Below are positions 1-64,000 of a DNA stretch of 64,000 nt, piece after piece; position 1 is the stretch's first letter, and every line of letters begins with the position of its first letter. Below the pieces are notes generated by a model. That model had not been told where the DNA came from. It did not search any database and saw only the letters and a list, made by a program, of their open reading frames with translations. Source of the DNA: Macrostomum lignano (lineage: Eukaryota). Position numbers and translations under genes: made by a program. Location of the stretch: contig NIVC01000026.1 in the NCBI GenBank assembly GCA_002269645.1, forward strand, positions 1 through 64,000, read 5' to 3'.

Positions 1-1013
1 GTACCCGATCTACCAGATTGAGAACAAAGGTTCGTGGCTATCCAATGCAATGTGCAACAAGATGCCTAACGGGTCCCATCCAATCAGCAATGTCATGCTG
101 TTGGACTTCCGACTGTCCTGGTGGACTGCTACAGCAGACGGCTGATTGCTGTGTTGTCCTCGGCGATCGGCGGACTGATGGTTGTGTTCGCGGTGAGCAG
201 CGCGGTTTCGAGATACCGCTGGAAGCTCCGGTATGCGCTGCTAGCGTTCTGCATTCGGCACGGACTCGTGAGAGGGCGGAAGCTGCAGAGCGAATGGACC
301 TACGAGTGAGTTTAAATATTGTGCTAATGTCGGATTTATTGGATTTAGGCTAATGTTGAGCTGGTAGATAGTCTGTTCCAAAAACTTTGGTACGTTATGG
401 AACGGTATGGAACCAATGCTTAATTGGCGAGTAATTTGATTGATACTTTGATGACCGCCGCAGCGCCTGCTTCATCTACGACGAGACGGACAGCTCGGTG
501 TCCGAGTGGGTCGGCGACCTCGTCCTCAAGCTTGAGACGGACCTGCGGCTCCGCCTGTACGAAGCCGAGAGAGACGCGCCCGTCGGGTCCAACATGCTGG
601 ACGAGGCGGCCTCGGCCATCGACAAGAGCCGACACGCCGTGCTGGTGCTGAGCCGGGGCTTCCTGGAGAACAGGCTCAACTTGTACAGCGCACAGTGGAG
701 CAGCGAATCGCTGTTTATGCGCCGCCGCTCTCTGGCCGTTCTCGTCATGAGGGAGAAGCTGAGCGAGTCCGAGCTGCGATTTCCGGAATGCAAGGTGCTG
801 CATCGGCTGTACCGGATGTGCAAGCGGGACCGGATTGTAGACTGCAGCGGCTGTGGAGTCGGAGCAACTCCGCGAACCGGCTGGGACTGCTGCTGTACGA
901 CGGCGCGGCCGTGTCGGGGCGGGCGCAGGAGCGTCGGGCTCAGGAGTCCGAGACGAGTGGCTTCTCTAGCTCGGGTGATTGAAATCGGTTTTGCGTCAGG
1001 ATGGTTGAGATAG
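1..1013 (+). pseudogene. Toll-like receptor copy 1 (3' part): end of LRR/LRRCT-TM exon (1-305), intron 306-463, TIR exon 464-~955; two 1-nt deletions
   Basis: 1-305 is almost identical to the reverse complement of 3339-3643 (copy 2). Donor GA|GTGAGT at 305/306 and acceptor ccgcag|C at 463/464 give EWTY-D-ACFIYDETD, the TIR start. Relative to copies 2/3 one G is missing near 123 (tggtggac vs tggtgggac) and one near 862 (gtcggagc vs gtcgggagc/gtcggcagc). Homology stops near 955. The deletions could be long-read errors. Confidence 0.7.
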
Positions 1014-2006
1014 ACGTCCTGCAAGGTCTTACGGCTCAATTCTTCGACGGAAGTCGCATGACTATATGGCTACTACTCATGAGAATCTTGTTTTAAGGGC
1101 AAAACGCGTTGTCTTCTTTTTTCCTCGGACGAATTCTTTTCTAGTAATAACTTTGAATCTAAACTGAGTCTAAACTAATTCTAAAATTGGTTTTGACCCA
1201 TTCGAAAATTGCAAAACTGGTGGCAGAAATATTTTTTACGAAAAATCGGCTAAGTACCTAACATTGCTCTGGGAAATTAAAAATTTTTCAAATTGTTTCA
1301 ATTTTTGTATTCACTGATTAAATTTGATTTAATAGTTTTTTTAGTTTCGTTAGCTAATTAGACAATCCTATCAATACGTTTTTTTTAATTTCATAATCTT
1401 TTTTCTACGAGATATTTTTTAAAACCAATAAATAATTATCTGCTTTAATTTTTACTCATGCATGTAATTGGAATGTGTGTGGATATATATCCTACCATTT
1501 TAACTGGCCAAATTTTTGTAACAGCTTTAGTTATAAACCTGTGCAAAGAAGCTAATTACAAAAATAGATAAAATTAAATTTTACATTAGATAGCTACTGA
1601 AATGATTTGACCTAAAGATAAATTTCTTTTAAGAGACAACTTTTTATAATTATTAAAATGTACATACGAGTCAAAGCATTCAAAAACGATGTCAGCAGTA
1701 AAAAACTTTGAAATTTCAGCGATAATAGATGAAATACGCTTGTAGTGTAACGCAAAATAGATAGTTTTAAAAAAATTGTACAATTTTCGGTATTTGTACA
1801 ATTTACTTTACTCGTAGCAAAGTAATAGCCATTTTTTATTAGTTTAATAACCAAATGAAGTACGTACGAGCGTATTAGCTAGCTACAAAGTCGCAACAAT
1901 TTAAAGTAGTCAGTTTAAAAATTAAACCTTTTTGTACTACTGTAATGACATTGTACTAGCTCGTAACAATTGGTTCAATTGCTGAGATGTCAACTTTTAC
2001 GGGGGA

Positions 2007-3089
2007 ATAGACTGGGGGCAGCAATTGTCTTGAGCTCTGCCATTCTGGATTAAGTCAAGTGCTCCTAAGCTCAAACTGGCTGCAATAGCTATATTAAATT
2101 GTCACAGTGTACGACTCTGTGCATTGGGTGTAGGCTAACGTGTTGCCGCAGTCGGACTCCCAAACACTACGCAGTTGCTCGTCCAGCCACTGAGGCTTAT
2201 GTCAAAAGTGATAGACCCATTGGGCAGATGTGCAGCCGACAGCTCAGCCGCAGCTATTTGCGCGGCGCATCTGAAAGCTGCTGCGTACGGCTGTTCAGTC
2301 CAAAGACTGGGGGGTCGCCACACACCCTCAATTACCCCAGCTAATGCTGGCACCAAATTTACAGCTGGGTGAACTGAAGCAATGCAGAGTTAAGTGCCGT
2401 GCTCAAGGACACAAATTGTTCCGAGTCTGACCTTATTCAGTATTGAGTCTGACGCTCTAACCATTAGGCTATAACCTTTAGTAGAGATGGTTTGGGATCT
2501 TCCAGAAAGTAAAGGTTAGCTCGCAATTAATTCAAAAATTTTTTTTCAAAACGATTCCATCCAGCTCTAGTCGTCAGACAGAAGCGACTTCGTCCCTGCG
2601 GCCTCGGCACCACGCTCCTGCGACCGTCCCGACACGGCCGCGCCGTCGTACAGCAGCAGTCCCAGCCGGTTCGCGGAGTTGCTGCCGACTCCGCAGCCGC
2701 TGCAGTCTACAATCCGGTCCCGCTTGCACATCCGGTACAGCCGATGCAGCACCTTGCATTCCGGAAATCGCAGCTCGGACTCGCTCAGCTTCTCCCTCAT
2801 GACGAGAACGGCCAGAGAGCGGCGGCGCATGAACAGCGACTCGCTGCTCCACTGTGCGCTGTACAAGTTGAGCCTGTTCTCCAGGAAGCCCCGGCTCAGC
2901 ACCAGCACGGCTTGTCGGCTCTTGTCGATGGCCGAGGCCGCCTCGTCCAGCATGTTGGACCCGACGGGCGCGTCTCTCTCGGCTTCGTACAGGCGGAGCC
3001 GCAGGTCCGTCTCGAGCTTGAGGACAAGGTCGCCGACCCATTCGGACACCGAGCTGTCCGTCTCGTCGTAGATGAAGCAGGCGCTGCGG
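2007..3089. repeat. Inverted segmental duplication partner of 8908-10021 (TIR exon + ~560 nt downstream incl. SINE)
   Basis: Reverse complement matches 8908-10021 nearly base for base apart from scattered SNPs and a 30-nt indel in the TIR tail. The ORF track shows identical spurious ORFs at 2099-2372 and 9656-9929. Confidence 0.95.
2218..2476 (-). mobile_element. SINE family 1 copy (inside the inverted duplication)
   Basis: Reverse complement of 9552-9810. Confidence 0.7.
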
Positions 3090-5569
3090 CGGTCATCAAA
3101 GTATCAATCAAATTACTGGCCAATTAAGCATTGGTTCCATACCGTCCAGGAGCCTAAAAGCTTTACTTCGCACCTACCATGTTTTATCATCCAAGTTCGT
3201 AGAGCTTACCAATTCAGTTGTACCAAAGTTTTTGGAACAGACCATCTACCAGCTCAACATTAGCCTAAATCCAATAAAGTCCATTCTAAAGGGGAATGTT
3301 TTTCCATTGAAAGCTACTTGCACAATATCGAAACTCACTCGTAGGTCCATTCGCTCTGCAGCTTCCGCCCTCTCACGAGTCCGTGCCGAATGCAGAACGC
3401 TAGCAGCGCATACCGGAGCTTCCAGCGGTATCTCGAAACCGCGCTGCTCACCGCGAACACAACCATCAGTCCGCCGATCGCCGAGGACAACACAGCAATC
3501 AGCCGTCTGCTGTAGCAGTCCCACCAGGACAGTCGGAAGTCCAACAGCATGACATTGCTGATTGGATGGGACCCGTTAGGCATCTTGTTGCACATTGCAT
3601 TGGATAGCCACGAACCTTTGTTCTCAATCTGGTAGATCGGGTACTGCTGTCTCATCCAGTCAGTAAACTTCACCAAGTCGCATGAGCAGACGAACTGGTT
3701 ACCTCCGAAGAGCACCCTGAGATCCGGCATTCGATTGAAAGCTGCAGGCCTCAGACTCACGATTGGGTTGGCGGCAAGTTTAAGCACTTTGAGATTCGGT
3801 GTCCTCGTAATGAAAAGGTCTGACGAAAATTCGGAGAAGGAGTTCTTCGCGAGGTTCAAGGTGGTTAGATTGGGCATCCGGACACTCAGAATGTGTTTCA
3901 CTTTATCGATGTCGTTTCCTTCCAAGTCAAGAGTTCTCAGTGAGGTGAGATTCGTCAGCATTGACTTTATGATTCCATCGGTTTGTCTGCCGACTAAACA
4001 CTTTCTCAAGTTGAGGTGTTGAAGATGTCTGAGCGGTGCGAGGAACCCGTTTGCATGGCACAGCGCCTTCGACAGCATGTCGTTTTGCGAGAGGTCCAGG
4101 TTCGTCAGCTTGTCGCATCCACGGAACCAAGTCTTGTCGACAGTGCACCATGCGTTGTTATGCAGGTTGCTTAGCTTTAAGTAGGTCAGATTCTTCTGAT
4201 CCATGAAAGCATCAACAAGTGCAGCAGATATGCTTGCGTAGGACAAATCCAGAGAGCGCAAGTTGGGGAGAATGCCTCGAAGTGAGGTAGCCTTGACGTC
4301 CATGTTGTTGTTCTTCTCCATGATTAGCGTCTCTAGATTGGGCGTTTGTCGAAGAGCTTCTTTGGGAAACTCGTACAGATGGCAGTTGGTAAGGACTAAA
4401 GTTTTCAGTTTGGGTAGACCACTGAAAACATTTGGTGGCAGCAGATTTAACTTTGTGTTGGTTAATGACAGTGTTCTCAGCTGGGAGCAGTTGAGCAGCT
4501 TGTTTGGGTATGACAAGCTAATTGGTGAGTGGCTGATGGATATTTCCCTTATCCAAGGCAAGGACTCGCACAGACGATTGAAGTCGTCATACGGGAATCC
4601 CGGCTTGCTCAGGGAGAACTGGACGGAGAGTTTATTGAAGAGCGCGGGGTCCTTGACTCGGCTTGCAGCTCGCAGCAGCCTCTTCAACAGCTTCTCATTC
4701 AATCGCGAAGAAGAAATCTCGATCGTCTGCAGCTGGAAGTCGGCAAACGGTGACTCACCGACAGACACCAGATGGTAGTTAGTCATGGAAAATGAGGACA
4801 ATGTGAACCCTTCGATTTGAGCTGGGGCATCTAGCTGGAATGAACGATCATCACCGTGCAAGCCCAAATGAAGGCCAGATCGGTTAGCAGTGTTTGTCAA
4901 GCTGATGCTGGAGAAGTTTCCATGAGGGAGATTGCCGTAAATTTCGAACTGAAAGCTTGGAGCAGTTGTATTAAATTGGTATTTGATTGTCTTCAGCATC
5001 GACGGAGAGCTATTAATGGTCACCTTTTTAAGAGACCGAAAGCCAATGAATGAATTCCGACCAAGAGTTGATGCCCGTGATTTTATCGTGACACCTCTAA
5101 AGTACAATTCGGATAAGTTGACGGAGCAGCACATTGTCTCCGACAGTCTACCAAGGTCAGTGACGATGTTCATAAACTGCATCTCCAGGTACCGCAGTTT
5201 CTTCAGGTGTTTTAAAACCTTTGTTTCTTTGAAGACGTAATTAACCGGAGATCCGAAAGTGAGCTCTTTCAGGTGTTGCCAATTCGAGTGCTTGAATAGA
5301 TCCGCTTGGATTTCAATTTCCCTGCCTTTGGATTCTTTTGAGCAGGAAATTTTCAAATGGGTTACGGGACAAACGTTCGGATTGATTGAAGCAGCGATGG
5401 CGTTCATGTCAGCCTGATTGAGACAGTTCTCCATCTTCACGCACATGAGATAGGGATCTTTCCTTTCGATTGTGCAGTCGCATTTTGTTGGGAAGCGGCA
5501 AGACTGCACAGGCGAAGTTCTGCTCGAAGCGGCGCAGCAAACTGAAAGCAACACAATCAGTTGCCACAT
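2567..5569 (-). CDS. Toll-like receptor copy 2 (signal peptide, LRRNT, LRRs, LRRCT, TM, TIR); exons 5569-3339 and 3083-2567, 915 aa
   Basis: 744-aa ORF: signal peptide MWQLIVLLSVCC, LxxLxLxxN repeats, LRRCT GNQFVCSCDL, TM LIAVLSSAIGGLMVVFAV. Phase-2 intron (GTGAGT...CCGCAG) joins it in frame to a TIR domain (YDACFIY, ERDAPVG, AIDKSRQAVLVLSRGFL). Exon lengths total 2748 nt, divisible by 3. Confidence 0.9.
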
Positions 5570-6309
5570 TGTCCGATTGGCCTAGTAAAATTAGTGGCTT
5601 TTTAATTCACGCTTATTTCAAGGCTGTCGGAATAGAAAGTTGGCTTTTTTATAGCCATTACTTTCGCGTTATTAGCAGACACACGGTGGTGCTGTGCAGA
5701 CATGTATATGCATACATTTACGTCTAGTTCAAGGTTAATCGAGGGAGAATGTGTATTTGCGTCTAATTTCTAGCATAATTTTAGGCCCACAGTAGCAGAA
5801 TAAATTGCGCACTTCGCTACTTAACAAGCTATACGCAGCTACCTTTGCATATGGCTGGCACAGATGACTAAAAATAAGCCTTCTAGGCCAATTTAAAAGT
5901 CAGGTTTCAGCTAAGTTGACGATTTTTTATAAATCGTTTCGATTGTTTAATGATTTTCTACAAACTTCTTGCAGCACTTCCTGCCTTATTCGAAATTGGC
6001 ATACGCGGTCACGTGCTGTACCAAATTGCCCACAACAACATGGCAACTTTGATAGAAATCGATATGAAACTTTAAAATGGTAGAAAACATGAACGCTTAG
6101 TTATAAACAATAATCGGTTGCATTTGAACAGTATAGTAGTTGCGCTGCCTACGCATATGTTTAGGTGAAATTAACGCAAAACGCATGACATGAGGTAATA
6201 CTCGTAAACAACTTGTTTCATCGGATCGAGCATCGCTTCGCGCATTTATAAACTGTTTCTGCCCGTAGGCTAACTCTGTGCTACATTGTTGGCTGGACTT
6301 TAGCGACGA

Positions 6310-9300
6310 ATGAATTGGTTAACTTGTCTGCTTTTTAGTTGCTTTCTGCTTCTCGTGGCTTCGGGAGCGGACGCCAACAACGCGGTACCTTGCAGCTTTC
6401 CTGAGAAATGCTCCTGCGAGTTGAGGAATGCCGGCACAAAACTCTGGTGCAAAGGCATGCAGAACTGCTTCAGTCAGGCTGGCATGGACGCACTTGGAGC
6501 TTCAATGAATCCTGTAAGTTGTCCAGTGAAAATGGTAACACTCAGCTGCAATAGGGAATCCGTTTGGCCGATAGTTGAGATCACATCGGAGCTGTTTCGG
6601 CACGAGCAATGGCGGAGACTGGAAGAGTTGTACATCGGCACGTCGTGCAAATTTGTGTTTAGAGAGAAACGGGTCTTGTCGAATTTACCAAACCTAAAGT
6701 CGTTTTCGCTGCGGAACAACGACTTATCTGCGAATCTCGGCGAGTTCTCCGAAATATTCTGCTGCCCGAAGGGACTGTCTGAGATTTTAATTGACAGCCT
6801 AGGAGCAGAACAAATGGGTACACGATTCGGACAGAGATCGTTTCTAAAGTTGAATGCGTTAAAAAAGTTCACCGTGATCCGATCGCCAAAGCTCTTCGAT
6901 CGATTAGAATTTGTGCTCAACACCAGCTCGCCGGCGTTCTCGTTCCACTGGCACGGCAAGTTGCCGCACTCCAATAAGGAATTTTCTAATCTGCTCTTTA
7001 CGAATCTGGCTAGCAGGAGCAGTCTCGAACTGCTGATTTCGGATGGCGCCACCCAGTTGGAGTTGGACTCGCCTGCTCAGCTCAGTGGCTTCGATTTCAC
7101 CAGGCTGGACATCCAGAACACTCGGCTGTCGCGCATCGGAGACGCGCCATTCCGAAACTTCACACTTAAAGACATTTCCATAACTGCCGCTGGACTAAAT
7201 GAAATCATGCTGCCCCAGCTGCTGCGCGCAATCGCCAAAGTCAAGAATCCGCTAGCGGTGAGAACTCTGGCTCTGGAGTTTAACTATAAAAAGCGCGGAT
7301 TTCCGTACGATGAGTTCAACGCACTGTGCAAGGCTCTGCCACTGTTGCGTCGATTGTCATTAAGTCACTCGTCGGTGAGCTTTGGTCAGTCTGAGCAGTA
7401 CTTCGACTGTCCTCAGCTGTTCCTGCTGTCAATTACGAACTGCAACCTGCAGGACGAGGACATTCCACCGCGAGCATTCGACAAATTGACTCGACTAGAA
7501 AACATACGGTTAATTAATAATCAATTGAGTAGGGTGCCTAAGGACCTGCTCCGTAATTTGAGTCAAATCACCTACCTTGACCTCAGTCACAATAGACAAC
7601 TGAAATTGAAAGCATCTTCGTTTCGGGGCATTTTGCCCAGCCTGCAGACCCTGCGCCTGACGCAGACAGGCTACACGGAGCCACTCACTGATGCATTTGT
7701 TGATCAGTCAAATCTTACCGAGCTGCACCTGAATAAACTGGTGGAACTGAGATCCACACGCTGTCCGTTTAGAAAGACTTGGTTTAAAAACTGTTCTAAA
7801 CTGAAAACACTTAACCTAGCTGGTGATCACTTTCTGAATTACGGAGAGTGCCATGGCGGTGACTTCTTTGATCCGTTGACTAGCTTGGAAAGTCTCTCCA
7901 TAAGCTCCTGCGACTTTGGCCATCAGTCGGATGGAACTATCAAGGCTCTGCTGTCGAAACTCTCAACACTAAAAACATTAATGGCTTCCGGCAACCAGCT
8001 GGCAAGACTTGAATTCTTTTTGAACAGAAAGTTTGAAAATTTAAACCTTCTAGACGTCTCTTGGAATTCCTTCTCAAGCATTCCCGTGGACCTGATTGCC
8101 ACAACAACCCCCGCACTGCGCAACCTGGAACTAATGGAGGTCCCTCTAGCCAACATAGATCCAAAAACATTCGACAAACTGCCGAAGCTTCGCCTCAGGC
8201 TCGGTCGCAATCAATTCAGGTGCGCGTGCAACCTGCTGCCATTCGCCGATTGGCTCAGAGAGCAGTGGCCCGTCTATCAGCTGGAAAGCAAAGGCGATTG
8301 GCTGCTCAACGCCATCTGCTACACAGCCTCGAACTCTACCAAGCGAGTGATCGACTTCCGCCTGTCCTGGTGGGACTGCTACAGCCGACGCCTGATTTTT
8401 ATTCTATCCGCATCGATTGGTGGCCTGCTGATTCTGTTTATCCTAACCGCTCTGCTGTTGCGCTACCGGTGGAAGCTGCGCTACACAATACTTGCCTTCG
8501 GCATTCGTAACGGAATTGTGAACAGGAAGCAGCAGAACGAATGGACTTATGAGTAAGTTTTGGAGCTCAATAAATATCAATAATTGAACGATGGGCTGTT
8601 GGCGCACCCTGTGCCTCACACTACCACCGCTGAAGCGATTCTACCCATTCCACTGACTCCCTGAGCACATACAATCGCACAATACTGTACGCAGGCACAG
8701 CACTCATGCACACGCTCACACAGGGTGTACAGCGGCGCTGACTTTCTAATCGGTCAGGCATGCACAGTCTCTGTGCCTTGGGGCTTGGCCCTCGTGGCTT
8801 TGTAAACTTGAAATCTCAATTTGCTACTGAACATTTCTAAGCCATTGTTCCTGAATGAAGCCAGCCCTGAGCTCTGATCCCACACCTGACTGATTCCACT
8901 CCCACCTCCGCAGCGCCTGCTTCATCTACGACGAGACGGACAGCTCGGTGTCCGAGTGGGCCGGCGACCTCGTCCTCAAGCTTGAGACGGACCTGCGGCT
9001 CCGCCTGTACGAAGCCGAGAGAGACGCGCCCGTCGGGTCCAACATGCTGGACGAGGCGGCCTCCGCCATCGACAAGAGCCGACACGCCGTGCTGGTGCTG
9101 AGCCGGGGCTTCCTGGAGAACAGGCTCAACTTGTACAGCGCACAGTGGAGCAGCGAATCGCTGTTTATGCGCCGCCGCTCTCTGGCCGTTCTCGTCATGA
9201 GGGAGAAGCTGAGCGAGTCCGAGCTGCGATTTCCGGAATGCAAGGTGCTGCATCGGCTGTACCGGATGTGCAAGCGGGACCGGATTGTAGACTGCAGCGG

Positions 9301-9460
9301 CTGCGGAGTCGGGAGCAACTCCGCGAACCGGCTGGGACTGCTGCTGTACGACGGCGCGGACGTGTCGGGACGGTCGCAGGAGCGTCGGGCTCAGGAGTCC
9401 GAGACCGAGTCTGATGGTGCCGAGGCCGCAGGGACGAAGTCGCTTCTGTCTGACGACTAG
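6310..9460 (+). CDS. Toll-like receptor copy 3; exons 6310-8552 and 8914-9460, 929 aa
   Basis: 748-aa ORF with signal peptide, LRRs, LRRCT (RNQFRCACNL) and TM. Donor GA|GTAAGT at 8552/8553, acceptor ccgcag|C at 8913/8914, in-frame TIR exon. Exon lengths total 2790 nt. Confidence 0.9.
8600..8800 (-). mobile_element. SINE family 2 fragment inside the TLR copy 3 intron (another fragment ~27135-27220)
   Basis: Reverse complement aligns with 37010-37212 (ccccaaggcacag...catgcct...cctgtgtgag...gctcaggggagtc...gaatggg...agggtgc). Confidence 0.65.
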
Positions 9461-9551
9461 AGCTGGATGAGATCGTTTTGAAAAAAAAATTTTTGAATTA
9501 ATTGCGAGCTAACCTTTACTTTCTGGAAGATCCCAAACCATCTCTACTAAA

Positions 9552-9810
9552 GGTTATAGCCTAATGGTTAGAGCGTCAGACTCAATACTGAATAAGGTCA
9601 GACTCGGAACCATTTGTGTCCTTGAGCACGGCACTTAACTCTGCATTGCTTCAGTTCACCCAGCTGTAAATTTGGTGCCAGCATTAGCTGGGGTAATTGA
9701 GGGTGTGTGGCGACCCCCCAGTCTTTGGACTGAACAGCCGTACGCAGCAGCTTTCAGATGCGCCGCGCAAATAGCTGCGGCTGAGCTGTCGGCTGCACAT
9801 CTGCCCAATG
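9552..9810 (+). mobile_element. tRNA-derived SINE with CORE-like central domain (family 1)
   Basis: tRNA-like head (ggttatagcctaatggttagagcgtcagactc) followed by gtgtccttgagcacggcacttaactctgcattgcttcagttcacccagctgtaaa, which resembles the CORE-SINE domain. Further copies at 2218-2476 (-) and ~55575-55821 (+). Confidence 0.7.
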
Positions 9811-10919
9811 GGTCTATCACTTTTGACATAAGCCTCAGTGGCTGGACGAGCAACTGCGTAGTGTTTAGGAGTCCGACTGCGGCAACACGTTAGCCTACAC
9901 CCAATGCACAGAGTCGTACACTGTGACAATTTAATATAGCTATTGCAGCCAGTTTGAGCTTAGGAGCACTTGACTTAATCCAGAATGGCAGAGCTCAAGA
10001 CAATTGCTGCCCCCAGTCTATGGCCAAAAACTGTGACAGGTGAACAAAGATCTTTGGAGCATTAACTTTGTCCTCTCGATTCTGCTAAAGGCTTACCATC
10101 TCTCTCTAACCTACAAATCAGTAACAATATATGAGCGCTTGCAAGATGAAACTAGCGACACTAGCTATGAAACGGCCCTGGCCGAGCTGGGTGACTCAAA
10201 ACAAGCCTCGGTGCCCAAATAAAGACCGATGTTCGCTATTCATTTTCTTGAGCCACACTAAATTCACTTTTAATGCATTAAATTTGATCTAATGTAATTG
10301 CATACTCCTACAAGTGACAAAGAAGACAAATAATTGAGTCACACTAACATCAATCGTGTTTTATTCACTAGAGTCCTTTGTCGCATCTGCAGGTACTCAG
10401 TTTAAACAGTTTTAATATTTATTATTTGTTAATTTCGGCTATCAATTACACGAATTCGATCGTCCTTGATCTCACTGGCCAGTCACGTGGCAAGAGGGGT
10501 TCAATAAAATTGCTACAGTACCTCCTGGCTTAGCAGTTTATAGTCAGAGAGGCAAGAGCAGCGGAGAAACCCGGAAATGACAGGAAGACTAAAAATGATT
10601 TTGAATTATTGCGATTTGGAAAAAAACAGGTTTAAACATGGTTATCAGTCAGTAGTGGGGAAAGTTAAGTTAAATCGCTTTGAACTTTTATAATGAGCTT
10701 GATGCGGTTTTATGCTAGCAACTTCCTTTTTGTTAATATTGTTAAAATTGGACGCTTAAAATCGGCCTTCAAATAATTTCTTTCCAAGAGACATCCATAT
10801 AATCTAACTTTGCCAATAGTGTTCTAATGATTGCATAGCTTTTGGTTCAATAGACCCCACCCCTGTCAAGGTAGTTCGAAACCTCAACCCCAGAGTCGCT
10901 CTGATTGGCTGGTGAGCAA

Positions 10920-13900
10920 TTAAAGTTCGTCCTTGGCCGCAGCATCGGCGGGCAATTTTTCCATGAAAGTCTTGACGCCAGCCTCCGTGATGGGCGCCTC
11001 AGCATAGTCCTGGCTCTTCTTGCCGTCACTAAACAGCATGAAGGTTGGGAAGCCTTCGACTTTCTGGTCCTCGCACAGCTCTGCGGAATAGATGAGGTTT
11101 TTAAGGTTGAAAATCCTGCTCTACTGAGTGTCTACTCATCTACTCTAATGAGTGCCTACTCATCTACTCTAATGAGTGCCTACTCATCTACTCTAATGAG
11201 TGTCTACTCATCTACTCTAATGAGTGCCTACTCATCTACTCTAATCACCCACGCAATGACCCCCCAAGCTCACTCTCGTTAGCCTTGACATCGCAGTTGA
11301 CGGCCGCCAAGACTTTGCCCTGCGCTCCAACCAGACCTTCGGCCGCTTTGTCGAACGCGGGCTTGGCCTGCTGGCAGTGCGGGCACCAAGGCGCGTAGAA
11401 CATCACCAGGACGTACTTGTTAGACTTGATTGACTCGTCGAACTGCTCAGAGCCCTCCAAGTAGGTCACATGCTTCATCTTGTCCTCGGGCTTCTCAGCT
11501 TGCGCACCAGCGGCCGATTCTTCTTTGCCGCTGTCTCCCGGCTTTTTCTCTTCTTCCACCGGAGTGGGCGGCACCTTCTCTTTAGGCGGGTTGCTGATGA
11601 AATCCAACAGCGGTTTGGCCTCAATTTCGTCCTCGAACTCCGCCCACATTTCGCGCTTCTTCATCAGTCGGATAGTGGGGTAGCCTTCCACTTTCTCGTC
11701 TTCGCAGAGCTCTGTAATATTATGTTATGGTAACAGTGGTGGCGACTTTAAAGACAGTGGTTAATAAAACATCAAAGAAGCAAATACAGTGTCGGTAAAC
11801 ATCAAAGAGCCATCAGTGTCGGCAGAGATCAAAGAAAAAAGCACAGTGTCGGTAAACATCAAAGAACCACCAGTGTCGGCAGAGATCAAAGAAGCAAGCA
11901 CAGTGTCGGCAGAGATCAAAGAAGCAAGCACTGTGTCGGCAAACATCAAAGAACCATCAGTGTCGGCAGAGATCAAAGAAGCAAGCACAGTGTCGGCAGA
12001 GATCAAAGAAGCAAGCACAGTGTCGGCAGAGATCAAAGAAACAAGCACTGTGTCGGCAAACATCAAAGAACCATCAGTGTCGGCAGAGATCAAAGAAGCA
12101 AGCACAGTGTCGGCAGAGATCAAAGAAACAACACAGTGTCGGCAGAGATCAAAGAACTTGTCCCAAATGTCAACAATCCACTCACTCTGGTTGTCCTTCT
12201 GGTCGCAGTTGATCGCCGCCAAGATATTTCCTGCCACCGGTTTGGCTTCCAAATCCTTGGCCGCCTTCTCGAACTTCGGTTTGCTGTCCTTGCAGTGCGG
12301 GCACCAGGGAGCATAGTAAAAGACCAGAACGAACTCATGGCTATTTAGGATCTCTGAGTAGTTGCCGGCGCCCAGGTAGGTCACGCCGGCCATGCTGCGA
12401 TGGTTAAAACGGATTGAAAAAATTTAAATAATCTGACTAGCTATACTAGGTCCCGATCAAGTACTGAAAGTAGTGCGCATTGTAAAAACTAGTATTTATT
12501 ATGATTATATTAATAAACGATTACAACGTACTGTCCACCTAAGGCAATGTCGTTAACACACCGAAGACAATGTCGGTAATACACCGAAGACAATGTCGGT
12601 AATACACCGAAGACAATGTCGATAATACATTAAAGACAATGTCAATAACACATCGAAGACAATGTCGGTAATACACCGAAGACACTGTCGGTAACACACC
12701 GAAGACACTGTCGGTAACCCACCGAAGACAATGTCGGTAGCACACGGAAGACAGCGTCGGTAACACACCAAAGACAATGTCGGTAGCACACGGAAGATAG
12801 CGTCGGTAACACACCAAAGACAATGTCGGTAACACACCGTAAACAGCAATTACGAGAGCAGCAACTCACAAGGTGTCGGGCTCCGAGTCCTGGTCGTCCT
12901 TCTCGCTGCCAGTCGAAGACGACGGCGGCGGCCGTTTCTCGCCTTCCTTTGGCGGATTCTTCATGAATTCGATGAGCGCCTTCTCGTTGTTGTCATCCTC
13001 AAAGTCCTGGATGAGCTTGCCTTTGCTGTAGAACTTGATAGTCGGATAGCCCTCGATTTTCTCTTTGGCGCACAGGTCTGGCGAGGTTTTGGTGGGCAGT
13101 GAGGGTGAGAGCGTAGAGTGGATAGATAGAGACAGAAGTGTAGAGTCGTGAGATTGTTAGAGTTGGTAGATAGAGACAGTAGATAGGTAGATATTAGCTT
13201 GTAGAAGCATGAGAGAGTAGATTGGGTAGATAGAGACGGCAGATAAGTAGATAGTAGAAGCGTGAGAGAGTAGATTGGGTAGATAGAGACGGCAGATAAG
13301 TAGATAGTAGAAGCGTGAGAGAGTAGATTGGGTAGATAGAGACGGCAGATAAGTAGATGGTAGAAGTGTGAGAGAGTAGATTGGGTAGATAGAGACGGCA
13401 GATAAGTAGATAGTAGAAGCGTGAGAGAGTAGATTGGGTAGATAGAGACGGCAGATAAGTAGATAGTAGAAGCGTGAGAGAGTAGATTGGGTAGATAGAG
13501 ACGGCAGATAAGTAGATAGTAGAAGCGTGAGAGAGTAGATTGGGTAGATAGAGACGGCAGATAAGTAGATAGTAGAAGCGTGAGAGAGTAGATTGGGTAG
13601 ATAGAGACGGCAGATAAGTAGATAGTAGAAGCGTGAGAGAGTAGATTGGGTAGATAGAGACGGCAGATAAGTAGATAGTAGAAGCGTGAGAGAGTAGATT
13701 GGGTAGATAGAGACGGCAGATAAGTAGATAGTAGAAGCGTGAGAGAGTAGATTGGGTAGATAGAGACGGCAGATAAGTAGATAGTAGAAGCGTGAGAGAG
13801 TAGAGTGTGTAGATAGAGACGGCAGATAAGTAGATAGTAGAAGCGTGAGAGAGTAGATTGGGTAGATAGAGACGGCAGATAAGTAGATAGTAGAAGCGTG

Positions 13901-14488
13901 AGAGAGTAGAGTGTGTAGATAGAGACGGCAGATAAGTAGATAGTAGAAGCGTGAGAGAGTAGATTGGGTAGATAGAGACGGCAGATAAGTAAATAGTAGA
14001 AGCGTGAGAGAGTAGATTGGGTAGATAGAGACGGCAGATAAGTAGATAGTAGAAGCGTGAGAGAGTAGAGTGTGTAGATAGAGACGGTAAATAGAAGAAG
14101 TGTCAGAGAATAGAGTGGGAGTGAGAGAACGCACATGTCACTGCCCGAAGTCCAATGTACGGTAACTACCGATATGTAACGAAAAGAACTTATTAGCCAA
14201 AGCATGACACGGTAAATTACCCTGATTCTTCTTTTCATCGCAGTTGACCATGCCCATAACTTTGCCAGGCTCTTTGGTCACCTCCTTGGCTGCGTTATTG
14301 AACTTCGGCTTGGCCTCGACGCAGTGCGGGCACCAGGGCGCGTAGAACATCACCAGGGAGCCATCGTTGGTGTCGATAGTCTTGTGAAAGCTGGCCGCGT
14401 CGAGTTCAAGAGCCTCGGCGCTGACGGAATGCGCCAGAATGGGCAGCAGCAGCAGGATGGCTAGCAGTGACTGATTTTCCAACAGCAT
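10920..14488 (-). CDS. ER protein disulfide isomerase family protein: signal peptide, three thioredoxin domains (WCPHC x3), C-terminal KDEL; exons 14488-14221, 13077-12870, 12394-12186, 11711-11274, 11080-10920; 427 aa
   Basis: All junctions are GT-AG with matching phases (1,2,1,1), total 1284 nt. Three FYAPWCPHC motifs, each with a downstream GY/FPT cis-Pro loop. Ends ...ADAAAKDEL*. Architecture resembles TXNDC5/ERp46; the CPHC motif resembles PDIA5. Confidence 0.9.
11118..11245. repeat. 24-bp minisatellite in PDI intron 4
   Basis: Unit ctactctaatgagtgcctactcat, about 5 copies. Confidence 0.9.
11765..12160. repeat. ~21/24-bp minisatellite in PDI intron 3
   Basis: Unit cagtgtcggcagagatcaaagaa(gcaagca). 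Confidence 0.9.
12550..12840. repeat. ~21-bp minisatellite in PDI intron 2
   Basis: Unit acaccgaagacaatgtcggta. Confidence 0.9.
13190..14090. repeat. 53-bp minisatellite in PDI intron 1
   Basis: Unit agtagattgggtagatagagacggcagataagtagatagtagaagcgtgagag, period 53. Confidence 0.95.
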
Positions 14489-14632
14489 ATTTAAATTCGA
14501 TTTTGTTTAACTGTGATGGAACTTTACGAATAAGCTGGACAGCCAGTTAGAAAGCAGGTAGTTTGAGCAGATATTCAACTCAGTAAAAATATTATTAACG
14601 CTTTATAGAGTGACGCGACATTCGAGTTGTGG

Positions 14633-14640
14633 TGACGTGG
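14633..14640 (+). promoter_or_regulatory. UPRE-like element TGACGTGG upstream of the PDI-family gene
   Basis: Exact match to the XBP1/ATF6 UPRE consensus, ~145 nt upstream of the ATG of a KDEL oxidoreductase. An 8-mer can occur by chance. Confidence 0.4.
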
Positions 14641-14926
14641 TTTAAATGGTGCTACCCCACTCCTCGGTTTAAACTCACTGCACAGGGGGCTACCAACCCC
14701 CCCCCCCCCCTGCACATCCAGCACAATAGACACGGTCTAATTGTTCTCACTGACTATTAGCAGTAGCCACAAGATGCCAAAATCCGACGACACACTTGGC
14801 TGCAGCTGATTGGCTGAGGGGACGGGGGTCGCCGCCAACCCCCCTCTTTTATGGCCAAGGAGATCTTGAAAAATAGGCATCTAGAGTTACTGATTCCAGA
14901 TTTACGTAAGCTTTAAAGGGTAAAGC

Positions 14927-15219
14927 GCGGGGGGCATCACAAACCCGAAAAATCACAACTCCGAAAAGCGCTTTCCATCACAAACCTGAAATATTTTAAC
15001 TCCGAAAGTGTTATCAACGCCCATCATAAACCCGAAATATCATAAACCCGAAATATCACAAACCCGAAATATCATAACTCCGAAAGTTCTAGCAATGTCC
15101 AACACTAGTTTGGTTTTTGGGGTTATGATATTTCGGGTTTATGATGGGCGTTGCTATTTTGTTTTTTCGGAGTTGTGATTTTTCGGGTTTGTGATATGTC
15201 GGGTTTATGATGGCGACCC
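14927..15219. mobile_element. hAT-like MITE with internal inverted subrepeats
   Basis: 8-bp direct repeat ggtaaagc at 14919-14926 and 15220-15227. Imperfect TIR (catcacaaacccga / tcgggtttatgatg). Internal cccgaaatatcataaa repeats occur in both orientations. Confidence 0.55.
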
Positions 15220-16289
15220 GGTAAAGCTTTAATAAAAAAGCCAATATCAGACACCACGATCGTCTTTTAAGCGCCATCTTGCAGGCGCCATCTTGTAGGC
15301 GCCATCTTGTGAGCGCCATCTTGTGGACACCATTTTGTAGGCGCCATCAAGAGGGGACGCTATCTTAAAGGCAATGCCAGCAGCCAAAGCAGCTGTTAAA
15401 GAACTAAAGAAAAATCTTTAAAAAGCATCGTTCTGCACAGGCAAATATAAAAACATCACCTACAGTCTGACTCAAAGTACGCAATAGTAAATTGTAATAT
15501 TTTTCGCAGATAAATGCATAGGATAAGAATAGTGAGTTGTACACCCAACCAAGTCCAGAGCCGTAGAACACTCTATAAAACTCCTTGCGACTTTATAAAA
15601 TGGACACGAATGAGTGAATAAGAGCATAGTGAGTGCATGGCCACCATGAGCTTGTTGCTCAGCTCATTCAGCTCGTGCAAGCTCAGGCGTGTATTAGAAT
15701 AAGAATTACTATATAAAACGCCATCTATACAGTAATACCAGGTATGTCGTAGGTTATGCAGAGCCAGGCAGTAGTTGACTTGTGCTCAAAACGAGTGAGA
15801 GAAGGAAGGGGAGAGAGAGGTTGAATGCCACGTGGCTTCATTCTAGAGCCCAGCTTACATTTTCAGCTGTTCCAAAGCCGAGTAAGGGGAAGGACTCGGC
15901 AGTCAGTTGTAAGGGTTCAACGATCGCAACCCCCACTCGACGCCGATTTCAACTGGTGCGGCAGACGCGCTATGACTAAGCAGCAAGGAGAGTCTTGATA
16001 GATAGATTTTAAAAACAGCTGGAAACAGTTCGAGGCGGCAAGGAGGGGTTGGAACGGCAGGTCCACGGCAGCCCATGTGCTCATATCGTGCTCAACCGCT
16101 AGGAGCTGACTTTGAGCTGAACAAGAACCTTAAATCATGCAACTAGGCTTAGCATTCTGACTAATAATAATTTCAGATGCCCTGCAGACAGACGAGATTC
16201 TGCCCGTCTTTTGGAGTCTGGCTCTCATGGCTGTGACTGCACACCAGCTCCAAAGTGAGTCAGATCTCTTGCGGAATCGAGCCCGTGAC

Positions 16290-17410
16290 CAGGCGCGTCG
16301 CCATGGATTTTATGGCAGTGGGGGAAAAGCCCAGAATTCTACGTGTACATGTACATAAATATGACTAAATTCCTACATGCACATTATTGTCAGAATCGGT
16401 GTTGTTAGCGATCATTTTAGCGCCATGGGCACTCATTTTAGCGCCACAAGCACTCTGGCGCCACAGGCACTCATTTTGGCGCCGCAGGCACTCATTTTGG
16501 CACTGCAGGCACTCATTTTAGCGCCGCAGGCACTCATTTTAGCGCCATGGGCACTCATTTTAGCGCCACAAGCACTCTGGCGCCACAGGCACTCATTTTG
16601 GCGCCGCAGGCACTCATTTTGGCACTGCAGGCACTCATTTTAGCGCCGCAGTCACTCATTTTAGCGCCATGGGCACTCATTTTAGCGCCACAAGCACTCT
16701 GGCGCCACAGGCACTCATTTTAGCGCCGCAGGCACTCATTTTAGCGCCACAGGCACTCATTTTAGCGCCGCAGACACTCATTTTAGCGCCGCAGACACTC
16801 ATTTTAGCGCCGCAGACACTCATTTTAGCGCCGCAGGCACTCATTTTAGCGCCGCAGGCACTCATTTTAGCGCCGCAGGCAGTCATTTTAGCGCCGCAGG
16901 CACTCATTTTAGCGCCGCAGGCAGTCATTTTGGAGCCGCAGGCACTCATTTTAGCGCCGCAGGCAGTCATTTTGGAGCCGCAGGCACTCATTTTAGCGCC
17001 ACAAGCACTTATTTTGGCGCTGTAGGCACTTTTTTTGCGCCGCAGGCACTCATTTTAGCACCGCAGGCACTCATTTTGGCGCCGTAGGCACACTTTTTTT
17101 GGCGCCGTAGGCACTTATTTTAGCGCTGTAGGCACTTTTTTTGCGCCGCAGGCACTCATTTTAGCGCCACAGGCACTCATTTTGGCGCCGTAGGCACTCT
17201 TTTGGCGCCGTAGGCACTCATTTTAGCGCCACAAGCACTCATTTCGGCGCTGCAGGCACTTTTTTTGCGCCGCAGGCGCTGTCTTGTCGCCTAGAAGCAA
17301 AACTATTGATTTCCATAACGAGTCACAAGGTGGGGTAGGGGGAAGATTCATTGGCATGTCTCCCATAGCTTTTACTGGGGAGACATGTCCCTCCTGTCCC
17401 CGGCGGAGAA
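16290..17410. mobile_element. Non-autonomous hAT-like element carrying a 21-bp minisatellite; right TIR eroded
   Basis: Starts caggcgcgtcgccatggatt like the 54376 copy. Interior is (gcaggcactcattttagcgcc)n from 16420-17280. The 3' end shares ccatagcttttactgggg-gacatgtccc with the 54376 copy. Confidence 0.7.
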
Positions 17411-18367
17411 TAATGGAGACATTATACCAAATTAATTATTTCGTTTAACGGACATATGAGTATGTATAAGTAATTAAATAACTATATATTTTTGATAAGC
17501 CTTTGTCATAATGGTAGTACTAATAATAATAATAATAATAATAAATATACTACTCACGTTAAAACTCTGCTGCAGTTGCTGACGCAAAAAAGAATGCATG
17601 CTTTTATAGTACAGGAGAATGGACTGTACAAAGATTGAATTTTGTGTCGAATAAAAAGCAATAAAAGCAGAAAAAGCAAAGCGAACTCTTTTTCTATACA
17701 AAATTTATGCAATAGAAATAAAAACAGCAGGATGCGTTGATGTGTTGCATATTATTTGCAGAATAATAGTGTTTAAATAAATACGCCTGAATCGCACTAC
17801 TGATATAAGCAGAGTAGGAGCATTGTTTTATTTTAAAACTGAATGAAAAAATTTAAAACAGTTTTTCTACAAATCGTTTGATTTTTTACTCATAAAATTC
17901 TATACTTGCCTACTGCTAGTAGAGTAGGTTAAGGGAGTTTTTCATTCATTATTAAATTATTTAAAATAAAAAAGTAACTACACAGGCCAGGCCTTGCTTT
18001 GATTTAAAAAAAACAACGCGCACTCAATCAATGGAAATTATACTACTGATTAACTACAAAAGATAAGTAGTTAATTAAATATATAAAAATAAATGGCAAA
18101 AATGTTTGTTTTAATTGAAAAGATGAAAAAAGCATCGAAGAGAGCAAAAACACGATTAAGCAGCATGATTATAAAATACAGTTCAAACGCTTAAATAGTG
18201 CTATAGAAATAAGTGCCTAATCATGTAAATACCGGTACACTAATAAAAAGTCGAAATTATACTTTTTAGTAACTATAGTTTTTTAACGACGCGTTAATAA
18301 AAACCAGCAGCTGCAGTTTTTGTTCGTTTGAAAATAATTATTAATAAAAATAACAACAGCTACACGC

Positions 18368-21300
18368 CTACATGGCATGGTAGGGATATGATGGCGGATG
18401 CTGGGCAGGATGGTAGGGCTGCTGCAGATAGTCAGGATATTGCTGAGCATAGTCCGGCGGAGCACTAGCAGATGATGCTGAAGCCATCATCACTTGACGT
18501 TGCGACATCAGGTGCTGATGCTGGTAGTGCTGGTACTGCTGCTGCTGATAGTAAACTGGCGGCTGCTGCTGATGCTGAGGGTACATCTGCGGGTACTGCT
18601 GCTGCTGGTAGGGTGGCCCGCCGGCAGCTGAGGATGTGGCAGCGGCTGCGGCTGCCGAAGCCGCTGCGGCGGCGGCCGCTGCTGCCGCAGGCTGCGCTGT
18701 CGCAGCTGATGAAGCCGGCGGAGCGGCAGCAGAAGCAGCAGCAGAAGCGGTGGCATTGGTACCACTACTACTACTAGTAGGCATGTACTGGATTGTGTTC
18801 GCACTGCGTGCGGAGATCTGCACACCGGCAGTTGATGTCGGATGCTGCGGGGGTGGCGGCTGCTGATGCTGATGATGATGATAATGATGATGAGGCGGCG
18901 GCTGAGGAGGCTGAGTTGACTGCTGTTGCACCTGCATATGAGCCTGTGCGCCCATACCGTTAACTGTTTGATAATTCATTTGCTGGACATTCACTTGGGC
19001 ATTAACGAATGTGTTGTTAACCACCATTGGCGGCTGCTGCTGAGGTGGCTGTTGCTGTTGTTGTTGTTGCTGTTGCTGCTGTTGCTGCGGAGGCTGGTGC
19101 ACCACAGGCGGCTGGGCCATGCTGATAGACTGGAACGGACCGCCGCCCATTGGTACATCTTTGCTCAGCTTGGCTAGGCTGGCTAAGCTAGCCGAAGTGA
19201 TGTTGCCTAAAGTGGAAGATCGAGACGAACAGTTTGTAGTCTGGTGCTGCTGCTGCTGCTGCGGGGGCGGCGGGTTCGGGTGATCGAAGGGCGGCATGGA
19301 CTCGGCAGGCAGTTTGCAGGGCTCAGACACCACAGATGGCGGCTGCGGTGGCGGCTGCTCAACTGACTGCGGAGGCTGCTGTGGCACCTGCGGCTCCTTT
19401 TTGCGTCGCTTTGTCGTCTTGGCAGCTGGCGGCGCTGCCGGAGGCGGAGGCGGCGGCGGGACGGGAGGAGGAAGCTGGGCAGCAGGATGATGATGATGAT
19501 GATGATGATGAGGTGGTGGTGGCGGAGGGTTGTACATCATCATCGGCTCAGCATCATATTGAGCAGGTTGATGACCAGGTGGAGCCAGCATCCTCTGCTG
19601 ATGGTGCTGATACGGCTGGTGATAGCCTGGGTACATCTGCTGTGCATTGCTACCGCTGTTATTAGTCATATTATTATTATTACTATTGTTATTATAGGGC
19701 CGTTTAGCTGCCGCTGGCTGTTGCTTGTTGCTACCGGAAGAAGAGTTTGCTGTCGCGGCGGCTGCAGCGGCTGCAGCGGCTGCTGCTGCTGCTGCTGGAT
19801 TAGGATGCTGCATCTGATGAGGCTGAGGATGCTGATGATGAGGCGGTGGCGGCATCATAGCCGTGGGCGGCGGCTGCATGAACTGCGGCTGCTGATGCTG
19901 CTGATAAGTGGCAGCTAAATAAGGATTATCCATATAGTGCTGCCTGACCATGTCTTTCCACTGCTGCTGGGCCCTGGCCTGGTCTGCGCTGTGAGGCGGC
20001 GGCAGCCCAGCCGCTGCCACCGCTGCCGCTGCCGCTGCGGCCGCCGCTCCAGACTGGGCAGCAGAGGACACCGCTGAATGAAGGGGCGGCGGTGGCGGCT
20101 GTTCAACAGCAGCGGCAGCGGCTGACAGGCCAACAGACTGGCCAATCTGTTTGATTCGTTGAATTTTCTCCTCCCGCTTGCGCAACTGTTCAGGCGTAAC
20201 TACCGGCGCCTGCTGCTGCGACGTCATTCGTTCAACGCAGGCCTGATGCCATTTGTCCGGCTTTAAACTTGGCGAGCTCAGGCACTGGCGGGCGCAATCG
20301 TTGGCCATGTGACTGGTGAAGACTCGAACTGCGGGCGCGCCGCTGGGGTTGGGGTAGTACAGCTGCGGGCTCGACTGGTGATGCTGAGGATGAAGCGCCT
20401 GACAGGTGGCTGGCTGATGAGGATACGATGGCCGAGTATTCGAAGCCGGAGCGAACTGCGGAAAATCAGTGAATTAGCGAGCCATTGATTTTTCTGGAAT
20501 GCGCTTATCTTACTACTCTTTCTTTGCTTCAGTAGCTAATCAAGCGTTCTCTGCGCTCATACAAGGTGTACAATCCCCTTTCTTAGAAACAGTGATAATG
20601 ACTCACGCAATCGCTGGGGCCGAACTGCTGCGACAGATCTGGTAAGTCCGAACGCGAACCCGGATAACAGCTGACAGATTGTTGCGAATAATAATCGGGA
20701 TATTGTTGATGATGAAGAGTCTGGTGATGCTGCTGATAGGGAAGCTGCTGCTGATGATAGTGCTGATTGTACATCGGCGACATTGGGTGCTGGAAAATAA
20801 ATGATTAGGATTACTAGCGTGTAGTTCTTACTTAAAAATTTCACTAAAATGATCATCAGTCTGACTTGCGCAAATCTTACCCTAGATTTCGAATCGATTT
20901 GAAATTTTAAATCTTTTTGAAAATCTCACCCTAGATTTTGAATATTTTGAAAATATCACACCAGATTTGGAATCTTTTTGAAAATCTCACCCTAGATTTT
21001 GAATGCACGCAAAAAATCTCACCCTAGATTTTGAAGGCACGCAAAATCTCACCCTAGATTTTGAATGCACGCAAAAAATCTCACCCTAGATTTTGAAGGC
21101 ACGCAAAAATCTCACCCTAGATTTTGAATGCATGCAAAAAATCTCACCCTAGACTTTGAATGCACGCAAAAAATCTCACCCTAGATTTTGAATGCACACA
21201 AAAAATCTCACCCTAGATTTTGAATGCACCCAAAAAATCTCACCCTAGATTTTGAATGCACACAAAAAATCTCACCCTAGATATTGAATTCACGCAAAAA

Positions 21301-24300
21301 ATCTCACCCTAGATTTTGAATGCACGCAAAAAATCTCACCCTAGATTTTGAATGCACACAAAAAATCTCACCCTAGATTTTGAATGCACGCAAAAAATCT
21401 CACCCTAGATTTTGAATGCACGCAAAAAATCTCACCCTAGATTTTGAATGCACACAAAAAATATCACCCTAGATTTTGAATGCACACAAAAAATCTCACC
21501 CTAGATATTGAATTCACGCAAAAAATCTCACCCTAGATTTTGAATGAACGCAAAAAATCTCACCCTAGATATTGAATTCACGCAAAAAATCTCACCCTAG
21601 ATTTTGAATGAACGCAAAAAATCTAACCCTAGATTTTGAATGAACGCTAAAAATCTCACACTAGATTTTGAATGTACGCAAAAAATCTCACGCTAGATTT
21701 TGAATGCACCCAAGAAATCTCACCCTAGCATCGCGCATCAGTGCCTGCTGCTGTTGCACCTGAGCAGCTGCACAGCCGCCAACAGAAGCTGGCGCAGACA
21801 TTGAAGCCGTTGCAGGCGGAGCAGAAGACGCCGACAAAGAATTCTGTTGCTGCTGATAAGATCCCGCAGAAGCGGATACTGAAGTGCTCAACGATGCTCC
21901 AGAAGTTGACGGAGCAGCTGCGGCAGCAACAGAAGTATTGACAGATGAAGCTAAAGATGCTGCAGGAGTAACCGAAGTCGGCGTGTGCGGAGTTGAACCA
22001 CCGGGCTGATAGCCGACGCTTCTTGGGCCGCCGATCTGCGCGCCGCCGCTGTTGAAATTATTCTGCGCTGGCGGGCAGCTGTGCGGCTGCTGCGGCTGTT
22101 GATAATGATGATGCTGCTGCTGCAACTCGTGATGCTGCAGCTGAGGCGGATTCTGCTGCTCGTCCTCGAGGCCAGCGGCGGCGGCAGCTTCGGCGGCGGC
22201 GGCTTCAGCCTCGGCTTCCTCCTCAGGCGGCACGGGCTCGTTGCGGGCTTTGCGAAGTTCCCGACAGTGCAGCCGCTCCATGCGCTGCAGGCAGTCGGGC
22301 AGGAGCTCCTCGTTGCCGAGCATGTGGCTGCCCTGGCGCAGATCGGGGACCACGACGTCTAGGAGGAAGCCCTGTAAGCAGTGGATTTGAGGCAGTACTT
22401 TGAGGAGCATTAGATTGTTTCGGGGCCATTCTCAGGGGGAATTAGTCTTTTCTTAGGGGAATTTAAAGGCTATTCTCAGGGGAATTCAGAGCCTATTCTC
22501 AGGGGAATTAAGAAGCTATTCTCAGGGGAATTAAGAGCCTATTCTCAGGGGAATTAAGAAGCTATTCTCAGGGGAATTAAGAGCCTATTCTCAGAAGAAT
22601 TCGGGGCCTATTCTCAGTGGAATTAAGAAGCTATTCTCAGGGGAATTAAGAGCCTATTCTCAGAAGAATTCGGAGCCTATTCTCAGTGGAATTCAGAAGC
22701 TATTCTCAGGGCAATTCATAGCCTATTTTCAGGGGAATTCAGAGGCTATTTTCATGGGAATTAAGAGGCTATTCTCAGGGGAGATAAGAGGCTATTCTCA
22801 GAGGAATTCAGAGCCTCCTTCAGTCAGCATCCAACCAACCTGCAGGAAGCCGCCCAGATCGCGCTCGTTCTCATTCTTGGAGGCCAGCATATCGTTGGTG
22901 AACTTTTCCCAATCCTCAGCGCAGGGTCCGACAACCATCTCGTAGGCCTGCTGAGACGCCGGTGGGCTGGCGCCGCCGCCGCAGCCGCTGCCGACGCTTC
23001 CGACGCTGCAGGGGCCGCCACTGGAGCCGCCTCCGCCTCCGCCGATGCTGTCATCTAAGTCGAATCTCTGCCGATACAATCGGTGATCGTCCAAATAGAA
23101 GTGGCGCCGATTTCTGCGATCGGCGCCGCAATTGATGGCGCCGCAGTCGTCCTGCTGTTGAGAGTCGTAGCGCATCTCCATCTCCCAGTTAGGGATCAGG
23201 TCGTCGTTTAAATAATCAATCACCTTTTTCAATAGGCGGGTTTTCGACTCAAAGCCCAGATCGTCCAGTTTACTAGCTGATAGCTGCTTGGCAATTTGCG
23301 GTCGCTTTTCCTAGAAATGATGCGGCAGAGGAAGGCTTTGAATTCGATGTTGGAAATGTTGTGCAGGAATTAAATAATGACACTATATTCCTAGAAATGA
23401 CACTATATTCCTAGAAATGGCACTATACTCCTAGAGATTGCACTATACTCCTAGGAATGGCACTATACTCCTAGGAATGGCACTATACTCCTAGGAATGG
23501 CACTATAACCCATAATGGCACTTTAACCCCTAGAAAGGGCACTATAACCCATAGAAATGGAACTTATACTCCCAGAAATGGCAACTATACTAATGGAAAT
23601 GGCACTATACTCCTAGAAATGGCACTATACTCCTAGAAATGCCGCTATATCCCTAGGAATGGCACTATACTCCTAGAAATGGCACTATATATCTCTAGGA
23701 ATGGCACTATATCCCTAGAAATGGCACTATATCCATAGAAATGGCACTATATCCCTAGGAATGGCACTATATCCCTAGAAATGGCACTATACTCCTAGAA
23801 ATGGCACTATACTCCTAGAAATGGCACTATACTCCTAGAAATGGCACTATATCACTAGAAATCGCACTTATACTAATAGAATAACTTTACTTCTAAAAAT
23901 GGCGCTGTAAAACTAAAACATTAAAATTTTCAAGAAAAATAAGCAGGTAAATAATGATCAAATTATCCAGCTAGGTACTCACCTGAAAGTACAACGCCAG
24001 CTGCTGCTCAGCATTCTGCATTGTCACATTTGGATCTCCGCCTCGCATGACTCGCAATATCCTGGCCAGAATGTCTCTCAGCACGCCAGTATCCGGATTG
24101 TCCAGCACCCGCTCCAAATCCGTGAGCCGGATTCTTGGAAATCGAAACCGTTTCTTATGGAAGGCTAAGAAATACAATATAGTAGGCAGCTGCCAGTCTT
24201 CTAGGCGACGATTTCTCTGGCCGAAACCGTTCTCGGATAAATTGGCCGACATGTTGGACATTGGGCCATTGGACATTGGCCCGTTGGACATTGGCCCATT

Positions 24301-24330
24301 GGATAATGGCCCGCCATTGGACTGATCCAT
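18368..24330 (-). CDS. Predicted 1245-aa protein: N-terminal CECR2/dikar-like DDT + WHIM module fused to BCL9/Legless-like HD1-HD2-HD3 and Q/P/H/A-rich tail; exons 24330-23983, 23310-22840, 22371-21724, 20789-20607, 20455-18368
   Basis: All four introns are GT-AG and phase 0; total 3738 nt with no internal stop. DDT-like WQLPTILYFLAFHKKRFRFPRIRLTDLERVL; WHIM-like SKLDDLGFESKTRLLKKVIDY, GADRRNRRHFYLDDHRLYRQ, EDWEKFTNDML..NERDL. HD1-like VRVFTSHMANDCARQCL..WH, HD2-like VTPEQLRKREEKIQRIKQI, HD3-like WKDMVRQHY. The exon 2 donor (GTTGGT) is weak. Confidence 0.75.
20930..21723. repeat. 32-bp minisatellite in intron 3 of the DDT-BCL9 gene; each unit contains the 5' splice-site sequence
   Basis: Unit aaaaaatctcaccctagattttgaatgcacgc; on the minus strand it reads ctagg|gtgagatt, identical to the real junction at 21724/21723. 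Confidence 0.95.
22420..22810. repeat. 23-bp minisatellite in intron 2 of the DDT-BCL9 gene
   Basis: Unit ctattctcaggggaattaagag(c/a). Confidence 0.9.
23378..23880. repeat. 20-bp minisatellite in intron 1 of the DDT-BCL9 gene
   Basis: Unit cactatactcctagaaatgg; on the minus strand catttctag|g matches the real acceptor at 23311/23310. Confidence 0.9.
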
Positions 24331-24519
24331 CACTGTAGGATGGCTGCTGACTGCCCGTTTGCGACTCTCTGGAGTAGTAATGAATTCATTAGCCGGGTGA
24401 TTTTGTGTTTTGTTGTGTTTTTAATCCAATATCAGTCTACTACCAGTAATATTATTAGGACTTGTGCATACTGAGAATTCAAGTTCATGTTAATTATGCG
24501 ATAGTTGTAACTTAAAAGC

Positions 24520-24705
24520 GTATCTATCCATCTATCTATCTATCTGTCTATCCGTCCATCTATCTATCTATCTATCTGTCTGTCTGTCTATTTATCTATC
24601 TGTCTATCTATCTATCTATCTATCTGTCTATCTGTTTATCTATCTATATATCTATCTGTCTATCTATCTATATATCTATCTATCTATCTATCTGTCTATC
24701 CATCC

Positions 24706-24765
<60 letters not shown>

Positions 24766-24793
24766 GTCTGTCTATCCATCCATCCATCCATCC

Positions 24794-24865
<72 letters not shown>

Positions 24866-25002
24866 GTCTATCTGTTTATCTATCTATATATCTATCTGTC
24901 TATCTATCTATCTATCTGTCTATCTGTTTATCTATCTATCTATCCATCTATCTATCTATCTATCTATCTATCCATCTATCTATCTATCTGTTTATCTATC
25001 TG

Positions 25003-25061
<59 letters not shown>

Positions 25062-25245
25062 GTCTATCTGTTTATCTATCTATCTATCCATCTATCTATC
25101 TATCTATCTATCATCTGTCCATCCATCCATCTATCTATCTATCCATCTATCTATCTATCCATCTATATATCTATCTATCTATCTGTCTATCCATCCATCT
25201 ATCTATCTATCTATCTATCTGTCTATCTATATATCTATATATCGA
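24520..25245. repeat. (TATC)n / GATA microsatellite, ~720 bp
   Basis: Direct reading, with TGTC and TCCA variants. Confidence 0.95.
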
Positions 25246-26029
25246 TCTACTTTTGCCTATTTATATTAGTTATCATTCATCAGTGCACTAGAAGAATTAT
25301 ACTAGCTTGTAAGTTTAAGCTTCAATTCAGAATAACTTGCTGTTATTACAGCAAGTCTAAATGAAAGATAAATGTACACAAGGGAAAATAAATTATCGTA
25401 TTATATAAATGCACTGCTACTGGAAGCAGGAAAAAGCCACGCCACTGCCAAACACACGATTATTATTATTATAACTGTCAGACCCGCTGCCATCCTCTCG
25501 AACACACATGCACCCATCAGATGTCGGAAAACAAACCGTTGACCGAAAAAACCCTTTCCCAAGTTTCTTTCTTAGTAGACGTAGCTAAAAGCTAAAAAAA
25601 TATAGAAATCTCTGTAAAGGAAAAGCGCATTAAAATACTCAGCTAGGGAGGGCAACAGACCCCAATGCAAGAAAGTGGAGATGCATGCCACTTCTAGAAG
25701 TAAATTTCGGCATTTCAAAAATAGAATTTGCTATTGGGCTGGTGTTGGTGCAGCGGTGGAACGCATGTATATATATTGTATATATTGCTAATGCTTATGT
25801 GCGCGCATCAGCTGCAAATCTTTCACTACATACTCGTACAAACTTTGGTGCGCGTCTCTCTAGGGCCAAATAGGAAAGCCGGGGATGCAGCGGGAAAAGG
25901 GCTGGAAGCCTGAAGTGTTTTAACTTATTGGGCATTCGCACACAAGTGCTGCCTATGCACCTAGCATTGCTATCGCTAGACATTGCTGGCATTTAACATT
26001 GAATTCTCTCATTTTAACTGCGCTGGTAT

Positions 26030-26600
26030 TCTATGCCGCTTCTCTTGACTGTCTCTGCCGTTTCTCTTCCCGTTGTTTGCCGCTTCTATTGCCTTTCTAT
26101 GCCGCTTCTCTTGCCTTTTTCTGTCGTTTCTCTTGCCTTTCTTTGCCGTTTCTCTTCCCTTTCTTTACCGTTTCTCTTCCTTTTCTTTGCCGTTTCTATT
26201 GCCTTTCTATGCCGCTTCTCTTGCCTTTTTCTGTCGTTTCTCTTGCCGTTTCTCTTCCCTTTCTTAACCGTTTCTCTTCCTTTTCTTTGCCGTTTCTATT
26301 GCCTTTCTATGCCGCTTCTCTTGCCTTTTTCTGTCGTTTCTCTTGCCGTTTCTCTTCCCTTTCTTAACCGTTTCTCTTCCTTTTCTTTGCCGTTTCTATT
26401 GCCTTTCTATGCCGCTTCTCTTGCCTTTTTCTGTCGTTTCTCTTGCCTTTCTTTGCCGTTTCTCTTCCCTTTCTTTACCGTTTCTGTTCCTTTTCTTTGC
26501 CGTTTCTCTTCCCTTTCTCTGCCCTCTATACTGTCTCTTCCCTTTCTCTTCTGTTTTTCTTCCCATTCTCTACCGTTTCTCTTCCCTTTCTGTTCCCTTT
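26030..26600. repeat. Pyrimidine-rich ~11-bp degenerate tandem repeat with higher-order units
   Basis: ccgtttctctt / gccgtttctatt / gccttttctgt variants. Confidence 0.85.
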
Positions 26601-28278
26601 ACTCAGTCGCATCTGTTTTCTATCATTTCTGCTCATCCTTCTTATTATTAACCTCATCTCATTTTACAAGCTCAAAACCTTGTTAAACAGAAAAATTTTC
26701 ACACCAAAAATGCAACGAATTTTCACATGAATAAAGCTATTGTGCTGTAGTTCTACAGCACAGAACAACTGGACAGTCAAAAACATTCCACTTTAGTTTT
26801 GTTAACCAAAATTAAGCATTAAAGCTTGCCTAACCCACTAAACTAAGCAATGAACACAGTTGGTATTTTGCGAGAGCGACAGATACAGAAGTAGGAGTGA
26901 CGTATTTGACTGAGAATGGAATTAAGACGAGAGAGAGAGAGAGAGATACTGGGACAGACGATATACATATTTCAAGTGTACAGCTTTTTTTTCTTCAAAG
27001 AATGAGCTAGTTAAGTGGTAAAGCAACGAATTTTATTAGTGGTTAGGAAAGAAAATGCTTCACTGTGTATTTTCTGATTGGCATAGTGTCAGGAGAGATG
27101 GCAAGAAAAATTCAACTTGTATAACACTCATAACACACACGCTCCCACCGTGTACGGAGGCTTTGTTGACTTTCTAATTTTCAGGCATGTGCACTCCCTG
27201 TGCCTTGGGGGTTGGTCATCCCCCATATATAAACACCATTAGCCACTAGCCTATGTCTCTAATCTCTATCCCTCTCCGCATTATTAATACAACCGGAGTG
27301 AAGCCCTCCTTCATCTCTCTCCCACAGACCAGGCCGAGTCTTGTGTGTTCCCCTTCTCTCCCCCAGCTTCTCTATGTCGAATCCCAACATCATCCTAACC
27401 CTTTACAGTCCACACGCACACAACTGCACACACAGCCAGACCTGTGCCCTCCCCGCTCTTCTCTCCTCTCTCGCTCTCTAGCAAGATACGCTTAACTCTT
27501 CTTTCTGTCTAACCATAGCTAGTTCCCAGAAATCTCCCCGAGCTCTCCAAGCCGTTCAAAGCCTTTTTTCTTGCCCTTACTTACCGCCGACTCAGCCAGA
27601 GGCCAATCAAGCTTGCTACCGTCTCTCTTCTCTCGCTCCTCTCCATTCATTTTTTGCGTATCCAATCCACTGCTCACTCGCTATTGCCCTAGAACCTCGT
27701 CCACCTTACTTTTCCCAGCAATATACCAAACAATAAACCAAAAAATTAATATACCGCCTAATAATGTACCTATTAGTCAAAACTTTACAAAATCGAATAG
27801 TTTCTGACCGTCTCTGTATCGCTCCCTCAATTGCAGTTAAACAAAACTCCCAAATGTCACTGGGGCCCGGGGCACAGTGCTTCCCAAACTCCCAATCTCA
27901 ATGCTAACCCTGGATACAGGCATCCAGGCATAAATAACGGGGGACGAAAAAACCGCTTGGCTCACAACGCAAGGGAAGGAAGGATCCGCAGACATGACGC
28001 TTGTGGAGTAAATGGAGGGTAGAGATTCTGTGAAGCCTGAAAGAAGAACAGAGAATATAAGTTAAGCCAGGGACTTCTCTATATAGCATCTGGACTGGAA
28101 GCTCCCCACCCGCATTTACCTTAGAGGGGCAAAAGCCCTTCCCAAAATAGCTTAGATCCTAGTTACATCGTATATTAGATAGCTGGCCATTATGCACTTA
28201 TTGTTATATAAATCATGAGCCTAATAAAAATTCATTCAGAATGATTTAGATTTCTTTTTTTAAAAATTTCGATTATTA

Positions 28279-29355
28279 AAAATTTCGATTTTCGATTTCG
28301 ATAAATTTCGATAACTTCGATGCTCTCAACTGAAGGTAGCTTTCGATGTCTAGACCATTCTTTGAACCAACTTTGGCTGAAGCAGACCGAAGGGTTCGAT
28401 CAGATGGAAAACAGAGGACGTCCTGCTCCAGTATTGTCTTATAAGCCGAAGCGCTGGTGGAGTACAGAACATAAGCGAAGATCATGAGCTGCTGTGAATA
28501 TCTCCTTCTGCAGCTCGGCTGCCTGCTGAGTTTCAGCTGCTCCAAAATGAAGCCAACAGTGCGATTCTCAACAAGATTCTCCGCTTCTTCCAGAAGATCT
28601 TGGGCCATGTCAAGCATACGGTTGGCCTTGCCTTCAGCTTTGGCACTGTCAGTGTCTACCTCCAAGTTCTTGACTCTGGACATTATGTTGACTAGTTGAC
28701 TGAGAGTCGATACTTTCCCGTCCGAAAGTAAGTCTCTGAGTCGGGTTGGCTTTAGCAACACTCCATTGACTCCAATAGTGATGCTGTGGTCCTTAGCCAT
28801 GTAGATGTAGCATGAGACATGAAAGGAAGGCTCCATGTTCAGCGCGTAGATGCAGCTGGTCAGCAAGCATGATGGTAAGAAATCCTACCGGTTTTTCTTC
28901 CTCTCGATTCAGTTTTAGCTGCACTTCATCAAGGTAGTCGTCAACGATTGAGTCCGCATCTCGGAACTCATCAATTTGGCCTTGCAGTGCAGTATTTTCT
29001 CTCTCCAAGCGCTGAGTTGATGTTGCCGCAGTTGACCTCGGTTCCGCCTTGGCAGAAGAGAGATAAGTCTATTCGGGAAGATAGACGGCACCGCCCCTGG
29101 CTTCAGACACCGCCTCGACAGTTGGTCCCGGCCCTTCTTGCGGTTCGCGTTGGTGTCCAGAGAGTTTTCCACGAAGTCTTGGGGTGGAAGTGCGCAGAGC
29201 AAATGGTTGAGCTCTTGGTAGGCTCGAAGTTCTGCCTTGGATTTGCTCGCTTCCATTGTTCAAGAAGGACTGCATTGTGCATAGGATAGCCATGAGAGCT
29301 CCTTGTCCGAGGAGGCTCAATTAGTGCAACCCTGTGCTGAGCACGACTTAACCAT
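28279..29355 (-). pseudogene. Decayed THAP-domain / P-element-type transposase 5' remnant
   Basis: ATG at 29355 gives MVKSCSAQGCTN then a TGA stop. THAP C-terminal motif LKPGAVPSIFP. P-element N-terminal-like RRYSQQLMIFAYVLYSTSASAYKTILEQDVLCFPSDRTLR. Frameshifted and truncated before any catalytic domain. Confidence 0.75.
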
Positions 29356-30368
29356 TTTGTTGGAACACAATTGTCAGTGCTTGAAGCAACTGCAGCAGTA
29401 TTGTGAAATTGATGAGGCAGGCACTGAAGGCAAAATTTTCTTTTCCATTATTGTACAGTACAGCCAGCTCGTCAGTATATATAGAACGTGGGAGTGGGAC
29501 TCCCACTCATCACCTCCACTCATGACTCAGTCCGAATAGCAGACTAGTTTTCAAGATAAACGTACATGTTAAAGATTCATTGTTGGGGGATAAAATTTAC
29601 CCCATGAGCTCTTCCCTGCATGCCCCTGAACTTTGCTTCTTTTCTGTGTACAGTGTCTTTGTCATGTTTATGGCCAGCTTGACAGTTAAATTTTTCCTGT
29701 CTCCTTTCCTCCTTCTGGGTCTTTTCTTCTTTTGCCCCTGTGAGGTATAGAGACGGAAAAAAAATTGCGAAGCTTCCAGTCCAGATGCTATATAGAGAAG
29801 TCCTTGGTTAAGCCATCCAACACTCACCCAGTCATCAGTTTCTGTTCCTCTCCTTTGAAAGCCTCTCTTTCTCTCCCCCAACCCGATCTGCCCAAAAGCA
29901 ACCCCAGCGCGAAAAATCCCCAAACCCTAAACCACCCCTTATATGCTAATAGATTCAAAAGGCATCTACTTCCATTTCTCCTCTCGTCCCCCCGACCGTC
30001 TCTCCCACTTTTTTTACCAATAATACCCGCGCACACATACACACGACCGACTACATTTACGCTGCAAAACTAAAGGACCAAGAGAAAGAGTGAATAAGAG
30101 ATGGAGAGAGTGAGGTGGGTGCAGTTTGGGAAATACAGGGAAGCCGGCTTTTGGGGTTGCACTGACTTGAGGAATGAAGAGATGCTGCAAAGAAATTACT
30201 TGCCCAATAATTGCACGGACGATCGGATAGGCTGGCTGACTACCAAATCCCAAATCCCAAGGCAAAATCATCACCCTTGCTATAATCTTCTAGGCTGGAT
30301 TCCTTCTTTTTGTCTTGCCCTAAAAAATTTCCCTATACCCTTTAAAAATAGCCCTTTCAAATATTGCT

Positions 30369-30870
30369 AATGGGCGCCATTTACAACATAGGGGGCGCTA
30401 CTATGTTCTGAAAATGGGCGCCATTTACAACATAGGGGGCGCTACTATGCTCTGAAAATGGGCGCCATTTACAACATAGGGGGCGCTACTATGCTCTGAA
30501 AATGGGCGCCATTTACAACATAGGGGGCGCTACTATGTTCTGAAAAGGGGCGCCATTTACAACATAGGGGGCGCTACTATGTTCTGAAAATGGGCGCCGT
30601 TTTACAACATAGGGGGCGCTACTATGTTCTGAAAATGGGCGCTATTTACAACATAGTAGGCGCTACTATGTTTTGAAAATGGGCGCCATTCACAACATAC
30701 GGGGCGCTACTATGTTTTGAAAATGGGCGCTATTTACAACATAGGGGGCGCTACTATGTTCTGAAAATGGGCGCCATTTACAACATAGGGGGCGCTACTA
30801 TGTTCTGAAAATGGGCGCTATTTACAACATAGGGGGCGCTACTATGTTCTGAAAATGGGCGCTATTTACA
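30369..30870. repeat. 44-bp minisatellite, about 11-12 copies
   Basis: Unit aatgggcgccatttacaacatagggggcgctactatgttctgaa. Confidence 0.95.
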
Positions 30871-31604
30871 ATATACGAGTAGGAGGGGTGCTACTATGCT
30901 CTGTAAAAAGGGGCCATTTTGAAAATACAGGGCGCTAATATGCGGTCCAAAAAATAATAAAATCTAAACAAGACTAAAAACTGAAATGACATTGAATTCC
31001 ATAGACAAAGTCGCTTTTGGTATAGACCTTGTCAGACCAAATGCTATTATCTAGACTTAGACAAAGGCAAACTGAGAATGGTGTCTTGTATCACTTGGCA
31101 TAACGCGATAGAGAGGGGAGAAGGGGTTACAGAGCCATCTGTTCCACAAAGTTGGAAGGCAATGACGCAGAAAGAAACAGACAAGGAGGCGTCACATGAG
31201 GCGTCACCCAACCCACGTGATCGAAAAACACTTGCGCAATGGCCCTGGTCGCGGCTCGCTCGATCAAAGAGCGGCCCTATAAAAGATAGGACCAAGGAGG
31301 ACTAGAACGAGCATTTGGAGTTCATTCATTTCTACTGTAACTCAGTTTAATCGTTTTGACATTATCCAAAAATTGAGCATAGACTAGCAATCTACGCCCC
31401 CCGTTGGGGAGCCAAAGAAATGCTATACACGTTTTTTAATAAGCTACATGTATCCTTGAAATCTTAAAAAATCTCCTGTCAAACCTTGTAAGCCTTGACA
31501 TGTCAGTAATTCCCCCCCCCCAGCTTTAACATATCAACTTCCCCCTTGACATCTCAGCAATGCCCCCAATAAGCCTTGGAAATCTAAAAATATCTGTCAA
31601 CCTT

Positions 31605-31649
31605 CTAACCCTAACCCTAACCCTAACCCTAACCCTAACCTAACCCTAA
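31605..31649. repeat. Short interstitial (TTAGGG)n telomere-like tract, about 7 units
   Basis: ctaaccctaaccctaa... read directly; a degenerate counterpart lies near 31970-32015. Confidence 0.8.
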
Positions 31650-32399
31650 AGCATTGAAATTTCAGTAATTCTCTCTAAGAGTCATAATAGCACTACTACA
31701 GCATTATAGCGATAAGCTTCTTTTATTTTTTACATAACGCTTTTTTATCAGCGATCCCTCGCCTGAGGAGGCATCAAATAATGTAATAAAAAGTTTTCAA
31801 TAAACTACATGTAGCTTCTGACTTTAGCCTTGAAATCTCATTTATACCCCGTGAGCCTTGACATCTCAGCTATTCCCCCCCCGTAAGCCTTGACATGTCA
31901 GCGATGGCCCCCATAAACCTTGAAATCTAAAAAATCCACTGTTAACCTTGAAACCCGATAAAATATAACCCTCAACCCACACCTGACCTAAACCTAACTT
32001 TAACCCAACCTAAAGCCTTGAAATCTCAGCAATTCTTCTCCCCTAAGCCTTGACATTTTAGTGATTCCTTCTTTAAGAATCACAGCACTATAACGATTTC
32101 CACCAAGCTTTGACATCGTAGCAATTCCCAAATGAATCTTTTAACTTCGACATGACTTTTCTTTTATGTATACATAGTGCTACTTTTATTTTTTACATGA
32201 CTCTTCTTCTATCAGCACCCCCCCATGGCGAGCCAACAAAGAATGCAATAAAAATTGAGTAAAGTACATGAACTTTGAAGTAGCTTCTGACTTTTGCTTT
32301 GAGATCCCAGAAACAACCCCCCCCCTCGTAATCTCAGTTATTCTCTGAGAGCCTTTACGTCTCAGTTTTTCTTCCCAGCACAGCATTATAGCTGCATTT

Positions 32400-34040
32400 T
32401 ATTTTTACATGACACCCTTCATGTCTGACATGACGCTTCTTTTGATTTTTACATTACACTTCTTTTATTCTTCCATGATGCTTCTTAATTTTTTAAATGA
32501 CGCTTTCATTAGTTTTTAAATGAGGCTTCTATGATTTTTTCATGACGCTTCTATGATTGTTTACATGACGCTTCTATGCTTTTTACATGACGCTTCTATG
32601 CTTTTTACATGACGCTTCTATGATTATTTCATGACGCTTCTATGATTGTTTACATGACGCTTCTATGATTATTTACATGATGCTTCTACGATTTCTGCAG
32701 GACGCTTCTATGATTTTTACATGATGCTTCTATGATTTTTTCATGACGCTTCTATGATTTTTTCATGACGCTTCCATGATTTTTTACATGACACTTCTAT
32801 GATTTTTACATGACGCTTCCATGATTTTTTCATGACGCTTCTGTGATTGTTTATATGACGCTTTTATGCTTTTTATATGACGCTTCTATGATTTTTACAT
32901 GACGCTTCTAGGTTTTTTATATGACGATTCTATGATTTTTACATGACGCTTCCATGATTTTTTACATGACGCTTCTATGCTTTTTACATGACGCTTCTAT
33001 GATTATTTCAAGACGCTTCTACGATTTCTGCAGGACGCTTCTATGATTTTTACATGACGCTTCCATGATTTTTTCATGACGCTTCTGTGATTGTTTATAT
33101 GACGCTTCTATGCTTTTTATATGACGATTCTATGATTTTTACATGACGCTTCTATGATTTTTACATGACGTTTCTATGATTTTTTCATGACGCTCCAATG
33201 TTTTTTTCATGACGCTTCTATGATTTTTTCATGACGCTTCTATGATTTTTACATGACGCTACTATGATTTTTACATGACGCTTCCATGATTTTTTACATG
33301 ACGCTTCTATGATTTTTACATGACGCTTCTATGATTATTTCATGACGCTTCTACGATATCTGCAGGACGCTTCTATGATTTTTTACATGACGCTTCTATG
33401 ATTTTTACATGACGCTTCCATGATTTTTTACATGACGCTTCTATGCTTTTTATATGACGATTCTATGATTTTTACATGACGTTTCTATGATTTTTTCATG
33501 ACGCTCCAATGTTTTTTTCATGACGCTTCTATGATTTTTTTCATGACGCTTCTATGATTTTTACATGACGCTACTATGATTTTTACATGACGCTTCCATG
33601 ATTTTTTACATGACGCTTCTATGCTTTTTACATGACGCTTCTATGATTATTTCATGACGTTTCTACGATATCTGCAGGACGCTTCTATGATTTTTTACAT
33701 GACGCTTCTATGATTTTTTACATGACGCTTCTATGATTGTTTACATGACGCTTCTATGATTGTTTACATGACGCTTCTATGATTTTTTACATGACGCTTC
33801 TATGATTGTTTACATGACGCTTCTATGATTTTTTACATGACGCTTCTATGATTGTTTACATGACGCTTCTATGATTTTTTACATGACGCTTCTATGATTT
33901 TTTACATGACGCTTCTATGATTGTTTACATGACGCTTCTATGATTTTTTACATGACGCTTCTATGATATTTTCATGACGCTTCTATGATTTTTTACATGA
34001 CGCTTCTATGATTTTTTACATGACGCTTCTATGATTTTTT
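32400..34040. repeat. ~22-bp minisatellite, ~1.6 kb
   Basis: Unit catgacgcttctatgattttt(t)a. Confidence 0.95.
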
Positions 34041-36877
34041 AGTTTTCTTCTTGGTGTTAAAAAGCTTTAATTAAAAAAATTCCACTCTCTAAAAATTCGA
34101 ACCATCGTCCCTGCATTTAGCAGTCAGTCTGTTTACCTCTAGGCTAGCTCTCATCGTTTTGATAATATGAATTTTAGCAATTATAATTATAAGTTTCAAA
34201 ACTCCAAGCATAGAGTAAATCACACGAGGCAGTTATGACATAATCAATTTCTCAGTCAGTCAGTATCAGTTAACAATATGGTTACGCAATTTAAATCAAG
34301 TCTGGTGCTACGCTTCCACACTGCATTTTCAATTCAAGTCAGAGTTACAATTCAGTTATGATGCAATCTATTTCAGAATCAGAATTCAACCAGTCAGTTT
34401 TTTCTCTAGCATTCTTACAATGCATTTCAAGTCGAAAAGATTGCTTGACCTTTGCAAAAAAGCATGTTTTTCGAACATTTAATCCCTTTAACATGGAGCA
34501 ACTTCTTAGCCAAGATGCATGTACCGTCACGGGAAAATTTCTGATCGAACAGTGCAAGTCTCATGAAAATCGGTTAAGCCATTTTTTCTCTAATCGATTA
34601 CAAGCAAGCAAGCAAGCAAGATTTTCATTTTTAGTATATAGGATTAATAGTGCCTTTAATTTAAGAGAATTTGGTTAACTTGAACTCAGGATAATCAAGT
34701 TTTTAATCTCCATGGATAGACCACGGTCAACAAGAAGAAAAAGGAAGGTTAGGCAATATTTAGAGGGAGAGTACTGATTACTAACTGACTGAATTTCAAA
34801 TACTAATCTCCTAAAATAAAGACAGGGAAGGTTAAGAATGACAATCTTTACTGTAAACCAAGGCTAATTCAGTCAAATGTGGGCAATTAGACAATCCAAG
34901 CAATAAGTTTATCTTAACTATAAAAGACAAGCTACAAAAAAGCAATTAGAAAACTGTGACAATACAAAACCTATGAAATTCTGATGTCTGATTTCAAGGC
35001 TCTAAAATCTTTCAAAGTTAAAATTAGATGCAAAACCATTATATCAATTGCTACATTCCCATAACTAAAATACAAATATATTGCTTCATTATAAATGATG
35101 AACAAATGTCATACATAGACAAATGTCAATTGTTGCTAGCATCCAAAATTTTAGGATTGAGATCCTATCCTACCTCTAGTCATGTCTTAGCTTATAGTAA
35201 AGATAAAAATAGAAATATTAAGGATTAGATCCCAGGGTTTAGACAAAATTGAGTGGTCAAAATTGCATTGAACTTTTACTTTGATATAATAGACTTAATT
35301 CTACACCTTTATTTGGAGTCACTATAGTAGCCTAAGTTCATTGCATCTACTCACTCATGCAACTAAACTATAAGTCATATAGCAAATCCCTTGCATATGC
35401 AGACATACCAGTATCTTAGATGGATATGTCATTAAGAATTTAAAGTCATTTTAATTATACAAGGCTAAGAGAAATGTGGTAAAGCACAAACATTTTGCTG
35501 ATTCAAAAATAGCTTAATAAGAATGACTTGAAATTTGATACACAACTATTCATCAATACACCAATTTACCTGCCTAAATGGCATTGAACTAAGTACTAAT
35601 TCTTGTATCATTTCAGTTTAGGAAAAATTGTAAACTTGTTCTACAATGAAGATATGCAATGGTGCTAACTCTGAAAGCTTGCTACTTTGGTTTAATAGCC
35701 AAAGCAGAAAATTGAGGCTGAATGAATGAAGAATGAATGAAATAGTGATGAATCAATAAGCAGAACTTTTCTGATAGCCCTTATAGCAACAGTACAATTT
35801 GTATCTAAATCATAACTTGGCTTATACATTGCAATATATATATATGAACTTTAAAGTGATTTGACTCATGTCACTTCACTTATACAAAAGCAAATTAGAG
35901 TTTTATTTTTCTTTCATTAAAATTAATAAACAAAGTCTATAGCCTAAGTTTTTTATCACTAGCACTAAGACACAAAATTGCATTGGATGTCTAATTTCAA
36001 AATGTAATTTGGAAAGTCAAGATATTATATAATATTAATGTTGTATTGAAAACTTAGCCTAGGCTTTTTGCTAGTACTAGGAGACAAAATTTCAATTAAA
36101 TTCTTATTTGAAGATGCAATATTAAAAGTCAAGCTATTATACTATCCCTATCATATAAAAAATAAACCTAGTATACAATTATGATTGCTAATTTTAAACA
36201 GGCTTGATATAATAGTCAAGTGAAGGCTATTATATTACTGCAACAATATATTATCAATATGGCATATTAGAAATTTGTGGTATACTAAACAGCCAAAAGG
36301 ATTTTTAAGTATTTTATATATAACTATTAAATTATCATAATGTTTATTATACTATTGAAATTGACTTTTAGTTAAAAAGATACATTAACTTAAGTAGCAT
36401 ATCTTTAAGGAATTCATCAGTATCAAGATATTAGACAAAAAGGGTTCTCTATAGACATATCAATGTAGAATTTTTTAATATTAAAAATGTTATATAATAA
36501 TGATAGTCTTAAACTTGGAGTTGAAGATAAATCTAAATATACTAAATAAGATTGTAAACCCAATTAATCTTTATATTCATGAATGATTTTTTTTTCTGAA
36601 AAAAATTTAATATAATACTAGAGTTTTTAAGAGCCTTTTCAAAAAAAAAGGTATTCACATGTCTAACTTGTAAAGCTATATGCCAAAAAATAACATTGTT
36701 ATGTGCATATGCCATATTTTTAATTTGTTATCCAATTCTAAAAAGTAAAAACCTAGGACCTGAATCTCTAAATAATAATTTATAGTTATGATACTTTGTC
36801 ATAAGGGATTTTAATTTTTAACAGGATTGTTAGTTGGATCTTATATTTTTGATAAAATACTATAATCTAAGCCACAA

Positions 36878-37237
36878 GGGGGCTGTAGCCCAGCAGTCTA
36901 GTGCAGGCTTTGGTGTGCCAGCAACCCAGGCTCAATTCCAAGTGTAGTCATTAATTTGGGGCTGAACTAGAATCTTGGCTTGGCTCTGCTTGTGCAATTA
37001 ATGGCCTTGAGAGCCAACCCCCTAAGGCACAGTGAAGTGTACATGCCTAAAAATAAAATAAAGTAGGGCTGCTATACACTCCTGTGTGAGTGTGTGCTTG
37101 CATACGTATCTGTGTGCTTGTATGCCTGCTCAGGGGAGTCTGTGCTACAGAATGGGCAGTAATGCCTCTCACCAGTTATGTGCTATGTCGTTTAAAGTGT
37201 GCCAGGGTGCACACAACCTCCATGCCTCTAATAAAAA
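36878..37237 (+). mobile_element. tRNA-derived SINE (family 2), full length with 14-bp target-site duplication
   Basis: tRNA-like head gggggctgtagcccagcagtctagtgc and an A-rich tail, flanked by the direct repeat aatctaagccacaa (36864-36877 and 37238-37251). Confidence 0.8.
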
Positions 37238-37590
37238 AATCTAAGCCACAATTAGGATAATGTTTGCTAAAAATTCTAGCATGTAAAGCCTTTTTAGACT
37301 AATACCTTGGCATATATATTTTCAAAGATATCTTTGCAATGCATATGGTAAAATGTATAATACAGTGGCAGTATAATATAGTAAGTAGGCATATAGCTAG
37401 GATTCACATCAAGGAGGAGGGGCAAAGATATCAATCCATCACTGATATTATTCATAAAAGCAAAATAAAAAGGTAAGGCATGTCCTTAGTATCCCCCCTG
37501 GAAATGCTTTTAATAGTGAATATAAAATAATAAAATATTTGAATATAATAATTTCATTATTTTTAATATATAACTGCAATATATAGTTAT

Positions 37591-38139
37591 TAGAGATTGC
37601 AATCCTAGGATCCCGGAATCCTGAAATCCTGGGATTAGGCCCAAATCCTAGGATTTCCAGTCCCGGGATTTAGGGTCTTGAATCCTAGGACTAATTTTTG
37701 TTATTATTTTTACAAAAAGTGCTGTAATAAGAACATAATTGGGCCCAAAACTAGTTTATTATACTGCATTATTTTCTGTTAATTGCCTAATGTTGCATGG
37801 CACCTTTGACCTTTATAAACCCCACATCATAGAATTAAATTTAAAATTTATTCCAATATAAGTTTTCATATATGATTTGCTTCTTTATTACTAATTAGAA
37901 CTTTTATACTATTTACTTAAATACTGTTCCAAGATAATGCTGTTTTTGATCTACAAATAGATCATTAACTCTTTTTAAACAATCAAAAATGGATGAAAAA
38001 ACATTTAGCGTACATTTTGCCTAAAATTTCAACCTAGAAGCTTAAAAATCAGTATTTTTTTTATCCCAGGATAGGCCAAATTCCGGGATTAAATCTTAGG
38101 AGCCCAGGATTGCAAGAAACTGGGATTTTGCAATCCCTA
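37591..38139. mobile_element. hAT-like MITE (TAGGGATTGCAA-type TIR)
   Basis: tagagattgcaa / ttgcaatcccta termini, subterminal aatcc(c/t)ggga repeats, 6/8 matching flanks atagttat/gtacttat. Confidence 0.6.
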
Positions 38140-40329
38140 GTACTTATGTAACAATATAGGACTATAGGACCCTTTCTTATATTACAAAATTTGGTATTTT
38201 ATATTACCAATAGCTAGGCCTATACCATATACTAGTTCTATGGCACAATTTTCTAGCATATTGTTCAGAGACCAGATACTTTACATAAACCAATTTTTCA
38301 CATAAATTGTATGCCAGATTTTTTTTTGTATTTATATAAAGATTTGGGAGTAAGGAACCACTAGAAGTTATCATCCTGTCAATATATTTGTAAATTATGT
38401 TTTTTATTTTCTTTAATTTAACCACCTTATTTTTTTGCATTGCAACTTTGTTACTTCATTTAGATAGCATTTGTTTAATATGTTGACTATAAAAATAACT
38501 TTCACTATTTATAGTCATTATAACAATAATGACTGCTAATTGATATAGAAAAGGAGCCTCCTCTTTTTTAACTACTAATACTATTTTTGCTACTATTATA
38601 CTATTGTAATAATGCCATTATTGCTATAGTAAGCTAGAAACAATCCTAATTGTAGCCAATTGCCATTATTATAGATAGCATAGAGAACTTATAGAAGATA
38701 TATTCTCTGCTATTATAAAGTATTATCATCTTTTAGTATTAGTGCATATTCATGCGAAAAATATTTTGGAAATAAAATTATACTTAAATAGGCTAAGCCA
38801 TTAGAACCAAAACTTCATTAGCCTAAGCCAAAGTTAAGCAAAGGCTAATTAATTAGTAACTATCACTTCATTTGGTTAATAATATAAAATTTTGCTATGT
38901 GAAAAAAAGCCAAGCCTATTCACAGTTTAAAAAAATAAAATGGTTAATGATATATTCATTATATTATTAAAATATTATACTTAAGTAGGCCTAGAAAAAA
39001 TGAACTAAACCAAACTAGGCCCTAGGCTTTTTCTATTTCTATTTTAGAATTCCAGACTATGGGTAATAGAAATTACATTTTGATAAGTCTAGTCCTCCAG
39101 AACTTGAAAATGAAATTGTAAATGCTAAATGACCAATTTAGCATTAAATAGGCCTATTTCCCAAAAATGCAAAACTTTCATAGTACTTATTGTAAAATTT
39201 TAAAAGGTCAAAAAGGTAAAAAAGAAATGATCCTAGATTATATAGTTTTTACTTTCAAGTTAAATCACATTTTGAGCATTATAAACAAATAGAATAAAGT
39301 AATTATTGCATAGAAACTACTAATGTTGAAACAAAATAATAAAAATATTTGTTTAACAATTTGCAAGTTTTTTAACACTATCACAAATAACTAGCAATAC
39401 ATTAGGATACTAAATTTGTGATTTCACTGATTTGTAGAAAACTTTTAGAAGGCTAATTTCTTCACTTCAATATTTGTACAAAACAACACAAGTGACATAG
39501 GCCTACTCTAATCTAAGTGTGTTTGGACTTTTAATTCTTTTAGACTAATTATAATTTTCTATTTCAATTTAATAATTGCAAAGCAAATGCACTAATCAAG
39601 TTATTTAAAGTCTTATGCAATGGTCTATCAATCAAATTCTAGCCATTTGTTGTCCTGGTATCTCTTTTCTCAATTGTTAACTGGTATTTTCAAGGCTGTT
39701 AAAAAATTATAATTTATTCTAATATTCTAATTTCTAAATGAGTATGAGTCAGGCCCTAGCAATACAAAACAAAAGTATACTTATAGTTATACTACTGTAA
39801 AAGTATAGCTACTTTAAAACTACAAGCGTACAAGGCAATTCTAGTAGCCTATGGCAACAAGAATAAGCCATACAAACTAAAAGTTGCCTGAATTATTCTA
39901 CTTATTGTGACATTTTTATTTGAGGATTAACTGCATGGTTAACTCTAGACTAGCACATGCTTTTTGTTTTTTTATTTTATCTGCTTACAGTGAGACTGTG
40001 AGAGGCCAGTGGCCAGGTGCCTAAGCATATGCCTAGCACCTCAGCAGCAGCACCTGGCCAGTGGCCAACCCTGTGGCTGTGGCCATATATTATGATATGA
40101 TTAGTGACTAGAATAAAACTAAAGTGACAAACAAATGTCAAAGTCCTTGTTTGACTTTGACATTACAAACAAATGTCAAATGCATTACCATTACAACATA
40201 AAAACTTAAAGCAAACAGTATAACAATAAACACTATATAAAGTTCTAAACTAAACATACTAATTGTAAATACTGCTTAAGCCTTCCTAGAGCTTTACTAC
40301 CTAACTACCTTTAATTACAATTTGATGTC

Positions 40330-40554
40330 GATGTATCCTGGGTTTTTTTGTGCGAATGGGTGCGAATAGCATCCTGGTCTTAAAAATCGCACCCTGAAAT
40401 TTGACTCAGGGTGCGAAAAACGCACCCAAATTTTTGCAAGTTTTTGTCTGCAGCAGTGCAGCGCATCCTGGTCTTGAAAATCGCACCCTGAAATCTAGCA
40501 CAGGGTGCGAAATCGCACCCAAGTTATGGACGAAAAAAAAACCCAGGATGTATC
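40330..40554. mobile_element. Small MITE with ggtgcg/cgcacc internal inverted motifs
   Basis: gatgtatcctgggttttttt ... aaaaaaaaacccaggatgtatc termini. Related half-copies at 41431-41520 and 44010-44113. Confidence 0.65.
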
Positions 40555-41540
40555 ACTGTATGAGTAAAAATTATGAGGGTATTGCTAAAATTCATATTAG
40601 CGATCTAAGTTAAGTTGTAAAATAATTTTGAATAGTGTTTAAATAATATAATAAACAGTAAACAGCGTTTTTTATATAGACATTTTTTAAATACGTAAGA
40701 CCTTTTATCAAAGCTTTTTTACGTGATAATATTATTCTTTATAAAAATTTGTTAAAACCGTTTATAAATTTATTTGACCAAACAATAAGATCATAGTTAC
40801 AGTCGATAATAAACTTCATTTTTCTGTTCGATTGCGATTGCAGCTTTGATCAAGCGGCCTTTATATTGCAGCCTTAGTTTTTTTCACCTGTTATCCGAAA
40901 TTTTATGTTTATGCACATTTTGTCTGCATATTTACGTTATAATATAACGGGGAAAAATTATAAACCTAGAGCCTAGAGGCGGGTGAAGCGATCTCTTCGT
41001 GAGAATATACATTTACCATTTTTTTATAATTTAGTAGGGCCTATATCTAGGGCTAAGCATATTTTATTCTATTCAATAGAATCTACTTAGGCGGTGAGCC
41101 TTAGTGTACATTGATTGACATAGTATATACCAATGTAGGACCTTAAGAATTCGGATATGCACTGCTGCGTGCATTCTGTAGGTTTTTCTTGCTTCTACTA
41201 TGTAGTCTATTATATCAATGTAGCTTGCGTTGTAACTCGTAAGGCTAGGTCTAAGCCTGTCTATTAGAGTCCAACCAATCAATCAAGAATTAGATAGTAT
41301 CTTACTATAAGTATATGCCTTTGTCGTCTTATAATATTCTTAATTTATTTCACTCATTAGGCCCTACTCAGCTGCCAGTCTGTTGCTAGAGCCGCAGTTG
41401 GTTCTTGGCCACACTCTGGATCATATAGTATATCTGGGTTTTTTTTTTCGCCAGAGATAAGGTGCGAAATCGCACCTTGTGCCAAATTTCAAGGTGCGAT
41501 TTTAAGGCTCAGAGTGCAATTTCTCTTGAGTCTTGTTTAG

Positions 41541-43834
41541 AATGTGAGGGTTTCACGAGAGATATTCAGACAGACATTCGAAACGATCGTCTGTAACTTT
41601 AAACAAAATTGACCCGCTTCAACCATCTTTTTGGCAAATACTTACGCAAGTGTTGGGCGTCGAATAAGCTTTAATTTATTAACTGAAGTAAAAATCCTTC
41701 TGACATACATTGATTTAAAAATTGCTTAGCAACACTAGCTCTGATTAGAAATCGCTTTAGTGTTGACGAAAATTGTTTTGATCGTAGCAGCCTAAAAGCA
41801 GATACTGGATTTAAAAATGCTTCGATTTACTCTATACGCATGTCTCAGCTTTAAAATGACACCTCAGGCGTCGCAAAAGACAGCTTTGATGCTGAGATAT
41901 TCGACACTAAACATGCATTGCTTTGCGCAATCTCACATTCAGAAATTTCACTGATTTTTTGTCGATATTTGTGCAGTTGCCGTGTCCTTGTTTTTCATCA
42001 GAAACTTGTCAAATTCTAGTCATGTCCAGTTTAAACCTGGACTTCTCTTAAACTGTCTTAAGTATTTGATTTTTAATGATTCCTGCCTTTATATTGCATA
42101 GATTGTACCTGAGTCAGTGAGTCTGTGAGTGTACATTTGTACATATGGCAACCAATCATGACTTTTTCACCGCTTTGCAGTTCAAATAAATATACGAGTG
42201 TACAAGAAACATGTTCCAACTGTTATTGAGAGAAATTGACGTCGCGTTTATTAACAGTCAGTGGCAATTAATATGAAGCAAATAGTTTATTGTTATGTTT
42301 TTACTTTTTTTGCGTGGCAATTCTGCTATCCAAATCAGAATGAGGTAAGCGGTGGGAATAAAATAAAAAGGAAGAATTTTTTCTACTGTTGTTGCAACCC
42401 AATAGCTATATGTACTTCAAACTTTTTAGATTGAACTGGCGATTTCTAATGTACTGCTAAGCTTTCCAATCCCTACGGACTACAGTAGCAGTTCTTAACT
42501 TTTTTTCTGTCTTGACTTCTAGACTCGGAATTCGGAACAACCTAAGGAGCCGCATGAAAATATTTAATTGGATAAAGATATTTTCTAAAAACAGCTCAAG
42601 TCGTGACACATCTTCTTCTCATCTCAGTCCATCAACTGCTGCTCCTTCTGAGACCAAAGCGATCGTGAAAGTAAAACAGATCAGTTTAGATCCCATGGCC
42701 ATGAATACAACCATTTCAATTGTGAACCTGCTTCGCTTACAAGTACGAGCACTAGCCTTCCATTTGATGCCATTAGCTCACTTAACTCTGAAATAGTTCA
42801 AGGACGGTTCCAAATGTTGAGATCTGACGTAGAAGCAGTCCAATTTGTGGAAATTTATCAACTGGACTCCATGAATCACTCCAATGAAAGGCGGCGAATA
42901 GCTGCAGAATGCGTAAACAAGTTTAAGTGAGTCACAAAAACCCCATTTACTGTAACTACATACACTTGTACGTTAGCAAGGCTCCATGCGATGGTTAATA
43001 AATGGAGAAGTAGACAAGCATCTGAACAAATATTGAATAAAAATCAGTGAAGTTTCCGAATGTGAGTTTGAGCAAAGCAACGTTTAGTGTCGAATATCTC
43101 AGCATCAAAGCTGTCTTTTGCAATGCCTGAGGTGTCATTTTAAAGCTGAGACATGCGTATAGAGTAAATCGAAGCATTTTTAAATCCAGTATCTGCTTTT
43201 AGGCTGCTACGATCAAAACAATTTTAGTCAACAGTAAAGCGATTTCTAATCAGAGCTAGTGTTGCTAAGCAATTTTTAAATCAATGTATGTCAGAAGGAT
43301 TTTTACTTCAGTTAATAAATTAAAGCTTATTCGACGCCCAACACTTGCGTAAGTATTTGCCAAAAAGATGGTTGAAGCGGGTGAATTTTGTTTGAAGTTA
43401 CAGACAATCATTTTGAATGTCTGTCTGAATGGGTCTCCCTAAAACACACCCCGCACCGCCCTGCAGCGCTACACATTAAAACAAATTGGACTATAACTAA
43501 AGACACTTCAGAATGCGTTTTCTGTTAAGCTTCAAGTTTTTATTAAATTTAGTTTTTTTACTTTGAAATATAAAATTCGGTGAACAATAAGTGATATTAA
43601 TAATAATATTAATAAAATAATAATATTATAATTAAATAATGAAAACGAGAATATAAAAAATAATAATATTTAAAAAAATAAATAAAGATATTTATTCCAT
43701 TACTATTTTAACTTTTCCTTGCAATCAAATACTGCATTGACAAAAAATGTTATAATGTGTAGCAGTTCGGGGCCCGGTGCGGGGCGTGTTTTAGGGAGCC
43801 TTTGTCTGAATATCTCTCGTGAAACCCTCACATT
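41541..43834. mobile_element. Non-autonomous DNA element with ~420-bp terminal inverted repeats
   Basis: 41541-41960 is the reverse complement of 43040-43430 plus 43803-43834. No transposase ORF in the interior. Confidence 0.85.
43431..43802. mobile_element. Mutator-like MITE inserted in the right TIR of the 41541-43834 element
   Basis: 9-bp TSD tgtctgaat (43422-43430, 43803-43811); the left TIR of the host element has only one copy of it. Own TIR ctccctaaaacac(a/g)ccccgcaccg. Confidence 0.8.
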
Positions 43835-44435
43835 GCTCACATTTCAGACAACTGGGAATGTATATTTTAATATCTTACATAAGGCTATAGCTATAGGCTA
43901 TATCGCCTATATGACTTAATAGGATTTAAAGAGTTATTTTGTTTCATATTTTAAGGCAGTGCATAAAAAATAGCTTAAGCATGGTTAAGCCTTTAAAGAA
44001 AAATGGTTATAAGACCGCACCTAAACCGCACCTACTTTTTTAATTTCAGGGTGCGATTTTAAAATTTAGGGTGCATACGCACACTCTGCGCACAAAAAAA
44101 AAACCCTGTAGTATATGCCCTAAAATTTGGGTTTTCATTGGCTTTGCATGTCAAAAGTTAGTTGTGCATAGTTGGCATGTATGACTTCTAAGTTTAAGAA
44201 AATAATAGGCCCTACTAATAGGCCTGTTAATGTATAAGCTTATCTAGTGTATACTTTTATAGAATCATATAGAAGAGTTGGTGTTGAGAAAACAAAGTAT
44301 TGAAAAATTAATATTTATATATAAATTTCAAGTTGTCTAGTTTTTATGCTCAATCACTTTAAATAAATGATAGTTTAATAATAGTTTAACGATTTAATTC
44401 ATTTTAATTTAAATCTTTATTGTAATTAGTGTTCT

Positions 44436-45757
44436 GCCGTAGCTGTAGCTACGGCTATGGGATCCTACAGCAAATGTGGTAGAATAGGTGCCTACGGCAG
44501 CTACAGATATGCCTACAGTAGCTAGCTGCTTTTATGGCTACAACTATAGAAATATGGTAGTTGTTGTCACATTCCGTAGATTCCTATAGCCATAGTTATT
44601 TATGTTAAAACATTGAAAAAATATTAGAAACAGGTAAAGTAAAACAAAGATACTTTTAGTGAACTGTATTATCAATTTAGAAACTTTTAAAATATACCTA
44701 AAAAGTACAATTAAACACTAGCAAAGTCTAATTTTTATTGATGTGAAAAAGTTCAGCATTATTACTTTCAGTAACAATTAAGTGTTGTTGCTTTGAAAAA
44801 AGACAAAATATAATCTTACAAAGGCAATTGAGTGTTTCTTTTATTTTCTAACTTAATTTGCAGTTTTTTAAACACTAGGTTATCTTCTTGTTTCGAAATA
44901 TTTTGTTTTCTAGACTTTTTGTTAAAACTATGGAACTATAGGAATATGGTAATATTAGGGTCCCTATGGCTATGGAATATTGAAAATTGGAATAAGCCAT
45001 AGTTTTGCTTATGGCTATGGCTATGGTACATGGACCCTCCTTTTGGTCGAACATTATTTGCAATATTTGCCAATTCCAATATATAGGCAATATAATTGGG
45101 CTCTATTACTTGGCTAGTCAACTACTTTGTTTTGCTATTTTTACTACATTTTATCTTTGACTTAGTGCCATTTGTCTTTGCCTTATGCTCTTACTAGCTT
45201 GTCTAAATCTATCTTGATATGCCTTTATCTTAGCTTATCCTACCTTATTCTGCCCCATGTTGCTCTGCCCTAGCCAATTTTGCAATGAAAAAAGCTATCT
45301 TCTTGATTATAAAATTTAATAATAGTCATTTTAATAGTAAGTATTTAATAGTACTTTGCCATAATAAGGGTCTAAGTGTTATCACTATAGTTGTAAGCAA
45401 AACTATGGTATGGCTTATTCCAATTCTCTATATTCTATAGCTATAAGGACCCAAAAATTATTATATTCCCATAGTTCTCATAGCCATAGCCATATTTTTA
45501 ACAAAAAATCTAAGAAACAAAATATTTTAAATTAGGAAAATAACCTAGTGCTTAAACAATTACAAATCAAGGTAGAAAATGAAATAAACACTCAATTGCC
45601 AACTACAGCTAAAAGAAATCTGTGAAATATGACAACAACTATCATATTTTTGTAGTTGTAGCTGTAAGAGCAGCTATCTACTATAGGCATATCTATAGTT
45701 GTCATAGGCACCTATTTTACTATATTTGCCATAGGATCTCGTAGCTGTAGCCATAGT
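44436..45757. mobile_element. Foldback-like element with long, transition-mutated inverted arms
   Basis: 44436-44595 pairs with 45605-45757, and ~44820-45070 with ~45340-45600, as reverse complements. Confidence 0.7.
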
Positions 45758-46587
45758 ATTTGAATCTTAATACAATCGATACCTAACTAATGGCAAGAGT
45801 AAGCACTGTACTTTATTTAACAATTATTTGTATATACTAACAACATTAAAAACCATCATTTTTTTAAACTTAAAAGATATGTGCATTGTGCTCTATTTTG
45901 TAATGTATAGTTTTTTATATTGTATGAAATTAAACCCAAGGCCTTTCACTCTATGCAATAGGGCTATTTATTTTAGACATAATGTGCAAGTGGTTTAAGC
46001 TTTAGATACTAAAAGACAAAGCATGCTATATTTTTGGAACCCAATCATTTTAAGACAATTTTAATATCTAAATAATTGTCTTCTAAAACTAATATAGTAT
46101 ACAAGATGCTCATTTATAAAAAAGTGCTAGAGTATAGTAGGGTTTCTTAAATGCTTGAAATCTAAAAACAAAAAATGTTATACTTTATTGAAACCTTATT
46201 CCTTTAAGAATACTTAAGGATAATTTTTAATACCTTATATTTTTAAAACAATTTTTAATTTTTTAAATTGTTATGCAAAACTGATAATACATTGCCAAAT
46301 TAACAAATATAATTAGATATTTTATTATAGCCAGATCATAATTTATTGTATTGCTTATATTTTATACTATTCCTGGAATCCTAAAGGCCAGGATTCCAAC
46401 AAAAAATATGATATACCTAAATAACTAGGAATGGAAAACTACAAATTTGAAGGCCAATCTATTAATAACTTGTCCTCAAAAAGCATTACTTGAAAAGGTT
46501 TTACCACAGATGCAAACTCACTGACTACAAGGTCAATGCCTTTTTGCTTTTAGCTCTTTTAAACCAGTGAGGACTTATGGTAATGTA

Positions 46588-47918
46588 CAAGGGTTGTGTC
46601 ATAAATTCGCTTACAACTGCAAATATCAAAGAAACAAAACAAAGAACAGCTAATTGTCAACATTGCACTTCTCAACATAGTCACCCCCAAGCTGCACACA
46701 TTTGTGCCATCTCTCTGGCAGCTTGCTGATGCCCTGTGCGAAGAATTCCGTGGGGGTCCCTCGTACCCACTGGCTGATGGCCGAGCTGAGTGCAGAAAGG
46801 CTTCCATAGTGATGGCCACGAAGAGGCTCTTTCATTTTAGGGAACAACCAGTAGTCACTAGGGGCCAGGTCAGGAGAATAGGCAGGGTGAGGCAGCAACT
46901 CGAAGCCTAGTCTCCTGATGACATCCATAGTTGCATTGCAGGTATGCGGCCTGGCGTTGTCCTGCTGCAGCACAGTGCCCCTGGTGATCCTTCCCCGGCG
47001 CTCACTCTTGATCTTCTCACGCAGCCATTCCAATATTTCACAGTAGTACTGGGCATTGATGGTTCTGCCTTCAGGTAGCCACTCGATCAGCAAGATGCCT
47101 TCTCTGTCCCAGAACACAGTGGCCATGCGCTTACCTGCTGACTGCACCGCCTTGGCCTTGACCGGTGGGGGTTCGTGAGTAGCCTTCCAGACGCTGCTCT
47201 GCTGTTTTGTTTCCGGTTCGTAGAAGTGAAACCACGTTTCATCACCAGTCACCAGGCGGCCAAGAAAGTCGGGCTCGTTTTGATAGGCGTTGAGCAGGTG
47301 GCGGCACATCTGACCCTCTCTTGCAGTTGGACAGGAGTCAGCAGTTTAGGGACCCATCGTGCAACAACTCGTGTCATATGCAGATGGTCGGAGATGATGC
47401 GATGAATGCTCTTCATTGGTATTGCCAACAAGTCCTCTAACTGCCTCAGGGTTGCTCCACGATCATCGTCCAGGGCATGCTGCACACGCTGGATGTTGTC
47501 ACTGGAAGTGGATGACCGCGGTGCACCTGGACGGGGAGCATCATCAACTGTCTCCCAGCCGTCCTCAAAGCGCTGCACCCACTTTGACACAGTTTGTTTC
47601 GAAGGTGCATCCTCACCAACGATTTGCAGCAGCTCGCGGTAAATATCAGCCTGCTTCTTCTGCTGCTTCCATAACGACCAAATGACAGTGCGCTTGGCAG
47701 CTTCACTTTTCTCCATACTGGCTAGAAGGGTGGTTTGAATGCCACTCGATTTCTGCCTTATCTCAAAAGCCAAAGGGAAGATTTTCCATAGACAATAAGA
47801 TCGATGGTGCCTTAGTCTGTAACAAAAATTCTGCCCCAAAGTACAAAAGAAACAGACACTATGTAAATTTGTCAAGAGTTAAAGCAAGTATGTCAGCGAA
47901 TTTATGACACAACCCTCG
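46588..47918 (-). mobile_element. Mariner (DD34D) transposon, 1331 bp, TA-flanked
   Basis: 28-bp TIR c(a/g)agggttgtgtcataaattcgct(t/g)aca with TA on both sides (46586-87, 47919-20). Confidence 0.95.
46650..47716 (-). pseudogene. Mariner transposase with one frameshift near 47311
   Basis: MEKSEAAKR..WVPKLL in one frame; TGDETW, QQDNARPH and YSPDLAPSDY in the next frame. Adding one base restores ...ERVEMCRHLL. Confidence 0.9.
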
Positions 47919-48116
47919 TAATTGTAACTGCTTTTTCAATAATTCCAATAACATTGCCTGTTGAAGTGTTAAACTAATCAAATCAACTTAAATCCATTAA
48001 TAGCAATTTATCTATGATCTTCACTTTTGTAATGCTATACTTACAGCATAAAAACAAAAAAGCCATGCACTCGATTAAAAAGGATTAACATTTCTTTGCA
48101 TGAGCAAATAAGCAAA

Positions 48117-49157
48117 ATGATGGCTGGCAATGGTAACCGAGGCGACAAGGAGACTGAGCAGCTCAGAAAGCTGTTCATTGGCGGCCTGACGCCAAACGTG
48201 ACAGAAGACGATCTGAAGGGCCACTTTGGTCAGTGGGGCGAGCTTGTTGACGTGGTGGTGATGAAGGACAAGGTGTCTGGCCGGTCTCGCGGCTTTGGCT
48301 TCGTCACCTACAAGGACGAGTCAAGCGTGGATGACGCGCAGGCGAACCGGCCGCACGTGCTCGACAACAAGGAGGTGGACACGAAGCGGGCGATGCCCCG
48401 GGGTGACGCGAACAAGGACGAGAGCCACGTGAGAGTGGAGAAGCTGTTTGTGGGTGGTCTGAAGCCGGAGACCACCGAGGACGATCTGCGCGAGTATTTC
48501 GGCTCCTACGGTGAGGTTGCGTCAGCCGAGATTGCCGTGATGCGGGAGACTGGCAAGCCGCGCGGCTTCGGCTTCGTCACGTTCAAGGACTACGATCCGG
48601 TGGACAAGGCGATTCTGTACAAGCCGCACAACATCGGCGGCAATCCGCGAGTGGACTGCAAGAAGGCCCTGTCCAAAGAGCAGATGGCCGAGGTGAAGGC
48701 TCGCCAAGCTTCCGGGTTCAACGTTCGCGGCGGCTTCGCTGGGCGGGGCGGCGGCGGCGGCTATGGGGGTGGCTACGGAGGCGGATATGGCGGCGGCTAT
48801 GGAGGCGGCTACGGTGGAGGCTACGGCAATGGGACCTATGCTGGTGGCTATGGCGACGGCGGCTACGGCGGTGGCTATGGCGAGGCTGGTTACGCCGGAG
48901 GTTACGCCGCCGGTGCCGACATGGGCGGCTACAGCGAAGGTGGTGAAGGCGCCTACGGCAATGGCGCAGCGGCTGGCGGCGGTTTCGGCTCCTACGGCAG
49001 CCAAGGTTACGCTGGCGGCCCCGCCAAGCCGGTTGGCGGATTCGGCGGCGGCCCGCAGCGATTCCAGCCGTACGGCGCCGGCGGCCGTGGTGGAGGTCGC
49101 GGACGCGGCGGCGGTGCCACTGGTGGGTTCCGGGGTGGTCGTGGTGAGTGTTGTTAG
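48117..49157 (+). CDS. hnRNP A/B-family (hnRNP A1 / Hrp36-38-like) protein, copy 1: two RRMs + Gly/Tyr-rich tail
   Basis: KLFIGGL, RSRGFGFVTY, KLFVGGL and RGFGFVTF RNP motifs, EQLRKLF start, YGG repeats. Intronless ORF; first ATG at 48117. Confidence 0.92.
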   Translation: MMAGNGNRGDKETEQLRKLFIGGLTPNVTEDDLKGHFGQWGELVDVVVMKDKVSGRSRGFGFVTYKDESSVDDAQANRPHVLDNKEVDTKRAMPRGDANKDESHVRVEKLFVGGLKPETTEDDLREYFGSYGEVASAEIAVMRETGKPRGFGFVTFKDYDPVDKAILYKPHNIGGNPRVDCKKALSKEQMAEVKARQASGFNVRGGFAGRGGGGGYGGGYGGGYGGGYGGGYGGGYGNGTYAGGYGDGGYGGGYGEAGYAGGYAAGADMGGYSEGGEGAYGNGAAAGGGFGSYGSQGYAGGPAKPVGGFGGGPQRFQPYGAGGRGGGRGRGGGATGGFRGGRGECC

Positions 49158-51233
49158 CGAGCCGGTTGGCTTAGTTTTTGGCGCATTTATTTTCAATTGC
49201 AAAATTGCTGGTAAAGAATTGCGCTCAAAATTAAAACTCGCTATATGGGATTAAGATATTTTTGCTCTAATATTCATCTTGTAAATTTCACCACAAAATA
49301 TTGCAGGCGGTTACTAATTGGGACTGGCTGATTAACTAACGGAAGGCACAATCGACTTTTATGCTGCCTGTAATTCGAGTCTTGGGGAAAACCTGCTACT
49401 AAATCTCTCTGTCGTCTGTTTACCAATTGGATGCTGTTCTCATGGGATTCGGGGTAAGTTTGATTGCACATTTAATCAATTTTTTGTTTTTATTGCTCAC
49501 TAAAACTGTTGCTGTATGCGTGCGCCTGTTTGAACTGCGTGCAAGGCTAATCTTTTATTAGCTCAAACTATCTTTAAGAAAGTTGTTCTCTGTAAGTTAA
49601 GTGTACGGTGTTTATATGCTAAGAAAATGTGCTTATAATTTACTTAAGAATCAGTCATTAAATCTATATTTATATCTACTAATTTCAGGTTGAGCAAAAG
49701 TCACACACACACCCAGTCAGTCAGTCAGTCTGAAGCGCAGGGCCACTCAGATGTTAAGCAACCTAGGAGATTGTGTGTGCGTGTTGAGACCGTTTTTTAT
49801 AGCGTAAGTAGGACAGGCCTGGTCTCGACAATGGACTGAGTGAGGAGATAATTCGGGCTAAGATAATTAGCCAATCAAAAGGAGAGCACAGATCATGTTG
49901 GTAATGGAATCAGCCACGTTATTGAAAAGGTTGTTCAGCGGACTGCAGTGAAATCTCGACCCCGAAGTCAGTGAGGCAGCCAGTCACCAGCTTAACTATT
50001 AATGCATAGACGGCAAGGTCTAATAAATGTGTTGTGCAATTACTCTTTGCTAAATGGGGATTATAAACTTATAATTTTTTATAAATCTGAAGTGTGCCCA
50101 TATTCCTTATTTTATTTTGTCATGAGTTCTAAGGCTATGTGGGAGGAATATTATTTAAATTGCAGCTCGAATAACTATCTGCAGCCTCAGGTGTCAGGCG
50201 GGCATTAGTAGCGACTAGCGAGTATTTTCTCAACTTAAGACTGTTTTACTTAGCAGCTAATAGTCGATTTTTAGTGTTCATATTTACCTATCCATATGTA
50301 ATGAATAAGCTGTATACTAATTAGTCTTGTGTAATTTATCAGTTCTGTTTTTTGAGAAAACTGCCACTTGTAATAATATGCCAGTTAATTAAATATTGTT
50401 TGAATTCCTCAAGCTTAAGGCAACACGCAATTTTGTGTCAATTGCTCTTACAACTTTGCTCTTGCGTGAACATGATTGTTGTCAGTTAGGTGCAAAATAA
50501 CTTATTATATAACTAGTAGTAGTATAAGTATACATATAGTCGTAAGTGTAAGCGGGTGTGACTATTTTTGTAGTTATTAATTAACTTTTCTTACGCTGAA
50601 AAACTTCACTTTTACCACAATTAGTAGCTTCATTGTTCAAATTTAAGGCTTGGGCTATTTTTATTACTTATCAAAGGCGGTAAACTCTAATTTAGTTGAT
50701 AATTGTTGTTCCATATTTCGCTTCTGTAAGATTAATAATTTGATCTGATCGACCCAATGTTAGCATCAAAAGTGAACATGAGTTGACAGGCTGAAATATA
50801 AGTTATTAATGGAAAAGGAGTTACTAATCTGCCAGGCCAAGCTGTAAAAAGCTAATTATTAAATAGGCCCGGTGTTGCTCCTAGCTAGCGAAATTGTTGC
50901 TCTCGCAGCAGAGGCAGTGCGTGCGTTAGCTTAACTAGCCTTTTTCTATCGTGAAAGAGTTTCCTTAGTTGTCATTTAATTATTATGTAATTATTCGGGT
51001 ATTGTTGAAGCGTGAATGTGATTAACAATGATCTGGAATTGATTGAGCGCTTGTCTGTATGTGTTCTAGATCAATAAGGACGTTTAAGGTCAGACATTAG
51101 AAAGTTCTTTGTGTGGCTGTGATTGAAAGAATGTCATCATCATTTGAAGTCTGTAACTCTACCCTACTAGGGTTCCATTCTGTTAAATGCCCAACCAATC
51201 TAGTTGGATTGCTTTCAGACTTCAGAATTCAAC

Positions 51234-52217
51234 ATGATGGCTGGTAACCGAGGCGACAAGGAGACTGAGCAGCTCAGAAAGCTGTTTATTGGCGGCCTGA
51301 CGCCAAACGTGACAGAAGACGATCTGAAGGGCCACTTTGGCCAGTGGGGCGAGCTTGTTGACGTGGTGGTGATGAAGGACAAGGTGTCTGGCCGGTCTCG
51401 CGGCTTTGGCTTCGTCACCTACAAGGACGAGTCGAGCGTGGATGACGCGCAGGCGAACCGGCCGCATGTGCTCGACAACAAGGAGGTGGACACGAAGCGG
51501 GCGATGCCCCGGGGTGACGCGAACAAGGACGAGAGCCACGTGAGAGTGGAGAAGCTGTTTGTGGGTGGTCTGAAGCCGGAGACCACCGAGGACGATCTGC
51601 GCGAGTATTTCGGCTCCTACGGTGAGGTTGCGTCAGCGGAGATTGCCGTGATGCGGGAGACTGGCAAGCCGCGCGGCTTCGGCTTCGTCACGTTCAAGGA
51701 CTACGATCCGGTGGACAAGGCGATTCTGTACAAGCCGCACAACATCGGCGGCAATCCGCGAGTGGACTGCAAGAAGGCCCTGTCCAAAGAGCAGATGGCC
51801 GAGGTGAAGGCTCGCCAAGCTTCCGGGTTCAACGTTCGCGGCGGCTTCGCTGGGCGGGGCGGCGGCGGCGGATATGGGGGTGGCTACGGAGGCGGATATG
51901 GCGGCGGCTATGGAGGCGGCTACGGTGGCTATGGAGGTTACGGTGACGCAGGCTACGGTGGCTACGGGGATGCCGTAGGCTACGACGCCGGAGGCTACAG
52001 CGAAGGTGGCGAAGGCGCCTACGACAATGGCGGCGGTTTCGGCTCCTACGGCAGCCAAGGCTACGCTGGCGGCCCCGCCAAGCCGGTTGGCGGATTCGGC
52101 GGCGGCCCGCAGCGATTCCAGCCATACGGCGCCGGCGGCCGTGGTGGTGGTCGCGGACGTGGAGGCGCCGGCATTGGCGGCGGCTTTCGCGGTGGCCGTG
52201 ATGAGTGTCAAGGTTGA
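51234..52217 (+). CDS. hnRNP A/B-family protein, copy 2
   Basis: Same RRMs, nearly identical DNA to copy 1, different Gly-rich tail. First ATG at 51234, preceded by acceptor-like tttcag/cttcag. Confidence 0.92.
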   Translation: MMAGNRGDKETEQLRKLFIGGLTPNVTEDDLKGHFGQWGELVDVVVMKDKVSGRSRGFGFVTYKDESSVDDAQANRPHVLDNKEVDTKRAMPRGDANKDESHVRVEKLFVGGLKPETTEDDLREYFGSYGEVASAEIAVMRETGKPRGFGFVTFKDYDPVDKAILYKPHNIGGNPRVDCKKALSKEQMAEVKARQASGFNVRGGFAGRGGGGGYGGGYGGGYGGGYGGGYGGYGGYGDAGYGGYGDAVGYDAGGYSEGGEGAYDNGGGFGSYGSQGYAGGPAKPVGGFGGGPQRFQPYGAGGRGGGRGRGGAGIGGGFRGGRDECQG

Positions 52218-53154
52218 TTTGCTTTAGTGAAATAAAATTTTGTTAAAAATGCACTTTTATACTAAATAACTTATTTGCGATCCGCCAAACCCCCTGTGTC
52301 GATGACTTTGCAGGCGGGCGTGGTGGCTATTAGACCGGGAGGAACTCTGATGCACAGCTCGACTGCAAAGGATTTTAAAGCTGTGCAGTGAACACGATTT
52401 CATAATATATATGTTCGCATACGACTTACTGAACTCGATCTTTTCTCCTGCCGTTCTGCTCTTGTCTATGTGTTGTGTTTTGGCTTTTGTATTGTGCATT
52501 CTGCTTTTTTATGAAGAAGCAATGTTGTCTGCGCAAGCAGTTGCTGGTCTTTTACCATAAATAAGTTTTAGTTTCTCAATTAGCGGCCCGTGAAACTTGA
52601 AAGTTAACACCTGTGCTGATAATTGCGCAATTATTGAATTATCGTTTATGAAATTTCATGGCAGCAGTTGCTGGGGTCTCTGTTAGTTTTTGTGTAAAAA
52701 ATATATTTTAAACAAAATTTAATATTCGTTATGTATTCAAATATACCAAATGGGTTTAAAGAGTTGAAGGCATGCAGTTTTTGTTCATTCTCAAATGTCT
52801 CGAGTCAGTTAATTGAAATTGTCACAAGGCAAATTTACAATCCCGAGCTATGCCTGGTCCTTGACTTCGTTTCTTTGCTGAGCCGGCTTTAAATGAAACA
52901 AAAAACTGAATCGTTGAATTCCAATGAGTTTTGAAAATATTCAAATTTCAAATTCCATTCCTGTCTGGTTAAGAAAGTTGGCTAATTCGAAATTTTTTAT
53001 ATTCTTTAAAAAACGCTTGAAAATGTTTGGTTAGCAAAGTTTTATAAATAAAATCTCCAATCAGTTTTCGTTATATTTTTTAAACAGAACACATTGTTCG
53101 TCGCTTGCATTCAGCTTAAGACATTGAAATCAAATTGCAAAGAGATATTCTGTG

Positions 53155-56100
53155 ATGGCTGTCCAAAAGCTAACTGTTTTCCTAATATTGGCGGCCATTA
53201 CTCTCTGCTTTGGTGAGCGAATACTTTTGGTTTTGATTATCAACTGTTGGTAATTTCTGATAGAGTAGTCTTAGTCTTCACATCTCCAGTTTTCGTATTC
53301 AGAAGAATAACTATTGGTCTGCAATAAATAAAATGATGTCTTGCCTTATAGCTCTGATGTTCATAAAACTTTTCGTTTAGAAAATTAGGATTCTTTGGTA
53401 ATTTTATCCTACGTACATGTACTGTGCAAAAAAATTATGAGAATGGTACAGCTAAATTTATTGGTTTTATGAATCTATACTATAATTCTTAGTTAATCAC
53501 TAAGAGCCTCTTCATATCGATGGTTCTGGTTCTGGAACATGGTTCGAGAAATTTTATCGAACCGCTGTCATGTTTACACTTTAACAGTAAAATATATTTG
53601 AAATCGTCAAGTTTTTATTATTGTTATATAATTATTCCGTTTTTTGTCATATCCAAGGCAAAACAAAGTCAAAGAACGACAAAATTAAATTGTAAAAACT
53701 GTCAAACATAAAATGGGTATCGGAAGCTCCTCATATTACACTGGTTCTGGTTCTAGAACCGATTGCCGTGAAGAGGCTCTTAACAAAATGAAACGGAATG
53801 ATAAAAATAGATTCATAAAACCAATGACTTGAGTTGTGCCATATTTTATAAATTTTTGGCATAGGCCGGACATGCACGCTTTATGAAAATCAATTGAGAA
53901 AAGAACGCAAGACATCAAAAGATGAACAACTGTTGGTCTCCACTTCTATCAAAAGCAATAAGAATATTCGTGATAAAAAATAAAAACCTATACTCCGTAC
54001 TTTTTAAAAGAAATCTGATTATTATAAGGTTTAATAAAAATTAGTTTATCAAATAATTGTTATAAACGCTGAATATCAACTTTTTGAGCTTAAGTTCGTT
54101 TTTAAATGCGTGAAAGCCAACTAACCAGCTAGAAAACCTGACATTTGAAAGAAAACTTCACACATCTGCAGTAAACTGCAAACGTAAGCTTTAATTACAG
54201 TATTACATTTTGCAGCCCAGGATGACCCCTTCGAGCCTTCAATTTTCGGTAAGTATAGTTGCACTCTTTAAATTACATGTAAACATACATGCATGTACAG
54301 ACTACGCCAACTATGTTAATTGTGGTGCTCCATAATGTACACGTGCATATTTACATGTACATGTATACCCACATTCAGGGGCGTCGCCATGGATTCATGT
54401 TGGGAGGACAAAGCCAAGAAGCTACATGTACATGCACATGACCATTGCAACATGCACATCATTTTAAGAATCGGTGCGTCAGCGCTCATGTAGGCGCCGC
54501 AGGCATTTCTTTTGGTGCTGCAGGCACTCATTTTAGCGCCACAGGCATTCACTTTAGCGCCACGTGCAGGCACTCATTTTAGCGCCGCAAGCACTCATTT
54601 TGGCACCCCAGGCACTCATTTTAGCGTCGCAGGAACTTATTATGGTACATGTACCAAAGGACTCATTTAGCGCCACAGGCACTCATTTTGGCACCCCAGG
54701 CACTTATTTTAGCGTCGCAGGAACTTAATATGGTACATGTACCAAAGGACTCATTTAGCGCCACAGGCACTCATTTTAGTGCCACAGGCACTCATTTTGG
54801 CGCCGCAGACGCCGGGCGCTATATTTTGTCGCCGTGAAACAAAATTCTTGATGTCCATAACGGCAATTAAACGCGGGTCAAAAGGTAGGCCGTGGCGGGG
54901 ACAAAGCATGCAATAGCATGTCCCCATGGCTTTTACTGGGGGGACACATGTCCCCCCCCTGTCTTCTCCGGTGGCGACGCCCCTGTCTACATTCGCATTA
55001 TATTTCATTCCCACCTCAACTTTGAATCAAACTATTTTTTAGCGATTTCCGGCGACATTGATAGCCATAACGATGCAAAACCAATCAGTAAGTATATGAT
55101 AGTATACTATATGATGATACATTGTAGGGAGGGACAGCTGGGGCAGATAGAATGAAACAGCTGTGAAATGATTCGATTTTTATAGCAGCGTTATACTCAT
55201 AAATCCGGCACTAATTTACTGTTCACCGTATTTAAATATGTCCGAACAGCTTTGCACGATTTGACAGAGGAGCAAGCGTTGTTTGGTGAGCTGCAAATTA
55301 TATCCACGTTCGCATATTCATAATTGCATAATTATTGACTGTTACATACACACAGTTCAAGCATTGCTTAAATAAAGCACTGAAAATATTTTAGCTGTCA
55401 TTAACTTCGGACCGTCGATTTCTGGTGAGCATGCAATGAATTTATGAATTTAATTCTAATAGATCGATTTCACCTGCCCCAATCGACAGATGTGCAACTG
55501 ACAGCTCATAGCCAGCTCATATTGCGCGGCACAAACTGTTCCAAGTAGCTCAAGAATCGAGCCCCCGACCATTAGTCGGCTGCACAAACCACAAGCGTCG
55601 GACTCACGACTGTAAGGTCGGGGGTTCGATTCCCGATCTCACTGGAACAATTTATGTCCTTGAGAAAGACACTTAAATCTGCATTGTCTCAGTTCACCCA
55701 TTAGCTGAGGTAATTGAGGCTGCGTTTGACGACCCCCCAGTCCTTGGACTGAACAGCCGTACGCAGCCTTCAGATGCGCCGCGCCATAGCTGCGGCTGAG
55801 CTGTCGGTTGCACATCTTGCCAAATTTGGACAGGTGTAATCAATAATAATAATATAATAATTAATAATCAAAATTAACCAAGATAATTAAAGGCTTATAC
55901 GGTTCTACTTCCTATACCGCTTCAGGCGCAGACGATGAGGACACCGGTCCAGGTGAGCTAATTTATATTTGTGCAGCAATGTGCCTATTATGAACCTGTT
56001 AATTAGGGAGCTTTACTGACCATATATAGTGGGTTAAAGTTTTATTGTGATTATTTTGATGCTGTTATAGATCAGGTGAAATCTCTGACCAGACAGGTAT

Positions 56101-59100
56101 GCACACCAGGTAAAAAAACAGGTAATATAAGTGGAGTAACGGTCTACATAATGTAAATAATGTAAAAATGTACAGATTTCCCATTTGAATAAAGAAGCAA
56201 AAAAGTAATCAATAAATTAGAAAGAATCCATCGTGCACCGCACCGGCTTAGCCATCTCCGTCACTGAAGCCATTGGCTTTTAAGACGACCAGGTAAAAAT
56301 CTTGTTTAGGTAAAAATAATTGTTTACAAAATAATGGCTGACCACTGGAACTTTAAGAAAGGAGCATTTTTATTTCATGGAATCGACAGACACTGTTAAC
56401 AGTAAATTAAACACCCCGGCTTGCAAGTAAACACCCCGGCTAGTAATTAAACACCCCGGCTTGCAATTAAACACCCAGCTAGCAATTAAACACCCAGCTA
56501 GCAATTAAACACCCAGCAAGCAATTAAACACCCAGCTAGCAATTAAACACCCAGCAAGCAATTAAACACCCAGCTAGCAATTAAACACCCCGGCTTGCAA
56601 GTAAACACCCGGCTAGTAATTAAACACCCCAGCTTGCAAGTAAACATCCGGCTAGTAATTAAACACCCAGCTAGCAATTAAACACCCAGCTAGCAATTAA
56701 ACACCCAGCTAGCAATGAAACACCCCGGCAAGCAATTAAACACCCAGCTAGCAGTTAAACACCCAGCTACGAGTAGCAATTAAACACCCAGCTAGCAATT
56801 AAACACCCAACTAGCAATTAAACACCCAGCTAGCAATTAAACACCCGGCAAGCAATTAAACACCCAGCTAGCAATGAAACACCCCGGCAAGCAATGAAAC
56901 ACCCCGGCAAGCAATTAACCACCCAGCTAGCAGTTAAACACCCAGCTACGAGTAGCAATTAAACACCCAGCTAGCAATTAAACACCCAACTAGCAATTAA
57001 ACACCCAGCTAGCAATTAAACACCCCGGCAAGCAATTAAACACCCCGGCAAGCAATTAAACACCCCGGCTGGCAATTAGACACCCAGCTAGCAATTAAAC
57101 AAAATGAATGTAGATAACAGATCAAAAATGTCGTCTAATAACGAGTAGCGAGGGACGAATATGAAAAGAATCTTTACAGCATGTGTGATTTTCAAACAGG
57201 GCATATTCATAAGTAGAATATATCCTACTTCCTACGGTAAGTACCTCATCAATATTATCCCGACTGCTTATAATCGAATTATACATTAATGGCTTTCAGT
57301 CCCGTCGCCGCCACCAACTGAGAAGCCGACAGGTGAGTCAGGTGATAAATATTTAATTAGCGCTTAATCAAGCCACCAACTACAGGTGAGTCAGGTGATA
57401 AATATTTAATTAGCGCTTAATCAAGCCAATAAACTTGATAATTACGTCATTTCAGTCCCACCGCCGCCACCAACTGAGAAGCCGACAGGTGAGTCAGGTG
57501 ATAAATATTTAATTAGCGCTTAATCAAGCTAATAAACTTGATAATTATGTCATTTCAGTCCCACCGCCGCCACCAACTGAGAAGCCGACAGGTGAGTCAG
57601 GTGATAAATATTTAATTAGCGCTTAATCAAGCTAATAAACTTGATAATTATGTCATTTCAGTCCCACCGCCGCCACCAACTGAGAAGCCGACAGGTGAGT
57701 CAGGTGATAAATATTTAATTAGCGCTTAATCAAACTCATAAACTTGATAATTCTGTCATTTTAGTCCCACCGCCGCCACCAACTGAGAAGCCGACAGGTG
57801 AGTCAGGTGATAAATATTTAATTAGCGCTTAATCAAACTCATAAACTTGATAATTCTGTCATTTTAGTCCCACCGCCGCCACCAACTGAGAAGCCGACAG
57901 GTGAGTCAGGTGATAAATATTTAATTAGCGCTTAATCAAACTCATAAACTTGATAATTCTGTCATTTTAGTCCCACCGCCGCCACCAACTGAGAAGCCGA
58001 CAGGTGAGTCAGGTGATAAATATTTAATTAGCGCTTAATCAAGCTAATAAACTTGATAATTACGTCATTTCAGTCCCACCGCCGCCACCAACTGAGAAGC
58101 CGACAGGTAAGTCAGGTGATAAATATTTAATTAGCGCTTAATAAGTGTGGAGTAACTTGCAAGAACTGCGAGAGTCTGGAGTTTGGAGAGTGTGGAGCTT
58201 GGAGAGTGTGGAGTTTGGAAATTATGGAGTTTTGGAAAGTGTGGAGTTTGGAAAGTGTGGAGTTTGGAAAGTGTGGAGTTTGGAAAGTGTGGAGTTTGGA
58301 GAGTGCGGAGCTTGGAAGGTGTGAAGTTTGGAAAGTGTGAAGTTTGGAGAGTGCGGAGCTTGGAAGGTGTGAAGTTTGGAAAGTGTGAAGTTTGGAAAGT
58401 GTGGAGTTTGGAGAGTGCGGAGCTTGGAAAGTGTGGAGTTTGGAAAGTGTGGAGTTTGGAAAGTGTGGAGTTTGGAAAGTGTGGAGTTTGGAGAGTGCGG
58501 AGCTTGGAAGGTGTGAAGTTTGGAAAGTGTGAAGTTTGGAAAGTGTGGAGTTTGGAGAGTGCGGAGCTTGGAAAGTGTGGAGTTTGGAAAGTGTGGAGTT
58601 TGGAAAGTGTGGAGTTTGGAAAGTGTGGAGTTTGGAGAGTGCGGAGCTTGGAAGGTGTGAAGTTTGGAAAGTGTGAAGTTTGGAAAGTGTGGAGTTTGGA
58701 GAGTGCGGAGCTTGGAAAGTGTGGAGTTTGGAAAGTGTGGAGTTTGGAGAGTGTTGAGTTTGGAGAGTGCGGAGCTTGGAGAGTGTGGAGTTTGGAAAGT
58801 GTGGAGTTTGGAGAGTGTGGAGTTTGGAGAGTGCGGAAGCTTGGAGAGAGTGGAATTTGGAGAGTGTGGAGTTTGGAAAGTGTGGAGTTTGGAAAGTGTG
58901 GAGTTTGGAAAGTGTGGAGTTTGGAGAGTGCGGAGTTTGGAAAGTGTGGAGTTTGGAGAGTGCGGAGTTTGGAAAGTGTGGAGTTTGGAAAGTGTGGAGT
59001 TTGGAGAGTGCGGAGCTTGGAGAGTGTGGAGCTTGGAGAGTGCGGAGTTTGGAAAGTGTGGAGTTTGGAGAGTGTGGAGTTTGGAGAGTGCGGAGCTTGG

Positions 59101-61667
59101 AGAGTGTGGAGCTTGGAGAGTGCGGAGTTTGGAAAGTGTGGAGTTTGGAGAGTGTGGAGTTTGGAGAGTGCGGAGCTTGGAGAGTGTGGAGTTTGGAGAG
59201 TGTGGAGTTTTTCGAATTTATTTATTAATTAGCTGGTGTAAAGACATTTTCGGTGACTTACAGTTCCAGAATCGATCACTACGACACCTAAAACTTCAAA
59301 GCCGAAAGGTGAGCAGTCTTTATCTTGTCAATAGATGCTACTTTGCTCTGACAAGATAACACAACGAAAATAAGGTACATGCAAGTTCTAAAGCACTTAT
59401 GGTTTTCGTTTCAGTTCGTGAATGTAAGTTGAATTGTGGAATGTTTTGTTTTAATTTTGCTCTACTGATCACAGACTCCACAATGAGAGCTGCAGTTACT
59501 GATGAAGCTTTGGCTTCAACAACAATAAAAACCGCACAACTGCAGTTGAATACGTTGGCTGCTACGCAAATCACCACGGCACCGAGACGGCCCTGGATGA
59601 TATACCGCGGAGCCACCCGGAAATGACGGTAGTCGACTGTTACTTCTTTTGCACCCTGAGATTTGCCAACTATTTTGGAATTTTTGACGCAACCAAATGC
59701 TACTGCGGATTTACGATCAACACGACCCAAGTGGTGCAGGACCGCTGCAGGCTCACTTGTCCCGGAAATCCATTGGAAATCTGCGGCGGCAGCAGTGCAA
59801 TCAGCATTTACGTTTTGCCGAAACCGAAAGTAGTTAGTCGGCCAGGTGAGTGTCTATGAATCGGGGTAAGTGTCCATAGGGTGTCCGTTAATCAAGGTAC
59901 GTGTCTATAGGGTGAGTGTCCATTAATCGGGTTTAGTGTCCATAGGATGAGTGTCCATATTCGGGGTCAATGTCCATAGGATGAGTGTTCATAATCAGGA
60001 TAAGTGTCCATAGGGTGTCCGTTAATCAAAGTAAGTGTCTATAGGGTGAGTGTCCATTAATCGGGGTAGGTGTCCATAGGATGAGTCCATAATCGGGGTA
60101 GGTGTTTATTGGATGAGTCCATAATCGGGGTAAATGTCCATAGGGTGAGTATCCATAATTGGGGTAAGTGTCCATAGGGTGAGTATCCATAATTGGGGTA
60201 AGTGTCCATAGGGTGAGTATCCATAATTCGGGTAAGTGTCCATAGGGTGAGTATCCATAATTGGGGTAAGTGTCCATAGGGTGAGTATCCATAATTGGGG
60301 TAAGTGTCCATAGGGTGAGTATCCATAATTGGGGTAAGTGTCCATAGGGTGAGTATCCATAATTGGGGTAAGTGTCCATAGGGTGAGTATCCATAATTGG
60401 GGTAAGTGTCCATAGGGTGAGTATCCATAATTGGGGTAAGTGTCCATAGGGTGAGTATCCATAATTGGGGTAAGTGTCCATAGGGTGAGTATCCATAATT
60501 GGGGTAAGTGTCCATAGGGTGAGTATCCATAATTGGGGTAAGTGTCCATAGGGTGAGTATCCATAATTGGGGTAAGTGTCCATAGGGTGAGTATCCATAA
60601 TTGGGGTAAGTGTCCATAGGGTGAGTATCCATAATTGGGGTAAGTGTCCATAGGGTGAGTATCCATAATTGGGGTAAGTGTCCATAGGGTGAGTATCCAT
60701 AATTAGGGTAAGTGTCCATAGGGTGAGTATCCATAATTGGGGTAAGTGTCCATAGGGTGAGTATCCATAATTGGGGTAAGTGTCCATAGGGTGAGTATCC
60801 ATAATTGGGGTAAGTGTCCATAGGGTGAGTATTCATAATTGGGGTAAGTGTCCATAGGGTGAGTATCCATAATTGGGGTAAGTGTCCATAGGGTGAGTAT
60901 CCATAATCGGGGTAAGTGTCCATAGGGTGAGTATCCATAATCGGGGTAAGTGTCCATAGGGTGAGTATCCATAATTGGGGTAAGTGTCCATAGGGTGAGT
61001 ATCCATAATTGGGGTAAGTGTCCATAGGGTGAGTATCCATAATTGGGGTAAGTGTCCATAGGGTGAGTATCCATAATTGGGGTAAGTGTCCATAGGGTGA
61101 GTATCCATAATCGGGGTAAGTGTCCATAGGGTGATTATCCATAATTGGGGTAAGTGTCCATAGGGTGAGTATCCATAATCGGGATAAGTGTCCATAGGGT
61201 GAGTGTCCATAATTGGGGTAAGTGTCCATTAATCGGTCCGTCATTCTATGAACACTTTCTCAAGTACATAGAAATACATACAAATTGTACAACCCTGAAG
61301 CCTAAGATGAATCGCTATTATGGATAAACAGTAAAAAGATTTTTAATTATTGCAACTTTCAGAAGATCCTGTTGGCTGCTATTTTGCCAGTGATTCATCA
61401 ACGCTGGGAGGACCCAAACTGTCCAGCTCGGACATGACTCAGTCAGTTTGCGCCAGTGAGTGTGCCAAGTACCTGACCAAATATTTCGGCTTGATGACAA
61501 AGGACTCACAAGGGAGCTGCCATTGCGGCAACGAAATTCCATCTGGGGAGCAAAACCAATACGACATGAGCTTCTGCCAGTACAAGTGCCCCGGGGTGAG
61601 ATTCAACATGGAAGTGTGCGGGAGCGACATGTTTATGCTGGTGTTCAAACTGAATATACAGTCCTGA
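53155..61667 (+). CDS. Secreted two-WSC-domain protein with microexon-encoded N-terminal stalk; exons 53155-53212, 54216-54248, 55926-55952, 56076-56096, eight 33-nt exons (starting 57300, 57456, 57559, 57662, 57765, 57868, 57971, 58074), 59546-59845, 61363-61667; 335 aa
   Basis: Signal peptide MAVQKLTVFLILAAITLCFA. All introns GT-AG and phase 1; total 1008 nt. WSC motifs YVGCY..MTVVDCYFFC..YFG..CYCG..C..CPG..EICGG and VGCY..MTQSVCASEC..YFG..CHCG..C..CPG..EVCG. The smallest exons are the least certain. Confidence 0.75.
53501..53782. mobile_element. Small MITE-like element in WSC gene intron 1
   Basis: Perfect 14-bp inverted repeat taagagcctcttca / tgaagaggctctta. Confidence 0.5.
54376..54985. 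mobile_element. Non-autonomous hAT-like element with 14-bp perfect TIR and 21-bp minisatellite
   Basis: caggggcgtcgcca (54376-54389) / tggcgacgcccctg (54972-54985). Degenerate 8-bp TSD cccacatt/tctacatt. Same internal repeat as 16290-17410. Confidence 0.8.
55575..55821 (+). mobile_element. SINE family 1 copy (intron of WSC gene)
   Basis: B-box-like gggttcgattcc near 55622, then tgtccttgagaaagacacttaaatctgcattgtctcagttcaccc and the same ggactgaacagccgtacgcagc...gcggctgagctgtcgg body as 9552-9810. Confidence 0.7.
56405..57105. repeat. ~19-bp intronic minisatellite
   Basis: Unit gcaattaaacacccagcta. Confidence 0.95.
57296..58140 (+). repeat. 103-bp tandem repeat = 33-nt exon + 70-nt intron
   Basis: (c/t)ag|TCCCACCGCCGCCACCAACTGAGAAGCCGACAG|gtgagt recurs every 103 nt from 57456 to 58106. 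Confidence 0.95.
58170..59210. repeat. 16-bp intronic minisatellite
   Basis: Unit ggagtttgga(a/g)agtg(t/c). Confidence 0.95.
59846..61235. repeat. 34-bp (2x17) intronic minisatellite made of splice-donor consensus motifs
   Basis: Unit taagtgtccatagggtgagtatccataattgggg contains GGTAAGT and GGTGAGT; the array starts at the real donor (59846). Confidence 0.95.
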
Positions 61668-62142
61668 AACTCAGTTCAGGCCGGAGTGAACTAGTGCGAG
61701 TTTAAACAGAAACTCGAATCTCGAATAAATAAAAGAAGTAAATCGCAAAAAGTTGAAATTCTTTGTTTATTTCTTTTTATTGCATTTTAATTTTCATTAT
61801 ATCCCTCGTTCTGTTGATCCCAAATGACATCAACTCTCTTGAATGCTGCAAAATGACTTCGGTAAATGACTGGTGTATATCACACTCCTCTAAGCCACAC
61901 CTGAATGCACATCCATGACTTTTAGCCCAGCAATTGGGAGGGAAGAAAAAGCAATGAAGCTGAAGCCTAGTTTGAAATGTTGCTTTAAAAGTTATATGCT
62001 TCTCCAAGTTTCTCCAAGTTAAACGGGGGTGGGAAGCCGGGAGCTACCCGCGGATCAGCCCTGGGAGGGGCTCTGCCGCTGAGGGGCACTAACAGCGGCA
62101 TATAGCCCGAGATTGGACCCTGACGTCTGGGCCAGGGGAATC

Positions 62143-62500
62143 TGCCAACCCAAACCTATGGACTAAGACACCGCCAACCCAAACCTATGGACTAAGACAC
62201 CGCCAACCCAAACCTATGGACTAAGACACCGCCAACCCAAGCCTATGGACTAAGACACCGCCAACCCAAGCCTATGGACTAAGACACCGCCAACCCAAAC
62301 CTATGGACTAAGACACCGCCAACCCAAGCCTATGGACTAAGACACCGCCAACCCAAGCCTATGAACTAAGACACCGCCAACCCAAACCTATGGACTAAGA
62401 CACCGCCAACCCAAGCCTATGGACTAAGACACCACCAACCCAAACCTATGGACTAAGACACCGCCAACCCAAGCCTATGGACTAAGACACCGCCAACCCA
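62143..62500. repeat. ~29-bp tandem repeat, about 12 copies
   Basis: Unit gccaacccaa(a/g)cctatggactaagacacc. Confidence 0.95.
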
Positions 62501-63038
62501 AAAGTGGAACCAGAGACGGTGCTAAGACCGAGTCCACCCAAGCCACCACCCGGCAGACAAGTCCCAGGAGTGCGCGAAAAAAGATTGGAAAAATCTTGAA
62601 ATACTACTAAAAGCGGTCCGAGAGCGGGGAGACGCCGAAGTCTCGGAAATGGCTGTATTTTGGAGCGAGTCTGGAAGGCTTGTTTCCGAGGGCGAGACTC
62701 CTATCAGGCCACCAGAAAACCTATAGGGCTGCAAGCCACAAGGGTGTCACCTATCCAGCTCTATATTGGAGGCCAGGCCAAGGGGTCGGGAAGGAGCAAC
62801 TTCAGAATTGCAGTTCAATTGTGGGAATTCGATGAAAACTTTGAAATTTGAGCAGAAAAAAGTGACCATTAAATTTGGTTGGCAGTCACGGTAATTTATA
62901 TTGTTTTTTAATAAAACACAAATTAATCGCTCTCTCACAATAAAATATATAATTAGGACAACAGATATATTGCACCTACCAGCATAGAATGTTGAATTCA
63001 ATCAAATTTGAATAATAATATAATAATTGTCAAAACTT

Positions 63039-63308
63039 TCAGCGCCGTTTAATAGCAACGTAAATATTCCAAAGAAGAGACAGGCCGCACATGAACAGCA
63101 CTCGGTACTGAAATTATTAATACAAATTATTTATAATATATATTCATAAAGACTCATGCATACACAATGTTCAAAAACAAAGGCTCACCTTTTGCGGTAC
63201 ATAGTTGATATTAATAAACTGGAACAGGGACCAGATCTTCACGTTCATTTTCAGCACGTCTAAGAAGCTGTCCTTGACTTTGGCGTGCGCGAACGCCAAG
63301 GATCGGCC
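63039..63308 (-). CDS. Mpv17/PMP22 family (PXMP2-like) membrane protein, last two exons 63308-63189 and 63107-63039; upstream exons outside the window
   Basis: KMNVKIWSLFQFININYVPQK|YRVLFMCGLSLLWNIYVAIKRR* matches the family motif W..FQFININYVP..RVLF. Phase-0 GT-AG intron. Confidence 0.8.
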
Positions 63309-63389
63309 CTGCGAGATTGAAGATTTTGTCAGAATTAAATACTCTATTATCACTTTTCTACTTAGCATTAGTACCCATTCGTGTCCCAA

Positions 63390-64000
63390 TCTACATCTAC
63401 TCAATCCCTATCTACCCAATTCCTATCTACCCAATCCCTATCTACCCAATCCCTATCTACCTAATCCCTATATACCTAATCCCTATCTACCCAATTCCTA
63501 TCTACCTAATCCCTATCTACCCAATCCCTATCTACCCAATTCCTATCTACCCAATCCCTATCTACTCAATTCCTATCTACCCAATTCCTATCTACCCAAT
63601 CCCTATCTACCCAATCCCTATCTACCCAATCCCTATCTACCTAATCCCTATCTACCCAATCCCTATCTACCCAATTCCTATCTACCCAATCCCTATCTAC
63701 CTAATCCCTATCTACCCAATCCCTATCTACCTATATTCCCTATATACCCAATTCCTATCTACCCAATCCCTATCTACCCAATTTCTATCTACCCAATCTC
63801 TATCTACCCAATCCCTATCTACCCAATTCCTATCTACCCAATCTCTATCTACCCAATCCCTATCTACCCAATTTCTATCTACCTAATCCCTATCTACCTA
63901 ATCCCTTATCTACCTAATCCCTATCTACCCAATCCCTATCCACCCAATCCCTATCTACCCAATCCCTATCCACCCAATCCCTATCTACCCAATCCCTATC
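63390..64000. repeat. 15-bp minisatellite in the PXMP2-like intron
   Basis: Unit ccctatctacccaat. Confidence 0.95.

Follow-up and report, generated by a model that had tools for sequence, protein, structure and literature searches.

The second coding exon of three neighbouring Toll-like-receptor-type genes in the flatworm Macrostomum lignano, together with a 561-nt 3' flank in two of them, is very probably kept near-identical by repeated interlocus gene conversion, and as an outcome two very different ectodomains would bear the same cytoplasmic signalling domain. The window analysed here comprises positions 1-64,000 of contig NIVC01000026.1 (window position 1 is contig position 1) and contains three LRR-transmembrane-TIR genes: c1, which is truncated at the contig end, c2 on the minus strand and c3 on the plus strand. 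Each gene consists of two coding exons. Exon 1 encodes a signal peptide, the LRR ectodomain, a transmembrane helix and, at its 3' end, the two residues that open TIR box 1; exon 2 encodes the remaining part of the TIR domain, which is divergent, followed by an acidic tail. After splicing, c3 yields a product with 100% identity to GenBank PAA93497.1 over 929 aa; GenBank annotation of c2 exon 1 is absent on all three contigs examined. The third copy, c1 (1-969, plus strand), had been overlooked in the initial annotation. The features of the locus are as follows.

1-305, plus strand: 3' end of c1 exon 1 (LRRCT, transmembrane, juxtamembrane), a 100% match to c2 in two frames
306-463, plus strand: c1 intron, homologous to that of c2 (with indels) but not to that of c3
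464-969, plus strand: c1 exon 2 (TIR), with homology to c3 stopping near 957
2007-3089, minus strand: shared block, c2 arm: exon 2 (3083-2567), preceded by 6 intronic nt and followed by 560 nt of 3' flanking DNA
2216-2475, minus strand: SINE-like interspersed repeat, c2 arm, the mirror of 9553-9812
3084-3338, minus strand: c2 intron, GT-AG, phase 2, splitting TIR box 1 (Y-D / A-C-F-I-Y)
3339-5569, minus strand: c2 exon 1 (signal peptide, LRR ectodomain, LRRCT cysteine cluster, transmembrane helix, juxtamembrane), 744 aa
5570-6309, no strand: head-to-head c2/c3 intergenic region, 740 nt, GC 0.40
6310-8552, plus strand: c3 exon 1 (signal peptide, LRR ectodomain, LRRCT, transmembrane helix, juxtamembrane), 748 aa
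8553-8913, plus strand: c3 intron, GT-AG, phase 2, sharing no relationship with those of c1 and c2
8908-10021, plus strand: shared block, c3 arm: exon 2 (8914-9460), preceded by 6 intronic nt and followed by 561 nt of 3' flanking DNA
9385-9425, plus strand: zone of a 30-nt (10-codon) indel in the acidic C-terminal tail, exact placement ambiguous
9553-9812, plus strand: SINE-like interspersed repeat with a CORE/MIR-like core, c3 arm
55594-55823, plus strand: second, diverged copy (78%) of the SINE-like repeat

The c1/c2 pair stems from a recent duplication and lies tail to tail in inverted orientation, with 26 differences among 2232 exon-1 positions; c3 is an ancient paralogue lying head-to-head with c2. 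The c2/c3 intergenic region, in which no internal symmetry was found, presumably holds the promoters of both genes. The C-terminus of c1 is short and, like its 3' flank, peculiar to this gene, and c1 shares with c3 a 30-nt segment of the C-terminal tail that is missing from c2 on all three contigs. Its 1-nt deletion at 122 is private to the window contig, those at 862 and 955, close to the end of the contig, probably reflect errors in the consensus, and a full-length, intact c1 is found at 1765-3996 of contig L002. The earlier description of a modular array is overstated, as there are three genes with only two ectodomain types, and c1 is broken on one contig. Nor are the ectodomains wired to a shared exon, since each gene carries its own exon 2.

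The near-identical inverted copies reported at 2007-3089 and 8908-10021 are found at those coordinates, far beyond chance expectation. A global alignment of the reverse complement of the first with the second yields 1069 matches, 14 mismatches and 31 gap columns (98.7% identity over aligned bases, with most of the gaps in the one 30-nt indel), and the arm pairs are 2007-2551/9477-10021 (545 nt, 99%), 2586-3093/8904-9411 (508 nt, 96%) and 2534-2612/9415-9493 (79 nt, 96%). Identity opens at CCGCAG, 6 nt upstream of the splice acceptor (10 nt with one mismatch allowed); this 6-nt start had been noted, as had the about 560 nt of downstream DNA inside the block. The distal end is sharp, at 2007/10021, and the 300 nt past it show no homology over shuffled sequence (z = -0.5). 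The c2 and c3 introns are indeed unrelated, aligning no better than shuffled sequence (z = -0.9). Homologous repair of a break with a paralogue as template, the putative route of exchange, requires homology at both sides of the tract. As the introns are unrelated, tracts cannot enter them, and the block stops at the conserved acceptor and at a sharp point in the 3' flank. A start 6 nt before the acceptor is what would be given by this homology barrier together with a conserved acceptor. Of the proposal that the exon is copied or gene-converted as a cassette, conversion is upheld by the step in dS and the mosaic sites described below, whereas movement of a cassette as a unit does not follow from the block start, which is insufficient by itself.

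A tract bounded by exons could also arise if a cDNA of one gene's mRNA had served as repair template. The block does open essentially at an exon boundary, the six identical acceptor-signal bases being explicable by selection or chance. Such RNA-mediated copying is nevertheless very improbable: the intron was kept and exon 1 left untouched, in each gene the first AATAAA or ATTAAA lies 160-200 nt beyond the block end, which thus coincides with no evident poly(A) site, and the short internal patches and the c1/c2 exon-1 tract described below suit exchange at the DNA level.

The repeat inside the block, previously called a SINE, is confirmed as such only in part: it is an interspersed, SINE-like element whose core aligns to a MIR/CORE-SINE consensus (z = 10), interspersion being indicated by the second copy of 9572-9808 at 55594-55823 (78% identical); a tRNA-like head was not found by ARAGORN or Rfam. 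Its presence could suggest that the exon travelled as mobile-element cargo, picked up and dispersed by a transposon or carried along through retroelement transduction. This is the least credible of the alternatives, as the SINE-like part takes up about 260 of 1114 nt and falls short of both block ends, no further copy of the exon or of the remaining flank was found in the 64-kb window, and both copies serve as functional last exons, each placed exactly in frame after an intron and the LRR exon upstream of it.

The per-exon step in dS that the initial annotation predicted is present between c2 and c3. The ectodomains are saturated (pS = 0.77) and the exon-1 tail (transmembrane and juxtamembrane) has a dS of 1.24, whereas dS in exon 2 is 0.056-0.075 with a dN/dS of about 0.1, and the non-coding 3' flank is closer still (4/595 differences). 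Because exon-2 dS is low and the non-coding flank even more alike, selection at the protein level cannot account for the identity. GC3 in the same genes is 0.59-0.60 in the ectodomain versus 0.86 in exon 2, as expected from long-term biased conversion, and GC-biased conversion may be the cause of the high exon-2 value. The LRR exons are, as claimed, strongly diverged (40% amino acid identity over 738 aa), but the N-terminal figure is 21/57 (37%) and not about 45%. The ectodomain divergence is ancient, and between contig copies the ectodomain pN/pS is 0.34-0.43, which points to moderate purifying selection; ongoing diversification of the sensor exons, as had been proposed, is therefore unsupported, with no sign of it being active.

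The DV1 line of M. lignano carries three subgenomes, S, L1 and L2, all represented in this assembly (PMC10733133). On two longer contigs of 342 kb and 291 kb, L002 and L003 being their labels here, the c1-c2-c3 layout is internal and collinear with the window at about 99% identity, and the locus is thus not an artefact of one contig. An assembly or polishing artefact, in which the block or its near-identity came from collapse, a chimeric join, or Pilon polishing with DNA and RNA-seq reads that map to several copies, has some features in its favour: the window opens where the contig does, three 1-nt deletions private to c1 there each shorten a two- to three-base homopolymer run, the Pilon run used RNA-seq as well as Illumina reads (PMC5730564) and the block spans the transcribed exon 2, and 36% of the assembly length reportedly lies in chimeric scaffolds (PMC10733133). 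It is nonetheless highly unlikely. The same layout and block ends occur on three contigs that differ by patches of 2-3%, an older chimeric gene model (P0015) is also ordered c3-c2-c1 in the same orientation, and polishing fixes small differences but cannot convert saturated divergence to 98.7% identity. Moreover, the 3% divergence of c3 on L002 survived polishing. At the contig level, the assembly artefact that the initial annotation had named as a possible refutation does not account for the inverted block.

A single recent event, either a segmental duplication or one long conversion tract, could instead have overwritten exon 2 and its 3' flank in one gene with the version of the other, followed by plain divergence without further exchange. 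This would fit the one sharp pair of block ends common to all three contigs, the inclusion of a non-coding flank with a SINE-like element, most easily achieved by fairly recent copying, and the existence of fixed single-paralogue differences. The comparison of nine copies (c1, c2 and c3 on three contigs) speaks against it. In the downstream block, c3 of the window contig and of L003 shows 2-4 differences in 595 sites from its paralogue c2, but 19 in 597 from c3 on L002 (Fisher P = 0.002); the contigs are themselves mosaics, with L002-private differences dense only in 7419-10096, and such allele-versus-paralogue comparisons therefore depend on local genealogy. As the c3 flank is nearer to c2 than to c3 on L002, c2/c3 exchange postdates the split of the contig lineages, and as c2 never acquired the c3-L002 type, it was non-reciprocal. 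Exon-1 and exon-2 relationships conflict across the nine copies, consistent with the predicted incongruence of LRR and TIR trees. In exon 2, the four-gamete test marks 17 of 91 site pairs as incompatible, with Rm = 4 across 477 nt. If the paralogues are kept monophyletic, seven of the 14 informative sites, a single CpG among them, require parallel changes, against about 0.3 expected by chance (P about 4e-8); as reads map ambiguously among nine near-identical copies, some single-site shared polymorphisms could be polishing artefacts. A neighbour-incompatibility (PHI-like) statistic on exon 2 was not significant, with only 14 informative sites.

On the window contig, c3 has c1-type states at 9124, 9131 and 9157, flanked by c3-type 9064 and 9304, which bounds the tract at 34-239 nt. 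On L002, c1 and c2 are 2-3% different in the 5' part of exon 1 and identical across its last ~750 nt, suggesting a recent c1/c2 exchange. The c3 flank, the seven homoplasious sites with their Rm of 4, the c1-type patch and the ~750-nt tract all run against a single event, which also leaves the exon-2 GC3 unexplained. Such an event is unlikely to be the whole history, although a founding event of the single-replacement type may have set the block ends. Homogenisation is incomplete, as single-paralogue differences persist on all three contigs, specific to c2 at 8956, 8971, 9386, 9388 and the 30-nt indel, and specific to c3 at 9064 and 9611. The c3 flank, the homoplasious exon-2 sites and GC3 thus support gene conversion, in which repeated non-reciprocal DNA exchange would take place among copies in a 10-kb stretch; c1 and c3 are in direct orientation, whereas c2 is inverted relative to both.

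The assignment of these genes to the Toll-like-receptor type, with a predicted signalling domain, is based on sequence and a structural model. Compared with PDB by sequence, the TIR matches that of human TLR2 best (E = 1.8e-5), and every one of the 20 listed matches is a TIR domain, as are the best 50 Foldseek PDB matches of an AlphaFold model (pLDDT 77). Among 110 library representatives taken at E <= 1e-3, the best nine were scanned with Pfam, which found TIR in 9/9 and LRR in 8/9; the nearest TIR relatives are TLR-type proteins of oyster, snail, insect, fish and amphioxus. Like single-cysteine-cluster (V-type) TLRs, the M. lignano proteins have a signal peptide, an LRR ectodomain flanked on both sides by cysteine clusters, a single transmembrane helix and a TIR at the C-terminus, in which boxes 1 and 2 are recognisable. 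Unlike theirs, the TIR scores 16.6-18.7 bits in Pfam, under the gathering thresholds of 21.3 and 28, and the box 2/3 'WC' and 'FW' motifs are replaced. Identity to any other TIR in the library is at most 35%.

Clustered protocadherins and UGT1A also join differing extracellular and transmembrane exons to the same cytoplasmic sequence, with one physical set of constant exons shared by splicing among the variable exons. Membership in this class is rejected for the M. lignano genes, each having its own exon 2, with sameness achieved through recombination. Human Y-chromosome palindromes, in which inverted copies around a unique spacer are reportedly kept at >=99% identity by intrachromosomal, non-reciprocal arm-to-arm gene conversion, with GC raised by biased conversion, are similar in arrangement, homogenisation and elevated GC. 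The palindrome arms measure 9 kb to 1.45 Mb, against 1.1 kb for c2/c3 and ~2.9 kb for c1/c2 in M. lignano, where the arms also span only part of each gene and are less identical (97-99%), with single-paralogue differences persisting.

The coding sequence of TLR1 and TLR6 is a single exon. The closest precedent is vertebrate TLR1/TLR6, from which the conversion process is already known. In mammalian TLR1/TLR6 and bird TLR1/TLR2, neighbouring paralogues have a C-terminal region, including most of the TIR domain, that is near-identical via repeated conversion, and diverged N-terminal LRRs (Kruithof et al. 2007, PMC2077338; Huang et al. 2011, PMC3125219). TLR1/TLR6 are tandem genes and their tract also takes in LRR 16-19, the C-terminal cap and the transmembrane domain, whereas the M. 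lignano genes are inverted, their tract is bounded by the intron at the TIR start and extends 561 nt into non-coding flank, and the c2/c3 transmembrane and juxtamembrane part is not homogenised. The interpretation given for TLR1/TLR6, that conversion limits divergence of the signalling and partner-binding part, also fits here, and a selective benefit may lie, for example, in one adaptor interface serving both sensors. Published surveys report no Toll-like receptors in this phylum, and the more novel point is that genes of TLR architecture are found in M. lignano, a species reported to have none.

Three genes that encode leucine-rich repeats, a transmembrane (TM) segment and a TIR domain, referred to here as c1, c2 and c3, were recognised at the start of the window through ORF listing, tblastn and a three-way alignment. 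The first exon encodes the ectodomain and the TM segment, and the second encodes the TIR domain:

1-305 (end of exon 1), 306-463 (intron), 464-969 (exon 2); plus strand; c1, cut by the contig end
5569-3339 (exon 1), 3338-3084 (intron), 3083-2567 (exon 2); minus strand; c2
6310-8552 (exon 1), 8553-8913 (intron), 8914-9460 (exon 2); plus strand; c3

The assembly, GCA_002269645.1, is Mlig_3_7, and position 1 of the window is position 1 of NIVC01000026.1. The genes c2 and c3 lie head-to-head with a spacing of 740 nt, while c1, which was absent from the initial annotation, lies tail-to-tail with c2; no other TLR-like copies occur in the 64 kb window. The introns of all three are GT-AG introns of phase 2 that split TIR box 1 (..W-T-Y-D / A-C-F-I-Y-D..). 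Unlike the protocadherin and UGT1A constant-exon clusters, the locus has no single physical exon set, as each gene carries its own exon 2, located 158-361 nt downstream of the respective exon 1. The spliced c3 product is 100% identical to GenBank PAA93497.1 (Macrostomum lignano) over 929 aa.

The products of c2 and c3 have the layout of Toll-like receptors. Pfam LRR_8 and LRR_4 score well above their cut-offs in both, the N-terminus is hydrophobic (a putative signal peptide, judged by hydropathy only), a Cys cluster is present at the N-terminal side, and a CxC...C...C cluster sits just N-terminal of the membrane. A single Kyte-Doolittle TM peak covers aa 689-711 of c2 and aa 693-719 of c3. The TIR domain is harder to recognise, scoring 16.6-17.4 bits against Pfam TIR, below the gathering cut-off of 21.3, and 17.3-18.7 bits against TIR_2, for which 28 bits are needed. 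TIR boxes 1 and 2 can be aligned, and the 'WC' and 'FW' motifs are replaced. A phmmer search of the PDB nevertheless returned the TIR domain of human TLR2 as the best match (E = 1.8e-5), and 20 of 20 matches were TIR domains. In an exhaustive HMMER search, 110 of 1.84 billion representatives matched at E <= 1e-3; the best nine of these, when scanned against Pfam, contained a TIR domain in every case and LRRs in eight. The top eight sources were an oyster, a snail, a stick insect, three fishes, amphioxus and one unnamed ENA record. Outside the cluster to which the query itself belongs, nothing exceeded 35% identity in this search, and no orthologue in another species was found. As the representatives merge relatives of more than 50% identity, further M. 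lignano copies could hide in that cluster. A word-indexed TIR search returned only P0014, one of two database gene models that touch the locus, and its silence is weak evidence because it missed the c3 protein itself. The AlphaFold model of the exon-2 peptide (pLDDT 77, pTM 0.69) has only TIR domains among its best 50 Foldseek matches in the PDB, with target-normalised TM-scores of up to 0.74, although the model leans towards TIR because it was built on an alignment of TIR relatives. Judged by sequence and predicted fold, the c1-c3 products are thus classed as proteins of TLR architecture with a very divergent TIR domain.

The locus is present three times in the assembly. At 90% clustering, the c3 protein is grouped with two others, encoded on other contigs (L002 and L003), and window positions 1-11245 are collinear with L002 3690-14938 (a 342 kb contig, 98.95% identity) and with L003 3685-14927 (a 291 kb contig, 99.09% identity). 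In both of these the locus is internal, flanked by a MYCBPAP-family gene and a thioredoxin-domain gene. Because of this collinearity, the same gene layout and the same ends of the block shared by c2 and c3 are found in three contigs, which argues against an assembly artefact at the contig level. A fold-back artefact at the contig end was considered for c1 and c2 and rejected, as 1.6 kb of unique sequence lies between the arms and two long contigs show this layout internally. The DV1 line of M. lignano has three subgenomes, S, L1 and L2, all represented in Mlig_3_7 (PMC10733133), which fits three copies of the locus. The UniRef model P0015 (1670 aa) follows the locus in the order c3 (antisense), c2 (sense), c1 (antisense); this older model is a chimera in which the c2 protein, read in sense, is joined to antisense translations from exons of c3 and c1, and it is useful solely as independent evidence of gene order. 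No contig carrying the exact sequence of P0014 was found.

The three genes differ in their state of preservation. The two-exon frame of c2 (2567-5569, minus; L002 6261-9260; L003 about 6260-9260) is intact in the window and on L002, and on L003 a single nucleotide is deleted from its C-terminal tail. GenBank annotation of the three contigs, which is derived from a genome-guided transcriptome, includes c3, alone of the three genes, on every contig and no gene at c2 on any. On L002 c1 is intact, with an exon 1 of 744 aa. On L003 (about 3139-3141) c1 lacks ~520 nt of exon 1 (c2 codons 287-460), the frame is lost and a stop follows at codon 295; c1 thus appears, from its reading frame, to be a pseudogene in one subgenome and intact on L002. 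Three 1-nt deletions private to NIVC01000026.1, at 122, 862 and 955, each break the c1 frame. All three lie within 1 kb of the contig end in homopolymer runs of two to three bases, each reduced by the deletion, and are probably consensus errors and not real mutations.

Beyond c3, the minus strand at 10920-14488 carries the neighbouring gene, with several thioredoxin domains and a protein-disulfide-isomerase-like character. This gene is full of minisatellites with periods of 24, 27/30, 23 and 53 nt and spans 3.6 kb in the window, 5.2 kb on L002 (14613-19776) and 5.7 kb on L003 (14601-20342), mainly because the length of the 23-nt array varies greatly. Long ORFs at 11761-12393 (minus) and 11789-12316 (plus) run across the 27/30-nt tandem repeat and are probably repeat-generated and non-coding. 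The remainder, 14000-64000, is very rich in minisatellites (23 TRF entries with a score of at least 400, several of which are the same array at other periods), and an AT-rich stretch at 32-46 kb has a GC content of 0.28-0.36. Repeats of this region include:

24521-25249, TATC microsatellite
32428-34039, minisatellite of 22 nt x 72
59845-61229, minisatellite of 34 nt x 41

One near-identical block is shared by the genes c2 and c3. As the initial annotation had described, 2007-3089 and 8908-10021 are near-identical inverted arms. A repeat search recovered them as 2007-2551/9477-10021 (99%) and 2586-3093/8904-9411 (96%) with a 79-nt bridge, and global alignment of the block gave 1069 matches, 14 mismatches and 31 gap columns, the latter mostly a single 30-nt indel in the C-terminal tail. 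The alignment also bears out the onset of identity, at CCGCAG, 6 nt upstream of the splice acceptor; the other end, at 2007/10021, is sharp. The reported divergence of the LRR exons and unrelatedness of the introns hold as well, the exon-1 products being 40% identical over 738 aa and the c2 and c3 introns aligning no better than shuffled sequence (z = -0.9). The 300 nt past the distal block end likewise align no better than shuffled sequence (z = -0.5). An old, wider duplication was rejected, as no residual homology is left in the introns or past the block end. The distal end coincides neither with the SINE-like element nor with a poly(A) signal, the first of which lies 160-200 nt past the block end in either gene. 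Homology of c1 to the block stops near 957-965.

The step in divergence at the intron is steep. Between c2 and c3 the ectodomain is saturated at synonymous sites (pS 0.77, dN 0.63), the TM/juxtamembrane tail of exon 1 has a dS of 1.24, and exon 2 has a dS of only 0.056-0.075 (pS 0.054-0.071; dN/dS about 0.1), in agreement with the per-exon dS step that had been predicted. In the non-coding flank, 4 of 595 aligned sites differ (0.7%). Purifying selection alone could be held responsible for the identity of a signalling domain, and it was rejected, since the near-identity extends to synonymous sites and to the 561 nt of flank that are non-coding; because protein selection cannot yield identity at silent and flanking sites, the ancestor of the block must be much more recent than that of exon 1. 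Within the same genes GC3 rises from 0.59-0.60 in the ectodomain to 0.86 in exon 2, a step that would best be explained by long-term GC-biased conversion. The spans compared were 8914-9460 for exon 2 and 6310-8373 for exon 1; GC3 of the c2 exon-1 tail, which is common to c1, is 0.78, and that of the c3 exon-1 tail is 0.63.

Several observations bear on whether the block was copied once or exchanged repeatedly. In its downstream part, c2 differs from the c3 of the window contig and of L003 at 2-4 of 595 sites, whereas the c3 of L002 differs from those same c3 copies at 19 of 597 (Fisher P = 0.002). As c2 is closer to c3 than c3 copies are to each other, mere divergence of c2 and c3 since a single old event does not account for these distances, and, as c2 carries no L002-type c3 sequence, the exchange was non-reciprocal. 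For exon 2, nine copies were compared, representing three genes on three contigs of one genome and not species. The c3 of the window contig differs from c1 at 6 of 483 sites and from other c3 copies at 6-12 of 483. Four-gamete failures occur in 17 of 91 pairs of informative sites, with Rm = 4 within 477 nt. With the paralogues held monophyletic, parallel changes are required at 7 of 14 informative sites (expected ~0.3, P about 4e-8), namely 8983, 9085, 9124, 9131, 9157, 9166 and 9374, one of which lies in a CpG. At 9124, 9131 and 9157 the c3 of the window contig is c1-type, flanked by the c3-type sites 9064 and 9304, a patch that corresponds to a tract of 34-239 nt. The c1 of L003 shows 11 differences from the other two c1 copies, and nine of these states occur in c2 or c3. 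On L002, c1 and c2 are 2-3% apart in 5' exon 1 and identical over the last ~750 nt of that exon. A PHI-like neighbour statistic on the exon-2 copies was not significant. The assembly was polished by Pilon with Illumina and RNA-seq reads (PMC5730564), and this polishing could have moved single variants among near-identical copies.

Homogenisation is incomplete, as c2-specific states at 8956, 8971, 9386 and 9388 and the 30-nt indel are fixed on the three contigs, as are c3-specific states at 9064 and 9611. Divergence among the three contigs is patchy, with 1500-7400 almost invariant. Differences private to L002 are dense (about 2.7%) only in 7419-10096, and those private to L003 are dense in 533-1484, which suggests, from these alignments, exchange between subgenome copies too. 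The divergence step, the c2-c3 distances that fall below c3-c3 distances and the mosaic sites together favour the earlier proposal that the TIR exon is copied or converted, and gene conversion of this exon can be regarded as well supported by the comparisons.

Interlocus gene conversion between copies at most 10 kb apart is the best reading of the locus. Exchange would be limited to the homologous stretch, such that upstream, where the introns are unrelated, conversion tracts would halt at the conserved acceptor, and downstream they would end where homology breaks off, 561 nt past the stop codon. The 3' end of the block was probably fixed by a founding copy event that brought the SINE-like element along, and at the edge of the c1/c2 inverted duplication c1 lost the terminal stretch of the block. 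Copying from an RNA template could also be imagined to transfer a terminal exon, but is unlikely, as the intron is retained, exon 1 is unaffected and in both genes the block stops short of the first poly(A) signal by the distance noted. The origin of the block as a mobile cassette is likewise unlikely; the SINE-like part, ~260 nt long and centrally placed in the flank, sets neither end. The wider proposal of a modular variable-sensor array is an over-reading, as the locus consists of three genes with two ectodomain types. Nor is ongoing diversification of the sensor exons seen, the ectodomains of the contig copies being under moderate constraint (pN/pS 0.34-0.43) with no sign of positive selection among them.

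The SINE said to lie in the block is partly borne out. One further copy of the stretch 9572-9808 lies within the 64 kb window at 55594-55823, 78% identical over about 230 nt, and the core of the repeat matches an uncurated MIR/CORE-SINE consensus in a 57-nt local alignment (z = 10 against shuffles). The start of the repeat, GGTTATAGCCTAATGGTTAGAGC, looks tRNA-like by eye and is a lead only; ARAGORN found no tRNA-like gene in the repeat, Rfam gave no match at E <= 1 in 1-14000, and a tRNA or Rfam identity was accordingly rejected. The element thus appears to be an interspersed repeat and, by its sequence, probably a CORE-type SINE.

Arm-to-arm conversion in inverted repeats is well known, and conversion confined to one domain is established for the TLR paralogues TLR1 and TLR6. 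In mammals the C-terminal 300 aa of these receptors, including most of the TIR domain, were homogenised independently in nine species (PMC2077338), and conversion has likewise been reported for the vertebrate TLR1 family (PMC3125219). The M. lignano locus differs from TLR1/TLR6 in its intron-defined boundary, its inverted geometry and non-coding flank, and its flatworm host. It offers a compact and clean case of exon-bounded concerted evolution, in which three subgenome copies in one genome provide built-in replicates for studying GC bias and the length of tracts.

Of greatest interest is the presence of genes with TLR architecture in a flatworm reported to lack TLRs. A survey that used a TIR-profile screen as its first step recorded 0 TLRs for M. 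lignano and, from absence, placed their loss at the base of the phylum (PMC8609888), and flatworms as a phylum have been described as devoid of TLRs (PMC10279657, PMC7958881); no mention of a Macrostomum TLR was found in the literature searched. The published absence probably arose because the TIR domain scores below the Pfam gathering threshold. In the older, 2015-genome gene set on which the TIR-profile survey drew, the presumed source of both models, the locus is apparently represented by no more than a fragment and a chimera (P0014, P0015). The claim of TLR loss needs re-examination because the full LRR-TM-TIR layout is present and c3 is annotated on three contigs. On balance it seems somewhat more probable than not that the early-branching M. 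lignano retains real TLRs, missed as their TIR domain is too divergent, and that the TIR exon is an intron-bounded unit homogenised among inverted neighbours. Methods for transgenesis exist in M. lignano, and function can therefore be tested. If this reading of retained, homogenised receptors is true, the base of the Platyhelminthes was not the point at which TLRs disappeared, and two anciently diverged ectodomains would feed one signalling interface.

What the first reader, a model, noticed from the sequence alone, without database searches (positions are those of the whole stretch)
18368..24330. Apparent fusion of an ISWI-recruiting DDT/WHIM module with a BCL9/Legless Wnt co-activator
Seen: five exons splice in frame (all phase 0, GT-AG) into 1245 aa, and exon 3 has no terminal exon of its own; unspliced, it runs into a minisatellite. 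Knowledge: the N-terminal ~300 aa align by eye, motif by motif, with the CECR2/dikar DDT and WHIM1-3 region that binds ISWI ATPases, but CECR2's bromodomain is absent. In its place, exon 5 has VRVFTSHMANDCARQCLSSPSLKPDKWH, an ungapped 28-residue match to BCL9 HD1 (VYVFSTEMANKAAEAVL...FH; Pygopus-binding), and VTPEQLRKREEKIQRIKQI, matching HD2 (beta-catenin-binding). It also has an HD3-like WKDMVRQHY and the motifs TSASLASLAK and NTIQYMP, which I recall from invertebrate BCL9s. Inference: one polypeptide could hard-wire the beta-catenin/Pygo enhanceosome to an ISWI remodeller. I know of no described protein with this architecture.
Basis: partly seen in the sequence, partly recalled or inferred. 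Interest (0 to 1): 0.88.

Follow-up and report, generated by a model that had tools for sequence, protein, structure and literature searches.

The report
Flatworm BCL9 with CECR2-like DDT/WHIM head
This Macrostomum lignano gene is the flatworm version of the Wnt co-activator BCL9/Legless, and it carries at its front end a CECR2-type domain that in other proteins docks ISWI chromatin remodellers, a combination shared with other flatworms and a ribbon worm and apparently never described.

Summary
Five GT-AG, phase-0 exons on the minus strand (24330-18368) splice into 1245 aa, and every quoted motif is present. The window is Macrostomum lignano.

Both domain assignments survive testing, though neither the window protein nor its flatworm relatives reach a curated Pfam cut-off:
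- **N-terminal module.** A profile of about 270 aa matches the human CECR2 N-terminus (hhalign probability 97%, E 4e-11; shuffled controls score far lower) and RSF1. The only Pfam hits are sub-threshold: KIAA2026_hel in the window, plus WHIM1 and WSD in the Tubulanus orthologue.
- **HD1 and HD2.** Flatworm-only profiles rank solved BCL9/BCL9L/Legless chains first among 177,635 PDB sequences.

The combination is not a Macrostomum oddity. A search of 1.8 billion proteins found the module at the N-terminus of long proteins from cestodes, trematodes and the nemertean Tubulanus. Where the proteins are long enough to show them, the same BCL9 motifs follow in the same order, and the Tubulanus protein passes Pfam BCL9.

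This is therefore a conserved spiralian BCL9 architecture, annotated only as "uncharacterized", with no paper found. ISWI binding is inferred. The exon 3-4 splice has no RNA evidence here, so a two-gene operon remains a minor rival.

The parts
18368..24330 (-). Whole coding region of the M. lignano BCL9/Legless orthologue: 5 exons, 1245 aa, ATG at 24330, TAG at 18370-18368.
   Evidence: Searches give the splice model. One search gives 100%-identical UniRef fragments from M. lignano.
23983..24330 (-). Exon 1 (aa 1-116). It holds an N-terminal SNGPM repeat and then the DDT-like helices (aa 43-98, 24204-24037).
   Evidence: Pfam KIAA2026_hel matches aa 48-92 to profile positions 2-47 (E 0.002-0.07). 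hhalign to CECR2 residues 18-90.
22840..23310 (-). Exon 2 (aa 117-273). It holds the WHIM1-like helix (23268-23200), the GxD/WSD-like strand motif AINCGADRRNRRHFYLDDHRLYRQ (23139-23068; G178-A-D180 at 23127-23119), a Gly/Ser loop, and the second half of the WSD-like part (22944-22840).
   Evidence: Searches show G, D and the Y..DD.RLY residues invariant in 8 sequences. One search aligns them to CECR2 [21 protein letters not shown]. One search gives WHIM1 and WSD hits in the Tubulanus orthologue.
21724..22371 (-). Exon 3 (aa 274-489). Its first ~45 aa (22371-22243) are the last conserved helices of the N-module. The rest is a low-complexity Q/A/S linker.
   Evidence: One search aligns this stretch with all orthologues. 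One search aligns it to CECR2 LYKLLSEDFLPEI. The UniProt model P0001 skips this exon.
20607..20789 (-). Exon 4 (aa 490-550), a Q/H/Y-rich linker. Its acceptor at 20789 is the site where the operon rival would add the spliced leader.
   Evidence: P0001 joins exon 2 directly to this exon.
18368..20455 (-). Exon 5 (aa 551-1245), carrying all the BCL9 homology motifs.
20246..20329 (-). HD1-like motif (aa 593-620), the predicted binding site for the Pygopus PHD finger.
   Evidence: with the flatworm-only profile, the top 6 of 177,635 PDB sequences are all BCL9, BCL9L or Legless HD1 chains (E 0.011-0.27).
20144..20200 (-). HD2-like helix (aa 636-654), the predicted beta-catenin-binding site.
   Evidence: Pfam BCL9 PF11502 scores 14 bits, E 0.048, below the cut-off of 25; with the flatworm-only profile, the top 3 PDB hits are BCL9 HD2 chains 8y0p_L, 2gl7_C and 3sl9_C.
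19934..19969 (-). HD3-like motif QQQWKDMVRQHY (aa 713-724).
   Evidence: By eye it is colinear with QREWDRLCLDYQREK in trematodes and QREWYRLQCEYYDEK in Tubulanus. It was not tested statistically.
18779..19201 (-). C-terminal homology motifs: ITSASLASLAKLS (19201-19163), VNNTFVNAQVNVQQMNYQTVN (19021-18959) and VQISARSANTIQYMP (18823-18779).
   Evidence: colinear blastp HSPs to the trematode and Tubulanus proteins. VNNTF scores E 4e-4 to 6e-6 and NTIQY scores E 0.28-7.
20981..21728 (.). 32-bp minisatellite (23.5 copies) filling intron 3. Each unit contains AGGGTGAGA, and the exon-3 donor is the first copy. Similar arrays fill intron 1 (23376-23874, 20 bp) and intron 2 (22424-22816, 23/69 bp).

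Best explanation
The locus encodes the Macrostomum lignano orthologue of BCL9/Legless, the adaptor of the Wnt enhanceosome.

**Shown:**
- One in-frame five-exon reading frame.
- An N-terminal ~270-aa helical and beta-hairpin module homologous to the DDT-WHIM1-WSD region of CECR2 and RSF1, with the GxD signature intact.
- After a low-complexity linker, the HD1, HD2, HD3 and C-terminal BCL9 motifs follow in canonical order.
- The same architecture occurs in cestodes, trematodes and a nemertean.

**Inferred:**
- HD2 binds beta-catenin. The equivalent of R359 and the hydrophobic face (I, I, I, V in place of L363, L366, I369, L373) are kept.
- HD1 binds the Pygopus PHD finger.
- The N-module docks the HAND-SANT-SLIDE region of an ISWI ATPase, as DDT/WHIM modules do in CECR2-SNF2L/H (CERF), RSF1-SNF2H and ACF1-ISWI.

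If so, beta-catenin/TCF-bound enhancers would recruit a nucleosome-spacing remodeller through a single polypeptide.
For: **Gene model and organism.** Splice model. Organism.

**The N-module is a real, conserved domain.**
- HMMER over 1.84 billion proteins finds it in only 10 proteins. Six are outside Macrostomum, and in all six the module sits at or near the N-terminus.
- AF2 models reach pLDDT 71-78.

**DDT/WHIM homology.**
- hhalign to CECR2: probability 97.2%, E 3.6e-11, 214 columns. To RSF1: probability 90.5%.
- Controls: reversed sequence 14.1; shuffled mean 14.0, maximum 21.9; real score 79.4.
- The Macrostomum-only profile still gives E 1.2e-5.
- Colinear sub-threshold Pfam hits: KIAA2026_hel, WHIM1 and WSD. 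CECR2 itself gives the same set of hits.
- The GxD signature is invariant.

**BCL9 identity.**
- HD1 and HD2 profiles rank BCL9 chains first in the PDB.
- Tubulanus XP_074659835.1 has the module and passes Pfam BCL9 at 47.7 bits. It is one 10-exon gene.
- Colinear HSPs along the whole protein.

**Single gene in Macrostomum.** Paralogue model P0003 and model P0001 both join the two halves.
Against: - For the window protein no Pfam family reaches its curated cut-off.
- Foldseek against the PDB found nothing significant for either model, including Ioc3.
They were validated only by their own Pfam hits.
- No RNA evidence for the exon 3-4 junction could be obtained.
- The only existing model of this copy skips exon 3.
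- ISWI, beta-catenin and Pygo binding are all inferred from homology.
Confidence: 0.65

Rival explanations
1. Two-gene operon, or gene fission in Macrostomum. Exons 1-3 would encode a stand-alone DDT/WHIM protein ending shortly after 21724. Exons 4-5 would be a separate BCL9 gene whose mRNA starts by spliced-leader trans-splicing at 20789, taking its start codon from the ATG that ends the leader.
For: - About 30% of M. lignano genes are trans-spliced and 15% lie in operons. Operon spacers are often inflated by repeats and shrink to about 100 bp once the repeats are removed (PMC8629364). Intron 3 is 934 bp, of which about 750 bp is minisatellite.
- The leader ends in ATG. Exon 4 starts in phase 0, so the leader ATG followed by CAC CCA ATG would be in frame.
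- Unspliced exon 3 reaches a stop after 11 codons.
- No RNA data were available here.
Against: - All detected orthologues long enough to show it, and a 64%-identical paralogue model, keep both halves in one protein.
- UniProt model P0001 splices across this region.
- There is no AATAAA or ATTAAA in intron 3.
- The frame is preserved across every junction.
Confidence: 0.1
2. The architecture is real, but the N-module does not recruit ISWI. It would be a CECR2/KIAA2026-type helical domain used for something else, such as DNA or nucleosome contact, self-association, or another partner.
For: - The best curated match is KIAA2026_hel, a domain of unknown function, rather than DDT.
- There is no significant structural match to the one solved WHIM-ISWI complex.
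- Identity to CECR2 is only about 21%.
Against: - CECR2 itself scores above the KIAA2026_hel cut-off, so that family includes a known ISWI partner. That CECR2 partners ISWI is established knowledge.
- The GxD signature, which in Ioc3 contacts the SLIDE domain (my recollection of Yamada 2011 and Aravind and Iyer 2012), is invariant in the family.
Confidence: 0.22
3. The BCL9 motifs are chance resemblances in a low-complexity Q/A/P-rich tail, and the gene is simply a divergent CECR2-like protein.
For: - Taken one at a time, the motif matches are weak: Pfam BCL9 E 0.048 and PDB hits E 0.01-0.3.
- Single-sequence phmmer against the PDB found no BCL9 chain.
Against: - Two independent profiles each rank only BCL9 chains at the top of 177,635 sequences.
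- Five motifs are colinear with a protein that passes Pfam BCL9 at E 1.4e-12.
Confidence: 0.03

Closest known systems
BCL9 / BCL9L (vertebrates) and Legless (Drosophila)
   Same: HD1, HD2, HD3 and the C-terminal motifs (TSASLASLA-like, NTIQYMP) occur in the same order within a long disordered protein. The presumed adaptor role between beta-catenin and Pygopus is the same.
   Different: As far as I recall their sequences, the vertebrate and fly proteins have no folded N-terminal domain. This protein and its spiralian orthologues start with a ~270-aa DDT/WHIM-type module. HD2 falls below the Pfam cut-off in all flatworms tested.
CECR2 (CERF complex) and KIAA2026/BRD10; Pfam PF23450 KIAA2026_hel
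   Same: The N-terminal module is colinear with the CECR2 N-terminus, covering the DDT helices, the WHIM1 helix, the GxD...YWY...LY strand motif and the C-terminal WSD helices. It gives the same pattern of Pfam hits as CECR2, only weaker.
   Different: There is no bromodomain and no AT-hook region. About 900 aa of BCL9 sequence follow instead. It is not a CECR2 orthologue.
RSF1 (RSF complex), ACF1/BAZ1A, and Ioc3 (other DDT/WHIM partners of ISWI)
   Same: They share the WHIM1 and GxD/WSD motifs (probability 90.5% to RSF1).
   Different: They have different accessory domains (PHD, bromodomain, WAC). No significant structural hit to Ioc3 chains was found.
Uncharacterized orthologues: Tubulanus polymorphus XP_074659835.1, Hymenolepis diminuta VUZ46300.1, Schistosoma haematobium XP_051065945.1 and CAH8604737.1, Clonorchis sinensis GAA50121.1, Paragonimus westermani KAA3681858.1
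   Same: All carry the N-module at or near the N-terminus, and the same order of BCL9 motifs follows.
   Different: - They are longer (1058-2272 aa).
- The trematode proteins have no detectable HD1.
- Intron positions are not shared with Tubulanus.

Membership tests
BCL9/Legless | HD2 beta-catenin-binding helix at Pfam's curated threshold (PF11502, cut-off 25 bits) | tested here: not met
   On the whole protein there is no hit. On the isolated fragment it scores 14 bits, E 0.048. The paralogue fragment gives no hit.
BCL9/Legless | HD2 recognisable by profile against solved BCL9 HD2 peptides | tested here: met
   With the flatworm-only profile A4, the top 3 of 177,635 PDB sequences are BCL9 HD2 chains 8y0p_L, 2gl7_C and 3sl9_C (E 0.03-0.07).
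BCL9/Legless | HD1 motif that binds the Pygopus PHD finger | tested here: met
   With the flatworm-only profile A5, the top 6 PDB hits are all BCL9, BCL9L or Legless HD1 chains (2vpb_B, 2vp7_B, 2vpe_B, 4up0_A, 2xb1_A, 3zpv_0; E 0.011-0.27). Only the first 16 residues align.
BCL9/Legless | Colinear orthology to a protein that passes the curated BCL9 model | tested here: met
   Tubulanus XP_074659835.1 scores 47.7 bits on PF11502. Colinear HSPs to the window protein cover the N-module (E 2e-20), HD2 (0.11), VNNTF (4e-4) and NTIQY (0.28).
BCL9/Legless | Physical binding of beta-catenin and Pygopus | not testable with these tools
   This needs pull-down, ITC or multimer modelling.
DDT/WHIM ISWI-partner module (CECR2 type) | Curated Pfam models DDT PF02791, WHIM1 PF15612, WSD PF15613 and KIAA2026_hel PF23450 | tested here: inconclusive
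   - Window protein: only KIAA2026_hel, at 13.9-18.8 bits against a cut-off of 27.8.
- Tubulanus orthologue: KIAA2026_hel 21.3, WHIM1 17.7 (cut-off 19.1) and WSD 13.3, colinear with one another.
DDT/WHIM ISWI-partner module (CECR2 type) | Profile-level homology to the CECR2 and RSF1 N-terminal regions across the whole module | tested here: met
   - hhalign to CECR2: probability 97.2%, E 3.6e-11, 214 columns. To RSF1: probability 90.5%.
- Shuffled and reversed controls score 22 or less against a real score of 79.4.
- Caveat: the reference sequences were recalled from memory and checked only through Pfam.
DDT/WHIM ISWI-partner module (CECR2 type) | Conserved GxD signature of WHIM2/WSD | tested here: met
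   G178-A-D180 is invariant in all 8 family members. It aligns to GED in CECR2 and GRD in RSF1.
DDT/WHIM ISWI-partner module (CECR2 type) | Fold similarity to a solved WHIM structure (Ioc3, 2Y9Y/2Y9Z) | tested here: inconclusive
   Foldseek against the PDB gave no hit with E <= 0.001 for either AF2 model. No AFDB library was available.
DDT/WHIM ISWI-partner module (CECR2 type) | Binding to an ISWI ATPase | not testable with these tools
   This rests on inference from homology only.
CECR2 orthologue | C-terminal bromodomain | tested here: not met
   Pfam finds no bromodomain in the 1245-aa protein.

The most novel reading that the evidence does not exclude
A DDT/WHIM head may be the ancestral state of BCL9, at least in Spiralia and possibly in Bilateria, with flies and vertebrates having lost it. 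In that case the Wnt enhanceosome was originally coupled directly to an ISWI remodeller. In trematodes, which keep the head but have no detectable HD1, this link may substitute for Pygopus as the chromatin anchor.
Probability: 0.25. Interest if true: 0.85.

Novelty: new variant of a known kind. Interest (0 to 1): 0.62.

Why it matters
BCL9/Legless is treated as a largely unstructured adaptor whose job is to bridge beta-catenin to Pygopus. How Wnt enhancers engage nucleosome remodellers is still debated. ISWI/ACF1 has been reported to repress Wingless targets (Liu et al. 2008, cited in PMC5510812).

A BCL9 carrying a built-in ISWI-docking module, conserved across flatworms and a nemertean, gives a direct and testable physical link. 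It occurs in animals where beta-catenin sets the body axis during regeneration, and it includes parasites of medical importance. It also shows that these proteins, now labelled "uncharacterized" or given spurious names such as "Histone acetyltransferase", are BCL9 orthologues.

Tried and rejected
- **Pfam on the whole protein halves.** No DDT, WHIM or BCL9 hit. Only short fragments gave sub-threshold hits.
- **Single-sequence phmmer against the PDB.** Only spurious low-complexity or coiled-coil hits for both halves. A profile of the N-module against PDB sequences also found nothing.
- **Foldseek of two AF2 models against the PDB.** Nothing significant. The ferritin and DH-PH hits are generic helical matches.
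- **Word-indexed homologue searches.** Low-complexity words swamped them and they returned only Macrostomum models. The taxonomic spread beyond flatworms and Tubulanus therefore could not be mapped.
- **Exact look-ups for transcript contigs.** No RNA evidence resulted.
- **Intron positions compared with Tubulanus.** None are shared, so the comparison is uninformative.
- **Literature.** No paper combines BCL9 with "DDT domain". BCL9+CECR2, BCL9+planarian and BCL9+ISWI return only gene lists and reviews.
- **Rejected: Macrostomum-specific fusion or assembly artefact.** The orthologues share the architecture.
Full report
**1. The observation**

On the minus strand, five segments are each a multiple of three in length and flanked by AG...GT: 24330-23983, 23310-22840, 22371-21724, 20789-20607 and 20455-18368. 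Joined, they translate without a stop into 1245 aa ending at TAG 18370-18368.

Introns 1-3 are almost entirely minisatellites. The 32-bp unit in intron 3 contains AGGGTGAGA, so the exon-3 donor is simply the first copy of that unit.

Two details needed correction:
- Without splicing, exon 3 would terminate after 11 more codons (VRFLGCIQNLA*).
- Only the first 16 residues of the "28-residue" HD1 match align under HMMER.

**2. Organism and existing models**

The N-terminal 325 aa match UniRef entries of Macrostomum lignano at 100% identity. The names attached to these entries ("Histone acetyltransferase", "SAP domain-containing protein", "Trithorax group protein osa") are evidently spurious, because Pfam finds none of those domains.

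- Model P0001 (A0A1I8J858, 481 aa) joins exon 2 directly to exons 4 and 5, skipping exon 3.
- P0003 (A0A1I8GXQ9, 560 aa) is a 64%-identical paralogue. It carries the N-module, an exon-3-like stretch, an HD1-like motif (PPVRVFASQMANECSRQC...PDQWH) and an HD2-like motif (ITAEQQRKREEKIQRIMQIG) in one model.

**3. The N-terminal module is a real, conserved domain, and it always sits on a BCL9-like protein**

A profile of the Macrostomum module was scored by HMMER against 1.84 billion representative proteins and found only 10 proteins at E <= 0.001. Six are not from Macrostomum:
- Hymenolepis diminuta (a cestode)
- Paragonimus, Schistosoma, Echinostoma and Clonorchis (trematodes)
- Tubulanus polymorphus (a nemertean)

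In each, the module lies at or near the N-terminus. Every protein long enough to show them has the following motifs in the same order:
- an HD2-like LTQEQWENRKSKIAQLEKI
- an HD3-like QREWDRLC.DYQREK
- TSASLASLARLSQ
- VNNTFFNAQLNVQQMNYQ
- TPHTIQYLP

The Tubulanus protein XP_074659835.1 passes Pfam's BCL9 model (47.7 bits against a cut-off of 25, E 1.4e-12). It is a single 10-exon gene.

The family alignment also covers the first ~45 residues of exon 3. The five-exon model therefore fits the orthologues better than the exon-3-skipping UniProt model does.

**4. Is the module DDT/WHIM?**

Pfam gives no hit above any curated cut-off:
- The window protein hits only KIAA2026_hel (13.9-18.8 bits against a cut-off of 27.8).
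- The Tubulanus orthologue gives colinear sub-threshold hits to KIAA2026_hel (E 3.6e-4), WHIM1 (17.7 bits against a cut-off of 19.1) and WSD (E 0.1).

These are recalled sequences, not database records. I checked them with Pfam:
- CECR2 scores above the cut-off on KIAA2026_hel (40.7 bits) and just below it on WSD, DDT and WHIM1.
- RSF1 scores 53 bits on WHIM1.

So KIAA2026_hel is the CECR2-type DDT-WHIM1 region, and CECR2 shows the same hit pattern as the spiralian module, only stronger.

| hhalign comparison | Result |
|---|---|
| 8-sequence family profile vs CECR2 | probability 97.2%, E 3.6e-11, score 79.4, 214 columns spanning the whole module |
| Family profile vs RSF1 | probability 90.5%, E 1.3e-6 |
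| Control: CECR2 reversed | score 14.1 |
| Control: 100 shuffles of CECR2 | mean 14.0, sd 2.6, maximum 21.9 |
| Macrostomum-only profile vs CECR2 | E 1.2e-5 |
| Pairwise blastp vs CECR2 | 45.8 bits |

The GxD signature of the WSD/WHIM2 motif (G178-A-D180) and the following Y..DD.RLY residues are invariant in the family.

AF2 models are moderately confident (pLDDT 71 and 78). They show a helical bundle, a four-stranded sheet around the GxD motif, and C-terminal helices. Foldseek against the PDB found nothing significant, so the structural test is inconclusive.

No bromodomain is present, so this is not a CECR2 orthologue.

**5. Are HD1 and HD2 real?**

Single-sequence searches fail. Pfam BCL9 reaches only 14 bits on the HD2 fragment.

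Profiles built from flatworm sequences alone, with the nemertean deliberately left out, were searched against 177,635 distinct PDB sequences:
- The HD2 profile ranks BCL9 HD2 chains 1st to 3rd (8y0p_L, 2gl7_C, 3sl9_C).
- The HD1 profile ranks BCL9, BCL9L and Legless HD1 chains 1st to 6th.

Each E-value is marginal (0.01-0.3). Two independent searches each topping out on the same tiny family, together with colinearity with a bona fide BCL9, leave little room for chance.

From my knowledge of the BCL9-beta-catenin structure (Sampietro 2006), the positions equivalent to R359, L363, L366, I369 and L373 are R, I, I, I and V here.

**6. One gene or two?**

M. lignano trans-splices about 30% of its genes. 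About 15% sit in operons whose spacers are often inflated by repeats. The leader ends in ATG (PMC8629364).

*For the operon reading.* Intron 3 is 934 bp, of which about 750 bp is minisatellite. Exon 4 starts in phase 0. A two-gene operon, or an N-truncated trans-spliced isoform, is therefore mechanically possible.

*Against it.* The architecture is conserved in all orthologues and in the paralogue, a UniProt model splices across the region, the frame is preserved throughout, and there is no AATAAA or ATTAAA in intron 3.

No transcript data could be reached. I put the operon reading at about 0.1.

**7. Mechanism**

*Shown:* the architecture and its conservation.

*Inferred:* HD2 binds beta-catenin, HD1 binds the Pygo PHD finger, and the DDT/WHIM head binds the HAND-SANT-SLIDE of ISWI as in CERF, RSF and ACF. 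Together these would tether a spacing remodeller to TCF/beta-catenin enhancers.

A rival at about 0.2 is that the head has a partner other than ISWI.

**8. Novelty**

No paper in the searchable library links BCL9 to a DDT/WHIM domain, to CECR2 or physically to ISWI. The orthologues are annotated as uncharacterized.

This is a new variant of a known family rather than a new kind of system.

Noticed in passing
P0008, P0009, P0012, P0022 and other trematode orthologues (not in the window): The trematode BCL9-like proteins keep the N-module, HD2, HD3 and the C-terminal motifs. They have no detectable HD1: an HD1 HMM scores below 0, against 65-70 bits in the cestode and nemertean proteins. This may be loss of the Pygopus link, or an exon missed by the gene models.
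   Followed up: partly
window 20981-21728, 22424-22816, 23376-23874: Each of the first three introns is filled by a different minisatellite (32, 23/69 and 20 bp units). The intron-3 unit carries a consensus 5' splice site in every copy, so there are about 23 potential cryptic donors.
   Followed up: partly
window 24253-24313 (coding) and 24521-25249: The N-terminus encodes a 15-bp repeat giving SNGPM x4, a feature also seen in the paralogue models. A 730-bp (GATA)n microsatellite lies about 190 bp upstream of the ATG.
   Followed up: no
window 24331-24340: An AG (CCTACAG|TG) lies 2 nt upstream of the start ATG. It could be a spliced-leader acceptor for exon 1. Because all exons are phase 0, the ATG that ends the leader would be in frame at the exon 2-5 acceptors.
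   Followed up: no
window 3335-5569 (-), 6310-8556 (+), with 2567-3049 (-), 8948-9460 (+) and 498-1013 (+): A divergently oriented pair of Toll-like-receptor-type genes: about 745-aa LRR ectodomain ORFs with a transmembrane segment, followed by separate near-identical exons that score weakly as TIR. A third copy of the TIR-like exon lies at 498-1013.
   Followed up: partly
window 48096-49157 (+) and 51204-52217 (+): Tandem duplicate intronless ORFs encoding hnRNP-A-like proteins with two RRM domains and a GGY-rich tail.
   Followed up: partly
window 46650-47875 (-); 28276-28866 (-): A mariner/Mos1-type transposase split over two overlapping frames (HTH_48 and Transposase_1), so it is frameshifted. 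There is also a weak match to a P-element transposase HTH.
   Followed up: no
window 11761-12393 (-) and 12961-14238, 58183-59359, 60026-61244, 63317-63886: A thioredoxin-fold exon runs into a coding-looking tandem repeat. Several other long ORFs are merely translated minisatellites. The window is very repeat-rich.
   Followed up: no
UniRef entries A0A1I8J858, A0A1I8IDM1, A0A1I8GXQ9, A0A1I8G9D1, A0A1I8FHN2, A0A1I8FA83: The M. lignano UniRef models of this gene and its paralogue carry six different, mutually inconsistent names (histone acetyltransferase, SAP, osa, DEK_C, bHLH, Clr5). Pfam supports none of them. Two of the models look frameshifted.
   Followed up: partly
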